From the NCBI GenBank assembly GCA_964187785.1, contig OZ076414.1, positions 6,324,001 through 6,388,000 of the forward strand: a DNA stretch of 64,000 nt, in the 5' to 3' direction. The notes under the pieces were generated by a model. That model did not search any database. It was not told where the DNA came from and saw only the letters and a program-made list of their open reading frames with translations. How positions within the stretch are numbered: the stretch's first letter is position 1; each line of letters starts with the position of its first letter. Below are positions 1 through 64,000 of the stretch, piece after piece. This DNA is from Amphiscolops sp. MND2022 (Eukaryota). Made by a program: the position numbers and the translations under genes.

Positions 1-3000
1 CAACCCTTACCGTAATTCGACGAATGCTCAAAACTATTCATAGCCCCGGCGATAACAACTGCCAGAGACAAAAAGGTGGCAATAAAGATCGCCAACACAA
101 CGGATGTTCCTTATACAATGGCTGCAGACACCAAGATAGCCGACTTGCAAATCCTAAAACTAGAAGAAACGAAATTGATCCGCCTAGTTGCCATAGCTGC
201 ACTCAACCTTCTCACAGAACATGACGATGTAGCAACGTACATTAACGCACTAATGCAAGTAGAGCGAGCCGAAAACAATGAAGAAGAAATCCGGTTCCCA
301 ACCCCAGAAAATCCTGGAAATGAGCTAGAACACTCGCCCATCCAGAAGAGAACCCTAAAAGAACTACGAGCACTGGCCGACCTTGAAAATCTTGACCCTA
401 CTGCAAATGAAGAATCACGCAACAAAATTTTCTCAATCTTCAAATGGACAGTTTCACTAATTACGGAAAAGGACAGGACCGTGACAGACTAGAAGGCACA
501 ATTGTTGAATTCAATGACATTTTTGCTCGCCACCGACTAGATTTCGGAATGAATACGCAATTCAAAGTTAGTCTAACCCCCAAGACGACGAACCGGTATA
601 CAGACAGAGCCTACCAGTCCCAATTCGACTCAAGGAAGACCTAACAGTGGAACTGGCCTTCATGGATAGTGCGGCATAATCACGACACTTCCAGTCTCCA
701 GTATGCCAGCCCTATCTTCGCACAACGAAAACCCAACGGCAAGCTGAGACTATTGGTGGATCTGCGCAAGATCAACGCACTCATCGCAGACGACTACATC
801 AACAACAACCACCCTGTCAGCACCCTCTCAGATGCGACACAGCACCTAGCAGGGGAAAAATTGTTCTGCAAACTCGACTGCTCCCAGGAGTACCACTGTT
901 TACAAATGGCAGATCAAAGGTCAGTAGAGTTACTTGCTTTTATCCTCGCTAGTAGGACGTTTGCCTATCGCTGCCTGGCACAAGGACTAATTAGAGCCCT
1001 ATCAGCCTTTTCGAGCTTCATGCGTGAGTACCTGGACTCGGTCATCAATGCATATCAATGCGCACAATATGTCGACGATATTGTGCGCATTGCCACAAAC
1101 ACAACAGAACAACTAATTAGGAACAACAGAGCAGTTTTCAAGTGCATCAGAGAAGCAGGGTTAAAGCTAACCATCGAAAATTAACTTTTTTGGGTCACCT
1201 AAATCGAATTTTTGGGAAGAACCATCACCCCTGACGGAGTAGCCCCGCAAGATCAAAAAGTCAAAAACTTTCTCTCCAAGGTCCACTTCCCCAAGTCCAA
1301 AATACAAGTTCAAAAACATATTGGCTTCGTCAACTACTATCGCAACTACATACCCCGACCGTCAGAAAAACTTATCGGTATGTACGACTTCCTCCAAGCT
1401 GACTCAAAAATCAGAATTTCGGAAGAACTTGTAGACAACTTTAAAGAAATCAACGCTAGCCTGTCGGAAGCTTGTGGACTCGCACTCAGACAACCCATAG
1501 CAGGGAAACAGTACGTCCTAATGACGGATGCCAGCTTCCGCGCATCTGGATCTGCCCTCATGATTGAAGAAAAAGACGAACGCAAAGTGCACTCCAAAAG
1601 AAAAACTTTTGCACCCGTAGCGTTTGGATCACGTGTTTTCTCGCCAACACAGCTAAAGATGTCAATATAATGCAAAGAATTTTTGGCAACCTATCACGCT
1701 TTCCTAGAGTAGAGCCACATCCTATGGGAGACAACAATACCGACACTAGTCCTAACCGATAATCGCTCAGTGACAAGATTCTTCCAAACAAAGACAACGC
1801 CGCCTGCACTATGGAATGCCTGTGACTACGTGCTCCAATTTAAATTCCGGATCATGCACGTAGCACGCTCCCAGAACACAGCAGCAGATTTCCTCTCAAG
1901 ACTAGAACTCACTTCAAAAGAAAAGGTACAACTGAAGCTAAGGGACGATATCCTAGCGTCACCAATCGAAGTCAATTTACAATCGTCAGAGGTAGCGGAC
2001 GAAGAACAACTTTTCTTCCTCACGGATGAAGAAGAAGATTCTAAACACAAAATATTTGCCAGGAAATCACTCAGCAAGCAACGTGGCATAAACGACTACG
2101 AAAAAGATTTGTCAACAAAAGTAACTGAGACCGTCAAATTACCACTCAATTCTGCAGTTTACTCTTTCGGAGCAATCAAGGAAAATGCAAGGATCAGAAA
2201 TGAGCAAGATGCGGATCCTCTCCTTAAAGCATTGAAACTACGGATATCACAGGAAGAAAATGACAAGCACCTCCTAAAAACTGAACCAAGAGGACGAAAT
2301 CTACTACGACACGGAGAAAGAATCATAATGAAAGATGGAGTCCTAATGCGAAAGTACTACGGAGAAGACGGGTCAGTCACGCATAACCAAGTCATAATCC
2401 CGAAACACCTAGTTCCAGAGCTCTTGCCCACACTGCACGGAAAATAAACACACATCAAGCAATTACCAAAATTATAAAAGAATGCAGAGCGAAATACTAC
2501 TTTCCAGGTCTTGCACGCAAAATCAGAGCCTGGGTAACCAGCTGCCCAGACTGTATTGCCAACAAACGAATCGACAAGAGACAAAAACTCCCCAAGATGC
2601 TGAGCAACACTGAATTTACTATACGACCAGAAGACTGTGTGGAAGTGGACATACTACCGAATCTGCCTTCATCAAATGGCTATCAACACGTCGTCACGAT
2701 GATGGACGTCTTCTCACGTTACCTTTTGCCTACCCGACACAAGACATGACAACAAAAACCGTGGCACGATGTATAATCGATGTAATGACACGACACTGAT
2801 ACCAACCAACCGTCATCTTAACGGACAAAGGGTCACGGTTCAGATCGGAGGTAGTCAGTCAAATAGCTCAAACACTCGACATACGGATAAACCACGCATC
2901 GACGAAACATGCCCAAACAATTGGCATACTAGAAAGGTTTAACGTCGCCCTAAAAATTTCCCTCAAAAAATCAACGGTAGAGAGACGTTCAATGTGGCAC

Positions 3001-3975
3001 AAATATGTCCAAATCGCAGTCATGAACTACAACACAAGCTATCATGAGAGCTTGGTCTCTGAACCTACAACAGTGTTTCACGGACGCTTTCTGTACGATA
3101 TCCAAGACATCAAACTTGGATTAAAGTCAGTATGGAAAAAAGACAACAACGAAGAACTAACGGTCGAACTGCAAAAACAAATCGCTGAAATACATCAAGC
3201 TGCTAAAACAACCTGATGCAATCCTATCTCAAGTACAAACAGTACTGCGACGCGACAAGAAGGCGACCGCCACACCACTCAAAGTCAACGACTACTGCTA
3301 CGTTCTGAATCCGAAAGCGGACAACCAGTCGATGAAATTTGCTTTCAAAGATTTCATTTGGACTGGCCCTTATGTGGTAGTCAAAGTCCTCTCGAACAAC
3401 AACTACGTCGTACGTCGAACGGGCACATGATAAACGCAAACCCTCCATAGAATTTGCCTAAGGCTATATTCGCCCAATCTGTGAGTACCTGACGAAACAG
3501 TCAGAAGGGAAGATTACCTTCCAGATCCAGAGGTTAAAACAGCCCACAATGATTGGTACGCGCAAGCTTGGGAAACCGAATTCGGAGAAGTTTTGCCCGG
3601 AAACACAACGGAAAATACAACAGAAGAAGCCTCAGTTACAGAAATTGCGGACAATATAGGAGATCACGCAACTACAACGGGTAATGAGGTAAAACAGTCA
3701 GAGTCGAATTTTCTGATGGGGATAAAACATCCTCCGACACTGTTACGTCATTCAATCTGGACGTCAGTGATAATCCCTATTTTTTGACTCCACCGCCTAT
3801 ACGAGGCCCCCCCCCCCCAAAAAAAACTTCTGAACAACCCCCTATAGTTGTTGGATACACTCCTAGGAAAGTAGGAATATACAACTTGCGACCTAATCCG
3901 AGACCTAATGTAAACCCTGACTTCAGAATGCTCGACTCAGTTACTACACAAGACGCACGTAAAACTCAGCAATAA
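1..3975 (+). pseudogene. pol: Gypsy pol (protease-RT linker, RT, RNase H, integrase, C-terminal tail), frameshifted
   Basis: RT motifs LLVDLRKIN, LDCSQEYH, YVDD (669-1184). RNase H TDAS...VAFGSR (1212-1670) and NTAADFLSR. Integrase VDILPNLP..DVFSRY, TDKG, GILERFN (~2620-2950). YNLRPNP tail near 3880. Confidence 0.93.
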
Positions 3976-4326
3976 ATGAAACGAACCAGTAAACCAAACC
4001 GAACCGGAGCGGCTTCGTTAATTTTCTAAAACTATACAGTCAAAACAAATAATACGGACTACAAGCGTGCCCCAAAGAAACATGACAGATCATGAAATAT
4101 TAAATACAAATAACAATCATAATCAAGGGAATCAAATCATCAACACTTCTTAGAGGTTTTTTTTAATTTATGAACAACATCAGGATCTTTTTCTTTGCTG
4201 GAATCTCTTGTTCGACCCTTCTTTTTGCCTTTCGGCTTCTTAGGAGCACCAGACTGCTGAACATTCTTACTGACAGTTTTTGATAAAGAAGCGACAACGC
4301 GGGACGTTGAACCCCCCCCCCCTTCT

Positions 4327-5322
4327 TTAGTCTTTTTTGGAAACAAAACTCACGTTACTTCTCGTCTCCGGCCCGGAAGCCCCCACGTTGGCACGAGCAA
4401 GCCTCCTAGTTTTATCGCACTGCACATAATATGCCTCGGAAGATTCGCGACGTTGCAGCAAGAACGCACTGTATAGCCGCTGATAGTTAGCAACAAAGGA
4501 ATCCACAGCAGGGTCACAATAATGTTTCCAGACTTTAAACCCAGGAGTAACGTAAAATACGCCAGCATCCACAATAGCATCACGGACAATACCATCATCT
4601 AGAGTCAAATCAGTGAAGAATAACTGGTGTTCATACCTCGCACTCATCACGTAGGACTTCACTAATCGTAGACAGCACTGGTAAATAGCTTCACTCAAAG
4701 AATTCCCACTCAGATCAAAAAACACTGCAGGATAAGTTATACGAGGCAAATCAATGATGAGGCAACACAACTTCAATTCACGGCAAGGTTCCGGACGGGC
4801 AGTAAAAGTAAAATCACGGAGCAGGTATTGGACAATATCCGGAACCTCACTGGCATTAACATCTGAGCCCACGTGCTGCATTCGCTTCTCCACAACGTAA
4901 TTACTGAACTGCGCAACAGCGACATTTGACTCATAAGAAAATAACACCCCACACGTAGCCAACAACTTTGTGAAATCAGCAAACAATGAGAAGACTGCAT
5001 GCTCGACACCCTCCAACAGAATCTCAGGACTGAACCTACAAAGCCCCTTCGTAACTTTCGACGACACACTGGGATTGTTCAGCACAACTGTAACCAACTG
5101 GTCCGAAAAGACACGGCAGTGAGCGCGAAATTCCTGGCCTGCAGTCGTTTTCAACGCAAGTAACTCGCGCCCAAAATCACAGTTATCCAAGAAAGTAACC
5201 ATTGCAACAGCAGGATAGACAGAATCTTTCAACACATCCATGTAGTCCTCCCAATCATGGATACCAGGCAGCGATGACGGTACGCGAGTTTTCAGCAGAG
5301 TTTTCAGTATACAAAAGGACAT
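4327..5322 (-). CDS. Antisense accessory protein of element 1, unknown function (331 aa; probably continued by the basic 4140-4346 segment after a frameshift)
   Basis: Open 331-codon frame with globular composition, lying downstream of and opposite to pol. Confidence 0.7.
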   Translation of the reverse strand: MSFCILKTLLKTRVPSSLPGIHDWEDYMDVLKDSVYPAVAMVTFLDNCDFGRELLALKTTAGQEFRAHCRVFSDQLVTVVLNNPSVSSKVTKGLCRFSPEILLEGVEHAVFSLFADFTKLLATCGVLFSYESNVAVAQFSNYVVEKRMQHVGSDVNASEVPDIVQYLLRDFTFTARPEPCRELKLCCLIIDLPRITYPAVFFDLSGNSLSEAIYQCCLRLVKSYVMSARYEHQLFFTDLTLDDGIVRDAIVDAGVFYVTPGFKVWKHYCDPAVDSFVANYQRLYSAFLLQRRESSEAYYVQCDKTRRLARANVGASGPETRSNVSFVSKKD

Positions 5323-8099
5323 ATCTCACTGTATCCTTGAAACCCGTAATCACTCCGCTGCTGACGCATCTTCCCGAAATTGAAATGAACTAAAACAACA
5401 TCGAAATCACAGAACGAAAAGAAGAGCCACGCTAATATCACAACAGAAACGCAATCCAAGCACTACGAACATTAATCGAACCAAACAGAAGCAAGCACGA
5501 ATAACCAAAATATCATACTTACAAGTATCAAGGACAAACCACAGCAGGCCAAAACGCTGCACGATCATATTATTGGCAATTAAATGCCAATCTGTCACCA
5601 ACATCTAGAGAAAACACACACACATATATAGCGAGAACGTCCACACCCGTTGAAGTATACACTGTGACTAGTTCTAAAACAAACAATAGTCGTTACAACA
5701 GGACTCAAACTTAACTCAATTTCACAGCGAGAGTTGAATATAGAGTCAGTTCAATTTTAAAATTCAGGTTATTTGACTTCCAGTTTTGTTGAAGTTTAAC
5801 TCGAGGTACGGAGGTTTTTTAAGAGGTTACGACTGTTATCAGAGTGTTTTTCTCAGGAATCGCTCTACAGTTTATCTGTGTTGATATCGTTTTAGCAAAA
5901 ACGTTCTCCGTCTCAGGATCGGAGTCTTCTACTTCTACCTTCTGGGTTTTTTCGTAGCTGGCGCTATTAGTGTTCTGCATTTGTTTTTGGTTCTCGACTA
6001 CAATTTTAGTGAGGTCAGACAGGATTTCAGGATTAGACAGGACTCCTGATAGACATTTTGATCTCGTCTAGATTTTCAGGATGAATTCTAGGTAATGTGC
6101 TCGGACCTGCTACGAGACCTTCGACAAATTATTCTGAGCTATTGGAGTTTCTAGGCTTTTTGACTTAAAATTTTACATGATTTTTCCTATTCAAACTTTC
6201 CTATGTATCATAAAAATCTAGTTTGTTCACCAAAAAGCCCTGTTGATATATATCATTTCAGTCCTGCGTCCCAAATTCAGGTATCAAAATTCCTAGTGGC
6301 GGCACTCATTCGGCACACCTTTGTTGAAACGTTATTGTTCATGTAAAAACACTTCTTGTTTGGACTATAAAAAGGCGGCAAAATAAAAGTCTTCTTAACA
6401 TTTTCATCGACGAGAGCACGCCGTCATGAACAATTATTCAATTTACCAGTTGGGAGTTTTAAAAAGATTAGGTACAAAAAGATGACTAGCAAAAAGGGTC
6501 ATGCAAGTAGAACGGAGCGAGTAATACTAGTTATCGAAAACACTGAATTATTAATGGAAAGGAACATATGATGCTCGAAGAACACAGTGTTTAAATACAT
6601 GACTTACTTGTCAATACACTTTTTTGTAGTTGTACACTTTTTTATTGAAAACATTAACGTAAATTCAGGTACAACGTGAGCTTAACGGGAATAACTCAAT
6701 GTTACAAACAGAACAGCATCAAAATAAAAAGCACAGTTAGAATTAGTGATTGAGAAGATGATTCAACGTAATAGTTTCAAATTTCGACTTGAGAACTGTA
6801 GAAAGTTATGTGAGCAAAATCTTAGAGTTAACAATTTTGTAGTATCATTGATGCAAATTGTGGAAGGATCAACGTATTATGAACAGAGAGGTAAGAGTAG
6901 ACCTTGTGGTAATTAGCGCATTTCATTCAGGTGGTAAAATTCAAGATTGTTATGCTTAGTATTGACAACGATGACCTTGCGTTATATTCCTCAGAATACT
7001 TTCTAGATGCTTCTAAAACATTGTCTCGAAACATACTTTTGTGATTTGCGATAGACAACTGATTTAATCAATGTGAGGTCATCGTATTTTGTAGTCAAAA
7101 CTCAATCATCCTTAGTGTAAAGATTAATCCTACAATTGACCTTACAGCACAACTTTTGTTGAACAAGATCACGTTTGGAAAACTTTTATATCTCATTTTT
7201 TTCTGAGACAAAATTCCTACTAAATTACGTTTACAACCTTAATTTTATGGCTACAGTTTTACAATCGCTCCGTAGCATCTCCCTGTGTATTCATATTAAC
7301 TATAGCTGACCAGCGGTTGATGGAGGCATTACATTGAGCAGCGGAGTGCATTTTCACAATTTAGCTAGTGACGTGACAAAATCGTTGTTATTGGCTTGAG
7401 CACAAATCTCTCAACCGAGAAGTGAAGCTTTTGGTCCGTTAAGTTGTCATTATAAGGTATCAATTAAAATACTTATTTTGTTGGGATGATTACTTGTATT
7501 TTAGACATATATTTTGAAACCGGGATGCGAAGTACTTTCTGAAGACTCTAATAGAGGTGCAAAGTTAGGTCTTTAGAAAGTGGTGCAATTTGATGAAAAC
7601 TTTATTAGAGTTGTAAAGGATTATAAATCAGATAAGTGCTCTACAGTATAAAGTATGATATCGTATATAAATTCGATACAGCTAAATTCATGATACAGAA
7701 TTCAAGTCTAGACATTCAATAAAAGGGTGGCGGTGTAATGACCGAATATAAAAGTTTAGGCCTATCATCCGACCGGGTGTTGACAAATTTTGAAATTGAC
7801 TTTCAGCAAACTGCATACTTATGAAGAGGGGGCAATTAATTGTACGAATGAATATCTGAGTTTCATTAAACATGTCGAGTCGGGTTTAATATAATGAAAG
7901 AGTTGGCTTTGAAGTTTGGAAGAGTTAAAGAGGATAGAAAAAGATTTTTAATTGCATTTCTGAACTAGAACTCAACATTGAGTTGTATGTTGAGTTTTCA
8001 TCAATTTGTATTTAGTCACTCTTTCCGTAAGTGACTCTCGGCGAACATGCAATTTTTAGCTTGAATCTGGTTGAAAGAACGGAGTTGAGTGTTCAAATT

Positions 8100-10300
8100 C
8101 TATACTAAGACAGAGTGAGGTTCAAACAAGTATATGGATTTGAGTAATTTTTGTTCAATTTTTGTTTTGTTTTCTAAAGAAAGAGTTTTTGTTGGGAAGA
8201 ACGAGTTTTTTTGAAAAAAATCAATAACATGAATTGTGGAGAGTGTCAAGGTTTGAATATCACTGCTATGTAGCTGGAGAAGCTTTTGAAGATTGCGATA
8301 CGTGTCGAAAATATAGTTTAGAATGACAAAGGGATCAGTAGTGGGAGAAAGATCAACATGTGGGCGAAGAAGATATAAAATTTCAGTGACAAACTTTCCA
8401 GTTGGACAAGAACGGAGTTGATGCACACCTTAGGATTGACCGTTTGTAGGCCATATGGAGAAGGAGGTCGTTGAATGAAAACAGGCGGAGGTACGGTTGT
8501 CAGTTCAAAATTTTTAGATGATGGAACAGTTTCAGGAAGAGCTTTGTTCTTTCAATCGGGAATATCATTGGTAGCAGGGAAATATTTCTATTGTTTTTTT
8601 CAAAACGAAGTAGAAAGTGTAGCGACTATAAAGTTTAATTGTGCAATGGAGTGTTTATGTACAAGGGAGGTAAAGTTGGAGCAAATGTAGTCATCAAGAG
8701 GAGAATCGACCAGTTTATTCATTTTGCAACACGGGCAGAAAATTGCAACACTATTAGGAACATGAGTGGGTAATAAGAAATCGTCCTTTCAATTTAGAGC
8801 TTCTTGAGGAACAAAAAGAGGACGGGTAGAGTTGTGATACGGAGCGAGGATATAATGATGTTTAACTGGTTCATAACTACGAGGTATGCCATTGGTGTAG
8901 AGATGATTCAAATAGTTGTGAGAATGATAAAAGAAAAGTGACCTGAATTTTTGATTTTGAAAGATAAATTTGGGGTGTTTTTGTTCAAGGAAGTGATGGT
9001 AAGTTTGGTGATGATGTTTTTAACCAGAAGGAGCAGTAGTAATACCGTTTGGGTTAGTGTTAAGTACATATTGAGTTGGTTTTGTGAAAATAAATTGGAA
9101 ATGAGAAAAGTGGATACGTTTGTTTTGCCAAAAGGCGAGATTTTTTTAGTGTTAGGAGGCGTAGGCAACATAATGAACGAAGTTACGATATTGTAGAAAT
9201 CTGAATTTTTATGTGATTGTGATTTCTTAGTGTTATAAATAGAGAAGGAAAATAAGCTTTTAAATTCGCATGAGTGCGGAAGAATTCATCAGTCATAGTA
9301 ATAGTTTGAGAAGGATTTATTACAGGCTGGAGTACAAGAGGTAGATTACTGGAGTCAATGAAAACAGTATTTTCAAGACAAATCTTAGGAGGGACAGTGT
9401 AGGTGACATTATCAATAGTTACTTGACGATTAGTAGGCGGAGGAGTGAGCGAATGACGAGTTTCAAGAATACAAGAGGTGGATTGAGCATGTACAATGGA
9501 AGTATGGGTGGAAGAGGAAGTTTAAATATCACTTATCGTAGGTTCAGGAGTGGAGATGATTTCCAGATAAACTGGAGCAGAATTATGAGAAAGTTCAAGA
9601 GTAAAAAGATGGAGAGAAAGAGGTGGTGACGCAGAGGCAATACTAGAGGGAAGTTTTTACATTGCAAGCAGGTGAAGCCATTTTCAAACAAAGATAGCAG
9701 TTGAAATATTGTGAGAAAACGTATAGTTTACACAATTTTTTTAATGAATTGTATGGAGTGTTATAGTGAAGTTGGACTGTGAAAAGTGAAATTATACAAG
9801 TCAGTCGAAGGGGTTATAGTGGCATGAAGTATAGGTGATCAAAAAATAATAGATCTTTGATAGCAAGACATGTTGAAAATAAAAATAGTACAAAGATGAA
9901 TAAATTTTTTGCGAAATGAATATTTGAGAATTGAAATCGAGTTTGGCGGTAATGAAGGAGCAACTGAGAGATGAAAAAATCTGGAGAAAAGTGATGAAGT
10001 TTACAGAAGAAAGAGACTTAAGTTTATTCAGGTGAAAAGCGACAGGATGAAAAACTAATAACGAGACCTTCGGGTTGATTAAATATACTATTGACAGATG
10101 ATAATGGAAAGTAAATAATTTTCATAGATTGTGGAGTAGGAGGATAATGTTTTGTTGATTGTCATACATTGTGTATGGGCGAATTATTGGAGGATTAGTC
10201 AAAATTAGTGTCATCAGGAGAAATAAAAATATGAAAATAAAAAGGAAAAGACATTGAAGGTATTGGGGATGACGAGGAGAAAGGTTATTAGGAGAGTTGT
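8100..10300 (-). pseudogene. Fourth ORF downstream of env, unknown function (~700 codons, decayed)
   Basis: Chain of minus-strand protein-like segments joined by stops and frameshifts, ending ...PTTDPFVILNYIF...FEPHSVLV at 8100. The start is approximate. Confidence 0.55.
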
Positions 10301-10419
10301 TGTAAGAATTATAAATCGGAGGAGGGTGTGAATTGTTTTCAATTAACTGAGGAGTTGTAGTATAAGGGTAAGATTGAAAACTATTAGTAACGAAGAAGTT
10401 TTCTTGATGAAGACCTTTG

Positions 10420-12703
10420 CATGTTTTTTTTTAGTTTTAAGATTCAAAAATTTGGATTTAAAATTAAGATTATATTCAATATTTTTAGAATGTTTCAACT
10501 TCGGGTTGACAGTATATTTAGAATGAGGAGGCGAAGGTGTATCAGAAGCATTAGAATCAGAATTATAATCAAGAGATTTAATCATAGCAGTCATCAATGT
10601 TTTTGTTACGCTTCCAAAAAATCCGTAGCCAAGAGCATAAATGAGGGAGAATAATTTTTCTTTTAGAATTTTTTTAACTGTGAAAGAGCGATATAAACAA
10701 AGGAAGGTGTTGAAAGCAAACTGTAGGAAGAAAGCAGTGGAAAAAAATTTCACATTAGGTTAAAAAACAACATGGGTAGCCAACGAGTTTATTGAAAGCA
10801 TCGGTGAATCATTCCGGTGTAAGAAAGGGAGTTAAGTTTAACATGTAGTCATGAAAACAGACTTGACGAGAGTTGTAGGGTTCATTTGGGAGGAGTTCAG
10901 ATGATTGTTTACTCATCAATTCATAACTAAGAGCCTTACCAAGAAGTTTTAGGGAATTATCAGAATGTTTGGTCAAGAGAACACAATTCCAAAAATTTTT
11001 GAGATCTCTTTGAGAATAAACTTCTGCATCTCGAGCAGTGAAAGTGTTTGGGCTAATAGCGGTTTGAACTTGAGTGGGTTCAAAGATTAGAGGAGGGTCC
11101 TTTTTATTAGGTTGTGGAGTTGAGACATAATACTGATCGGTGTCAGGGTCAAGAGCAATAACATTATGTGGGTTGGTTTGGCATGGTATTTGATTAGCAT
11201 ATTCAAATGTTTGACGAGTAATAGGGTCAACACACATAACAAAATCAAGGTATTTAACAAGGATTCTGGCATACCATTGTTCAGCTATACATAAAGGAAT
11301 GTGATGGTGAGGACAACCATAAAGCCACGCAGTTGAGCCTTCGACGTAATGAGAATTGTTATAGTTTTGAGTTAAGTGAAAACCAGCGACTTTTGGATTA
11401 TTAACAGATATTGCAAAACTTCACAAATAGCATGGAGGGTGTTAAGTTCCGCAACTGACATTGTTTTGAAAACATGATGAATGAAGAAGTCTATTTTAGT
11501 ATTTATATGAGCTTCACAATCATTAGTGGCAAAATTGTTGAAGGAGTTAAAGCAGGAAAAAGGATTTTATTTTGCGTATGAATTAATTTACCAGAAAATA
11601 ATTGGGTGGAGAGTTGAGTATATGGTTCATCTTCAGGTAATTGAAGGGGGTTACGATTACCAGTATGCGTATTAAATCCTTCTGTATATGTAAAAAAGAG
11701 ATCAGGGTTTTGACTGGTACATAAAGGTGTGGGTTTATTTATTTTACGTCCGAGGAACATTTCGAAACGACTTCAAACGAGTTGAGTTTTAGATTTAGAG
11801 TCATGATAAATAGTTTCAGGAGGAACATTGGTTTTATTGTTATTTGAAAAGTGTTCGTTTTTGAGCCAATAACGGTTATTAACATTAGACATACGTCCAA
11901 TAAAGAAAGAATAAAAGAGTCCTTCGGAGAACCAGACAATGGTGAATGGGATAGAATAGCAGGTTTGAAGAGACCTTAATCATGGCGGCAAGGTAAAGTG
12001 TGTCCATGATAAAATAATTTAATCTCCTTGTCATCATAGGCTAATTCCATATCTCGAACAAATAAAGACCAACTATAGTTTTCAACTATATACTCATGTA
12101 CTCATAGCAGTCCCAACAAACAGCTTTTAAAACAATTTGAGAGTTTGTTTTTTAAGCAAAACCACAATAGTGAAAATTGTTGAGTTTAGTTATACGGGAA
12201 GTTGTTTGGTTTCAAGGAGGCGTCGTTTTTGAATATCATCAAAAGAATTGAAGGAGTTGCTATATTCAAAAGCATTAGATTGAGGATTATCAGTTCCCTT
12301 CTGGTGACGAATAGCATATTTGCATTCCGTTGGGTCCAAAGAACGAGGACGTTCCATTGTATTTTGATGATAATCTGTACGATCATGACGATGGTATTTA
12401 TAACCGGATTGTGCACAACCAAAACTTTTACGTTCAACATAAGCTTCACGGACAAACACTTTAGCAAAAGCACGAGTGCTTTCTAAAGTAGAAGGAGCTT
12501 TAGCACAAGGTTTTACTCGAGTTACACTCAATTAACGGAGGATATGATGTTTAGTGCATTCATAGTGGAAATCCAGTAGGTCAGAAATGTGAGATTCTTT
12601 GGGTTCTACTATATCAGCAGGGGAGTCCAGGGAAATAATGATGAGAGTGAAATATTTCAGAAGGAAGAAAAAAAAGAAAAAGGAGTTTGGATGAATGTTT
12701 CAT
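10420..12703 (-). pseudogene. env: Envelope glycoprotein, probably class III (herpes gB / chuvirus G-like)
   Basis: Signal-peptide-like MKHSSKLLFFFFFLLKYFTLIIIS at 12703. Cys-spaced ectodomain (FHYEC, RVKPC, GCAQSGY, LDPTEC, GSTAWLYGCPH, VDPITRQTFEYANQIPC). Hydrophobic TM region at ~10680-10790. Confidence 0.8.
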
Positions 12704-14599
12704 GAGGAGAATTGTTGCAATTGGGCAGTGTAATTCAAAATGTGAGCATGTTTAAGAAATTAATGAAACCGTGAAGACGGAACGGATGGTGATCACTAAC
12801 GAAAAGACTATGATTAGTAGCAATGAAAGGATGTGGTATGGATTAAAATTGACTGTATTGTGAGACGGACTTATTTGTGGACTTAAGTTGTGAAATTTAA
12901 CAGCGATTTAACGTTTCTTTTCAAGACTTGTAGTATCGAGTCTTGGAAATTCTTTTCGACGACGTCCGTCAGATATTTGAGTATAAGAATGTATTTTATG
13001 AGTTGCAAGATATAAGAATCAAGGATCTTGACGTGGACTAGAAACAAGAGAAATGGGGTATCAGTGGAATCAACACGATTATGTGTAGGTAGGGTAGAAT
13101 ATTGATCAGTGGTAATGTCAATATTCAGGAGGAGGGAATCCGAAAGGAGAACACTGTGAATTGGAGAACTGGGTCGCAAAAACAGCTCTCCGGATTGTTC
13201 ATCAGATGAATTAGAAGAGCGTTGCAAAAAGGCGGAATCAAGACCAGAGGTTTGAATATTTTCGTGAGCCAAAACAGAATCGGATGAACGAGGTTGAGCG
13301 TGGTGTCTCACTAAAGAGGAGTTTTTGCTTGCAAGAAAAGGCGTAGGGCTACGGTTATATCTAAGATTATATCTTCGACGTGGAGGCCTCCCAATAGTAG
13401 ATTCAGAAGAGGCTTCTAAAAGATTATCCAAGGAAGAAATGTTAAACATTATGAAGGTGGAAGAGGAGGACCAGGATCAGAGTGTTTACAGGGTTGTGGA
13501 AGAGGGAGTGGGGGATCAAATTGAGAGTGTCTACGACATCCTTTAATGGAAGTAGGTACTAAGATTGGGTTACGAGATTGAGCTTTGTTAAAATTTCTTA
13601 GGAGTATTGGGTCAATATCACCAGGATCAAGAATATGAGATTGATGTGGGGGAGAAGGAGAATGAGTAGGGACGACATCAAATGGAGTTGAAGGGAATTC
13701 AGTATCAGAGTGTGGAAGAGTTTAAGATGTTTGGGGTTTTAGAATAAAAGGAGTTTTAGTTGGAGTTAGTGTATGAGTACGAGTACGAGTAGTATTTGAA
13801 GAAGGAGTGACAGGACTTGCATTTGAAGGAGGGCGATCTAATATGAGACAAGATGTCTAAGAGGAATTTGTAGTATCAGTAGAAACTATTTAGACAACAG
13901 AAGAACTAGTGTCTGTAGAACTGGAGGATAAAGGAACCGGGGGATCCAGAATGGAAACAAATGTTACGAAAAATATAAATAGATTTTAGCGGCATGCGCA
14001 AGATAAGTATAAGTACAGTTTTAAATAGATAAAGAATTTTTGTTTCAATCGATGGTAGATGTTAAGAGTATATAAAGTTCAGAACAAAAAACGGAGTTTT
14101 TTTCAGCGTTATTTCTTAACCGACTGTTCAATCAAAGATTATGAACAAAATGAACAGAGGATAATTATGGAAATGGGTAAGTAGAGTGTGGATGTCAAAT
14201 GGCAGGCATTTTTATGTGTCTGAACAAAAGACAGTTCATTGATAGTCTGACAGGTAATGCCATTCGGGAGTTAATTTTACATTAAGGGGAGGAACCAGAT
14301 AATGGGCTTTGAGTTATTGTAGTCTTTCGAGGGAAGAGACGTGAAATATATAGCGAATGAAGAGAATATGAGTGGGTAATGTTTGATAGTCTGGTGACGA
14401 TTCAAAGAAAAATTTGGGAAATCAGCAACACGTGGAAAAGTTTGCGGAACGAACTTGGAATGATAAGTAGGATTTTGGAGAGCAGTTCAAAATCAGAGTC
14501 TAAAGAGTTGAAAGTATCATCTAGATTATCATCTAGAGAATTGGAAGGAGGAAGGTTTTGATAGGTAGGAGGAGGATGTAAAATCAATTTGGACTAAGC

Positions 14600-15900
14600 A
14601 CTTGTTTTAAGAGAGGTGTGCGGGCTGAAAGATTTGAAAGGAGGCATACTCAAATTGAGTTGATTTAGAATGAGTATCTTGATAGGAGTCAGTATCAGGA
14701 TTATTGGGAGGAGAGGTAGTTGAGTGATATTGACAGAGAAATGAGAAGATATTCGGTTCTTTGCGATAATATGGTAAAATATGATTGCGGTGTGTGTGAC
14801 ACGTAGAGCCATCTTGGGCCATACGTTCATAAGTAACATCAGATAGTTGTTGAATTTTTTGTATGGGCCAAGTCGGAGGGGTTTAAGTTAAGTTTAGAAT
14901 TTAACATGTTCAAAACTGGATTACAACAGTGTTAAAGTTTCAAATGTGGAGTTTTGTGGATTCAGTTTATTGAATAAATGCCGATGAACGGTGGTGTAGA
15001 GTTCTAACCTTTGCATGTTCACCTGATGAAGCCATGAGGAAATATGTTTGTTGATGGCTGAATGGAAAAAGGGATTGAGATTTTGGTCACTACAATTGGC
15101 ATAAGGTCAAAGTGAATGATCATATGTTGCAATACTTTAAAGTTGAGAGAAAAGGTTAATGGAATACGAGGGTGTGTATGAAAAACATATTGAGATGGAG
15201 AATGTTTAAGTTGAGAAAGGAAGTTGTATTGTCAGAATAGGTGTACATTTGAGTTTGGAATGACCAATTAGTAGGACGAATTTGTAAAAAACTAACGGCG
15301 GTGAGTTTCAAGGCTACGATTTTGGACTTCGAGCAAACCGTTTGTCCAAAAAATTTATGGATTGCGTGGATAGTGACTAAAATTAAAGAGAGAGCAAAGA
15401 TGGGCCATATCTTGATTAGTGTTTTCAGTACCGCAACCAGTGACGAGATACTGGGGTGGTCCAAATTCAGTAATCCAAAGATGGAGTGGTGTTTGAATAG
15501 CATCTTTAGAAGAAATAAGAGGAGAAGGGTTAGTAACACCAAAGTGACTAAAAGCATCAATGATTACAAAAATATAGGAGTTTCCTTGTGAGGAAGGAGG
15601 AAAAGGTCCTTCAGTGTCCATAGAGATTGTACAATTAAAACGGCACTTCCAAAAAATGGTAAAAGAGGAAAATATTAGTTGATTTAATAAGAAAATGATT
15701 ATTCGTTTGGCATTCAATACTATCATGAATGGAAATAGAGAACCATAAAGGTAAATGAGGAATATAATAAAATTGATTGAGAGTTTTAATAGAGAGTTTT
15801 CACCGGAATGACCATGTGAATGAGTTTTATCAAAAGCAGCATAAAAGAGTTTAAATGGCGAACAAATGCGAGTCTGGCAAATAGAGGGTTGAGTTTTTAT
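14600..15900 (-). pseudogene. pol: Integrase of element B
   Basis: ISMDTEGP..YIFVIIDAFSH..FGPPQYLVT core (15355-15726) and C-terminal THRNHILPYY segment; the second catalytic Asp is lost. Confidence 0.88.
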
Positions 15901-16699
15901 TTAAAAAATATCAAAAATTCTGGCGTTGGGTGTATAGTATTGGATAAGATGTGAATTTGTGTCAATATAAAATGTTGGAATTTCTTGTCTCATGTATAAA
16001 GAAAACAGTTAGCTTTATTAACTGGAGCAAAAGGGTATGTTTTTGTTTTTGTTGAAGCCATTTATAAACAGTGGGAAGAACAGGATCATCTCCTTGAGCT
16101 TGAAGGAGAATAGGTATTATTAAAAAGGTATCAGATGGGAAAAAGTATTCAAAAGCTTTGCAATGAGCAATGGATGAATCGAAAAATGGTGAATAGGATG
16201 AATTGAAAAATGGTGAGGTGGAGGTAGATTCAATAAGAGTTTGTAATATGACATGAGTGTGACCAGAATCATCAGAGTTGGGAGATAAGGAGTTAGTGTA
16301 ATATTGATTAGGATATCTCGGGAAAGGTGAGAGTCATTAAAATTTTAGTATTGAATTTCAGAGAGGGGCTGTAAAAAATACGGGATGGTGATTGTAAATT
16401 TTGTTGAAAACTATTTTTAGGAATCATCAACTTCACACAAATCAGTTTCGTGTAAAAGAGAGTTTTGTTGAAGCAATGTTTTGACTTTCTTTCTTATAGG
16501 TTTTTTAATATTTGTTCGAAAAGGATGATCCGGATACAAACAAAAATGAATCTAAAGGAGTGTAGGTGACAGTGTTACATTTATCTTAAATACCAAGCGT
16601 AAATTGATTATCATCGTAATCAACGTCATCAACTAAAATTGGGTGTCAGACATATTTTTGTGTTGGCAAAACTAGATAGTGAGTTTGTATTAACGAGTT

Positions 16700-18757
16700 A
16701 TTGGGTTTGAGTTGAACAAATTCAATATGTGGAGGACGTGTTCTGTGTTGTCAATTGCTCATTGTACTTGTAATTTGGGAAAACTCTTGACTGAGCACAT
16801 CAGCAACAGTTAAATTAGTACCTGCAGTATGAATAATTTGAAGATATTTGATAACATTTGAGCTATACTTCGTCTTGGTGTCAGGTTTCATTTACGGGTA
16901 AAGAGGATTGCATTTGATTATCGGTGTTGGATTGAAATAAAATGGCGCCTAGACCAATAAGAGAGTCGTCAACTATAGAAATGGTGAGTGGTACAGATTG
17001 TATGTTCAGCATCGTTTGAAAGAGAAGTTTCAAGTCCGTGGAAGAGTTTGTCCAATTCACGAGTGCATTCAATTGAAATATATTCATGAAGGAAAACATA
17101 AAGGGGTTGAGTGAGATATGAAGTTTGTTTATAAATTTAGAGTCGAAGTTCATTGAACCTTAAATCGCATTAGTTCTGTTTTAGAAAATGGAGTTTTGAA
17201 TTGGTGAATGCCGTCAACTTTAGAGGAGATGGGTTCAATTGAATTATTGCCAGTTTCATGTCCTAAAAATTTGACAGTAAAAAGAATATATAATAACTTT
17301 TCAGTTGCAATTTTAGAATTGTTGGAACTACGTAATTGGTGCAATTATTTAATTAAATCTAACACATGAGTTTTGATATGAGCAAAAAGAAGGATATCGT
17401 CAACATAAACAAGTGCATTGCCTTGATCAAGGAATTTTTGAAAAAGTGATTCCATTTGTTTCGGAAATAAATTTGGCAGTCCTTTAGGATCATAAAATAC
17501 TCGAAAAAGTTCGTAAAGTTTCGTTCCCGAAGAGAAACTGGAAAGAGAGATGGTTCCGTTATCTAAATCGGCATGTGCATAAGCACACATGAGAGCAATT
17601 GGATATTTGAAGTTTTTGCTAGCGCGTGCAAGTTGGGGAGCTAAAAGTTCAAGTGGCAAGTATCAAAGGATTGATCGGTGTTAGAGTTTAAGTGCCGAGC
17701 GTCAAGGACGACATTAATTGTGTCTCCATTACAAAAATGAAGAGCGGATTTCAAAGGTTGTACCGTAGATCGATTTATCAGAGGGAGTGGAGCCAATTTG
17801 TTTCATAAATTTGTGGTTTTCTATTTCATCTAGTGGCTTTTTAAGTTTCTCTCTATGATGGATAGGGACTTTGGTAAGCCTTTCAGTTTGAGGTTAAGCA
17901 TTTGGTTCGATACTAATTCTAAAAGGAGTGGCCGTTTTACCAACGTCATTACGATGTAGCATAGCAATGTTGGTGTTTAATCAAAATAGCGCAGAGTTTT
18001 TAATGTTCATTATCATTGCCGTCCGAGTATTAAAACTTAAATTTGTTTAAGAGTTGTTGAACTTCTGGAGAGTACTGTAAAGAACGAAGAGGACGGTTTA
18101 AAAGTTGAGAAGGTTTTAGATTATTTATTTCAGTATTAGTTCTTCTAATAGAAGAGCGACGAACAGAAGGTTTTGGTTCTGAGAGATCTGGGTAATATGT
18201 ATGGAATATAGTGTGTATTAAAGAAACAACATCAATAATTTTGTAGTGTGGTGGTTCAATATTAGTGGCAAGAACTTCAATTTAACCTATTTATCCTGGT
18301 GACAAGATAGCTGAATGATGAGTAAATTTTTGAATTATAACAGAGCAGGTCTTCAATTTTGGTATTTTGGTAAACTTGGAGAACGTTAAAGGTGGGGTCA
18401 ACGCGAGTATTAAAATATGGATGTGAAGTTGAGGGAAAGATAATATCATTTTAGGAGGTTGTGAAGGTTAAAGGAAGAGTAGTTTCGATTGGGAAATGAA
18501 TAACTTGAGAAGCGTTGGGTGTTAAAACAGTTTTGTTTTTAACTTTACTTTTGTAAATGTTAGATAAATATGGGTCAGCTTTTTTCGTCTTTTTTAAAGA
18601 GCAGTAAAAGGAAGAGTATTACCATGAGATTCATGAGGGGTATTAAGTGTAAGATACATGTGTTCAATGTTAAGAGCTGTTACATATTTTTCGAAGAAAG
18701 GATTTCCAATTATACTACATTTATTGATTGCAACTGCAATCGGAATTACAAGAGTCC
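16700..18757 (-). pseudogene. pol: Protease end, linker, RT and RNase H of element B
   Basis: RTLVIPIAVA..IIGNPFFEK near 18740; LAPQLARA..YAHA..ALVYVDDILL (17345-17659); DDSLIGLGAILFQ (RNase H). Confidence 0.88.
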
Positions 18758-19010
18758 TGGTGTGAGGATTCCTTTACGAGTGAAGAGCAAACGAATAGGA
18801 TTGTGATATGTGAAAACAGTGCTTGGGTTTCTAGATCCAATGATAATAAATCCAAATAGAGCAAAATTTATAGCACAAAAATCTCGTGCTGTAGAAATTT
18901 GTTGTTCTTGTGTTGTCGAAATACGAGCGTTGAAAGATACAACTTGCATTTTCTTATCCGTGTTGGGTTGAAATAAGATGGTACTGAGACCAATTAGAGT
19001 CACCAGTATT

Positions 19011-22000
19011 ATAAAAAGGATGAGTGGTGTTAGAAATTGCAAGTTCAGCATCTTTTGAGAGAGAAGTTTTAATTTAATTGAAGAGGTTGTCTAATTCAGG
19101 CGTCCACTCAAATGAAACATCATCATCAGAGTAAAAGATCATTGAACCAATAAATCGCATTAGTTCAGGTTTGTAAGTGGAGGATTTCGATTTGTGCATA
19201 CCACCGACTTTAGAGCAGATGGGTTCAACCGTATTATTGTCAGTTTCATGTCCATGAAATTTGACAGTGAGCAGAATATAAAATGATTTTCCGCGGCAAT
19301 TTTTAGATTGTTGGAGCTACATATTTGGTGTATTTGTTCAATTAAATCCAACATATGAAATTTAATATGAGCAAAAAGAAGGATATCGTCAATATAAACA
19401 AGTGCAGAGCCTTGATCATTGAGTTTTTGGAAAAATGAGTACATTTGTTTAGTGAAAAAATTGGAAGTCCTTTAAGACCATAAAATCCTCGAATAAAGGC
19501 GTAAAGTTCATCTCCTGAAGATAAACTAGTAAGAAAAATGGATTCTTTGTCTAATGGGGCATGTGCATAAGCATACATGAGATCAATGGCGGATTTATAT
19601 TTTGTTAGCGCGTGCAAGTTGAGGAGCTTGAGGTTCAGAAGTCCAAGGTTTAACGGATTGATCAGTGTTAGAAGTTAAATGTCGACCATCAAGGTTGACT
19701 TTAATTGTGCCTCCTTTAGGGATAATATTGAGTGGATATAAAAAAGTTTTACCATTTATGGATTTATCAGAGGTAGTGGAGCCAACTTGTCTAATATTTT
19801 TGTGGGTTTCTAATTCAACGAGTAGCTTCTTAAGTTTTTCTCTATACTGAGTACGGACTTTAATAGGTCTTTGAGTTTGAAGTTTAGCATTTGGCTTGAG
19901 GCGAATTCGAAAAGGAGTAGCTATTTTATCACCGTCATCACGATGAGTAGCATAGCAGTGTTGATATTTAACTAAAATGGCGCAGAGTTTTGAATATTGA
20001 TCATCAGTGACATCAAAGTATTGAAATTTAAATTTTTTGAGGATTTGTTGAACATCTGAGGAGTATGGTAAAGAATTAAGAGGAGGGTTTAAAAGTTGAG
20101 AAGGTTGTAGATTATTATTTTTAAAATATTAGATTTTTTGACAGGAGAACAGGGGGTTTTGGGAGAGATCGGGGTAGTATGTGGGAAATATTGTTTGTAT
20201 TGAAGAGTTAACATCATTAACTTTATTGTGTGGTGGTTTAATCTTAGTGGCAGGGACTTCACTATAGCTTATATGTCCTGGTGCGAGGATGGCTGAATAA
20301 TAAGTAATTTTTTGGATTATAACAGATCAACTATTGGGTTCAATTTCAGTGTTTTGGTAGACTTGGAGGATGTTAAAAGTGGAGTTTAGGCGGCTATTGA
20401 AATATGGTTGTGGAGTGGAAGGAAAAACAATTCCAATTTCAGAAGTTGTGAAGGTTCAAGGAGTAGTAGGTTGAATCGAGAGGTGAAAAACTTGAGAAGA
20501 GTTAGGTTTAAAGTATATTTTGTGTTTAACTTTTATTGTATAAATATAAGAAAAATATGGGTAGCATTTTTCTTTATGTGCGGTAATAGGAACAATGTTG
20601 ACATGAGATTCATGAGGTGTATTAAATGTAAGAAACAAGTTGTCAATATTTAGAATTTTAACACATTTTTCAAAGAAGGGAGTTCCAAGTTCATTGATTT
20701 GATACTTGCAACTGCAAGGGGAACTAAAAGAATGAGAGTACTTCCATGGATGGAGGTATGAAGTGTGAGAAAACATTTGAAAAATTTAGCACCTTCAGCG
20801 TTTTTGGCTACTGTTAGGGTTTTAGGCTCATTATTTGGAGGAATGGATGTTGAATATTTGACGAAGTGATCCTGTAATGTTGTGAAGGTGGGTAAAGTTA
20901 AAACACAAATGGAGGCACGCTGTCAAGCAGGAATAAGAGTTCTACCTTAGAGGGCAAAGAGGTGTCTTCTTGTTGTTTGAAAATGTATAGTAATATGTAT
21001 AGTAATATAAAAAGGATGAGTGGAGTTAGAAATTGCCAGTTCAGCATCTTTTGAGAGAGAAGTTTTAATTTAATTGAAGAGGTTGTCTAATTCAGGCGTC
21101 CACTCAAATGAAACATCATCATCAGAGTAAAAGATCATTGAACCAATAAATCGCATTAGTTCAGGTTTGTAAGTGGGGGTTTTCGATTTGTGCATACCAC
21201 CGACTTTAGAGCAGATGGGTTCAACCGTATTATTGTCAATTTCATGTCCATGAAATTTGACAGTGAGCAGAAAATAAAATGATTTTCCGCGGCAATTTTT
21301 AGATTGTTGGAGCTACATATTTGGTGTATTTGTTCAATTAAATCCAACATATGAGTTTTAATATGAGCAAAAAGAAGGATATTGTCAATATAAACAAGTG
21401 CAGAGCCTTGATCATTGAGTTTTTGGAAAAATGAGTACATTTGTTTGGTGAAAAAATTGGTAGTCCTTTAAGACCATAAAAACCTCGAATAAAGGCGTAA
21501 AGTTCATCTCCTGAAGATAAACTAGTAAGAGAAACGGATTCTTCATCTAATGGGGCATGTGCATAAGCTTACATGAGATCAATGGCGGGTTTAAATTTTG
21601 TTAGCGCGTGCAAGTTGAGGAGCTTGAGGTTCAGAAGTCAAAGATTTAACGAGTTGATCAGTGTTAGAAGTTAAATGTCGACCATCAAGGTTGACTTTAA
21701 TTGTGTCTCCTTCAGGGATAATATTGAGGGGATATAAAAAAGTTTTACCATTTATGGATTTATCAGAGGCAGTGGAGCCAACTTATCTAATATTTTTGTG
21801 TTTTTCTAATTCAACGAGTAGCTTCATAAGTTTTTCTTTATACTGAGTACGGACTTTAATAGGTCTTTGAGTTTGAAGTTTAGCATTTGGCTTGAGGCGA
21901 ATTCGAAAAAGAGTAGGTATTTTATCACCATCATCACGATGAGTAGCATAGCAGTGTTGATATTTAACTAAAATGGCGCAGAGTTTTGAATATTCATCAT

Positions 22001-24980
22001 CAGTGACATCAGAGTATTGAAATTTAAATTTTTTGAGGAGTTGTTGAACATCTGAGGAGTATGGTAAAGAAGGAAGAGGACGGTTTAAAAGTTGAGAAGG
22101 TTGTAGATTGTTTTTTTTAATATTAGATTTTTTGACAGGAGAACAGGGGGTTTTGGGAGAGATCGGGGTAGTATCTGGGAAATATGGTTTGTATTGAAGA
22201 GTCAACATCATTAACTTTCTTGTGTGGTGGTTTAATCTTAGTGGCAGGGACTTCACTATAGCCTATATGTCCTGGTGCGAGGATGGCTTATTAGAAGGTA
22301 ATATTTTGGATTATAACAGATCAACTATTGGGTTCAATTTCAGTGTTTTGGTAGACTTGGAGGATGTTAAAAGTGGAGTTTAGGCGGCTGTTGAAATATG
22401 GTTGTAGAGTGGAAGGAAAAACAATTCCAATTTCAGAAGTTGTGAAGGTTCAAGGAATAGTAGGTTGAATCGAGAGGTGAAAAATTTGAGAAGAGTTAGG
22501 TTTAAAGTATAGTTTGTGTTTAACTTTTATTGTATAAATATAAGAAAAATATGGGTAGCATTTTTCTTTATGTGCGGTAAAAGGAACAATGTTGATATGA
22601 GATTCATGAGGTGTATCAATTGTAAGAGACATGTTGTCAATATTTAGAATTTTAACACATTTTTCAAAGAAGGGAGTTCCAAGTTCATTGATTTGATACT
22701 TGCAACTGCGAGGGGAACTAAAAGAATGAGAGTATTTCCATGGATGGAGGTATGAAGTGTGAGAAAACATTTGAAAAATTTAGCGTCTTCAGCATTTTTG
22801 GCTACTGTTAGGGTTTTAAGCTCATTATTTGGAGGAATAGATGTTGAATATTTGACGAAGTGATCCTGTGATGTTGTGAAGGTGGGTAAAGTTAAAACAC
22901 ATATGGAGGCACGCTGTCAAGCAGGAATAAGAGTTCTACCTTAGAGGGCAAAGAGGTGTCTTCTTGTAGTTTGAAAATGTATAGTAATATGTATAGTAAT
23001 ATAAAAAGGATGAGTGGAGTTAGAAATTGCCAGTTCAGCATCTTTTGAGAGAGAAGTTTTAATTTAATTGAAGAGGTTGTCTAATTCAGGCGTCCACTCA
23101 AATGAAACATCATCATCAGAGTAAAAGATCATTGAACCAATAAATCGCATTAGTTCAGGTTTGTAAGTGGGGGTTTTCGATTTGTGCATACCACCGACTT
23201 TAGAGCAGATGGGTTCAACGGTATTATTGTCAATTTCATGTCCATGAAATTTGACAGTGAGCAGAAAATAAAATGATTTTCCGCGGCAATTTTTAGATTG
23301 TTGGAGCTACATATTTGGTGTATTTGTTCAATTAAATCCAACATATGAGTTTTAATATGAGCAAAAAGAAGGATATTGTCAATATAAACAAGTGCAGAGC
23401 CTTGATCATTGAGTTTTTGGAAAAATGAGTACATTTGTTTGGTGAAAAAATTGGTAGTCCTTTAAGACCATAAAATCCTCGAATAAAGGCGTAAAGTTCA
23501 TCTCCTGAAGATAAACTAGTAAGAGAAACGGTTTCTTCATCTAATGGGGCATGTGCATAAGCATACATGAGATCAATGGCGGATTTAAATTTTGTTAGCG
23601 CGTGCAAGTTGAGGAGCTTGAGGTTCAGAAGTCAAAGATTTGACGAGTTGATCAGTGTTAGAAGTTAAATGTCGACCATCAAGGTTGACTTTAATTGTGT
23701 CTCCTTCAGGGATAATATTGAGGGGATATAAAAAAGTTTTACCATTTATGGATTTATCAGAGGCAGTGGAGCCAACTTATCTAATTTTTTTGTGTTTTTC
23801 TATTTCAACGAGTAGCTTCTTAAGTTTTTCTTTATACTGAGTACGGACTTTAATAGGTCTTTGAGTTTGAAGTTTAGCATTTGGCTTGAGGCGAATTCGA
23901 AAAAGAGTAGGTATTTTATCACCGTCATCACGATGAGTAGCATAGCAGTGTTGATATTTAACTAAAATGGCGCAGAGTTTTGAATATTCATCATCAGTGA
24001 CATCAGAGTATTGAAATTTAAATTTTTTGAGGAGTTGTTGAACAACTGAGGAGTATGGTAAAGAAGGAAGAGGACGGTTTAAAAGTTGAGAAGGTTGTAG
24101 ATTGTTTTTTTAATATTAGATTTTTTGACAGGAGAACAGGGGGTTTTGGGAGAGATCGGGGTAGTATCTGGGAAATATGGTTTGTATTGAAGAGTCAACA
24201 TCATTAACTTTCTTGTGTGGTGGTTTAATCTTAGTGGCAGGGACTTCACTATAGCCTATATGTCCTGGTGCGAGGATGGCTTATTAATAGGTAATATTTT
24301 GGATTATAACAGATCAACTATTGGGTTCAATTTCAGTGTTTTGGTAGACTTGGAGGATGTTAAAAGTGGAGTTTAGGCGGTTATTGAAATATGGTTGTAG
24401 AGTGGAAGGAAAAACAATTCCAATTTCAGAAGTTGTGAAGGTTCAAGGAATAGTAGGTTGAATCGAGAGGTGAAAAATTTGAGAAGAGTTAGGTTTAGAA
24501 AATAGTTTGTGTTTAACTTTTATTGTAAAAATATAAGAAAAATATGGGTAGCATTTTTCTTTATGTGCGGCAAAAGGAACAATGTTGATATGAGATTCAT
24601 GAGGTGTATCAATTGTAAGAGACATGTTGTCAATATTTAGAATTTTAACACATTTTTCAAAGAAGGGAGTTCCAAGTTCATTGATTTGATACTTGCAACT
24701 GCGAGGGGAACTAAAAGAATGAGAGTACTTCCATGGATGGAGGTATGAAGTGTGAGAAAACATTTGAAAAATTTAGCGTCTTCAGCATTTTTGGCTACTG
24801 TTAGGGTTTTAAGCTCATTATTTGGAGGAATGGATGTTGAATATTTGACGAAGTGATCCTGTAATGTTGTGAAGGTGGGTAAAGTTAAAACACAAATGGA
24901 GGCACCGCTGTCAAGCAGGAATAAGAGTTCTAGCTTAGAGGGCAAAGAGGTGGCTACTTGTTGTTTGAAAATGTATAGTA
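19011..24980 (-). repeat. Three tandem ~1995-bp copies of the protease-RT segment (19011-20992, 21007-22986, 23001-24980)
   Basis: Homologous ORFs recur at offsets of 1993-1996 bp. Both junctions carry the same (ATGTATAGTAAT)x2 at 20983-21006 and 22977-23000. Confidence 0.97.
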
Positions 24981-24989
24981 CACATTAAC

Positions 24990-27400
24990 AAACCAAGTAG
25001 AAGGAGTTTATTATCATGATTATTTGAAAGAGTGGAGTAATGTAAACAAGAGGGGGTGTTTGGATGGTACATATTTATTTTAAACGTAGATTCAGTGGAG
25101 GAAGGAAAGGTGAATAGGCGGAGTCGGTTCTTGAGTGAGATTAACGAAGGGTTTGTGTTGGTTTTTTGAGTAATTGTTAGAATCAGAGTGAGATCGACTT
25201 CAATAGCGATCAAAATGTGGTTTGGAAGAAGAACGACATGGTGATTTATAGCGTCGAAAAGAGGAGTAATTACAACTTGAGGAGCGTTCACGAGAACGGG
25301 TAAGATTTATATGGGCTTCGAGAGTGAGAACCAGATTAATATCAAGATTCTCGAAAGAAATTGCGGTAGTGGTTAGTGGTTTTTAGTCGGCGCATTTTCC
25401 CTTAAGGAAAAAGCCCGACTATTACAGTGGCTAGTTTTTTTCTTCGTCAGACCACAGAGCTCATCGCGTATGTACCACTTTTTACAGAAACTGATAAGTT
25501 CACTCAGGCCAAGTTCCACCAATGCAAACTTACTGCAAAGGGTTTCCCTTTCGTTTTTTACCTTTTTTACGTAACCTACAAAACCGGAAGACTCCAAAGG
25601 GTCCCCACTTCCAATTTTTTTTGGCACTGTGCGTATTTTTTTTTGAAAAATTTTAATGTCTCAAAAGAGTCCCCCCTTCGGGTTTTTTGATATTTTGCAA
25701 CAGAAAGTATGTTAATGAATCCCAAAGGGTCCCCCTTTTCATTTTTCGGCACTATGCAACGTTTTCGAAGTTTTTTTTTGAAAAAAAATTTCAAAAAAAT
25801 ATTTTTCGGAAAAATTTTCAAAATTTTTGTTTCCATTCGGGAAAAGTAATTTTCCAGTCATATCGAGCATGCAAGGCACACTTTGGGTGTCTCGAAAGTG
25901 TTTTCAAAGCTTTTCATGAATACATCTTGGACATATTTAGAAAACTCTGCGCTTTTTGAGCCTTAGATATAGCGCCGACTTTAGACATTCCCGTCTTGTT
26001 AAATTGAGGTTTAAATGAGGTTTCCATGAGGGACGGAAAAGGAATTGGAGGAAGGGTTTGATGAGTTTGAGAAGTAGAGGGTTGGGTAGTAAGAGTATTT
26101 GGGGGAGGAGGAGTTTTGGAAGGAGGAGTTTTGGAAGGAGTGTTTTATTGGTGTGGTGAGAGTGAAGTTGAAGGTTGAGTAGTGATGAGAGTATTTATAG
26201 AAGGCGGAGGAGGGTGATCAAGGTTTGAAGGAGGATTAACAAAATTGTGGGTAGTTACTAAAACATTAGATGCAGAAAGAATGGTTTGGAGAGAGATATT
26301 AGAAGTAGAAGATACGGTTTGAAGAGAGATATCAGAGTCAGTGTCTAAAGAATTTATTTGAGGAATATGCTTTGCATATGGTCTGACAGGAGGAGGAAGC
26401 TCAAGATTTTTGTCAATACTATGATGATCAGAGGTAAGGTAGGTAAAATCAGTGACTTGGAAGTCACGGAGGTTTTTGAAAAAAGAATTTGATTTTCAGA
26501 AGTAACACTAAAAAGTAGGGATTCATCTTTAGAAAATTGGGAAGGGAAGTTAATGCAAGCGTCTTGGAATTTAGAATCCCAATTAAGTTTGAAGTTGTGT
26601 TTAAAGAGTTTGCGAAGAAACAGAGAGTAGATCGGGATTTGCTCTTTAGTGTGAGTGTTTAAAGTGAGGTTTTGAAACCAAATTGATATTGTAATGGTGC
26701 ATTTGAAGGATATCGGTGGTAAGTCAATGATGAGGTTATTTTTAATAGTGCGAAGCTGTTCAATATTAGGTCCAAAAAGGATTCTTTTTGGAGAAGTGCT
26801 TCGATAGCAGATGGAGTGAAAGCATGTTTAGGTAAAAGGTTGTTCTTTTCGGAAGGTTTTTGAGGAATGTGGTAAAAATATTAGCAATAGGATTATGAAA
26901 ATTGGTAAGGTATATGTTTTTACAGAAGCTATCAGTTGAACAAAGAGGAGAGGTGAAAGGGATAGAAAATTGATGTTCATCAGGAGTTTCCGATAGAGAA
27001 TGAGTCTCAAAATAATAAAGATATGAGTCGAGTTATGTGTAAGATTTTTGAGGAGTTTGGCTGAAACTTGGGTGGTTTCCCGTGAAATGTGAGAATGCGA
27101 CAAATTAATTGCAAAAAGGTGTGGAAGTAATGAAGGAGGGTGGTCAGTCATTATGAATGACGATGAGGACTGAAAACTCGGGAATTACGCTCTAACAGGA
27201 CTTCAGGATCCATACGAGGTTCAGGGGGAGGAGTATGAAAATAAAGATAAACTTTTTGACGGATGTGGTGATAATATGGTAGAAGATGGGAATTAAAATG
27301 TTTGGATGAAAAGAACAAGAACATAGCAATAGGTTTGAGTTGTGGAAAAGCTAGAAAAGTGTTTGGGTGTAAAAGAAAAAGAAACATAAATATATGAATG
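24990..27400 (-). pseudogene. gag: gag region of element A, interrupted by the insert at 25381-26000
   Basis: Lies upstream of the protease; Arg/Ser-rich C-terminal part (SRSPYKSYPFSRERS-like) and PEPRMDPEVLL N-terminal segment; many stops. Confidence 0.6.
25381..26000 (-). mobile_element. Non-autonomous Helentron/HINE (DINE-1-like) element
   Basis: Subterminal inverted repeats AGTCGGCGC (25385-25393) and GCGCCGACT (25972-25980). Stem-loop at 25385-25420 that uses one subTIR. T-run ends, insertion at TT with no TSD, internal AAGGGTCCCC repeats, no coding frame. Confidence 0.7.
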
Positions 27401-27851
27401 GAGAAAGGTTGAGAATCTGATGGAGGTGTGATTAAATAAGGTAGAGGTTAATGATAATACGATTAAGATTTGAAAAATGTAGGAGTTATAGGATGATGGA
27501 AATGAGGGAGAGTTGATGTAAATGTTGGGAATTTAGTTGAAAAGAGAGTGGTTGTTTTTTCAAAAAAAAGCTTGAGAAAAACAAGCTTTGCAAAAATGTA
27601 GGAAACAAAAAGAATTATAGTTGCAAGATTTTCAGTTAGCAACATTGATTATGAGGTGAGAAAGATTTATCAGGGTATGAAATCGATCATTCATTTGTCG
27701 ACGACGAGAAAAAAGGTATACAAGAAGACCAAAAAGATACAACAAAGTCATTGAAATACAAACTGAATCATTTAGAGAAAGCATGAAAATTATATAAAAA
27801 GTTATGAAATGGGTTGAACAAACGGAAATTTTGAACCAAAAGAGAGTTTTT

Positions 27852-28175
27852 GGTTAGTACAAAAAAGGGTGTACCGACTACAATGTCGAATCAAGGAGGT
27901 TATTACTTGAATTGTACCGACAGGAGTCGAACCAACTTGATTAGTACAGAAGATGTGGGCGCACCAGCACGAAGCTGAATCACTCGTGGTCATTAGTACA
28001 GAAAAGGTGAAAGCACCGACTACGAGGTCGAACCACTTTTGCAGAATGCTTAGTACAGAAAAAATATTTGTTTGTATCGACAAATAATCATATCAATTTT
28101 GTGTGATTAGTACCGAAGAATTGATATTTTATACCGACAATAAGTCGAATCATTTGTTTGTGATTAGTACAGAAA
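27852..28175 (-). repeat. Array of ~41-57-bp degenerate units, each with a TTAGTACAGA motif and a short hairpin
   Basis: TTAGTAC at 27854, 27941, 27993, 28050, 28107, 28164; (G/A)YACCGAC-N4-6-GTCGAA-type hairpins at 27871, 27914, 27961, 28013, 28074 (degenerate), 28131. Confidence 0.88.
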
Positions 28176-28249
28176 GAAATCGAAAAGGGAAGGAAAGAAG
28201 GAAGATGCACTGGTCACACCAGTTAAAATACTTGTTTCTTGTTGGAATG

Positions 28250-28960
28250 ATTTTTTTATCTCGGACTTTTTCAGAATCGGAATGCGACGTACTTTAAGAA
28301 GACTCCAACAGAGCTACGGTACTAGGTCTTTAGAAAGTGATGGCAACTTGATGGTGAAGACTTTTCAAGAGTTGTGAACTAGTATAAATCAGATAAGTGC
28401 TTTACAGTATAAGATATGATATTGAGTATAAGATAGATGCATCTAAATTCATGATACATAATTCAAATCTAGACATTCAATAATTGGGTGATGGGTGCTG
28501 TGATCGAACACAATGAGTGATGGGGGTGAATACAATGAGTGATGACTGAATACAAAGTATAGGTATATCAACTAATTGCCGTTTGTTTTGTTCAAGTTTA
28601 AATTGTTACAGAGGATCTTTTTCACCAGGTTTAGTAGAAAGAACACATAATTGATTTGTGTCAGGGTCTGAATCAAAAACATTTTGTGGGTTGTCTTCAT
28701 AGTGAAATTATGTAGCAATATTCGAAAGTGTAAAAACATGATTGGGTCAACGAACACAATTGGGATTCAAAATAAAAATTCGAAAAAAACTCTGGTATTG
28801 GTTGTTATTGTAAGCTTTGCAGACACTTGTAACAAGAGAACACGAATATTTATCATTGTCCGTAATGAGGTTTCCACCACATCTTTGACTAGATAGAGTG
28901 TTAGTTCTTTTAGTTCGTTCGTCTTCTAAAAAATGGGGAGGAATACATTTTCCGGTTTGC
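28250..28960 (-). pseudogene. env: Remnant of a third family member (element C): env fragment joined to 3' region
   Basis: 28570-28960 reads VDPI..TFEY..DNPQNVFDSDPDTNQ..KDP, homologous to env B at ~11090-11240. 28250-28570 is homologous at the DNA level to 7500-7770. Confidence 0.78.
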
Positions 28961-28999
28961 ACAATGATCCCTTTTTACAGGTGATGAAAAAATCACTTC

Positions 29000-30815
29000 T
29001 GATAGGGAAACAACTGTTACTTTAAGTTTTCATCTTTTCACATTTATTCTAGTCGTGGAAGTACATGTCTAGCATATCAATTTTCACTTTGATGTACACT
29101 TTGTCTACCATATTAACCATTAGAGATCCAAGATCTCCTTTGATTTATAACTCCTTCAGACAGTCAATACGCTCTTCATCACCACCAAAGTTATTTTGCC
29201 GGGCCCAATATCTAAACCTCTGTTAGCGTCTTCCTAAGTACTTCATCCTCTCAATCTCTGCCCTAAACATAATCTAACTGAAAAAATGAAACAAAGAACC
29301 TCGTACTTTAACTGGTGCGACCAATTCGTCTTCTCTTCTCTCCGTAACTTTTTTCTTCTCTACTGATCATGTGTTCCAACCTTCTGTCGGTAGAAGTCTT
29401 CTATCTACTTTCCAAAAATTTCGGTTCGATCATGCACTGTCGGTATTACATCTCCATTGCTTTCTCTACTAACCAAAAAGGTTGCCTCGATAACAAATAT
29501 CTGTACATATCTACTCTTCTGAATTGGAAGACGGTTGGATTCTGTTGGTAAATCTTTTTCCGCATTAACTCTATTGTGGTTCGGCATCTTGTTGGTACAT
29601 CCATTCTCCTGTATTAACCATGAAAGTGCTTCGACCTTGTAGTTGGTACATGCATCTTCTGTAAAGAATGAGAAAATGTTTTCTTTACTTCGAAGTTCTT
29701 TGTCGGTACATCGTATGTTTTCTCGATAAATACATCCTTCTAAAACTCTTCTTTGTATTGTAATGATAATTCTTTACACATAACATTTCTATGAACGTTC
29801 TCGTCATCGATAAAAATCTACTGGAAATAATCTGACAAACAATAGGCTATCAGTAGCCGAACATCAATGTTCCTCACTGAAAGAGTTCTAACCATAGTTT
29901 GTTTACTTCCTATATTTTCCTATTACAGTCTTTTTGATGCTTCCCCAATAGAGAAGGTGATTGATTCGTTTCCACTTTGAGTATTCCTTTTTCCGTTTTC
30001 ACAAATCCTTGTTTAGTATCGCTTTTTCAATCCCTTTTTCAAATCATTTCAGAATAAAATCTTTTCAAACGTCGTCACGAGAAGATTGAGAAAAGCTGCA
30101 TATGGAGTCTAAAATGGTTATTTAAACTAGATAGAGTAGGAACTGGATACTTACTAGTAGGAACTGAAGTTTACTAATTGAAATTGTTCGCGAAAGCCTA
30201 ACCGTTAGGCTTTCGCGAACAATTTCAATTAGTAAACTTCAGTTCCTACTAGTAAGTATCCAGTTCCTACTCTATCTAGTTTAAATAACCATTTTAGACC
30301 CTATATGCAGCTCTTCTCAATCTCCTCGAATCTCCTCTATACAAATCTTCCCTATCTATTACAAAACCCCACATACACATGTACATCTTCATATTGATAA
30401 TCAAACTCCATATAAAGTCAACAAACACCTTGTAAACATAGCTGCAACCCATTTGAGCCGAACCCAACCTTTAAATCTACATCATTCTTTCAATTCAGCC
30501 TCTTTTAAACTACCTCAAAACCCAGAGAAACTTTGGAAAGTGCTCTTCAATTGAGTTTCGTCTATTTAGTTTGTGATTCTCTGCTCATTTTTCAAGACAT
30601 GTTTTCTCAGACATCTTTCCACTGCTCAGTCCATTCATTTTTCTTTTCAAACGATGTTCTTTTCTCTTCATCTCAAACTCTCTCGGATAAAATACAATCT
30701 TTCACACCTTCAACGTACAGTGTCAATTTCATTTTCTTCAATTTTTTAAGTTTTTTCTTTAGTTTTTTAAAATCTGATGTGACTTTTTTCAACCCTGATG
30801 TCCTAGCCATCATCA
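29000..30815 (+). mobile_element. Inverted, heavily decayed relative (element D): LTR-like region and possible leader/gag
   Basis: Inverted copy of the hairpin array at ~29350-29715 followed by CTCGTCATCGATA at 29800-29812. The downstream coding identity is unclear. Confidence 0.6.
30078..30328. repeat. 251-bp palindrome (125-bp arms, 1-nt loop at 30203)
   Basis: 30107-30202 is the exact reverse complement of 30204-30299; the outer 29 bp pair with 4 mismatches. AGTAGGAACTG occurs twice per arm. Confidence 0.97.
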
Positions 30816-30941
30816 CTCAGTTCAAAATCTACTGAACTTTCTCTACAGTGAACGATGTTGTTACTTACTTCTAGTTGTTATCAAATTGGGGAAGTTTTTT
30901 GAGTTTTCTGAGCAATTTGGCTAAATTTGCTTACATGCGGT

Positions 30942-31624
30942 AGTAGTATAGGGGATTGCGGAGATGAGACCAGTTCAGAAAAAAGAATAAATAAAAAAAC
31001 AACGTTCGTTTCACTCACTCTCATTCGCTTCGCTCATTCGTGTTTTTTTATTTATTCTTTTTTCTGAACTGGTCTCATATCCGCAATCCCCGTAATTATT
31101 GTTTTTTTTGCTTGACATTGTTGATGTAATTGTTTTTTTGTTTGATATTGGTGATGTAATTGTTTTTTCACTCGATTATATTTCTATTTTTGAGTAAGTT
31201 TATGTTAATATTTTTAGCGCTGTAGACTTGAAACTAGAATGAAATCTCGAACAAAAACTCGAACAAAAACTCGAATAATATTCTAACTCGAACAAAATTC
31301 AGAATAATAATCTTGATTTCATTCTTCATTCTTTTATTGTATTTTAGCACGTGCGTTTTATTGCTCTCAGCGATGACTTTCAATTTTCTTACTCTAATTG
31401 GCCACTTGAGAAAAAGTTGAACACTTGAATGAGTTTAATTACACCACTTAATATGAAATTTGATACAAACTTTTTTCAGGGATAACTATGAGGAGTTGAA
31501 TGTTGTAGTTTTTGTAGATATGTTTGTCTTGATGAGAGGATTAAAACGAAATGTCGATGGTTAAAATCGGTTCTTTAGATGTGAAAATAACAAAGTGAAG
31601 AACAAATGTTTTTGAAAATGTTCT
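30942..31624 (+). repeat. Left terminal inverted repeat (~683 bp)
   Basis: Reverse complement of 46763-47446 with a few substitutions and indels; contains a 50-bp-stem hairpin and CTCGAACAAAA repeats. Confidence 0.96.
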
Positions 31625-31689
31625 ACCTCGAACAAAATTTTTTTGAAAGTGTTCTAACTTGAACAAAAACTCGAATAATATTTTGATAT

Positions 31690-32355
31690 TCATTCTTGAT
31701 ATCGTTCTTCATAATTTACAAACCTCAGAGTCCAATATAATCTTCGATCTTCTTCAATTAAAGCTTCTCGAATATCTCTTTCGATAGATTTTACAGCTGT
31801 ATTAATAATATGTTCATCTTTTCGTAATTCATCTGACAAATCAAATATCAATATTCCTTGCATTTTAACCACTTCAATATTCAATTCTTTATCATTTTGT
31901 AATCTTTCTGAAGCATTAAATAATGTTAAGGGGTCATTTTTTATTGAAGCTAAAACAATTTCTTTATCATCTTTTAATTCATCAGAAGCATATTGTAAAG
32001 CATATTCATTTATTTTAACTAAGTCCATCATTAAATTTCTATTGAAAATAACAAAATCACCAGGTTGTGTTGTTTCTAAGTATAAAATTTTATCATAAAA
32101 TTCAACAATATTTCCATTTAATGTGAAAGTAAAATTACTTCTTTCATAATCTTCTTCGATATTACCTTCAAAACTATTTAAGCACTTATCATTTTTATCA
32201 CAAGGTTTTACAAACTCAATAAGAGTTCTATTAATAGGGGAGGTAGCATTATTTTTCATCCATCCTTGTAAACATTTTTCTTCATACATATACCCATCAC
32301 TACACATAACTGGATGTCTAATTCCGATTTGATTGATTGGACAAAGTGGATTCTT
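31690..32355 (-). pseudogene. U-box plus DUF4116-like repeat protein (putative viral E3 ligase); start codon apparently ATG to AAG
   Basis: The in-frame N-terminus reads NPLCPINQIGIRHPVMCSDGYMYEEKCLQGWMKNNATSPINR, which fits the U-box pattern. The C-terminus has ALQYASDELKDDKEIVL-type repeats. Confidence 0.78.
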
Positions 32356-32390
32356 TTATTAGGTTTATTTTATTTGAATTGTTATTTGAA

Positions 32391-35300
32391 TTACACCACA
32401 TAATAAGGTAACATCTGATTCAATTCATTAGGAGGTTGTCTCTTGAGTTCATTTAAATTAGCTTCAAATTCTTTATATTGTTTCGTTTTGCTTTCACAAT
32501 CTTCACAAATATAATCATCACTACATTTGTTACAATATCTATCTCGAGTCGGAATTACAACTCCATCTGAAAATGGTTTCTTCCAAGAAAGCGGGAACTT
32601 ACTACTTACCGATTTACCTTCTTTCATCTCAAAATACTTCTTTGAGTCCAGTAATCGATTGACATCACTAAAACCTTTGAAAGTTTTATGTTCTTCAATA
32701 ACTCCAAATTCATTTATAGTTAAACAATATTTTATTTTTGGTGCTAAAAACAATCCAAAGAATATACCACCATCGCCATAATGGTTCTTAGCTTGAAGTA
32801 AATTACTTCCAACATATCCAACTGAATTCAAAATATTCCAATGTTTTTTCTCGATATACAAACTATCAGTATCTTGGTAAAACACGTTATTTGATTTAAA
32901 CCCATCAATAACCTCAACAAAATTATTCATAATTCTTTTACTGTTGCTCAGAATAAAAGCACCTAATTGTGATGGCATTGTGTTTTTGTTATCAATTTCC
33001 CCATCAACACCTTCATCAAGACTAAGTTGAACAATGTAATGACCATTCGGCAATCTCCAATAATCTTTAACCCTTTCATCATATTCTGTTTTCATCCAAT
33101 TTTCCGTCTTACAACAAAACTCATCTTCAATATCTCTACGAATAGTTTGACCGTAAATCGAATTCATGATTAACTTAACCATTTCTTGTAGAATGTCTTG
33201 ACCTTCAGATTTATGTTTTAACCTCAAATCAAATAGGTTTTTAATGAAGTCTCTAAACGGTGATACGTTTTAATTCTCTCTATAAATAACACCTTCATAA
33301 ACTTCTATAACTTTTCCACCGATTCTTACGATTTCTTGGATATCTACACTTGTTAGAACATCAATAATATATCCATTTCTCAATCTATTGATTTCTACTT
33401 TATTGACTTCTTCTTTAACTGGAATGTGTTGTAAAACAATATCGTTTGGGTTATAATATTTAATCTTCAGAATAGCTGACTTCGTAAATGTTTTCATGTT
33501 AAATTGATTAACAATTTCATTATTCATTTCGGGTGTGAAAGCAAATCCAGTCTCAATTTTAGGGTATGTAGAAGATTCATCATACATAGCACTCGGATAT
33601 AGACTAGTAGCATCAAAAGCCATTAACAGATCATCAAATTCTTTCTTCCACAAAAGAATTAGTTTCTTTGATATCTCCAACTCAGAAAACTTTTCATTTA
33701 TGTATTTATTTTTGTCTTGTTGTTTGACTTGTCTTTAATCTGAATAGTTTGATAAATATTCTGCTTCATATTTGTTTTTGAACTCTTTAATGTATTTGAC
33801 ATAAGCTTCAACTATTTCGTATTTGTTACCGTTAACATTTAAATCATTGAAATTGTAGTGAAAATTTTGTCAGAAATTTGTGATTCGTATAATTGATTGA
33901 ATGCTCCAACTTTACCACCTTTGATTGCTTGTCTTACAAAATGTCTCATATATTTATCAGTATAAGAGTAAATAGGTTCGTCATCTACACATCGAGATGA
34001 TATAAAGTGTTTCCATCCTAAAGAAGGTAGAGATAAACAATCTTTCATTCCAAATCCAGTGATAGAAGACATATTCATTGAATATCTTGCGTATATGAAT
34101 GCTAAAGACAAAATATCCATTCTCAAATAAGGCTCCCACTCACCCCTCTTTGATTCCCAAGTGTCTTCATATATCTCATTATGATTCATTTCTTGTTTCA
34201 TAAGTGAAGACTGTAGTTTATACGTCTCACCTAGCTTTCGGAGTGAAGACTTCATGTGATTCATACTACAAGTGAAAGTTAGATATTGCGGTTGACCTTT
34301 TGAGTTTGCTTTAACATTTACCATTCCATTGAAGATTTTCAAGCTTATAATTCCTTTACCATTTTTAATCATATTCATAATTTTACATCCTTCAGGTAAA
34401 TTGTTTAAGTTAATCCAAGTGTCAAATCCAGAACCATTGTGTGCAAGTAATTTCAAGTCATATTCAGCTATAAATTCTCTCCCATTTCTGTTTAATTTCT
34501 TCGGTTCACCTTTAAGAGCTCTTAATCTTTCAAACATTTCTGTTATACAATTCTCACCTTCGAAAAGTTTTACATCACTCACACATTTATCAATCTCATC
34601 TTGAGTTAAATCACGATTCCATTTGGAAGCTAACTTGGAAACTGGATAAAATCCAATAGCGTAGGGAACTGCTCTGTCTTTGTTATATGTTTCTATATCA
34701 TATACACATACATTGTTTAGTTGACTTTCTATTTTTTTGGTTTGAAATTATACTCTATATGTTTATTTACGTTAGTACTATTTACAGAATTGTTAACTTA
34801 TTCAAAATTGGCTTCGAGTTCTTCAACTGCTTTCTTAAGTGAGTCACCCAAATACAACAAAAGTGATTGTTGTGTAAATATAAACATTTTCTTCTTTCTT
34901 TAACACTTCTGGGCATAACTTCTTTTCCATTGAAATATCCAAGTTCAATTCCATACTTCTTAACAAAAGGTTGAATTCTTGCTAAAGTCACAACATTTTT
35001 TCTTCTATCACCTTCACTAATGAAGTCTAAATATTGTTGAGTATAATCGTTTCCGGTTAGATAGTTAATACATTTAACAAAACAATTATTTCCAGTTGGA
35101 ATATAGCAGTTGGTTCCGAAGTACTCTTCTATGTCGAACAGATGGTTGCTTCCTTTACCATAATTACTTCGCTTTATGGGTTTGAAATCAGGTTGAGGAA
35201 GTTGAAAAGCATAACCCTCAAAAACTACATCTTCTCCATCATATTTTTCATCACTTTTTCCAATGTAAGATTCGAAGTCATTAGTATTCTTGAAACGCAT

Positions 35301-35510
35301 GTTAGTTTTCTTTTTGTTTCCGTTTATTGTCATTTCACCAACGAGTTCAAATCCACGGTTTCCATTATTTAATTTATCTCGTATTTCAAAAACATTTAAT
35401 CCTTTAATGTTTGATCTATCGGCTTCAGCTAATTCAAAGAATCTACCGACATCAATTTCATCATCATCATGAGATTGCTTCTTTGAGTTTTGTTCCTTAG
35501 CTTGTCTCAT
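32391..35510 (-). pseudogene. polB: Protein-primed family B DNA polymerase (pPolB) with N-terminal extension, frameshifted
   Basis: Exo motifs YDIET (~34700), AHNGSGFD and YLRMDI; polymerase motifs AFDATSLYPSAM, KLIMNSIYG and YQDTDSLY. Confidence 0.96.
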
Positions 35511-35696
35511 TTATTAGGAAACAGTTACTTGAAATGATTTTCACTTTTTTAACAAAAAGAGTTTAACAATTTTTCATCCCTAAACAGATACACTTCATAA
35601 CCTTTTGAATCTGGATAATCGAAATTAAAGTTTGTGCTATTAACAAGTTCAACAAAACTATCACAAAGAGGCGTAGTAAAAATTACATATCCACCA

Positions 35697-36754
35697 CTAA
35701 CTACTTGAAATTGGTACATTTATTACATTTAAAACCCATTTTCCGTTTACGAATTTTATTTCTACTTTTTGCTCACTTTCAGTTCTTTGTTTTTTATATT
35801 CAGGAACATATTCATCTTCAGAGTCATCTTCGGTGGAATCATCTTCTGAAACATCACTATCATCAATAAAGTCTTCATCTGAGGTATGCACACTTTCATC
35901 TGTCGACATATCACTGTCTGAGTAAATTGTTTCACCATCTGAGAAATCAGTTTCAGTATCGGAGTGAAAGTCTGTAATTTATTATAGAAAAAAATTGAAT
36001 AGTGACATTAAGTTTTTCTCCTTTCATAGCAGTTAGAGCAGTAGCAATTAAATCATAATAGTTCATATTATCATAATAATTATCTCCAACCATCCATTTC
36101 ATCATTCTAATGGCATCATTCCCAGCTCTAGAAATTCCACTTGAATCTCGGTAGAACCCACCAGTTTTATAATCATCATCCATTTCAGTGAAGTTTTTTA
36201 AAACATGATCTATAACATTTAATTTTTTCTGTTTAAGATAAGTCAACGCTGTAGCAAGAAGATCAAGATTATATTCGTTTGGTAAAATATTTTCAACCTC
36301 CATACAAATGCTGATTATTTTTGGGTTTGCATATGTTAATCTGTTCGAGAAATTAGTTTGTTGTTTACGTTGAAGTTTAGTTAATTGCTGTTTTGTTTTC
36401 TCAGAAACGAAGTTACACGCAAGACATCTAAATTCAAAAGCATATTCTAAAAGTAGATTTCGATTACATCTTCCACACATTGATGCGTGGTTAAGAATAT
36501 AATTTTCTTCTTCATCAAGACCCACCTAGTCGACTGTGTCGGTTGTTTTTGTTTTTTTTAGAATCAACTAAAACAAGAGAACCATCATCAAATTCAACAA
36601 CAGTTTTATTTTTATCTATTTTTACATTATTAATAGCTTCATATCTTGTCTTTAGAGATTTGGGTGCAACTGTCTCTCTAAAGATTTTATTTTCATGAAT
36701 TTTGTATTTATCGTTTGTGCATTCGGTATAAAATTTATTGTTCAGGTACTTCAT
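35697..36754 (-). pseudogene. Unknown Polinton protein(s): CxxC..CxxC Zn-ribbon-like part followed by a highly acidic tract
   Basis: ORFs 36515-36754, 35953-36525 (CGRC..CLAC) and 35697-35909 (D/E/S-rich) overlap end to end, consistent with frameshifts. Confidence 0.55.
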
Positions 36755-46762: not shown

Positions 46763-47446
46763 AGAACATTTTCAAATACATTTGTTCTTCACTTTGTTAT
46801 TTTCACATCTACAGAACCGATTTTAACCATCGACATTTCGTTTTAATCCTCTCATCAAGACAAACATATCTACAAAAACTACAACATTCAACTCCTCATA
46901 GTTATCCCTGAAAAAAAGTTTGTATCAAATTTCATATTAAGTGGTGTAATTAAACTCATTCAAGTGTTCAACTTTTTCTCAAGTGGCCAATTAGAGTAAG
47001 AAAATTGAAAGTCATCGCTGAGAGCAATAAAACGCACGTGCTAAAATACAATAAAAGAATGAAGAATGAAATCAAGAATTTTATGCTGAATTTTGTTCGA
47101 GTTAGAATATTATTCGAGTTTTTGTTCGAGTTTTTGTTCGAGATTTCATTCTAGTTTCAAGTCTACAGCGCTAAAAATATTAACATAAACTTACTCGAAA
47201 ATAGAAATATAATCGAGTGAAAAAACAATTACATCACCAATATCAAACAAAAAAACAATTACATCAACAATGTCAAGCAAAAAAACAATAATTACGGGGA
47301 TTGCGGATATGAGACCAGTTCAGAAAAAAGAATAAATGAAAAAACACGAATGAGCGAAGCGAATGAGAGTGAGTGAAACGAACGTTGTTTTTTTATTTAT
47401 TCCTTTTTTCTGAACTGGTCTCATATCCGCAATCCCCTATACTACT
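46763..47446 (-). repeat. Right terminal inverted repeat (~684 bp)
   Basis: Reverse complement of 30942-31624; ends CCCCTATACTACT. Confidence 0.96.
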
Positions 47447-47469
47447 TGCGGTCTACTAGAGTAATAGTA

Positions 47470-48087
47470 TTACGACCGAGCGTCGTACCTCTGGGCTATT
47501 TCGCCACTTTCATGCGGATGCAGTCCGTCTGACCTTAGGTCACTTTGTTGAGCTGTTTGGTCGTTTTTCTGTGGATGCAGTTCGTCTGACTGAAAGTCAC
47601 GCTGCTGAGCCACTTGGCTACTTTGCTTGTCTGACTGATGGTCCCAATTTGCATTTGGATTGGATTTAGTCGGGTTTAACGCATTTTCAATTGAGAGAAG
47701 TACCTTTTCAGCTATAGCAGGGTTAATCACCTCCGAAATTTGAGCGTTTATGTCAGATTTCAGTTCTCCTAATTGTCTAAAGACTTGTGATGATTTTTCA
47801 GAATTAAATGCTACGTTAGTTTCTTCAGTTGAACCACTTTTCTCAAGATTATTGTTTAAGTAAGACCTGAATTTGCTATCAATTTGATTCAACTCTCGGT
47901 CATGTCTATTGGACCTCAAGTCCGTTTCATTTACAACATATTCCTCCTGCACTTCACAGTTATCTCTTTGATAACTTCCTATCATCACATCGAGATTTTC
48001 AATATCTGACATTATTGACTTGTTTGTTTGTCCTTTGCTTTCTGCTTTCTGGTTCAAGGCATCCTCAACGGAGATCTTTGTTTTCAA
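47470..48087 (-). CDS. Pre-gag ORF0 of Gypsy element E (remnant)
   Basis: Hydrophilic 205-codon frame with QQSDLRSDGLHP-type repeats; homologous to ~61100-61750, which lies upstream of gag in element F. Confidence 0.55.
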   Translation of the reverse strand: MKTKISVEDALNQKAESKGQTNKSIMSDIENLDVMIGSYQRDNCEVQEEYVVNETDLRSNRHDRELNQIDSKFRSYLNNNLEKSGSTEETNVAFNSEKSSQVFRQLGELKSDINAQISEVINPAIAEKVLLSIENALNPTKSNPNANWDHQSDKQSSQVAQQRDFQSDELHPQKNDQTAQQSDLRSDGLHPHESGEIAQRYDARS

Positions 48088-48788
48088 CTGTGAATTGTCA
48101 GAGATAACAGATTGAACAATTTTGTCATGTGAGAGTGAATAGTGTCAACAATTAATGATCTCTTTTGCAACACACGCATAAATTTAGCTAAAATTAGGGT
48201 GTGCTTAGTCTAAATTAGGCTTTGGTTCCAATAATAGGTCATCATGTTCTAAAAATAGATTGGGGTACTAGACAGTACGTCATTTTGGGAGGGGAGCTAT
48301 AAATAGCATTTAACTAGTGGCGTATTGCCTTACATTTTACTAATTATGAGGAAAAAACATTTCATGTAGCGGCGGCATCAATATTCAACAAATAACTAAA
48401 TCTGACCAAGAGTCAGCATGACTGCAGTAAATGGCTCGTTCTGCGTTCTGATTGGCTGAAATATGTTTTGGACCACGCGTCGACTTGGCTGTAGCATTGA
48501 ACCAATTAAACGCGTTTCCAAATATCTAGCCTGTATAGCAAGGTATTAAAGGACGCTTCAGTCTTTACTACACAATTATAAACATTTTGCATCAAAACTA
48601 TCTGCCGCATCGTCCGTGTATTAGAATTACTGAGCCAATCACAAACAAAATAACAACAAAGTCAAAATTCAGAATAATTTAAGTACTAAGTTGCTGTCAG
48701 GTTGACTTATGGTCGATATCACAAAAATAACGTGCTGGTCTAACTCACTATTGTATGATTTTTGTATAAACTAACAGTATGAAACATA

Positions 48789-49900
48789 TCAGTTTGTTGT
48801 TTTAGGATTTCGCGATAGCTTAAAGTGTCTTCTATATGGGTAAGACTGCCGGTCCAGGATTGCTTTGGTCGTTATCTGGCGAAATCTGGTAGAACGTGCC
48901 TTCGTAGGCGGCAGTCTGCGACACTCCACTGGGACTAAGATGAAGGGACCTGCCTTCATAACTGCTTGAAAAGCTTGTCGTCTGTTCATCCGTTGGCCAT
49001 AGGTGTCGCCTCGATCGTGAGATCCTTCAAGATAGCCCAAGATTATTTCTTCTTTAATTTCGGGGAAGGACTTGCTGCAAACCACACAACCCGTGTGATA
49101 CGTTTCATTTGGTTGTCCACAGGAACCATTTACAGTAATTGCTAATCCAGTGATGTGAGGGTTGTGCGCTCAGTGGTCACCATGTACCTCATGTTGCTGG
49201 TAATCGTAATAATGACAGGATGGCAGTTGGTGTATCAATGGGTGTAAAGCTGGCGATTCGACCACTGGGTTGAACTGGCTACACTCAGTGATTGGGGTAT
49301 CTCCAATTGCTAGGTTGTTATAAGTGGGAGGTGGATTCCCTACCACCCAGTCAATCAATCCGTCAGACGGCTCTGTGAAAGTATCGGCTGCGTAGAAATG
49401 AATCGAAAGGCAGACTCAAGTCATTGAGATATTGAGTTAGGTCGGTCGTCATCGCCCTCCCAGCGGCAAAGTGTGGAGGAAGAGAGGATTTTCATAGAAG
49501 GAAGCTAACACTTGTATGTCATCGTCTTCAGTTTCTCTGTCCCATAGGTCTTGTACTGATGTGACCGAGTCGACTTCCATATCTTCTTCCGACGATGCAT
49601 GAGTTAAGCTGACCAGTGACCTCGGATGCTCCTCTATTTCAAATTAAAAAGACATATTTCCGAAGTAGCGATTGAAAAAATTTCGTTGCCATTTTGATTC
49701 GATTCAAGTTAGTGCGACTGACTGTTAGAATGTTTGTGAAGTGAATGGGATGATGTAGTGCACCTGACGTAAGGTCTAGCCTAAATTTTTGCCGCAGACG
49801 GAGCGGGAAACTGTCGAAATCATTTACCGAATTTTCCTAATTCTGTTGTCAGCTTCCATTAGGAGTTTCATCATCGGTAAACTTCTAACACACCTATCCA
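48789..49900 (-). pseudogene. Decayed unknown ORF with CxxC, probably an LTR-element accessory gene
   Basis: Colinear minus-strand pieces (DSVTSVQDLW.., WVVGNPPP.., GCVVCSKSFPEIKEE..RRQAFQAVMKAG). The 5' limit is approximate. Confidence 0.45.
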
Positions 49901-50999
49901 GACTTTATACCACTTGAGATTGTTTTCTCTTCATCTTCATAGTTGTTGAGAAGCAACTAGAGTGTTTACTATCACTAACTTTCTGTCAACAAACTGTGTT
50001 GATGGGTTCATGATAAATTTGAATGAAAAGGAATAGAATGACTGATTGTATAAAATCAGCTTATCTTTGTGAAATGATGTTGAATTGAAAGAAATTAAAG
50101 CATAATAACAAAGCGAAATTATTAGGTGAATCATGAAGAAGTGAATCATATTGAAACTTTAGTTAGGAGTGTCTCTGGCAGGTTTATTACTTACGTGTGA
50201 TAATTAGGGTGAAATATAGTTAAATAATAAGTATATGCAGTGATAAATGAAATAAGATTAAATTACATGTAGCCACGACTTCCAGTACAAAGTAGCCACT
50301 ATTACCCAGCATTAAGGACGGTGTTCGAGTGCAGTCAAGTAAACGTTAAGTCCAGTGTAGTGATAGGAAGTATGCTTTGTTTGCTCACTTTTATCAATTT
50401 TGTAGCAGAACAAATACCATATTGAACTTTAAATATTTGAATACCATATTTGAACTTTAATACAGTATCTCTCTCGCATACAGTTGGTCTGCTTATCCAG
50501 GTAATTGTCATTTACCGTCGGTAGTTATCATTTGATTCTCAAGCAGCATCATTTGAGCTATACAGTTATACCTCCGTATATCAATGTAGTCTCCCTGACC
50601 TTGGCTTTCTTACGTAACTATTTAGACACATATTCTGCACTGCAGTCGTACTGACTCCTAGTCTTCTCAAGTTCAGATTCCATTTAGTTCCGCATTTAAT
50701 TTCATTGCTATGTTTGAATTGCATTTATTGTCGCTGCTCATAAGGATAGAACAGCATAAAGGATTCACGTTTGTTCAGCTCAATTGGACAGAGGAGAGAT
50801 TTTTACAATTACCGGAGCGCTGTTTCCCTTTCTGCCATCAACTTAACAGCTCGACGACATCTGATCGACACCATTTCAGATCTTCCATCATGGACGTTCC
50901 TTCAGGTTGGTTCTTCATGAGTTAACTACAAACCTGATCACGGCTTTCGTTTAACTGAATCACACCCTCCATCGTGGCAACATCATACAATGTGTGATT

Positions 51000-53900
51000 T
51001 TTTAAAAATTACTTCCGGAAGTTTTTTCAAACTTGGCATGATGGATTTTTATGCAGGAAGTCAACCGCGGCAATTCATCTCATTTCGTTTAGATAAGGAA
51101 CATACTGGTCAACCAGCCGATGCGTCAGTTGAAGCTATGGACACGAATCCCGTCCCAATGTTGGGCAAAGAAGTGCGACGCCCAGCGAGGCCAGTGAAGT
51201 ATTCGAAATCACCCTCTCCAGCCCTGAACCAACAGAAGTAACGACCGAACCTCCCCAAGTCAGCACTGAAAAAGTCGAGCCCGAATTTCCAACTTCATCA
51301 CTGGTTCCTGAGATATATAGAAGGGGCGGGTTGCCACTCAGTAGTAGTTGCTCAGATGAAAGTTGTGGGGCTTATGTCACCAGAAAACTTGAGGAAATGG
51401 AGAAGACAGCTGAGCGTACACCCGCTTTATGGACTACAGTGGAGACCAACCACAGTGAGAGTGAAAGACTTTTCCCAAAACGCAAGGCGACTCCTGGCGT
51501 GCATCTAGAAAACGCCCTCGAACAGACCGCAGTTAGCCATGCCCGAACCCTTTCACTGGCCCAATTCCCCAATCCTGATCAAACTAACAATAGCGGGAAG
51601 ACACATCTAGCGTCGCTGAGCTCACGTACGAATTCCGATTCCCGCCATCACTAGAGCATCGATCTATCAGTGTTGGATATAGATGCCGTCAGAACGACCC
51701 AACGTCTCCGAATAAATTGGATTCTGCTCCTAAAGTAGCTAAATCAAGCAGTGAAACTGAGTTACCGGTGGTTAGTGACAAAGAGTCAGCTCGTTATGCC
51801 AGATATACTATAGCCGACGCTTTGGCACCTCCACCTCATCGGATCACTACTTACACTAGTGATGAGTCTGACTGCGAGTCAATTGACAAAGCCCTTCGAG
51901 AAGAAGTAAAGCAGGCACCAATCTCAATCACAAGCAGAGAAGTAATCAGGAAGTACTTTACGGAAGCCTCTCCTATTTGTTTGCCTCAAGGTCACCCGAC
52001 AGCAGTTTTTAACCAGAACCAAATGTGCCTTATACTTAAAGACGTTGTCGACGATAGAGCGAGGTCCTCGTTCGAGATCTTAAATAGTGTCATGCTAAAG
52101 TCTAGTCAACTGAATTTGGGTCAGTCTCACGGCGGATCAGGGCAAATGCATCGTCCCAGGTCGGTAGAAACTGCCGTTACCGATTCTGAAACGAGGTACT
52201 TCTGCCATGATCGAATCCAGCAGGGGAAAACGAACCCATGACGACTTCTGGGATACTGGATGTTCTCTCGAACAGACTGCGAGCAGGGCTTCAACCGTCA
52301 GGATTCCAACTCTACCTGTTCCAGGCTGCAGTCAAGATGACCCTCAGTCACCGGTACTTGCTTTGGCTGGGCTCAGTCCAGGAACACAAACGCTTGCCGA
52401 TTTAAAACTTGCAGCAATTATGGATAAAGGTAAGACGCGCACTAGATAAGTGGTCAAGCCGAAGGCTAAGAAATCCAGGAAGGCGTTGCAGTTTGGAGAT
52501 CAAGTAAAGTCATGGAACCCCGGTGAAACCCTTACAATATTTACTGCCAAATTTGTTAGGGGAACATAGCAATTCACGGTAGGGGAGCAACAGAAATTTT
52601 GAGACATTACTCGACGGAACGCAAGGATCAGCAATGGCGTTATGAACAGCTATCGGTTGAAGATCCCTCACAGGTACTTTACGTAATCAACTCAGAGGCA
52701 AGGACGGCAAACTTCTGCCCCCATTCGAATTAGAGCTAGAGTACCCGAAGTTTAGGGACGCAAAGCTTGTTGACATAGGGTAGAAGTAGCCATTTTACGT
52801 CGAGTTCATTGCAGGCAATCACTATATGGCGTCTCTATCTGAAAACCAAGTACATGTGCAAGTTTCAATCTTGAGGCACTTCTTCCCAGCTTTTAGTGAC
52901 ATTGGGTCACTTCGCAGTCTGGGGAAAGATGTCGGGATAGTCGTAAATCATCAGGCGCTGTTTTCCGACTTCAACCGGGGGAAAGATTGTTTTTCAGTAA
53001 GTTCATTTTGATTTGTTCGTTTCAGAATTTCTCACTCCATCAGTAATTTTGACAGGCCGTACATCCATTTGACCCGGCTTCAACTAAGACCCTATCGCGA
53101 TCCAGATGTAGTTAATTCCAGTAATCGAGACCAAAATATTCATGCTTGTCATTATATTTGCAGGTCCTATTACATCAAATCTTCGTGCAAATACTGGATG
53201 ATCTTGGTCACTATGTGGTAGCAAGCGGACAGTATTCGGTAGCGTTCGGATTGAGAGGTGTGTTCCTCTTCATTCATCTGCGTTTCTGAGACAGTACGAG
53301 CAGTCGGACAGACCCAAGCTGAAAACATCCTTCTGGCAAAACTCTTAGCTGCTCTTTCGACTAGTCCAAATCCAGTTTGCGTCAGCCGGTGTTCTCTTGA
53401 GTTGGTGCAGATGCTTGACAAAAGTCCACTGTTCTCAGTCGGCGTACAAAGTTACAAGCGATTCAATGAAGTCTCCCTTCCTAAACTCATGCACAAGGAT
53501 TGCTACACCATCTTTAGGCCAACCGATTTCTTTTCCGCCCTAAGGTATCCCGTAGTGTAGCTTGGAGGCAGTTTGGACCCTGAGGGCGTCTTGCTTCCTC
53601 CGAAAAAATCCAGGGTTATTAATTCTCGCCCTTTTGTCAAATGCACTTAAGTTTGATTTTTTTATTGCAGGCCATCAAAACATGTCAGCTCTACATGTCA
53701 AAACTTCATGTGCTATGTCACCAATTGCCTAAAAACTGGGTTTCGATAATCGAACTTCTGTCAACTCAATCACTGCAACAAGAGTTGTAAGGAGTACGGA
53801 ATCAGGTTAGAGTATAGTTACATAGACTCCTGGTCAAGTTGAAGGTTTTGCCAAATAGACCAACTACTTTAGCCACAAAATTTGGAATTGTCCATCATTG

Positions 53901-54750
53901 GAGATGAACCTTTCACTGGCCGATTGTGACTATTCCAGTGATTAACTCGTGATTGTTATTCCGCCATTCTCCATGACTTGACGTTGTTCTAGTTATGTTG
54001 TTATGACCCATGGTTCATTCAGATGCCAACAGCTTCTCCCTGAGTCTGTCTGGCCGCAGGGATTGATCGTTCTATACTCATCACCAGCTCTGCTAGTTTC
54101 TATTCAAACTTACACGGCCATGATCTCCCCTCGTGATCTGCCATCTGAAGAGGACTGGCCTGAAGTCGTCCTCAATCTTGAACTTTGCACGATCACCGCA
54201 CTCAGTATCGACTTTCTCACTCGAGCTATATTCGATCCCAAGCTTGAAGAGGCTTGCAAAATCAGAGCTGAGCGAGATAAGCAGGAAAAATGTAATGTCA
54301 AGTTGACCATGTGGACGTTAATCAACATGACCAAGGAGTAAATTGGCAGAGCAGCACGAAGTTATGTTAACTTCTTGTTCAATTCATTCCAAGGTCAGAA
54401 AGGACTTACAGAAGTTTTCATCAAAAGCTTGGGTGCTTGGACTTGGAGACGCTCTTAATTGGACCAGTTGTCCATGCTACGTATTGTCACTCTCAGTTGC
54501 TTACTAGTTTCCGGTTACGCGGCTTCTTTAACTCGCAACAAGAAACTGCCTGCAACTGATTAGTTCCTGACACAGATAAATTCTTTGCTGAATACATAGC
54601 TCGACATAGTTGTCCTTTACTCCACAGCTTTTCCGTCTAGCCTGTTTGTGTTTGGATGAGCCATTCCAAGTCTTGCCCACTGTAAAAATTGATCTGTGGA
54701 TTCAGACAATCCGAACAGCAGTGTCAAAGACGTCACCTCACCCGTGCAGT
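51000..54750 (+). pseudogene. Antisense accessory ORF(s) of element F
   Basis: Consecutive plus-strand ORF fragments (51331, 51717, 52207, 53258, 54003, 54610) downstream of and opposite to pol. Confidence 0.6.
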
Positions 54751-55399
54751 TGTTTTTTTGCAATGTTCCACATGGTGTTGAAACCGTTACAACTGACTAT
54801 AGAGATCAATTTCGGTGAAAGTGGACTGAGCGACATCTATTGTCCTTGGAATGGTGTTGACTTTCTCGGGCGACAAAGAATCCTTGAACAGCTTGACCCT
54901 GACAGTACCAGACTCCAAGTCTCACGCAGTGTTGTTACCTCCAAAGTTTCTGGTGGTACTTAAACACGCGGAACATCCAAATCCAAAAAAAGCAATAAGA
55001 AGACCAGTCACCTTTTGAGGATAAGGAATTGACTCGAACTGCTGAAAATCTATTATCCGCCAGTAGCTCTGAACTTCAATTGTACATTATGTACAATTGT
55101 ATTATTTAGTTTGTTTGTTTGTTTTTTTTATTTCTTGTGTTTGTGTATAATCGATTGTCAGTTTGTGTCACTTATGACACTAAGTTTATTTCAGTCAAAA
55201 AGACATCAGTTCCAGCGCCTTTTTATTCAGAAGAGAAAAATGTGGGGCAGTCAATTTACTTGTTCTGACTAGTATCTGTATTCATCAATAAGTTAGAGGT
55301 AGGGTTAGAACGTAGATTATATTTTCCTTCACTGGGACAATCATTTTCTACAGTATTATCATCATTTTCTTCTCAAAATACCTCGGGCACGATGGTATT

Positions 55400-58300
55400 A
55401 TTCCTCTGGAGGTCTCGTCATGTTTTGTTACGGTCGTGTTGACCTAAGGTCTGCGTCAGCCGTATTTTCAGCCGGCTGCTCAGTCTCGACTCAATTAGTA
55501 TTTTGCTGGCGTCGGGCGGACCGAAGGTCCACTTCGTGTCTTTCGTGCTCACGCTGCTCAGTAGCAGCAGTATCAGTATTTGCGTCCTGTCTACAGGACC
55601 GAAGGTCCAATTCCATCGTTATTATAGCGTCCTGTTGATCAGAATTGGCAATATATTCATCGGAAGTCTTTTGTACGTCTGAATATGTTGGGAAAACTTC
55701 AAAATCTGTTTCCCACGAAAATATATCAATCGTCTTGTGGTATGATGATTTCATCGTCCGCTTGCAATTTTACTTGTAGAAAATATTCTTTTAAGATGAT
55801 ATTTGGCTTGTAATTGCAAAATCGAGCGCGATGTAAAATCTGTGTTTTATTGGAATTAAGTTTCCGCACTCTAAAATTGGCATTGGGAAGGATCTTTTCA
55901 ATGACACAAGGTCCTATCCATCGAAGTTCTCCAATTGAAATTTTTGAACCTTTGTGATCAGCTAATAATTGCAAAAAAAGCACTAATCCCCTGTTTCTAA
56001 TGAGGCTACCTTAGCATTTCGATAGTAAAATTCTTTGTACTTAAGTACGATTGCATGATGTTTTTCTTCGTTTCGTTGATAAGTATTTGAGCACGTCTTT
56101 GAAATTACTCAGCGAAGTCTGTGGTAGGTAAGATCTTCGAGATAGGGTTTAACCCTCACATGTGGTCCACGAGATTGCAGGGTACCCTTCCCTGAAAAAT
56201 TCTGGAAGGTTCATATCCCAGATTTGAATGATAAGTCGTAATATAATTGAATGTAGCCAATGCAAGAGATTTGTGCCATTGGCGGCAGTCTTCACCAGAT
56301 GCCATTTTAAGGTTACATTTGAGACTGGCATGAGTTGCAATTTTATCAACTAGACGAGACGTAAATGCTGTTCCTTTTCCGGTAATCAGCGTAGTTGGTA
56401 AGTATGTGTACCTTGCAATGTTGTCTACAAGTAGTTTTGCTGTACTAGTGGCTGAAGCCTCTGTTATCGGATAGGCCAAAAGGTATCTTGAGAAAACATC
56501 TAAAGCAGTTATTATCTGTTCATATCCTCCACCTGGTGGGAGATTGAGCAGAACATCAATTTGTAAAGCGTCTTCCGATCCAAGGTCCCATTGGTGCAAA
56601 TTGAGTAAATCGGGCGTGATGGATGTATTTTTTATTCTTTTTTATCTTTTATGCAGATGTCACAACCTTGTACCCATTTTTTGACAATTTTTGCAATTCC
56701 TGGATAGTAGTTTTTGACGGATTTACTGAAGCAAGTTGGGAATTCCTGGATGCTTATTTGCGGCTCCATGTATGATTGAAGGAGTTACGTCACAAGTTGT
56801 TCAGGTAGCAGCGCTGCGCGGTATTGAATGCTGCCTGTTTCATCATAGTAGCCTCTGATGATGATATCGTCTAGGACGGAAAGGTGGTCAAGTTGGCTGC
56901 AGTAATGTCGATAGCGCTGATCTTGTTGTGAGATAGTTTCGGAATGTTCCTCTGTAATTTAGGAGTAATTTAGGAGTAATTTAGGATGTAGTTGCTGTAA
57001 AACAATATCATTGTGTTGTTCAATAGCCATGGTGGTGTTATTTGGTAGTTTTTGCCAAATTGAATTGAGGGAACAAGTACTGTTGTGTGTACTAAGTTTC
57101 ACTTAGGAATTGTCGATTAATTGCTTTGTCGGATTGGACCTAGCATCCTTCTTTTGTTGCCAGATTTGTTCTTCCGTTTCGTCATCTTCGTCAGTATCGA
57201 AACGCTGGTCTTCTTCAATGACTCCAGCAAATTGGACGTTGAGTTCAGTAGGCGTGGACTTTGATTTGAACAAGGCGTGTATCTGACTGGTTATCTGTTA
57301 AGATTATTACCGGTTTCGCAGTCCCCCGGAATATATGTCCGAATTCCTTGAAGGCAAAGAATATTGCTAAGAACTCATCGGCGTAAATGGACTTTTTCAG
57401 CTGCGTAGGACTAAAGGACCTGTATCCATAAGCTACATATGCGAAGGTTTTTTGCGTTGAGGTTTAAGAGCTTTTTTTGAGCTGAGTGAACTTTTCAAAA
57501 ATTTGAAGAATGAAGTCAATTTCTCTTAAAGTCTTGGGATGTAATTCCGATAGCAGTTCAAGAAACCCAAGTATCTTTGAAGTGCTTTCTAGGATGTCGG
57601 GAAATTGGTTTACTTTAGGGCAGTTCGGAGTCTGGATTGCTGTGGCCGCACTCCTTCAGGAGTGATGGTGCGTCCTAGGAAATCTATTTCCTTGGCTCCA
57701 AAAATGAGACCAGCGGTCCTGATGCACAGGAACGTCGCTCGAAGATTGTCGATGAGCTGGGCAGTGTCATTTGCCGCAATTCCAATATCGTCTACATACT
57801 GAGCGCATTGGTCAGTTTTGATCACTTTGTCTGAATATTCGCGAATAAAGCCCGAAATGGCTGACAGTGCTCCACTGAGACCTTGCGCAAGTCTCGCGGT
57901 AGGCGAGTGTTCTGTTGGCAAAATTAAAGGTTAGCATTTCTATTGACATCTGGTCAGCCATCTGGAGACAGTGATATGCTTACAAGCAATCTAACTTGCA
58001 AAACAGTCGCTTGCCTGCCATGTGCTGCGCAGCGTCTGTTAATGTGCTGACAGGTTGAATATTGTTGATGTAATCATCAGAAATTAGTTTTTTGAAGGTC
58101 GGCCAGAAGTCTTAATTCGCCATTCGGTTTCTTTTGGGCAAGTATTGGGCTGGCCTATACAGAAATTAGAAGTGTTGTTATAATGCCATATCGGTGTAAC
58201 AGTGCCAGTTCAACAGGAATTTCCTCTTTGTGGTTAATTGATGTTAATAACTTCGACTATAGGCTGGGGAATCATCTTTAGGTGTCAATATGACCTTGAA

Positions 58301-59330
58301 GTCCTCATTCATGCCTATAGCAAATTGATGTTTTGCGAATTTGTCGTGAAATTCGACAAGTAGTTCTTCACTTTGGGCAATTTCGACTGGATGCAACGTA
58401 GAGTCCGTCCAGTCAAAGTTTTAGAGACTCAGGGTCATCTTGAGGGTTGAGTTTTTCTAATTCTTGGAGGTTGTGAAATTCCTTCAAGATTCGTTGTTGA
58501 ATCGGTGTATGAACCAGTAAGTCTCTTTGTCTTCCTCAGTCTGTGCGAATTTGATGAGACCATTAGATTAAAAGGCAGCATTTTCTGGATTTTCCTGTAA
58601 GAGGTGCCACGCGGTCACCGGGTCGATATGTTTGACGTATTTCATTTGCTCCGGATCAGGACACAGACATTGGCATTGTGCGAACCTCGTTTGAGGGTGT
58701 ATGGTTAATTAGTGAAAGTGTTCACGTGAATTGTAACCTCACGTTGGGTCAGTGTGACTAAAGCAGCGCAAAAGGCTATGTCGCCATCCTCTGTGAGGGC
58801 ATTGCTCGGTTGTAGAATTTCATTGACGTTAGTGTCGTCAAAAAAGTTGGGAATTCATAAAGACCATTTGTCTGTCATTAGGGGGAAAGGTAAATGCTCC
58901 CGGGTACATAAAGGTTCCATGACATTAGTGTAATCGTGAACCGCCGTTTTCAATTGCTTGGAGAAGAATGGGAAGTTTGGGGCTCCCTGTCGCATATCCA
59001 GTTTGGTATTGTTTCGTTGAAGGAGCGAGAGACCAATAAATGACTTGTAAGCTTTCCATGACTCTGAAACTCTCGTGAGAAGTGATGTCCCCGACTTCCA
59101 ATTTGAGTTCGACAGTGCTCTTTAGAGTTTCCAGCTGCCCATTAGCAACCAATATTTGAAAGTTGGGAGATGTGCCCTCTTCAATTATTGACTGAGGGGC
59201 TAATATTCCGATTTTACGTAGATTTGTTTCTGGGTTTGCGTTTGATAGTGCCCCCGTGTCTACTAGAGGCCATCTAATGTTAGTTACCCAAAATCCATTG
59301 GAAAATAGAGCACACGTCTCTTATATTTGA
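55400..59330 (-). pseudogene. pol: pol of element F (protease, RT, RNase H, integrase)
   Basis: LVDTGAL (~59245-59270), KLDC (~57990), AQYVDDI (~57790), integrase QIDVLLNLPPGGGY..DVFSRYL (56156-56599), and C-terminal VRKLNSNKTQILHR. Confidence 0.93.
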
Positions 59331-59934
59331 GTCCGAGATTTGTTGTTAACGGAACCTAGTCTGGTTCACCGTCTCGGGAGTTTACCGTATTCACAAATGG
59401 TTGTTCCAACGTTGCGGTCAACGTGACTAGGGGGCGTCTTGAGGAAGATCATCCTTCAGCTCTGGTTGGACTGTCGGATGAGATGCAACGGTTCTGCTTT
59501 GCCAAGGCTCTACGGAGGCCTTCGACAAGACGGGGTTGAGATTTTGGTAGATTTCATGTAAGTCAGATTCTACTTCGCTGATATTTTTGTTGAAATTGTG
59601 GTAGAAAAGTAGATGATGTTGGTTGTAGATTTGAAAGTCCCAATAGATGTCAAAACCGAAATCCGGGTCGTCAGGGTAGTAGGGGTTGTAATTATCTATA
59701 TGGGGTAAAGGACGAATAGTAGTAGTATGGTAGTGCTGTCTGTCGGACTGAAGGTCCAAGATGGGTACGTTAAGAGGGGTATTTTCACCTGCAGCTGCCA
59801 GTCAGCTGATGAATTGGTTTTTAGTGATGAGTAGTTTTTCAGTGTAATATACGGTAGAGGGGTCACACATTATAAATTGTCTGACGCGTAGTTTTTCATC
59901 ACTTTGGAGTCGTGGCAAATCTTTTTTTTGGGTT

Positions 59935-60900
59935 TTAAAGGGTTGAAGTGGTAGGTTTACAGGTGGAGTCTTCTTGACTCAATGTTTTTTCCTCAGATTT
60001 GGAGTTGTCCAGTTTGAGGTCTTTGGGCTTGAGGTGGGCTCCAGCGCCTTTCCCACATCGTTCCGCCGGCTGGTTCGTTTTGTCACAAGTCAGGCACTTT
60101 GGGTACTCTTTTTTGGTCGTCATTGCGTTTTGTTCCTCCTTTCGTTTGAGTTTTCGACAGTTATCTTGGACAAGTCCTGGTTTTTTTTGCAGCAATTGCA
60201 AGGTGTCGCTGGGCCAATGCTCAATGAAAGGCGGCCAGTACCTGGTCGTGTTGCTTTCGAGGCTGTTGACATTGTGGGAACAGAATAGTCATCGCTCTCC
60301 TCACTTCCATTCAGTCCCAATTTGCGTTCCAAGTGTGCGACATTCTCTTCGTAGCATTCTCAAGTCGGGCCATTTTGACTGAGCTTTTCAGATTGAGTGG
60401 CAATTTGGCGTGAAAGAGACTGTCAATCCTTGCTTGCGCATGTTCCCTAAATGCTTTTTCAGCACCTTGCTTGAGTTCGCCGAAAAAATCAGTCGAATTC
60501 ATAGTATTTGGGTCGAATACCAGCTTGTGCCATTTGTGTTTTCAGTTGTCTGAGACTCAGGTTTTACAAATTTCCTGCGTAAAACTGCTAGTATGTCTTC
60601 CAGGGTTTGTCTGTTCGCCGAACTGATATTACGAAACTTTGAATGAAACTGGTTGATGTTCATCGTTTCTGTAATGTCCGGTTGCATCTTTATCATTGTA
60701 TGAAAAAGATCTGCAAAAAGTTCGAACTTTTCAAATTTGCCGTCAAATGTCAGTTTGGTTGTACTGTCTGGTCTCACCATCAGTGTTTGTGCTGACGATT
60801 TATTAATCATTCCCATAATTACATCTGCGAGACGACTGATGGTATCTACTGCAGTTTCGGAAGGTACGTCCCAGTTGTCAGCAGACACTGGTTTTGTTTT
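59935..60900 (-). pseudogene. gag: gag of element F with degenerate CCHC knuckle
   Basis: KFELFADLFHTMIKMQP segment; CLTCDKTNQPAERC (His replaced by Gln) upstream of the protease. Confidence 0.8.
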
Positions 60901-61913
60901 TGCTGTGCTGGGAGCGTTGTATCTAGCGTATGGTCATTACTAGTATTTTGAAGTGGAGCTTAGGTTCTGGAAAGCGTGGGCCGTCTGTTCAGAAATTCAG
61001 GGACCATTTGTAGGGTAATTTTGGCTCCTGTCACTATCAGCCCTCAGTTCAGAATCTACTGAACGTTATCCACGGGAATCGATACGGTTACTTCTAGTTG
61101 TTATCAAATTGGGGAAGTTCTACTGAGTTTTCTGAGCAATTTTTTTCTGAATTTGCTTACAAGTGGTCTACCTGACCGAGCGTCGTACTTCTGGGCTTTT
61201 TCGCAACTTCCATGCGGATGCAGTTCGTCTGACCTTAAGTCACTTTGTTGAGCTGTTTGGTCGTTTTTCTCTGAATGCAGTCCGTCTGACTGAACGTCAC
61301 GCTGCTGAGCCACGTGGTAGATTTTGCCTGTATGCGGTCCATCGAGGGTCCCATTTTGCATTTGGATTAGATTTAGTCGGGTTTAACGCATAGCAAAGTT
61401 AATCACCTCCAAATTTTGAGCGTTTAGGTCAGATTTCAGTTCTCTCGGTTGTCTAGAGACTTGTGATGATCTTTCAGAACTAATTGCTCTGTTAGTTTCT
61501 TCAGTTTAAGAACTGTTCTCACTAAGATTAGTGTTTAAGTAAGACCTGAATGCGCCATCAATTTGATTCAACTCTCGGTCCTGTCCATTTGACCTCAAAT
61601 CCGTTTCATTTACAATATTTTCCTCCTGTACCTCACAGTATTTACGTCGGATTATTTTGAACTTTTTTCATTTTCCTTTGCTCTGTGTTTTCTGGTTGAC
61701 GGGATATTAAAGGGAGATCTTTGATTTTAACTCTGAATTGTCAGAGATAACAGATTGAACAATATTGTGTATTGAGAGTGGACAGTGTTAACAATGAGTG
61801 ATTCTTTTTGGGAAACTTTCCGAGTATATATAGTATAAACAGCATGACACGCATTACTTTGTGCGTCAGGTAGCTAATTATAGGGTGAAATCAGTTTCAA
61901 TTTGTGTTTCAAA

Positions 61914-64000
61914 ACACAGACATTGGCATTGTGCGAACCTCGTTTGAGGGTGTATGGTTAATTAGTGAAAGTGTTCACGTGAATTGTAACCTCACGTTGG
62001 GTCAGTGTGACTAAAGCAGCGCAAAAGGCTATGTCGCCATCCTCTGTGAGGGCATTGCTCGGTTGTAGAATTTCATTGACGTTAGTGTCGTCAAAAAAGT
62101 TGGGAATTCATAAAGACCAGTTGTCTGTCATTAGGGGGAAAGGTAAATGCTCCCGGGTACATAAAGGTTCCATGACATTAGTGTAATCGTGAACCGCCGT
62201 TTTCAATTGCTTGGAGAAGAATGGGAAGTTTGGGGCTCCCTGTCGCATATCCAGTTTGGTATTGTTTCGTTGAAGGAGCGAGAGACCAATAAATGACTTG
62301 TAAGCTTTCCATGACTCTGAAACTCTCGTGAGAATTGATGTCCCCGACTTCCAATTTGAGTTCGACAGTGCTCTTTAGAGTTTCCAGCTGCCCATTAGCA
62401 ACCAATATTTGAAAGTTGGGAGATGTGCCCTCTTCAATTATTGACTGAGGGGCTAATATTCCGATTTTACGTAGATTAGTTTCTGGGTTTGCGTTTGATA
62501 GTGCCCCCGTGTCTACTAGAGGCCATCTAATGTTAGTTACCCAAAATCCATTGGAAAATAGAGCACACGTCTCTTATATTTGAGTCCGAGATTTGTTGTT
62601 AACGGAACCTAGTCTGGTTCACCGTCTCGGGAGTTTACCGTATTCACGAATGGTTGTTCCAACGTTGCGGTCAACGTGACTAGGGGGCGTCTTGAGGAAG
62701 ATCATCCTTCAGCTCTGGTTGGACTGTCGGATGAGATGCAACGGTTCTGCTTTGCCAAGGCTCTACGGAGGCCTTCGACAAGACGGGGTTGAGATTTTGG
62801 TAGATTTCATGTAAGTCAGATTCTACTTCGCTGATATTTTTGTTGAAATTGTGGTAGAAAAGTAGATGATGTTGGTTGTAGATTTGAAAGTCCCAATAGA
62901 TGTCAAAACCGAAATCCGGGTCGTCAGGGTAGTAGGGGTTGTAATTATCTATATGGGGTAAAGGACGAATAGTAGTAGTATGGTATGCTGTCTGTCGGAC
63001 TGAAGGTCCAATATGGGTACGTTAAGAGGGGTATTTTCACCTGCAGCTGCCAGTCAGCTGATGAATTGGTTTTTAGTGATGAGTAGTTTTTCAGTGTAAT
63101 ATACGGTAGAGGGGTCACACATTATAAATTGTCTGACGCGTAGTTTTTCATCACTTTGGAGTCGTGGCAAATCTTTTTTTGGGTTTTAAAGGGTTGAAGT
63201 GGTAGGTTTACAGGTGGAGTCTTCTTGACTCAATGTTTTTTCCTCAGATTTGGAGTTGACCAGTTTGAGGTCTTTGGGCTTGAGGTGGGCTCCAGCGCCT
63301 TTCCCACATCGTTCCGCGGGCTGGTTCGTTTTGTCACAAGTCAGGCACTTTGGGTACTCTTTTTTGGTCGTCATTGCGTTTTGTTCCTCCTTTCGTTTGA
63401 GTTTTCGACAGTTATCTTGGACAAGTCCTGGTTTTTTTGCAGCAATTGCAAGGTGTCGCTGGGCCAATGCCCAATGAAAGGCGGCCAGTACCTGGTCGTG
63501 TTGCTTTCGAGGCTGTTGACATTGTGGGAACAGAATAGTCATCGCTCTCCTCATTTCCATTCAGTCCCAATTTGCGTTCCAAGTGTGCGACATTCTCTTC
63601 GTAGCATTCTCAAGTCGGGCCATTTTGACTGAGCTTTTCAGATTGAGTGGCAATTTGGCGTGAAAGAGACTGTCAATCCTTGCTTGCGCATGTTCCCCAA
63701 ATGCTTTTTCAGCACCTTGCTTGAGTTCGCCGAAAAAATCAGTCGAATTCATAGTATTTGGGTCAAATACCAGCTTGTGCCATTTGTGTTTTCAGTTGTC
63801 TGAGACTCAGGTTTTACAAATTTCCTGCGTAAAACTGCTAGTATGTCTTCCAGGGTTTGTCTGATCGCCGAACTGATATTACGAAACTTTGAATGAAACT
63901 GGTTGATGTTCATCGTTTCTGTAATGTCCGGTTGCATCTTTATCATTGTATGAAAAAGATCTGCAAAAAGTTCGAACTTTTCAAATTTGCCGTCAAATGT
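61914..64000 (-). repeat. Near-identical tandem duplicate of 58661-60750 (gag-protease), running off the window
   Basis: ACACAGACATTGGC starts at 58661 and 61914; constant offset of 3250-3253 bp with only scattered differences. Confidence 0.97.

Follow-up and report, generated by a model that had tools for sequence, protein, structure and literature searches.

Does the cysteine-rich membrane-protein gene that lies downstream of a retrotransposon pol in this DNA represent the envelope gene (env) of a Ty3/Gypsy element, to which class of fusogen does its product belong, and what could it have done while the element was alive? We addressed these questions in a 64-kb window (the whole stretch of Amphiscolops sp. 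MND2022 DNA that was analyzed), where the feature sits in a G-skewed block from ~7 to 29 kb with all genes on the minus strand. From 5′ to 3′ on that strand, the block contains the following features.

28556–28994 (about), minus: env relic with an internal deletion, from a more distant member of the family (local matches to P0003, dN/dS)
28220–28513, minus: 5′ LTR-like repeat with an undefined upstream end (76.5% identity to 7461–7751 over 298 columns, E 1e-56)
28204–28221, minus: candidate primer-binding site (PBS), beginning with TGG, directly after the 5′ LTR-like repeat
25000–27213, minus: gag-like decayed ORF (codon-model z 6.0 for 26000–27220)
18758–24980, minus: three ~2-kb units in tandem, each with protease, RT and partial RNase H, from a sister element (96–98% alike, 74% to the env-proximal unit)
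14286–18753, minus: env-proximal pol pseudogene with RT, RNase H and integrase with a GPY motif, without a protease of its own (tblastn of P0206/P0207)
12883–13960, minus: decayed Ser/Thr/Pro-rich extra ORF between pol and env (z 8.6; 197-aa open piece at 12883–13476)
10024–12703, minus: env pseudogene of a highly probable class III (gB/chuvirus-G-like) fusogen (alignment to P0003, PF24664, P0003 fold)
Parts of env, minus: signal peptide, ectodomain, TM region near 10780–10670, Pro/Ser-rich tail, PPxY at 10322
10809–11420, minus: longest open env piece, 203 aa, containing VDPITR (PF24664 E 4.9e-7, 28.5 bits, cut-off 27)
8000–10000, minus: decayed extra ORF(s) after env and before the 3′ LTR-like repeat (z 5.9; P0024 match at 9133–8795)
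7461–7751, minus: 3′ LTR-like repeat (the other member of the repeat pair, without coding signal)

The broken env reading frame is opened by an ATG at 12703 on the minus strand, and the window sequence itself reads as a signal peptide, a cysteine-rich ectodomain and a TM segment. The earlier note had given this start and topology, which stand, together with a length of ~760 codons, which does not. A frameshift-aware alignment to the intact relative P0003 (918 aa) covers residues 9–918 with 563 of 876 positions identical (64.3%) and yields ~893 codons, roughly 130 more, with the Pro/Ser-rich cytoplasmic tail running past 10420; because the match continues to residue 918, we place the end of env near 10024 and not at 10420. 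The aligned part contains seven stops (near 12534, 12154, 11978, 10811, 10757, 10197 and 10164) and eight frameshifts (near 12196, 12095, 11949, 11548, 11414, 10747, 10382 and 10266). One more break lies in a homopolymer run of the signal peptide, and env as a whole has at least eight frameshifts. The window copy of env is dead, a pseudogene.

Its relatives are not confined to decayed copies. A search with the 203-aa piece identified 55 relatives among 327 candidates (45–71% identity), and a full representative search with the env family returned 2,216 proteins at E up to 0.001. P0003, 70% identical to the 203-aa piece, has 424 cluster members, P0012 (911 aa) has 603 and P0019 (901 aa) has 1,758, all three figures being cluster sizes and not counts of full-length proteins. 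We aligned 34 long rows, after dropping an earlier 90-row version with fragments as too gappy. In a tree of the 23 rows of at least 700 aa, P0003, P0011, P0012 and P0019 form a long, fully supported branch; this branch is all that the tree shows, because it contains no labelled viral or errantivirus references. Fourteen ectodomain cysteines are found in 20–23 of these 23 long relatives. Nine of the 14 are retained in the window env, three are altered and two are unaligned, and the second cysteine of the motif on which the earlier note had relied (C503 of P0003) is among those altered.

The pattern of conservation distinguishes the family from the window copy. P0012 and P0019 equal P0003 at 103 of 108 deeply conserved sites and at 206 of 456–458 variable sites. 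The window env equals P0003 at 75 of 100 deeply conserved and 308 of 449 variable sites, a nearly flat profile and therefore one of neutral decay after death. These comparisons show that the env family evolved under purifying selection and was functional, and that the window copy then decayed neutrally. We infer a once-infectious lineage.

A second env sequence exists in the window, as claimed previously for 28570–28960. It is a deleted relic of ~440 nt at 28556–28994, not a gene, and matches P0003 residues 352–398 and 515–582 with an internal deletion between them. The two parts score 64 and 118 against P0003, where 15 shuffles of each reached at most 37 and 40; against P0012 and P0019, which are more distant relatives, the upstream piece does no better than shuffled sequence. 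The relic is 66% identical to the main env at the nucleotide level over 192 columns, with a dN/dS of 0.27 over 109 codons. The sequence VDPI is present in each of the two env copies and nowhere else in a six-frame translation of the window. Near the relic, the junction of LTR end and TGG is repeated on the plus strand at 29294–29333, which, judged from its sequence, suggests that another family member was inserted head to head. A near-perfect hairpin lies at 30078–30328, with two 125-nt arms that are 97% complementary and 1 nt apart.

To which class does the envelope belong? The Pfam family PF24664 (Monjiviricetes_fusion) matched P0003 (E 2.5e-27), P0012 (2.8e-22) and P0019 (1.4e-23), as well as 11 of 11 more distant env relatives tested. 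A feature search of the ESM Atlas placed clusters of viral fusion glycoproteins first, at 0.95, ahead of rhabdovirus G and herpes gB clusters. We then modeled P0003 with AlphaFold2 as a monomer from the 34 aligned rows (mean pLDDT 61.4, pTM 0.39). The model has an N-terminal helix (2–21), a beta-rich ectodomain, a 45-residue central helix (414–458), TM helices (669–706) and a disordered tail, and in this intact relative the signal-peptide/TM topology is backed by hydropathy together with the model helices. All 32 PDB matches listed by Foldseek for the model were herpesvirus gB (best E 8.8e-12), with whole-chain TM-scores of 0.15–0.24. In BFVD the best matches were to glycoproteins of chu-like, xinmo-like and related negative-strand RNA viruses (E 1e-28 to 1e-24), and by fold-search E-value P0003 is closer to the chuvirus-type G than to herpes gB. 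In VIA-align, gB ranked first (Z 9.1, rmsd 12.6, 393 aligned). Its domain IV scored Z 8.7 (rmsd 3.9, 154 aligned), the fusion and PH domains of rabies G scored 7.1, and the glycoproteins of Chandipura and Bourbon virus scored 6.2 and 5.0, respectively. Coronavirus S2 appeared in the same comparison at rank 36 (Z 4.0), amid background helices, and was rejected as a match.

The earlier note had proposed a class III envelope and a fold comparison with herpes gB, chuvirus G and rhabdovirus G; in the comparison run on P0003 all three were among the matches, and neither a class I nor a class II fusogen stood at the head of any fold list for the model, the leading rows being class III. A PDB sequence search gave no match for P0003 at E up to 10 and one chance match for the 34-row profile, and the class III call therefore rests on Pfam and folds. 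Given the Pfam match and the fold matches to gB and chu-like G, we conclude that the P0003-type env is a class III fusogen: Pfam, the ESM Atlas features and the predicted folds agree, and it is highly probable that the env family has this fold. Two points temper this call: the P0003 model is of middling quality, with low whole-chain TM-scores to gB, and the presumed first fusion loop carries charged residues in this sub-family.

How such an envelope would have worked can be proposed by analogy with what is known of class III fusogens and of Drosophila errantiviruses. The Env of a live element would be made from a separate transcript, enter the ER via its signal peptide, trimerize and be packed onto Gag particles. 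It would then drive membrane fusion without furin cleavage or proteolytic priming; a furin site (R-x-K/R-R) is absent in three of three full-length close env relatives. The particles would pass between cells, most likely from soma to germline, and after entry RT and integrase would produce a new insertion. We regard this entry role of Env in the live family as reasonably likely. Nothing here points to spread between individuals.

The main competitor, which we judge unlikely, accepts the glycoprotein as the genuine env of the element and holds that it is not, or never was, a stand-alone entry protein: it would need partner proteins as herpes gB does, or would serve budding, trafficking or receptor interference, with the element spreading mainly inside cells. 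In its favor, the loop after C105, the presumed fusion loop 1 (placed by homology and of low pLDDT), is charged and not hydrophobic in P0003, P0012 and P0019. The tail is long, and PPxY, a WW-domain and late-domain signal, is found in 10 of the 31 cytoplasmic tails compared, where shuffles predict 2.1 (three short tails omitted; the rows are related). The entry mechanism of gB-type elements is moreover called unknown in PMC13524379. Against it stand the full class III ectodomain with all 14 cysteines, the purifying selection and the aromatic residues that persist in both presumed fusion loops of P0012 and P0019.

The earlier note assigned the pol upstream of env to the Gypsy order (RT-RNase H-integrase), and the domains are indeed found in that order. 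The env-proximal pol is 67.9% identical to the first 580 residues of P0206, with 10 frameshifts and 7 stops, lacks ~55 residues of RNase H near 16905 and has a Pfam rve match on 15355–15900. The DSG protease motif is found in the sister units only, and the domain order protease-RT-RNase H-integrase is that of Ty3/Gypsy (Metaviridae). A search with a 105-aa RT piece found no relatives among 274 candidates; a second search found 3 among 322, the non-family one at 27% identity. P0206 and P0207 are 68% identical to the RT piece, and the pol relative has 493 cluster members. Both proteins carry RVT_1, RT_RNaseH, Integrase_H2C2, rve and a weak SH3_Tf2-1, which is the Gypsy order. Their best solved match is the Ty3-G Gag-Pol (E 5e-50), first among the 32 PDB sequences listed and followed by 8r0s (3e-24), foamy virus (7e-18) and MLV-type RT (about 1e-10). 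At E up to 0.1, none of the Pfam families that we take to be BEL/Pao markers matched P0206 or P0207, which matched Gypsy-type families only. Domain order and best match in the sequence comparisons thus support the placement of this pol in Ty3/Gypsy.

That the pol instead comes from a divergent lineage resembling Troyka, Odin or the spumaviruses, and thus from outside Ty3/Gypsy proper, is very unlikely; its association with this env would in that case be a new pairing. Such an origin would fit the atypical RT motifs, the RVT_1 match of the pol relatives that spans only positions 64–205 (E about 1e-14) and the 3 of 322 RT relatives with the non-family one at 27% identity. Yet the E-value of the Ty3 match is 26 orders of magnitude below that of the next solved structure, there is one Gypsy-type RNase H and a GPY-type integrase tail, and the inferred LTR end is not CG, unlike that of Troyka (PMC12440569), which together with Odin (PMC9040795) was compared as an alternative pol lineage. 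With a probable Ty3/Gypsy pol in place, the question becomes whether env belongs to the same element.

Env does not lie directly 3′ of pol, as had been described: pol similarity stops at 14286, ~1,580 nt ahead of the env ATG. We asked what fills this gap, and the stretch beyond env, by scoring each region, against 100 shuffles, with a model of codon use derived from 1,862 codons of pol. The z was 8.6 for 13960–12880 and 5.9 for 10000–8000 (0 of 100 shuffles reached either value), with env as control at 12.3. The leader, LTR and outer flank gave z of 1.2 or less, and coding signal was absent in the 14280–13960 spacer, the 5′ UTR, the LTR and the region beyond 7450. Because the plus strand of the gag region (which beat 100 of 100 shuffles) and 28560–29500 reached z of 2.7 and 3.0, respectively, we treat a z near 3 as weak evidence. 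The post-env stretch at 9133–8795 is 37% identical to residues 6–120 of P0024 (E 5.5e-16; one of 208 fetched proteins). This database protein, a rearranged relative, starts with ~120 residues of the post-env ORF and continues into the C-terminal half of a P0019-type env. The evidence for the ORF between pol and env is thus the codon test, and that for the post-env frame is the codon test and one relative, P0024. No Pfam match was obtained for the extra ORFs and gag in 21 of 21 frame read-throughs, including neighboring stretches; two weak Pfam rows for the extra ORF region (E about 0.27) were judged to be chance. Neither the extra ORFs nor gag had a PDB match, and one post-env piece was without a usable Atlas match. 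The extra ORFs are probably accessory genes, and it is a guess that the post-env ORF supplies attachment or regulation.

Pol and env are contiguous inside one G-skewed block and similarly distant from their intact relatives (68% and 64%, respectively). Their linkage is seen in this window only, because protein databases carry no genomic context. That the glycoprotein is a separate chu-like RNA virus EVE beside a Gypsy pol in a transposon nest, and no part of the element, is hardly tenable: the closest folds are chu-like virus G proteins, a 1.6-kb gap separates pol from env and Jingchuvirales glycoprotein EVEs often lie beside fragmentary Gypsy copies without clear capture (PMC10084718), but the hundreds of cluster members in three sub-families, the second relic that also abuts the same LTR-like repeat, the joining of env and post-env ORF by P0024 in another sub-family, the fit of env codon use to the pol-trained model (z 12.3) and the lack of a viral nucleoprotein or polymerase match among 47 proteins scanned all speak against it.

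The remainder of the element was assembled from more than one copy. Among the 2-kb units, dN/dS was 0.88–0.90 for unit 2 versus units 3 and 4, and 0.58 for unit 3 versus 4 (33 differences); between the sister units and the env-proximal unit it was 0.43–0.44, with no shared stops (507–529 codons). A single old, neutrally decayed duplication of all four units, plausible on 170 codons, was rejected on these 507–529. We therefore conclude that the locus combines the env-bearing element with a sister element, whose RT, already dead, was duplicated afterwards. The gag and the 5′ LTR derive from this sister element and not from the env-bearing copy; the full layout is accordingly pieced together from a chimera, and the divergence of the LTR-like repeats (76.5%) gives no date for the insertion. 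The gag-like region has no Pfam family match and contains an apparent non-coding insertion of ~600 nt (~25360–25980, codon-model z -1.6). At the element ends, neither a target-site duplication nor a polypurine tract was found by eye, and the candidate PBS 12-mer is absent from the PBS table in the available portion of PMC13524379. After the PBS candidate, the 5′ leader carries six copies of a 16-nt motif (27851–28176, spacing 52–87 nt, mostly 57), which are possible packaging or enhancer repeats.

Taken together, the locus is very likely a dead and rearranged Ty3/Gypsy LTR retrotransposon with an env gene, which corresponds to a gB-type errantivirus as defined operationally in PMC13524379. The best explanation includes the layout LTR-PBS-gag-pol-extra ORF-env-extra ORF-LTR, with a length of ~14 kb after subtraction of the duplications and the insertion. 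A further-reaching reading, which we put forward tentatively and at less than even odds, is that of a "complex" invertebrate errantivirus lineage. Its elements would be ~14 kb long and carry a chuvirus-like class III env that forms a long branch of its own and is flanked on either side by a conserved accessory gene; one of these genes might encode an attachment or activating partner of the kind that herpes gB requires. The lineage would persist as several high-copy sub-families with intact env. Its layout, and perhaps its host group, could have been missed by the published survey.

The window as a whole is a nest of mobile elements with about 27–48% GC, and no tRNA or Rfam families were found in its 64 kb. 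A Maverick/Polinton of 16.5 kb occupies 30942–47446, with 685-nt terminal inverted repeats (98%), AGTAGT ends and a 6-bp target duplication (TGCGGT). It carries genes for DNA polymerase B, integrase, a packaging ATPase and a double jelly-roll capsid, as well as a U-box + DUF4116 ORF, and interrupts a repeat that stays unbroken at about 61036–61808. A second, unrelated Gypsy pol lies at 16–3500 on the plus strand, followed on the opposite strand by an open 332-aa ORF (4327–5325, minus) with no Pfam or meaningful PDB match, which is possibly an antisense accessory gene. A further Gypsy-like element is present at 56156–64000 (minus), with an integrase match and RT DNA 67% like 673–1083, and a 2.1-kb direct repeat (99%) at 58661–60750 and 61914–64000.

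How does this element compare with known systems? The view carried over from the earlier note, that gB-like and chuvirus glycoproteins are known mainly from BEL/Pao elements, is out of date. Chary and Hayashi (eLife 2026, PMC13524379) described 1,512 intact env-carrying Ty3/gypsy elements across animals, among which F-type and gB-type env are equally abundant and widespread, and 114 gypsy elements bear the chuvirus-like glycoprotein of mosquito BEL/Pao elements. Their first filter admitted pol-env distances of up to 1,000 nt outside insects. The available text and seven supplements of that paper contain no acoel or xenacoelomorph names, and we found no publication, judged by title or abstract start, on env-bearing elements in these animals. 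A literature search, with most subscription journals and Repbase outside its scope, found no description of the P0003-type env family or of ORFs on both sides of a gB-type env. ORFs flanking a class III env on both sides are likewise not described for Oikopleura Tor3/Tor4 or bdelloid elements in the available parts of PMC4402516 and PMC5408684.

One more family of Gypsy elements with a gB-type env adds weight to the view that invertebrate retroelements regularly include class III fusogens. PMC13524379 raises the question of how such elements enter cells when they lack the partner proteins of herpesviruses, and the intact env relatives and the two probable accessory ORFs provide material to test it; of the findings here, these ORFs and the high-copy intact relatives most merit further study.

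Among known systems, Anakin, a BEL/Pao element (Dezordi et al. 2020, PMC7642597), shares a chuvirus-like class III glycoprotein on an LTR retrotransposon; however, the host element here has a Gypsy-type RT/RNase H/integrase and no BEL/Pao Pfam families. Dezordi et al. also reported no clear Gypsy capture of a chuvirus glycoprotein in arthropods (PMC10084718). With the Monjiviricetes glycoproteins (PF24664; chu-like, xinmo-like) and herpesvirus gB the env family shares the Pfam match (E 2.5e-27) and the fold, whereas identity in the fold alignments is 9–15% and the protein here is carried by a retroelement, not by an RNA virus or herpesvirus. The furin site before the fusion peptide of F-type (class I) errantivirus env is not present in three of three close env relatives here. 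Oikopleura Tor4b also has a pol-env gap, and the Tor3b/4b Env undergoes furin-type processing, unlike the env here (PMC4402516). Bdelloid rotifer LTR elements bear varied extra ORFs or ORF3s, and the env of the rotifer element is paramyxovirus-like, unlike the class III env proposed here (PMC5408684).

The closest counterparts are the gB-type errantiviruses of PMC13524379. They share with the present element a Ty3/gypsy-type pol, a signal peptide with gB-like ectodomain and TM segment, a conserved framework of ectodomain cysteines, the lack of an obligatory furin site, the occurrence in multicopy families and the gag-pol-env order, which is present here, but with a gag that has no family match and comes from the sister copy. 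It differs from them in four respects: the copy in the window is a dead chimera, ~1,580 nt separate pol from env, an extra ORF lies on either side of env and the tail has 120–200 residues. The combination of a gB/chuvirus-like env with a Gypsy element has thus already been reported across many animals, and the sequences described here apparently represent an undescribed family of this kind.

Follow-up and report, generated by a model that had tools for sequence, protein, structure and literature searches.

Organisation of the locus

The analysed stretch of DNA (64,000 nucleotides, hereafter the window) is repeat-rich and probably of animal origin. Judging by its sequence, the tandem array described here is part of a minus-strand Ty3/gypsy element (element A) that bears an env and has decayed, and in which gag, PR-RT-RH-IN and env follow one another between two LTRs. 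The 3′ part of the 5′ LTR (~28220..28490, minus strand) ends in TAACT and is 78% identical over 275 nt with the aligned part of the 3′ LTR (~7461..7729, minus strand), which ends in TAATT, and the alignment of the two stretches stops at this common TAAYT terminus. In passages of PMC3601003, TAAYT is the 3′ terminus of ZAM-type LTRs, whose full termini read AGTTAYRK...TAAYT. LTR 5′ ends and a target-site duplication were sought as well, and none could be placed. A primer-binding-site-like TGG stretch (28210..28221, minus strand) overlaps the LTR end; the seven supplementary files of PMC13524379 contained no match to it. Just upstream of the 5′ LTR, a short env remnant (28612-28698, minus strand) suggests nested or tandem copies.

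The leader of element A measures ~1,070 nt and contains 12 upstream ATGs in this copy. The decayed 5′ part of gag (26148..27151, minus strand) was located by tblastn with three relatives (P0119, P0126, and P0136), and its start codon probably lies at 27151, given the N-termini of intact relatives; no match was obtained in the element A copy for the relatives' Gag residues ~360-840, which include the capsid and the zinc knuckle. The decayed end of gag and pol (PR-RT-RH-IN) extend over 14286..25301 (minus strand), with the PR-RT part repeated in tandem: three 1,994-bp copies at 96-97% and a fourth at ~75% occupy 16908-24980, either through duplication or as an assembly effect. Four intact relatives (P0119, P0126, P0136, and P0150) have a single Gag-Pol frame of 2.6-2.7 kaa, with ~500-640 residues preceding the capsid domain, and the Gag of the intact relatives carries one C-x2-C-x4-H-x4-C knuckle followed by a long basic stretch rich in Arg, Ser, and Tyr. 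The protein clusters of the family have 285-1183 members.

The decayed env (10027..12663, minus strand) contains a Monjiviricetes-type fusion domain. PF24664 (Monjiviricetes_fusion) was its sole match among the Pfam profiles; by this assignment it is neither of the F type nor of the herpes gB type, the types of errantivirus env given in the survey PMC13524379. Env relatives number 55, in clusters of up to 1,758 members, and our literature search found no description of a Monjiviricetes-type env in Ty3/gypsy elements; on this domain assignment, Ty3/gypsy elements may have in the Monjiviricetes (rhabdovirus-like) env a third type of env. A conserved orphan frame in pieces (ORF4; 8124..9049, minus strand) follows between env and the 3′ LTR, with relatives of up to 337 aa. 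A further piece assigned to it (9186-9521) had no relatives, and P0226 had no usable match in Atlas.

A second element (element B) lies on the plus strand, head to head with element A. The 3′ part of its LTR together with a primer-site-like stretch spans 29068..29324 (plus strand, start approximate), and its LTR end, TAACT, is at 29313, so that TAAYT is present at all three LTR 3′ ends (5′ and 3′ LTRs of element A, and the LTR of element B). The LTR end and primer-site-like stretch of the two elements align with a local score of 113, against a shuffle maximum of 56, and the primer-site-like stretch is conserved in both. A leader block is also shared (27593..27649, minus strand, in element A), with 75% identity over 57 nt with 29863-29918 (E 8e-5). 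The gag of element B was looked for and was not found. In both elements, the LTR end and the primer-site-like stretch could form a short hairpin (28210-28224, minus strand; 29310-29324, plus strand), and the end of the element B leader (30078-30328) is a 251-bp near-perfect palindrome (96%), likely a foldback insertion.

Tandem arrays in the 5′ leaders

Array A consists of seven units on the minus strand, in element order A1 (28131..28170), A2 (28074..28113), A3 (28013..28056), A4 (27961..27999), A5 (27914..27947), A6 (27871..27906), and A7 (27816..27860), with start-to-start spacings of 57, 57, 57, 52, 41, and 46 nt and a TRF period of 57 nt. Measured from the 5′ LTR end and the primer-site-like TGG, it extends from 50 to 410 nt in the 3′ direction, and ~650 nt separate its 3′ end from the start of gag. 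In LTR elements, the 5′ leader is necessarily part of the reverse-transcribed RNA. As the array lies between the LTR end with its primer site and gag, it is inside the genomic RNA, and it is a component of the 5′ leader outside the LTR. The first-pass annotation had placed it ~150 bp from the putative LTR terminus and had proposed to locate it within U3/R/U5; the actual distance from the LTR end (28221) is ~50 nt, the array belongs to the leader instead, and the concern that it might fall outside the transcript is therefore removed.

The pattern TTAGTACMGA occurs five times in the window, always within the array (shuffle mean 0.24; 0/100 shuffles reach 5), and TTCGAC-N3-7-GTYGGT also five times, four in array A and one in the sister array of element B (shuffle mean 0.04). 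Since both patterns were derived from the array itself, these counts demonstrate clustering and not an independent discovery. The annotated regular repeat of units 41-57 bp apart is real and not due to chance, although the number of units is seven and not six. Between 27000 and 30500, the Rfam 15 covariance models gave 14 matches at E<=5; none of these overlapped array A, none attained the gathering score of its family, and ARAGORN predicted no tRNA in the array. A GGTTCGA resembling a tRNA T-arm is retained in one unit only and was dismissed as a chance likeness.

Array B (29360..29709, plus strand) occupies the same leader position in element B and is made of seven more-diverged units: B1 (29360-29393), B2 (29405-29446), B3 (29466-29506), B4 (29511-29551), B5 (29562-29598), B6 (29611-29649), and B7 (29661-29709).

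Unit anatomy and predicted fold

Read in the sense of the element, each unit comprises three conserved, mutually complementary blocks with variable loops between them. The first block can pair both with the beginning of block two (P2, 5 bp) and with the last part of block three (P1, 4 bp); a further helix joins the last part of block two to the beginning of block three (P3, 4 bp). The stem annotated previously in each unit is P3; this helix holds, yet it is only one of three complementary helices, and the conserved unit is probably larger than one hairpin. A single unpaired U at the junction is kept in 13/14 units, and no columns are better kept than this U and the A residues on its flanks. 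Among A units, identity is 76% at stem positions and 31% and 42% in the two loops, and the spacers between blocks are 3 to 12 nt and 4 to 6 nt long.

All 13 pairs can form in A1, for which the three-way junction is also the minimum-energy fold, and in A5, followed by A3 and A4 (12/13 each), A2 (11/13, including two U-G pairs in P3), A6 (10/13; first block degenerate, P3 intact), and A7 (10/13 in the MAFFT register; all of P2 pairs, with a C-G swap, and the register of P3 is uncertain by one base). The CAGC/GCTG swap reported earlier for P3 of A4 (27965-27977) is indeed in the sequence and yields two doubly changed pairs. The U-G closing pair, said to form only on the minus strand, is present too, but it is weak strand evidence on its own because in the three-helix model each of its bases pairs elsewhere.

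RNAalifold, run on an automatic alignment of 13/14 A and B units, chose P3 unprompted. In A, 89% of 91 cells are paired under the three-helix structure (21/500 shuffles reach this; slid partners pair at 21-44%), as are 79% of 169 cells in 13/14 A and B units, two of them misaligned (7/500 shuffles), with the caveat that counts of this size can arise among related sequences that have no structure. When the register is left free, shuffled units frequently attain 11-12/13 pairs and, in 1/420 shuffles, 13; A1 and A5 reach 13. For isolated A units, the junction was the minimum-energy fold in 1/7 (A1) and z-scores were mostly weak. In the context of the array, ViennaRNA assigned P3 a probability of 0.76-0.99 in 4/7 A units, P1 a probability of <=0.03 in 7/7, and P2 one of >0.1 only in A7; in the five B units computed at 37 °C, no P3 exceeded 0.3. 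Pairing in array A is about equally frequent within a unit or with its next neighbour, both for P1 (25/28 within, 22/24 between) and for P2 (30/35 within, 25/30 between), hence the same junction could form in several registers. We consider it very likely that the P3 hairpin folds as RNA, and we lean only slightly towards the full three-way junction doing so.

Covariation and comparison of the two arrays

Structure and sequence models were built from the A units only and applied to array B. The structure model recovered B6 (E 7e-6), B1 (0.015), B7 (0.4), B5 (1.6), and B3 (4.2), with 26 matches in total up to E 10, and the sequence-only model, with 44 matches in total, recovered B6 (4e-7), B5 (0.001), and B3, B1, and B7 (near 0.9). 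Adding structure improved the scores of B1 and B7 and worsened those of B3, B5, and B6. A lone match of the unit model at 48677-48729 (plus strand, E 0.13) has no neighbouring units and was taken as chance.

Pairing was compared with simulations of random substitution in which the change count of each unit and the observed transition share were fixed, using the less favourable register for A7 and B4 and registers set by hand for B2, B3, and B7; the resulting p values assume that units are independent. Pairs form in 81/91 cells of A against 76 expected (p 0.043), in 71/91 of B against 61 (p 0.004), and in 152/182 of both together against 137 (p 0.0006), and doubly changed pairs number 11 in A and B, where 4.3 are expected (p 0.0008). 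None of the single helices in A is significant alone. B1, a unit unused in defining the structure, shows double changes in P1 as well as in P2. When the antisense strand is scored, with A-C counted in place of G-U, 141 cells pair against 137 expected (p 0.21); the pairing excess is above chance on the sense strand only.

The covariation claimed for the units in the first-pass annotation is favoured by the pooled value but comes near chance once shared changes are collapsed, with 11/31 single-side and 7/13 double types pairing. Variants shared by several units make up 7/18 of the pairing and 4/26 of the non-pairing types (p 0.08), and G-U outnumbers A-C by 18 to 7 cells (p 0.02) or by 11 to 7 distinct types (p 0.24). 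Assuming that both LTRs date a single insertion, most of the broken pairs would be explained by decay of ~11% per site alone. The leader position, the sense-only excess, and the second array speak for the earlier suggestion of an RNA structure in the sense transcript, while folding in context supports P2 only in A7 and P1 in no unit. We regard the array as a real, selected, and probably RNA-level element of the leader.

Proposed role and comparison with known systems

We tentatively propose, as a possibility that we place somewhat short of probable, that array A is a seven-fold cis-element of the 5′ leader whose folded units bind the element's own Gag and select the RNA for packaging. The units would fold in the genomic RNA as a stable hairpin within a predicted labile three-way junction, the seven folded units would offer several binding sites for Gag, and binding there would lead to the selection of genomic RNA for packaging. 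A pyrimidine-rich YYYG on the weak outer side of P1 is a candidate contact, which the single zinc knuckle could read; in 5/7 A units and 3/7 B units, YYYG ends at the outer P1 pair. Gag as the partner and packaging as the role are suggested by position, multiplicity, and analogy.

One parallel is retroviral Psi (HIV-1, MoMuLV), which occupies the part of the genomic RNA just 3′ of the primer site, ahead of gag, where the array is also found, and likewise offers several sites. HIV-1's core encapsidation signal is described in sections of PMC7395439 as a tandem three-way junction bound first at a labile helix; three-way junctions with weak helices are common to HIV-1 Psi and the fold predicted here, and in MoMuLV a single zinc knuckle binds repeated UCUG (passages of PMC7599994). 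In contrast, each retroviral Psi signal is one fold without repeats, tied to dimerisation hairpins, whereas the array repeats a 35-50-nt module seven times, has no conserved palindromic loop, and is given its role here by inference. In Ty1 and in Ty3, the latter of the same Ty3/gypsy class, packaging and priming signals are also near the RNA 5′ end (parts of PMC4974528 and PMC11381356), those for Ty1 packaging within the first 580 nt (PMC4974528). Unlike the array, they involve a pseudoknot together with palindromes for dimerisation, lying partly within GAG, and the same parts of these sources, which mention no tandem module, describe the Gag sites as not precisely defined (PMC4974528). It is rather doubtful, but conceivable, that the array exemplifies a modular packaging signal of this Ty3/gypsy clade with its rhabdovirus-like envelope, used by no described retroelement, in which a three-way-junction module repeated seven times would serve to nucleate Gag on a platform that tolerates shifts of register; with its three strands recurring in a fixed order, one and the same junction could arise along the leader in any of three registers.

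Selection of their own RNA by Ty3/gypsy elements is poorly defined according to passages of PMC4974528. If the proposed role is true, the 40-nt module, of which natural variants exist among the family's hundreds of copies, would constitute a compact, directly testable Gag-recognition unit, and this would further suggest that certain errantivirus-like 5′ UTR repeats, read so far as DNA insulators or enhancers, act as RNA.

Alternative explanations

The same repeats could be sites for a host protein. Under one such reading, which we judge unlikely, the units bind a STAR or branch-point-type protein (QKI, SF1, GLD-1, HOW) that governs how the full-length RNA is spliced, exported, or translated, with the fold gating access. 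ACUAA is the QKI/SF1 motif (PMC13004596), and ACUAAY occurs five times in 376 nt of array A (in five A units) and AYUAAY three times in array B, each motif being preceded by a pyrimidine tract; the conservation of the junction U and flanking A residues would also fit. Four of the seven B units lack AYUAAY, the motif spans P1 and P2, and the conservation and covariation of P3 are left without explanation. STAR proteins read single-stranded RNA, which is at odds with a motif placed in two helices. A somewhat less probable version has the array acting as DNA, its repeats binding a host chromatin protein to form an insulator or enhancer of the kind present in the gypsy, ZAM, and Idefix 5′ UTRs. 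Passages on Drosophila errantiviruses (gypsy, ZAM, Idefix, gtwin) describe ~350-bp degenerate 5′ UTR repeats, env, and TAAYT LTR ends, all of which resemble the present element. Array A matches the position and size both of the gypsy insulator, a 340-bp segment of the 5′ UTR containing 12 Su(Hw) motifs (parts of PMC3383448), and of the tandem repeats in the ZAM 5′ UTR (parts of PMC8872304), and multiple motif copies in a 5′ UTR, characteristic of a gypsy-type insulator, are found here as well, with a first block nearly invariant over ~14 bp in 5/7 A units. The errantivirus repeats are described in these passages as DNA-binding sites, whereas the array has blocks complementary across variable spacers, an excess of doubly changed pairs, and a strand-specific excess of pairing, none of which is predicted by a site in duplex DNA.

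A structured translation element (IRES or shunt) carrying ribosomes past the long leader to gag seems improbable to us: the length of the leader and its upstream ATGs make room for such a device, and parts of PMC3383448 report IRES sequences in some errantiviruses, but the array stops ~650 nt before gag, the upstream ATGs may be products of decay, and an IRES requires nothing repeated. Another alternative is the one offered in the first-pass annotation as a refutation, a neutral minisatellite, here of a chance palindromic unit whose apparent compensation came from template switching between arms. Three of the six spacings are exactly 57 nt, as is the TRF period, and both the near-chance collapsed covariation and the shuffled units reaching 11-12/13 pairs in a free register accord with it. 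Homogenisation would not be expected to keep the blocks while the loops drift to near-random identity, the array recurs at the same place in an element with an only distantly related LTR, and copying between arms would not favour G-U pairs, so we find this explanation poorly supported and very improbable. Recruitment of the ORF4 product, in the manner of RRE/Rev or TAR/Tat, had also been suggested. Multivalent structured RNAs are typical of these systems, and HIV RRE and TAR are structured cis-RNAs carried on the transcript of a retroelement that has an accessory frame close by, a setting shared by the array, ORF4 being a conserved extra frame of the family with 44 relatives. Yet the five ORF4 relatives examined contain 7-8% Arg+Lys and no arginine-rich stretch, none of seven scanned against Pfam reaches a family cut-off, the family's basic RNA-binding region sits in Gag, and the array is located neither at the transcript start nor in env, as RRE and TAR are; such a target is unsupported, and we hold it to be extremely improbable.

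Other copies and neighbouring elements

No viral or metagenome contig matched the unit pattern. The LTR-end pattern had 0 in genome contigs and nine in viral contigs, none of them with a unit-model match below E 1.5, and protein scans found none in viral or genome contigs and two metagenome loci, one of which is a 1,067-nt integrase piece without leader. As no third array appeared in these collection scans, the evidence comes from 14 units in two decayed elements. A literature search confined to papers free of subscription, bioRxiv supplements excluded, returned no description of such an array, and the words 'UTR', 'packaging', and 'RNA structure' gave no hits in the main text of the env-element survey PMC13524379.

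Elsewhere in the window, positions 30942-47446 hold a Polinton/Maverick with ~685-bp terminal inverted repeats at 98%, which encodes polymerase B, an integrase, a double-jelly-roll capsid protein, an A32 ATPase, and a U-box + DUF4116 gene product, and 58661-60750 and 61914-64000 form a 99% identical tandem duplication inside another retrotransposon.
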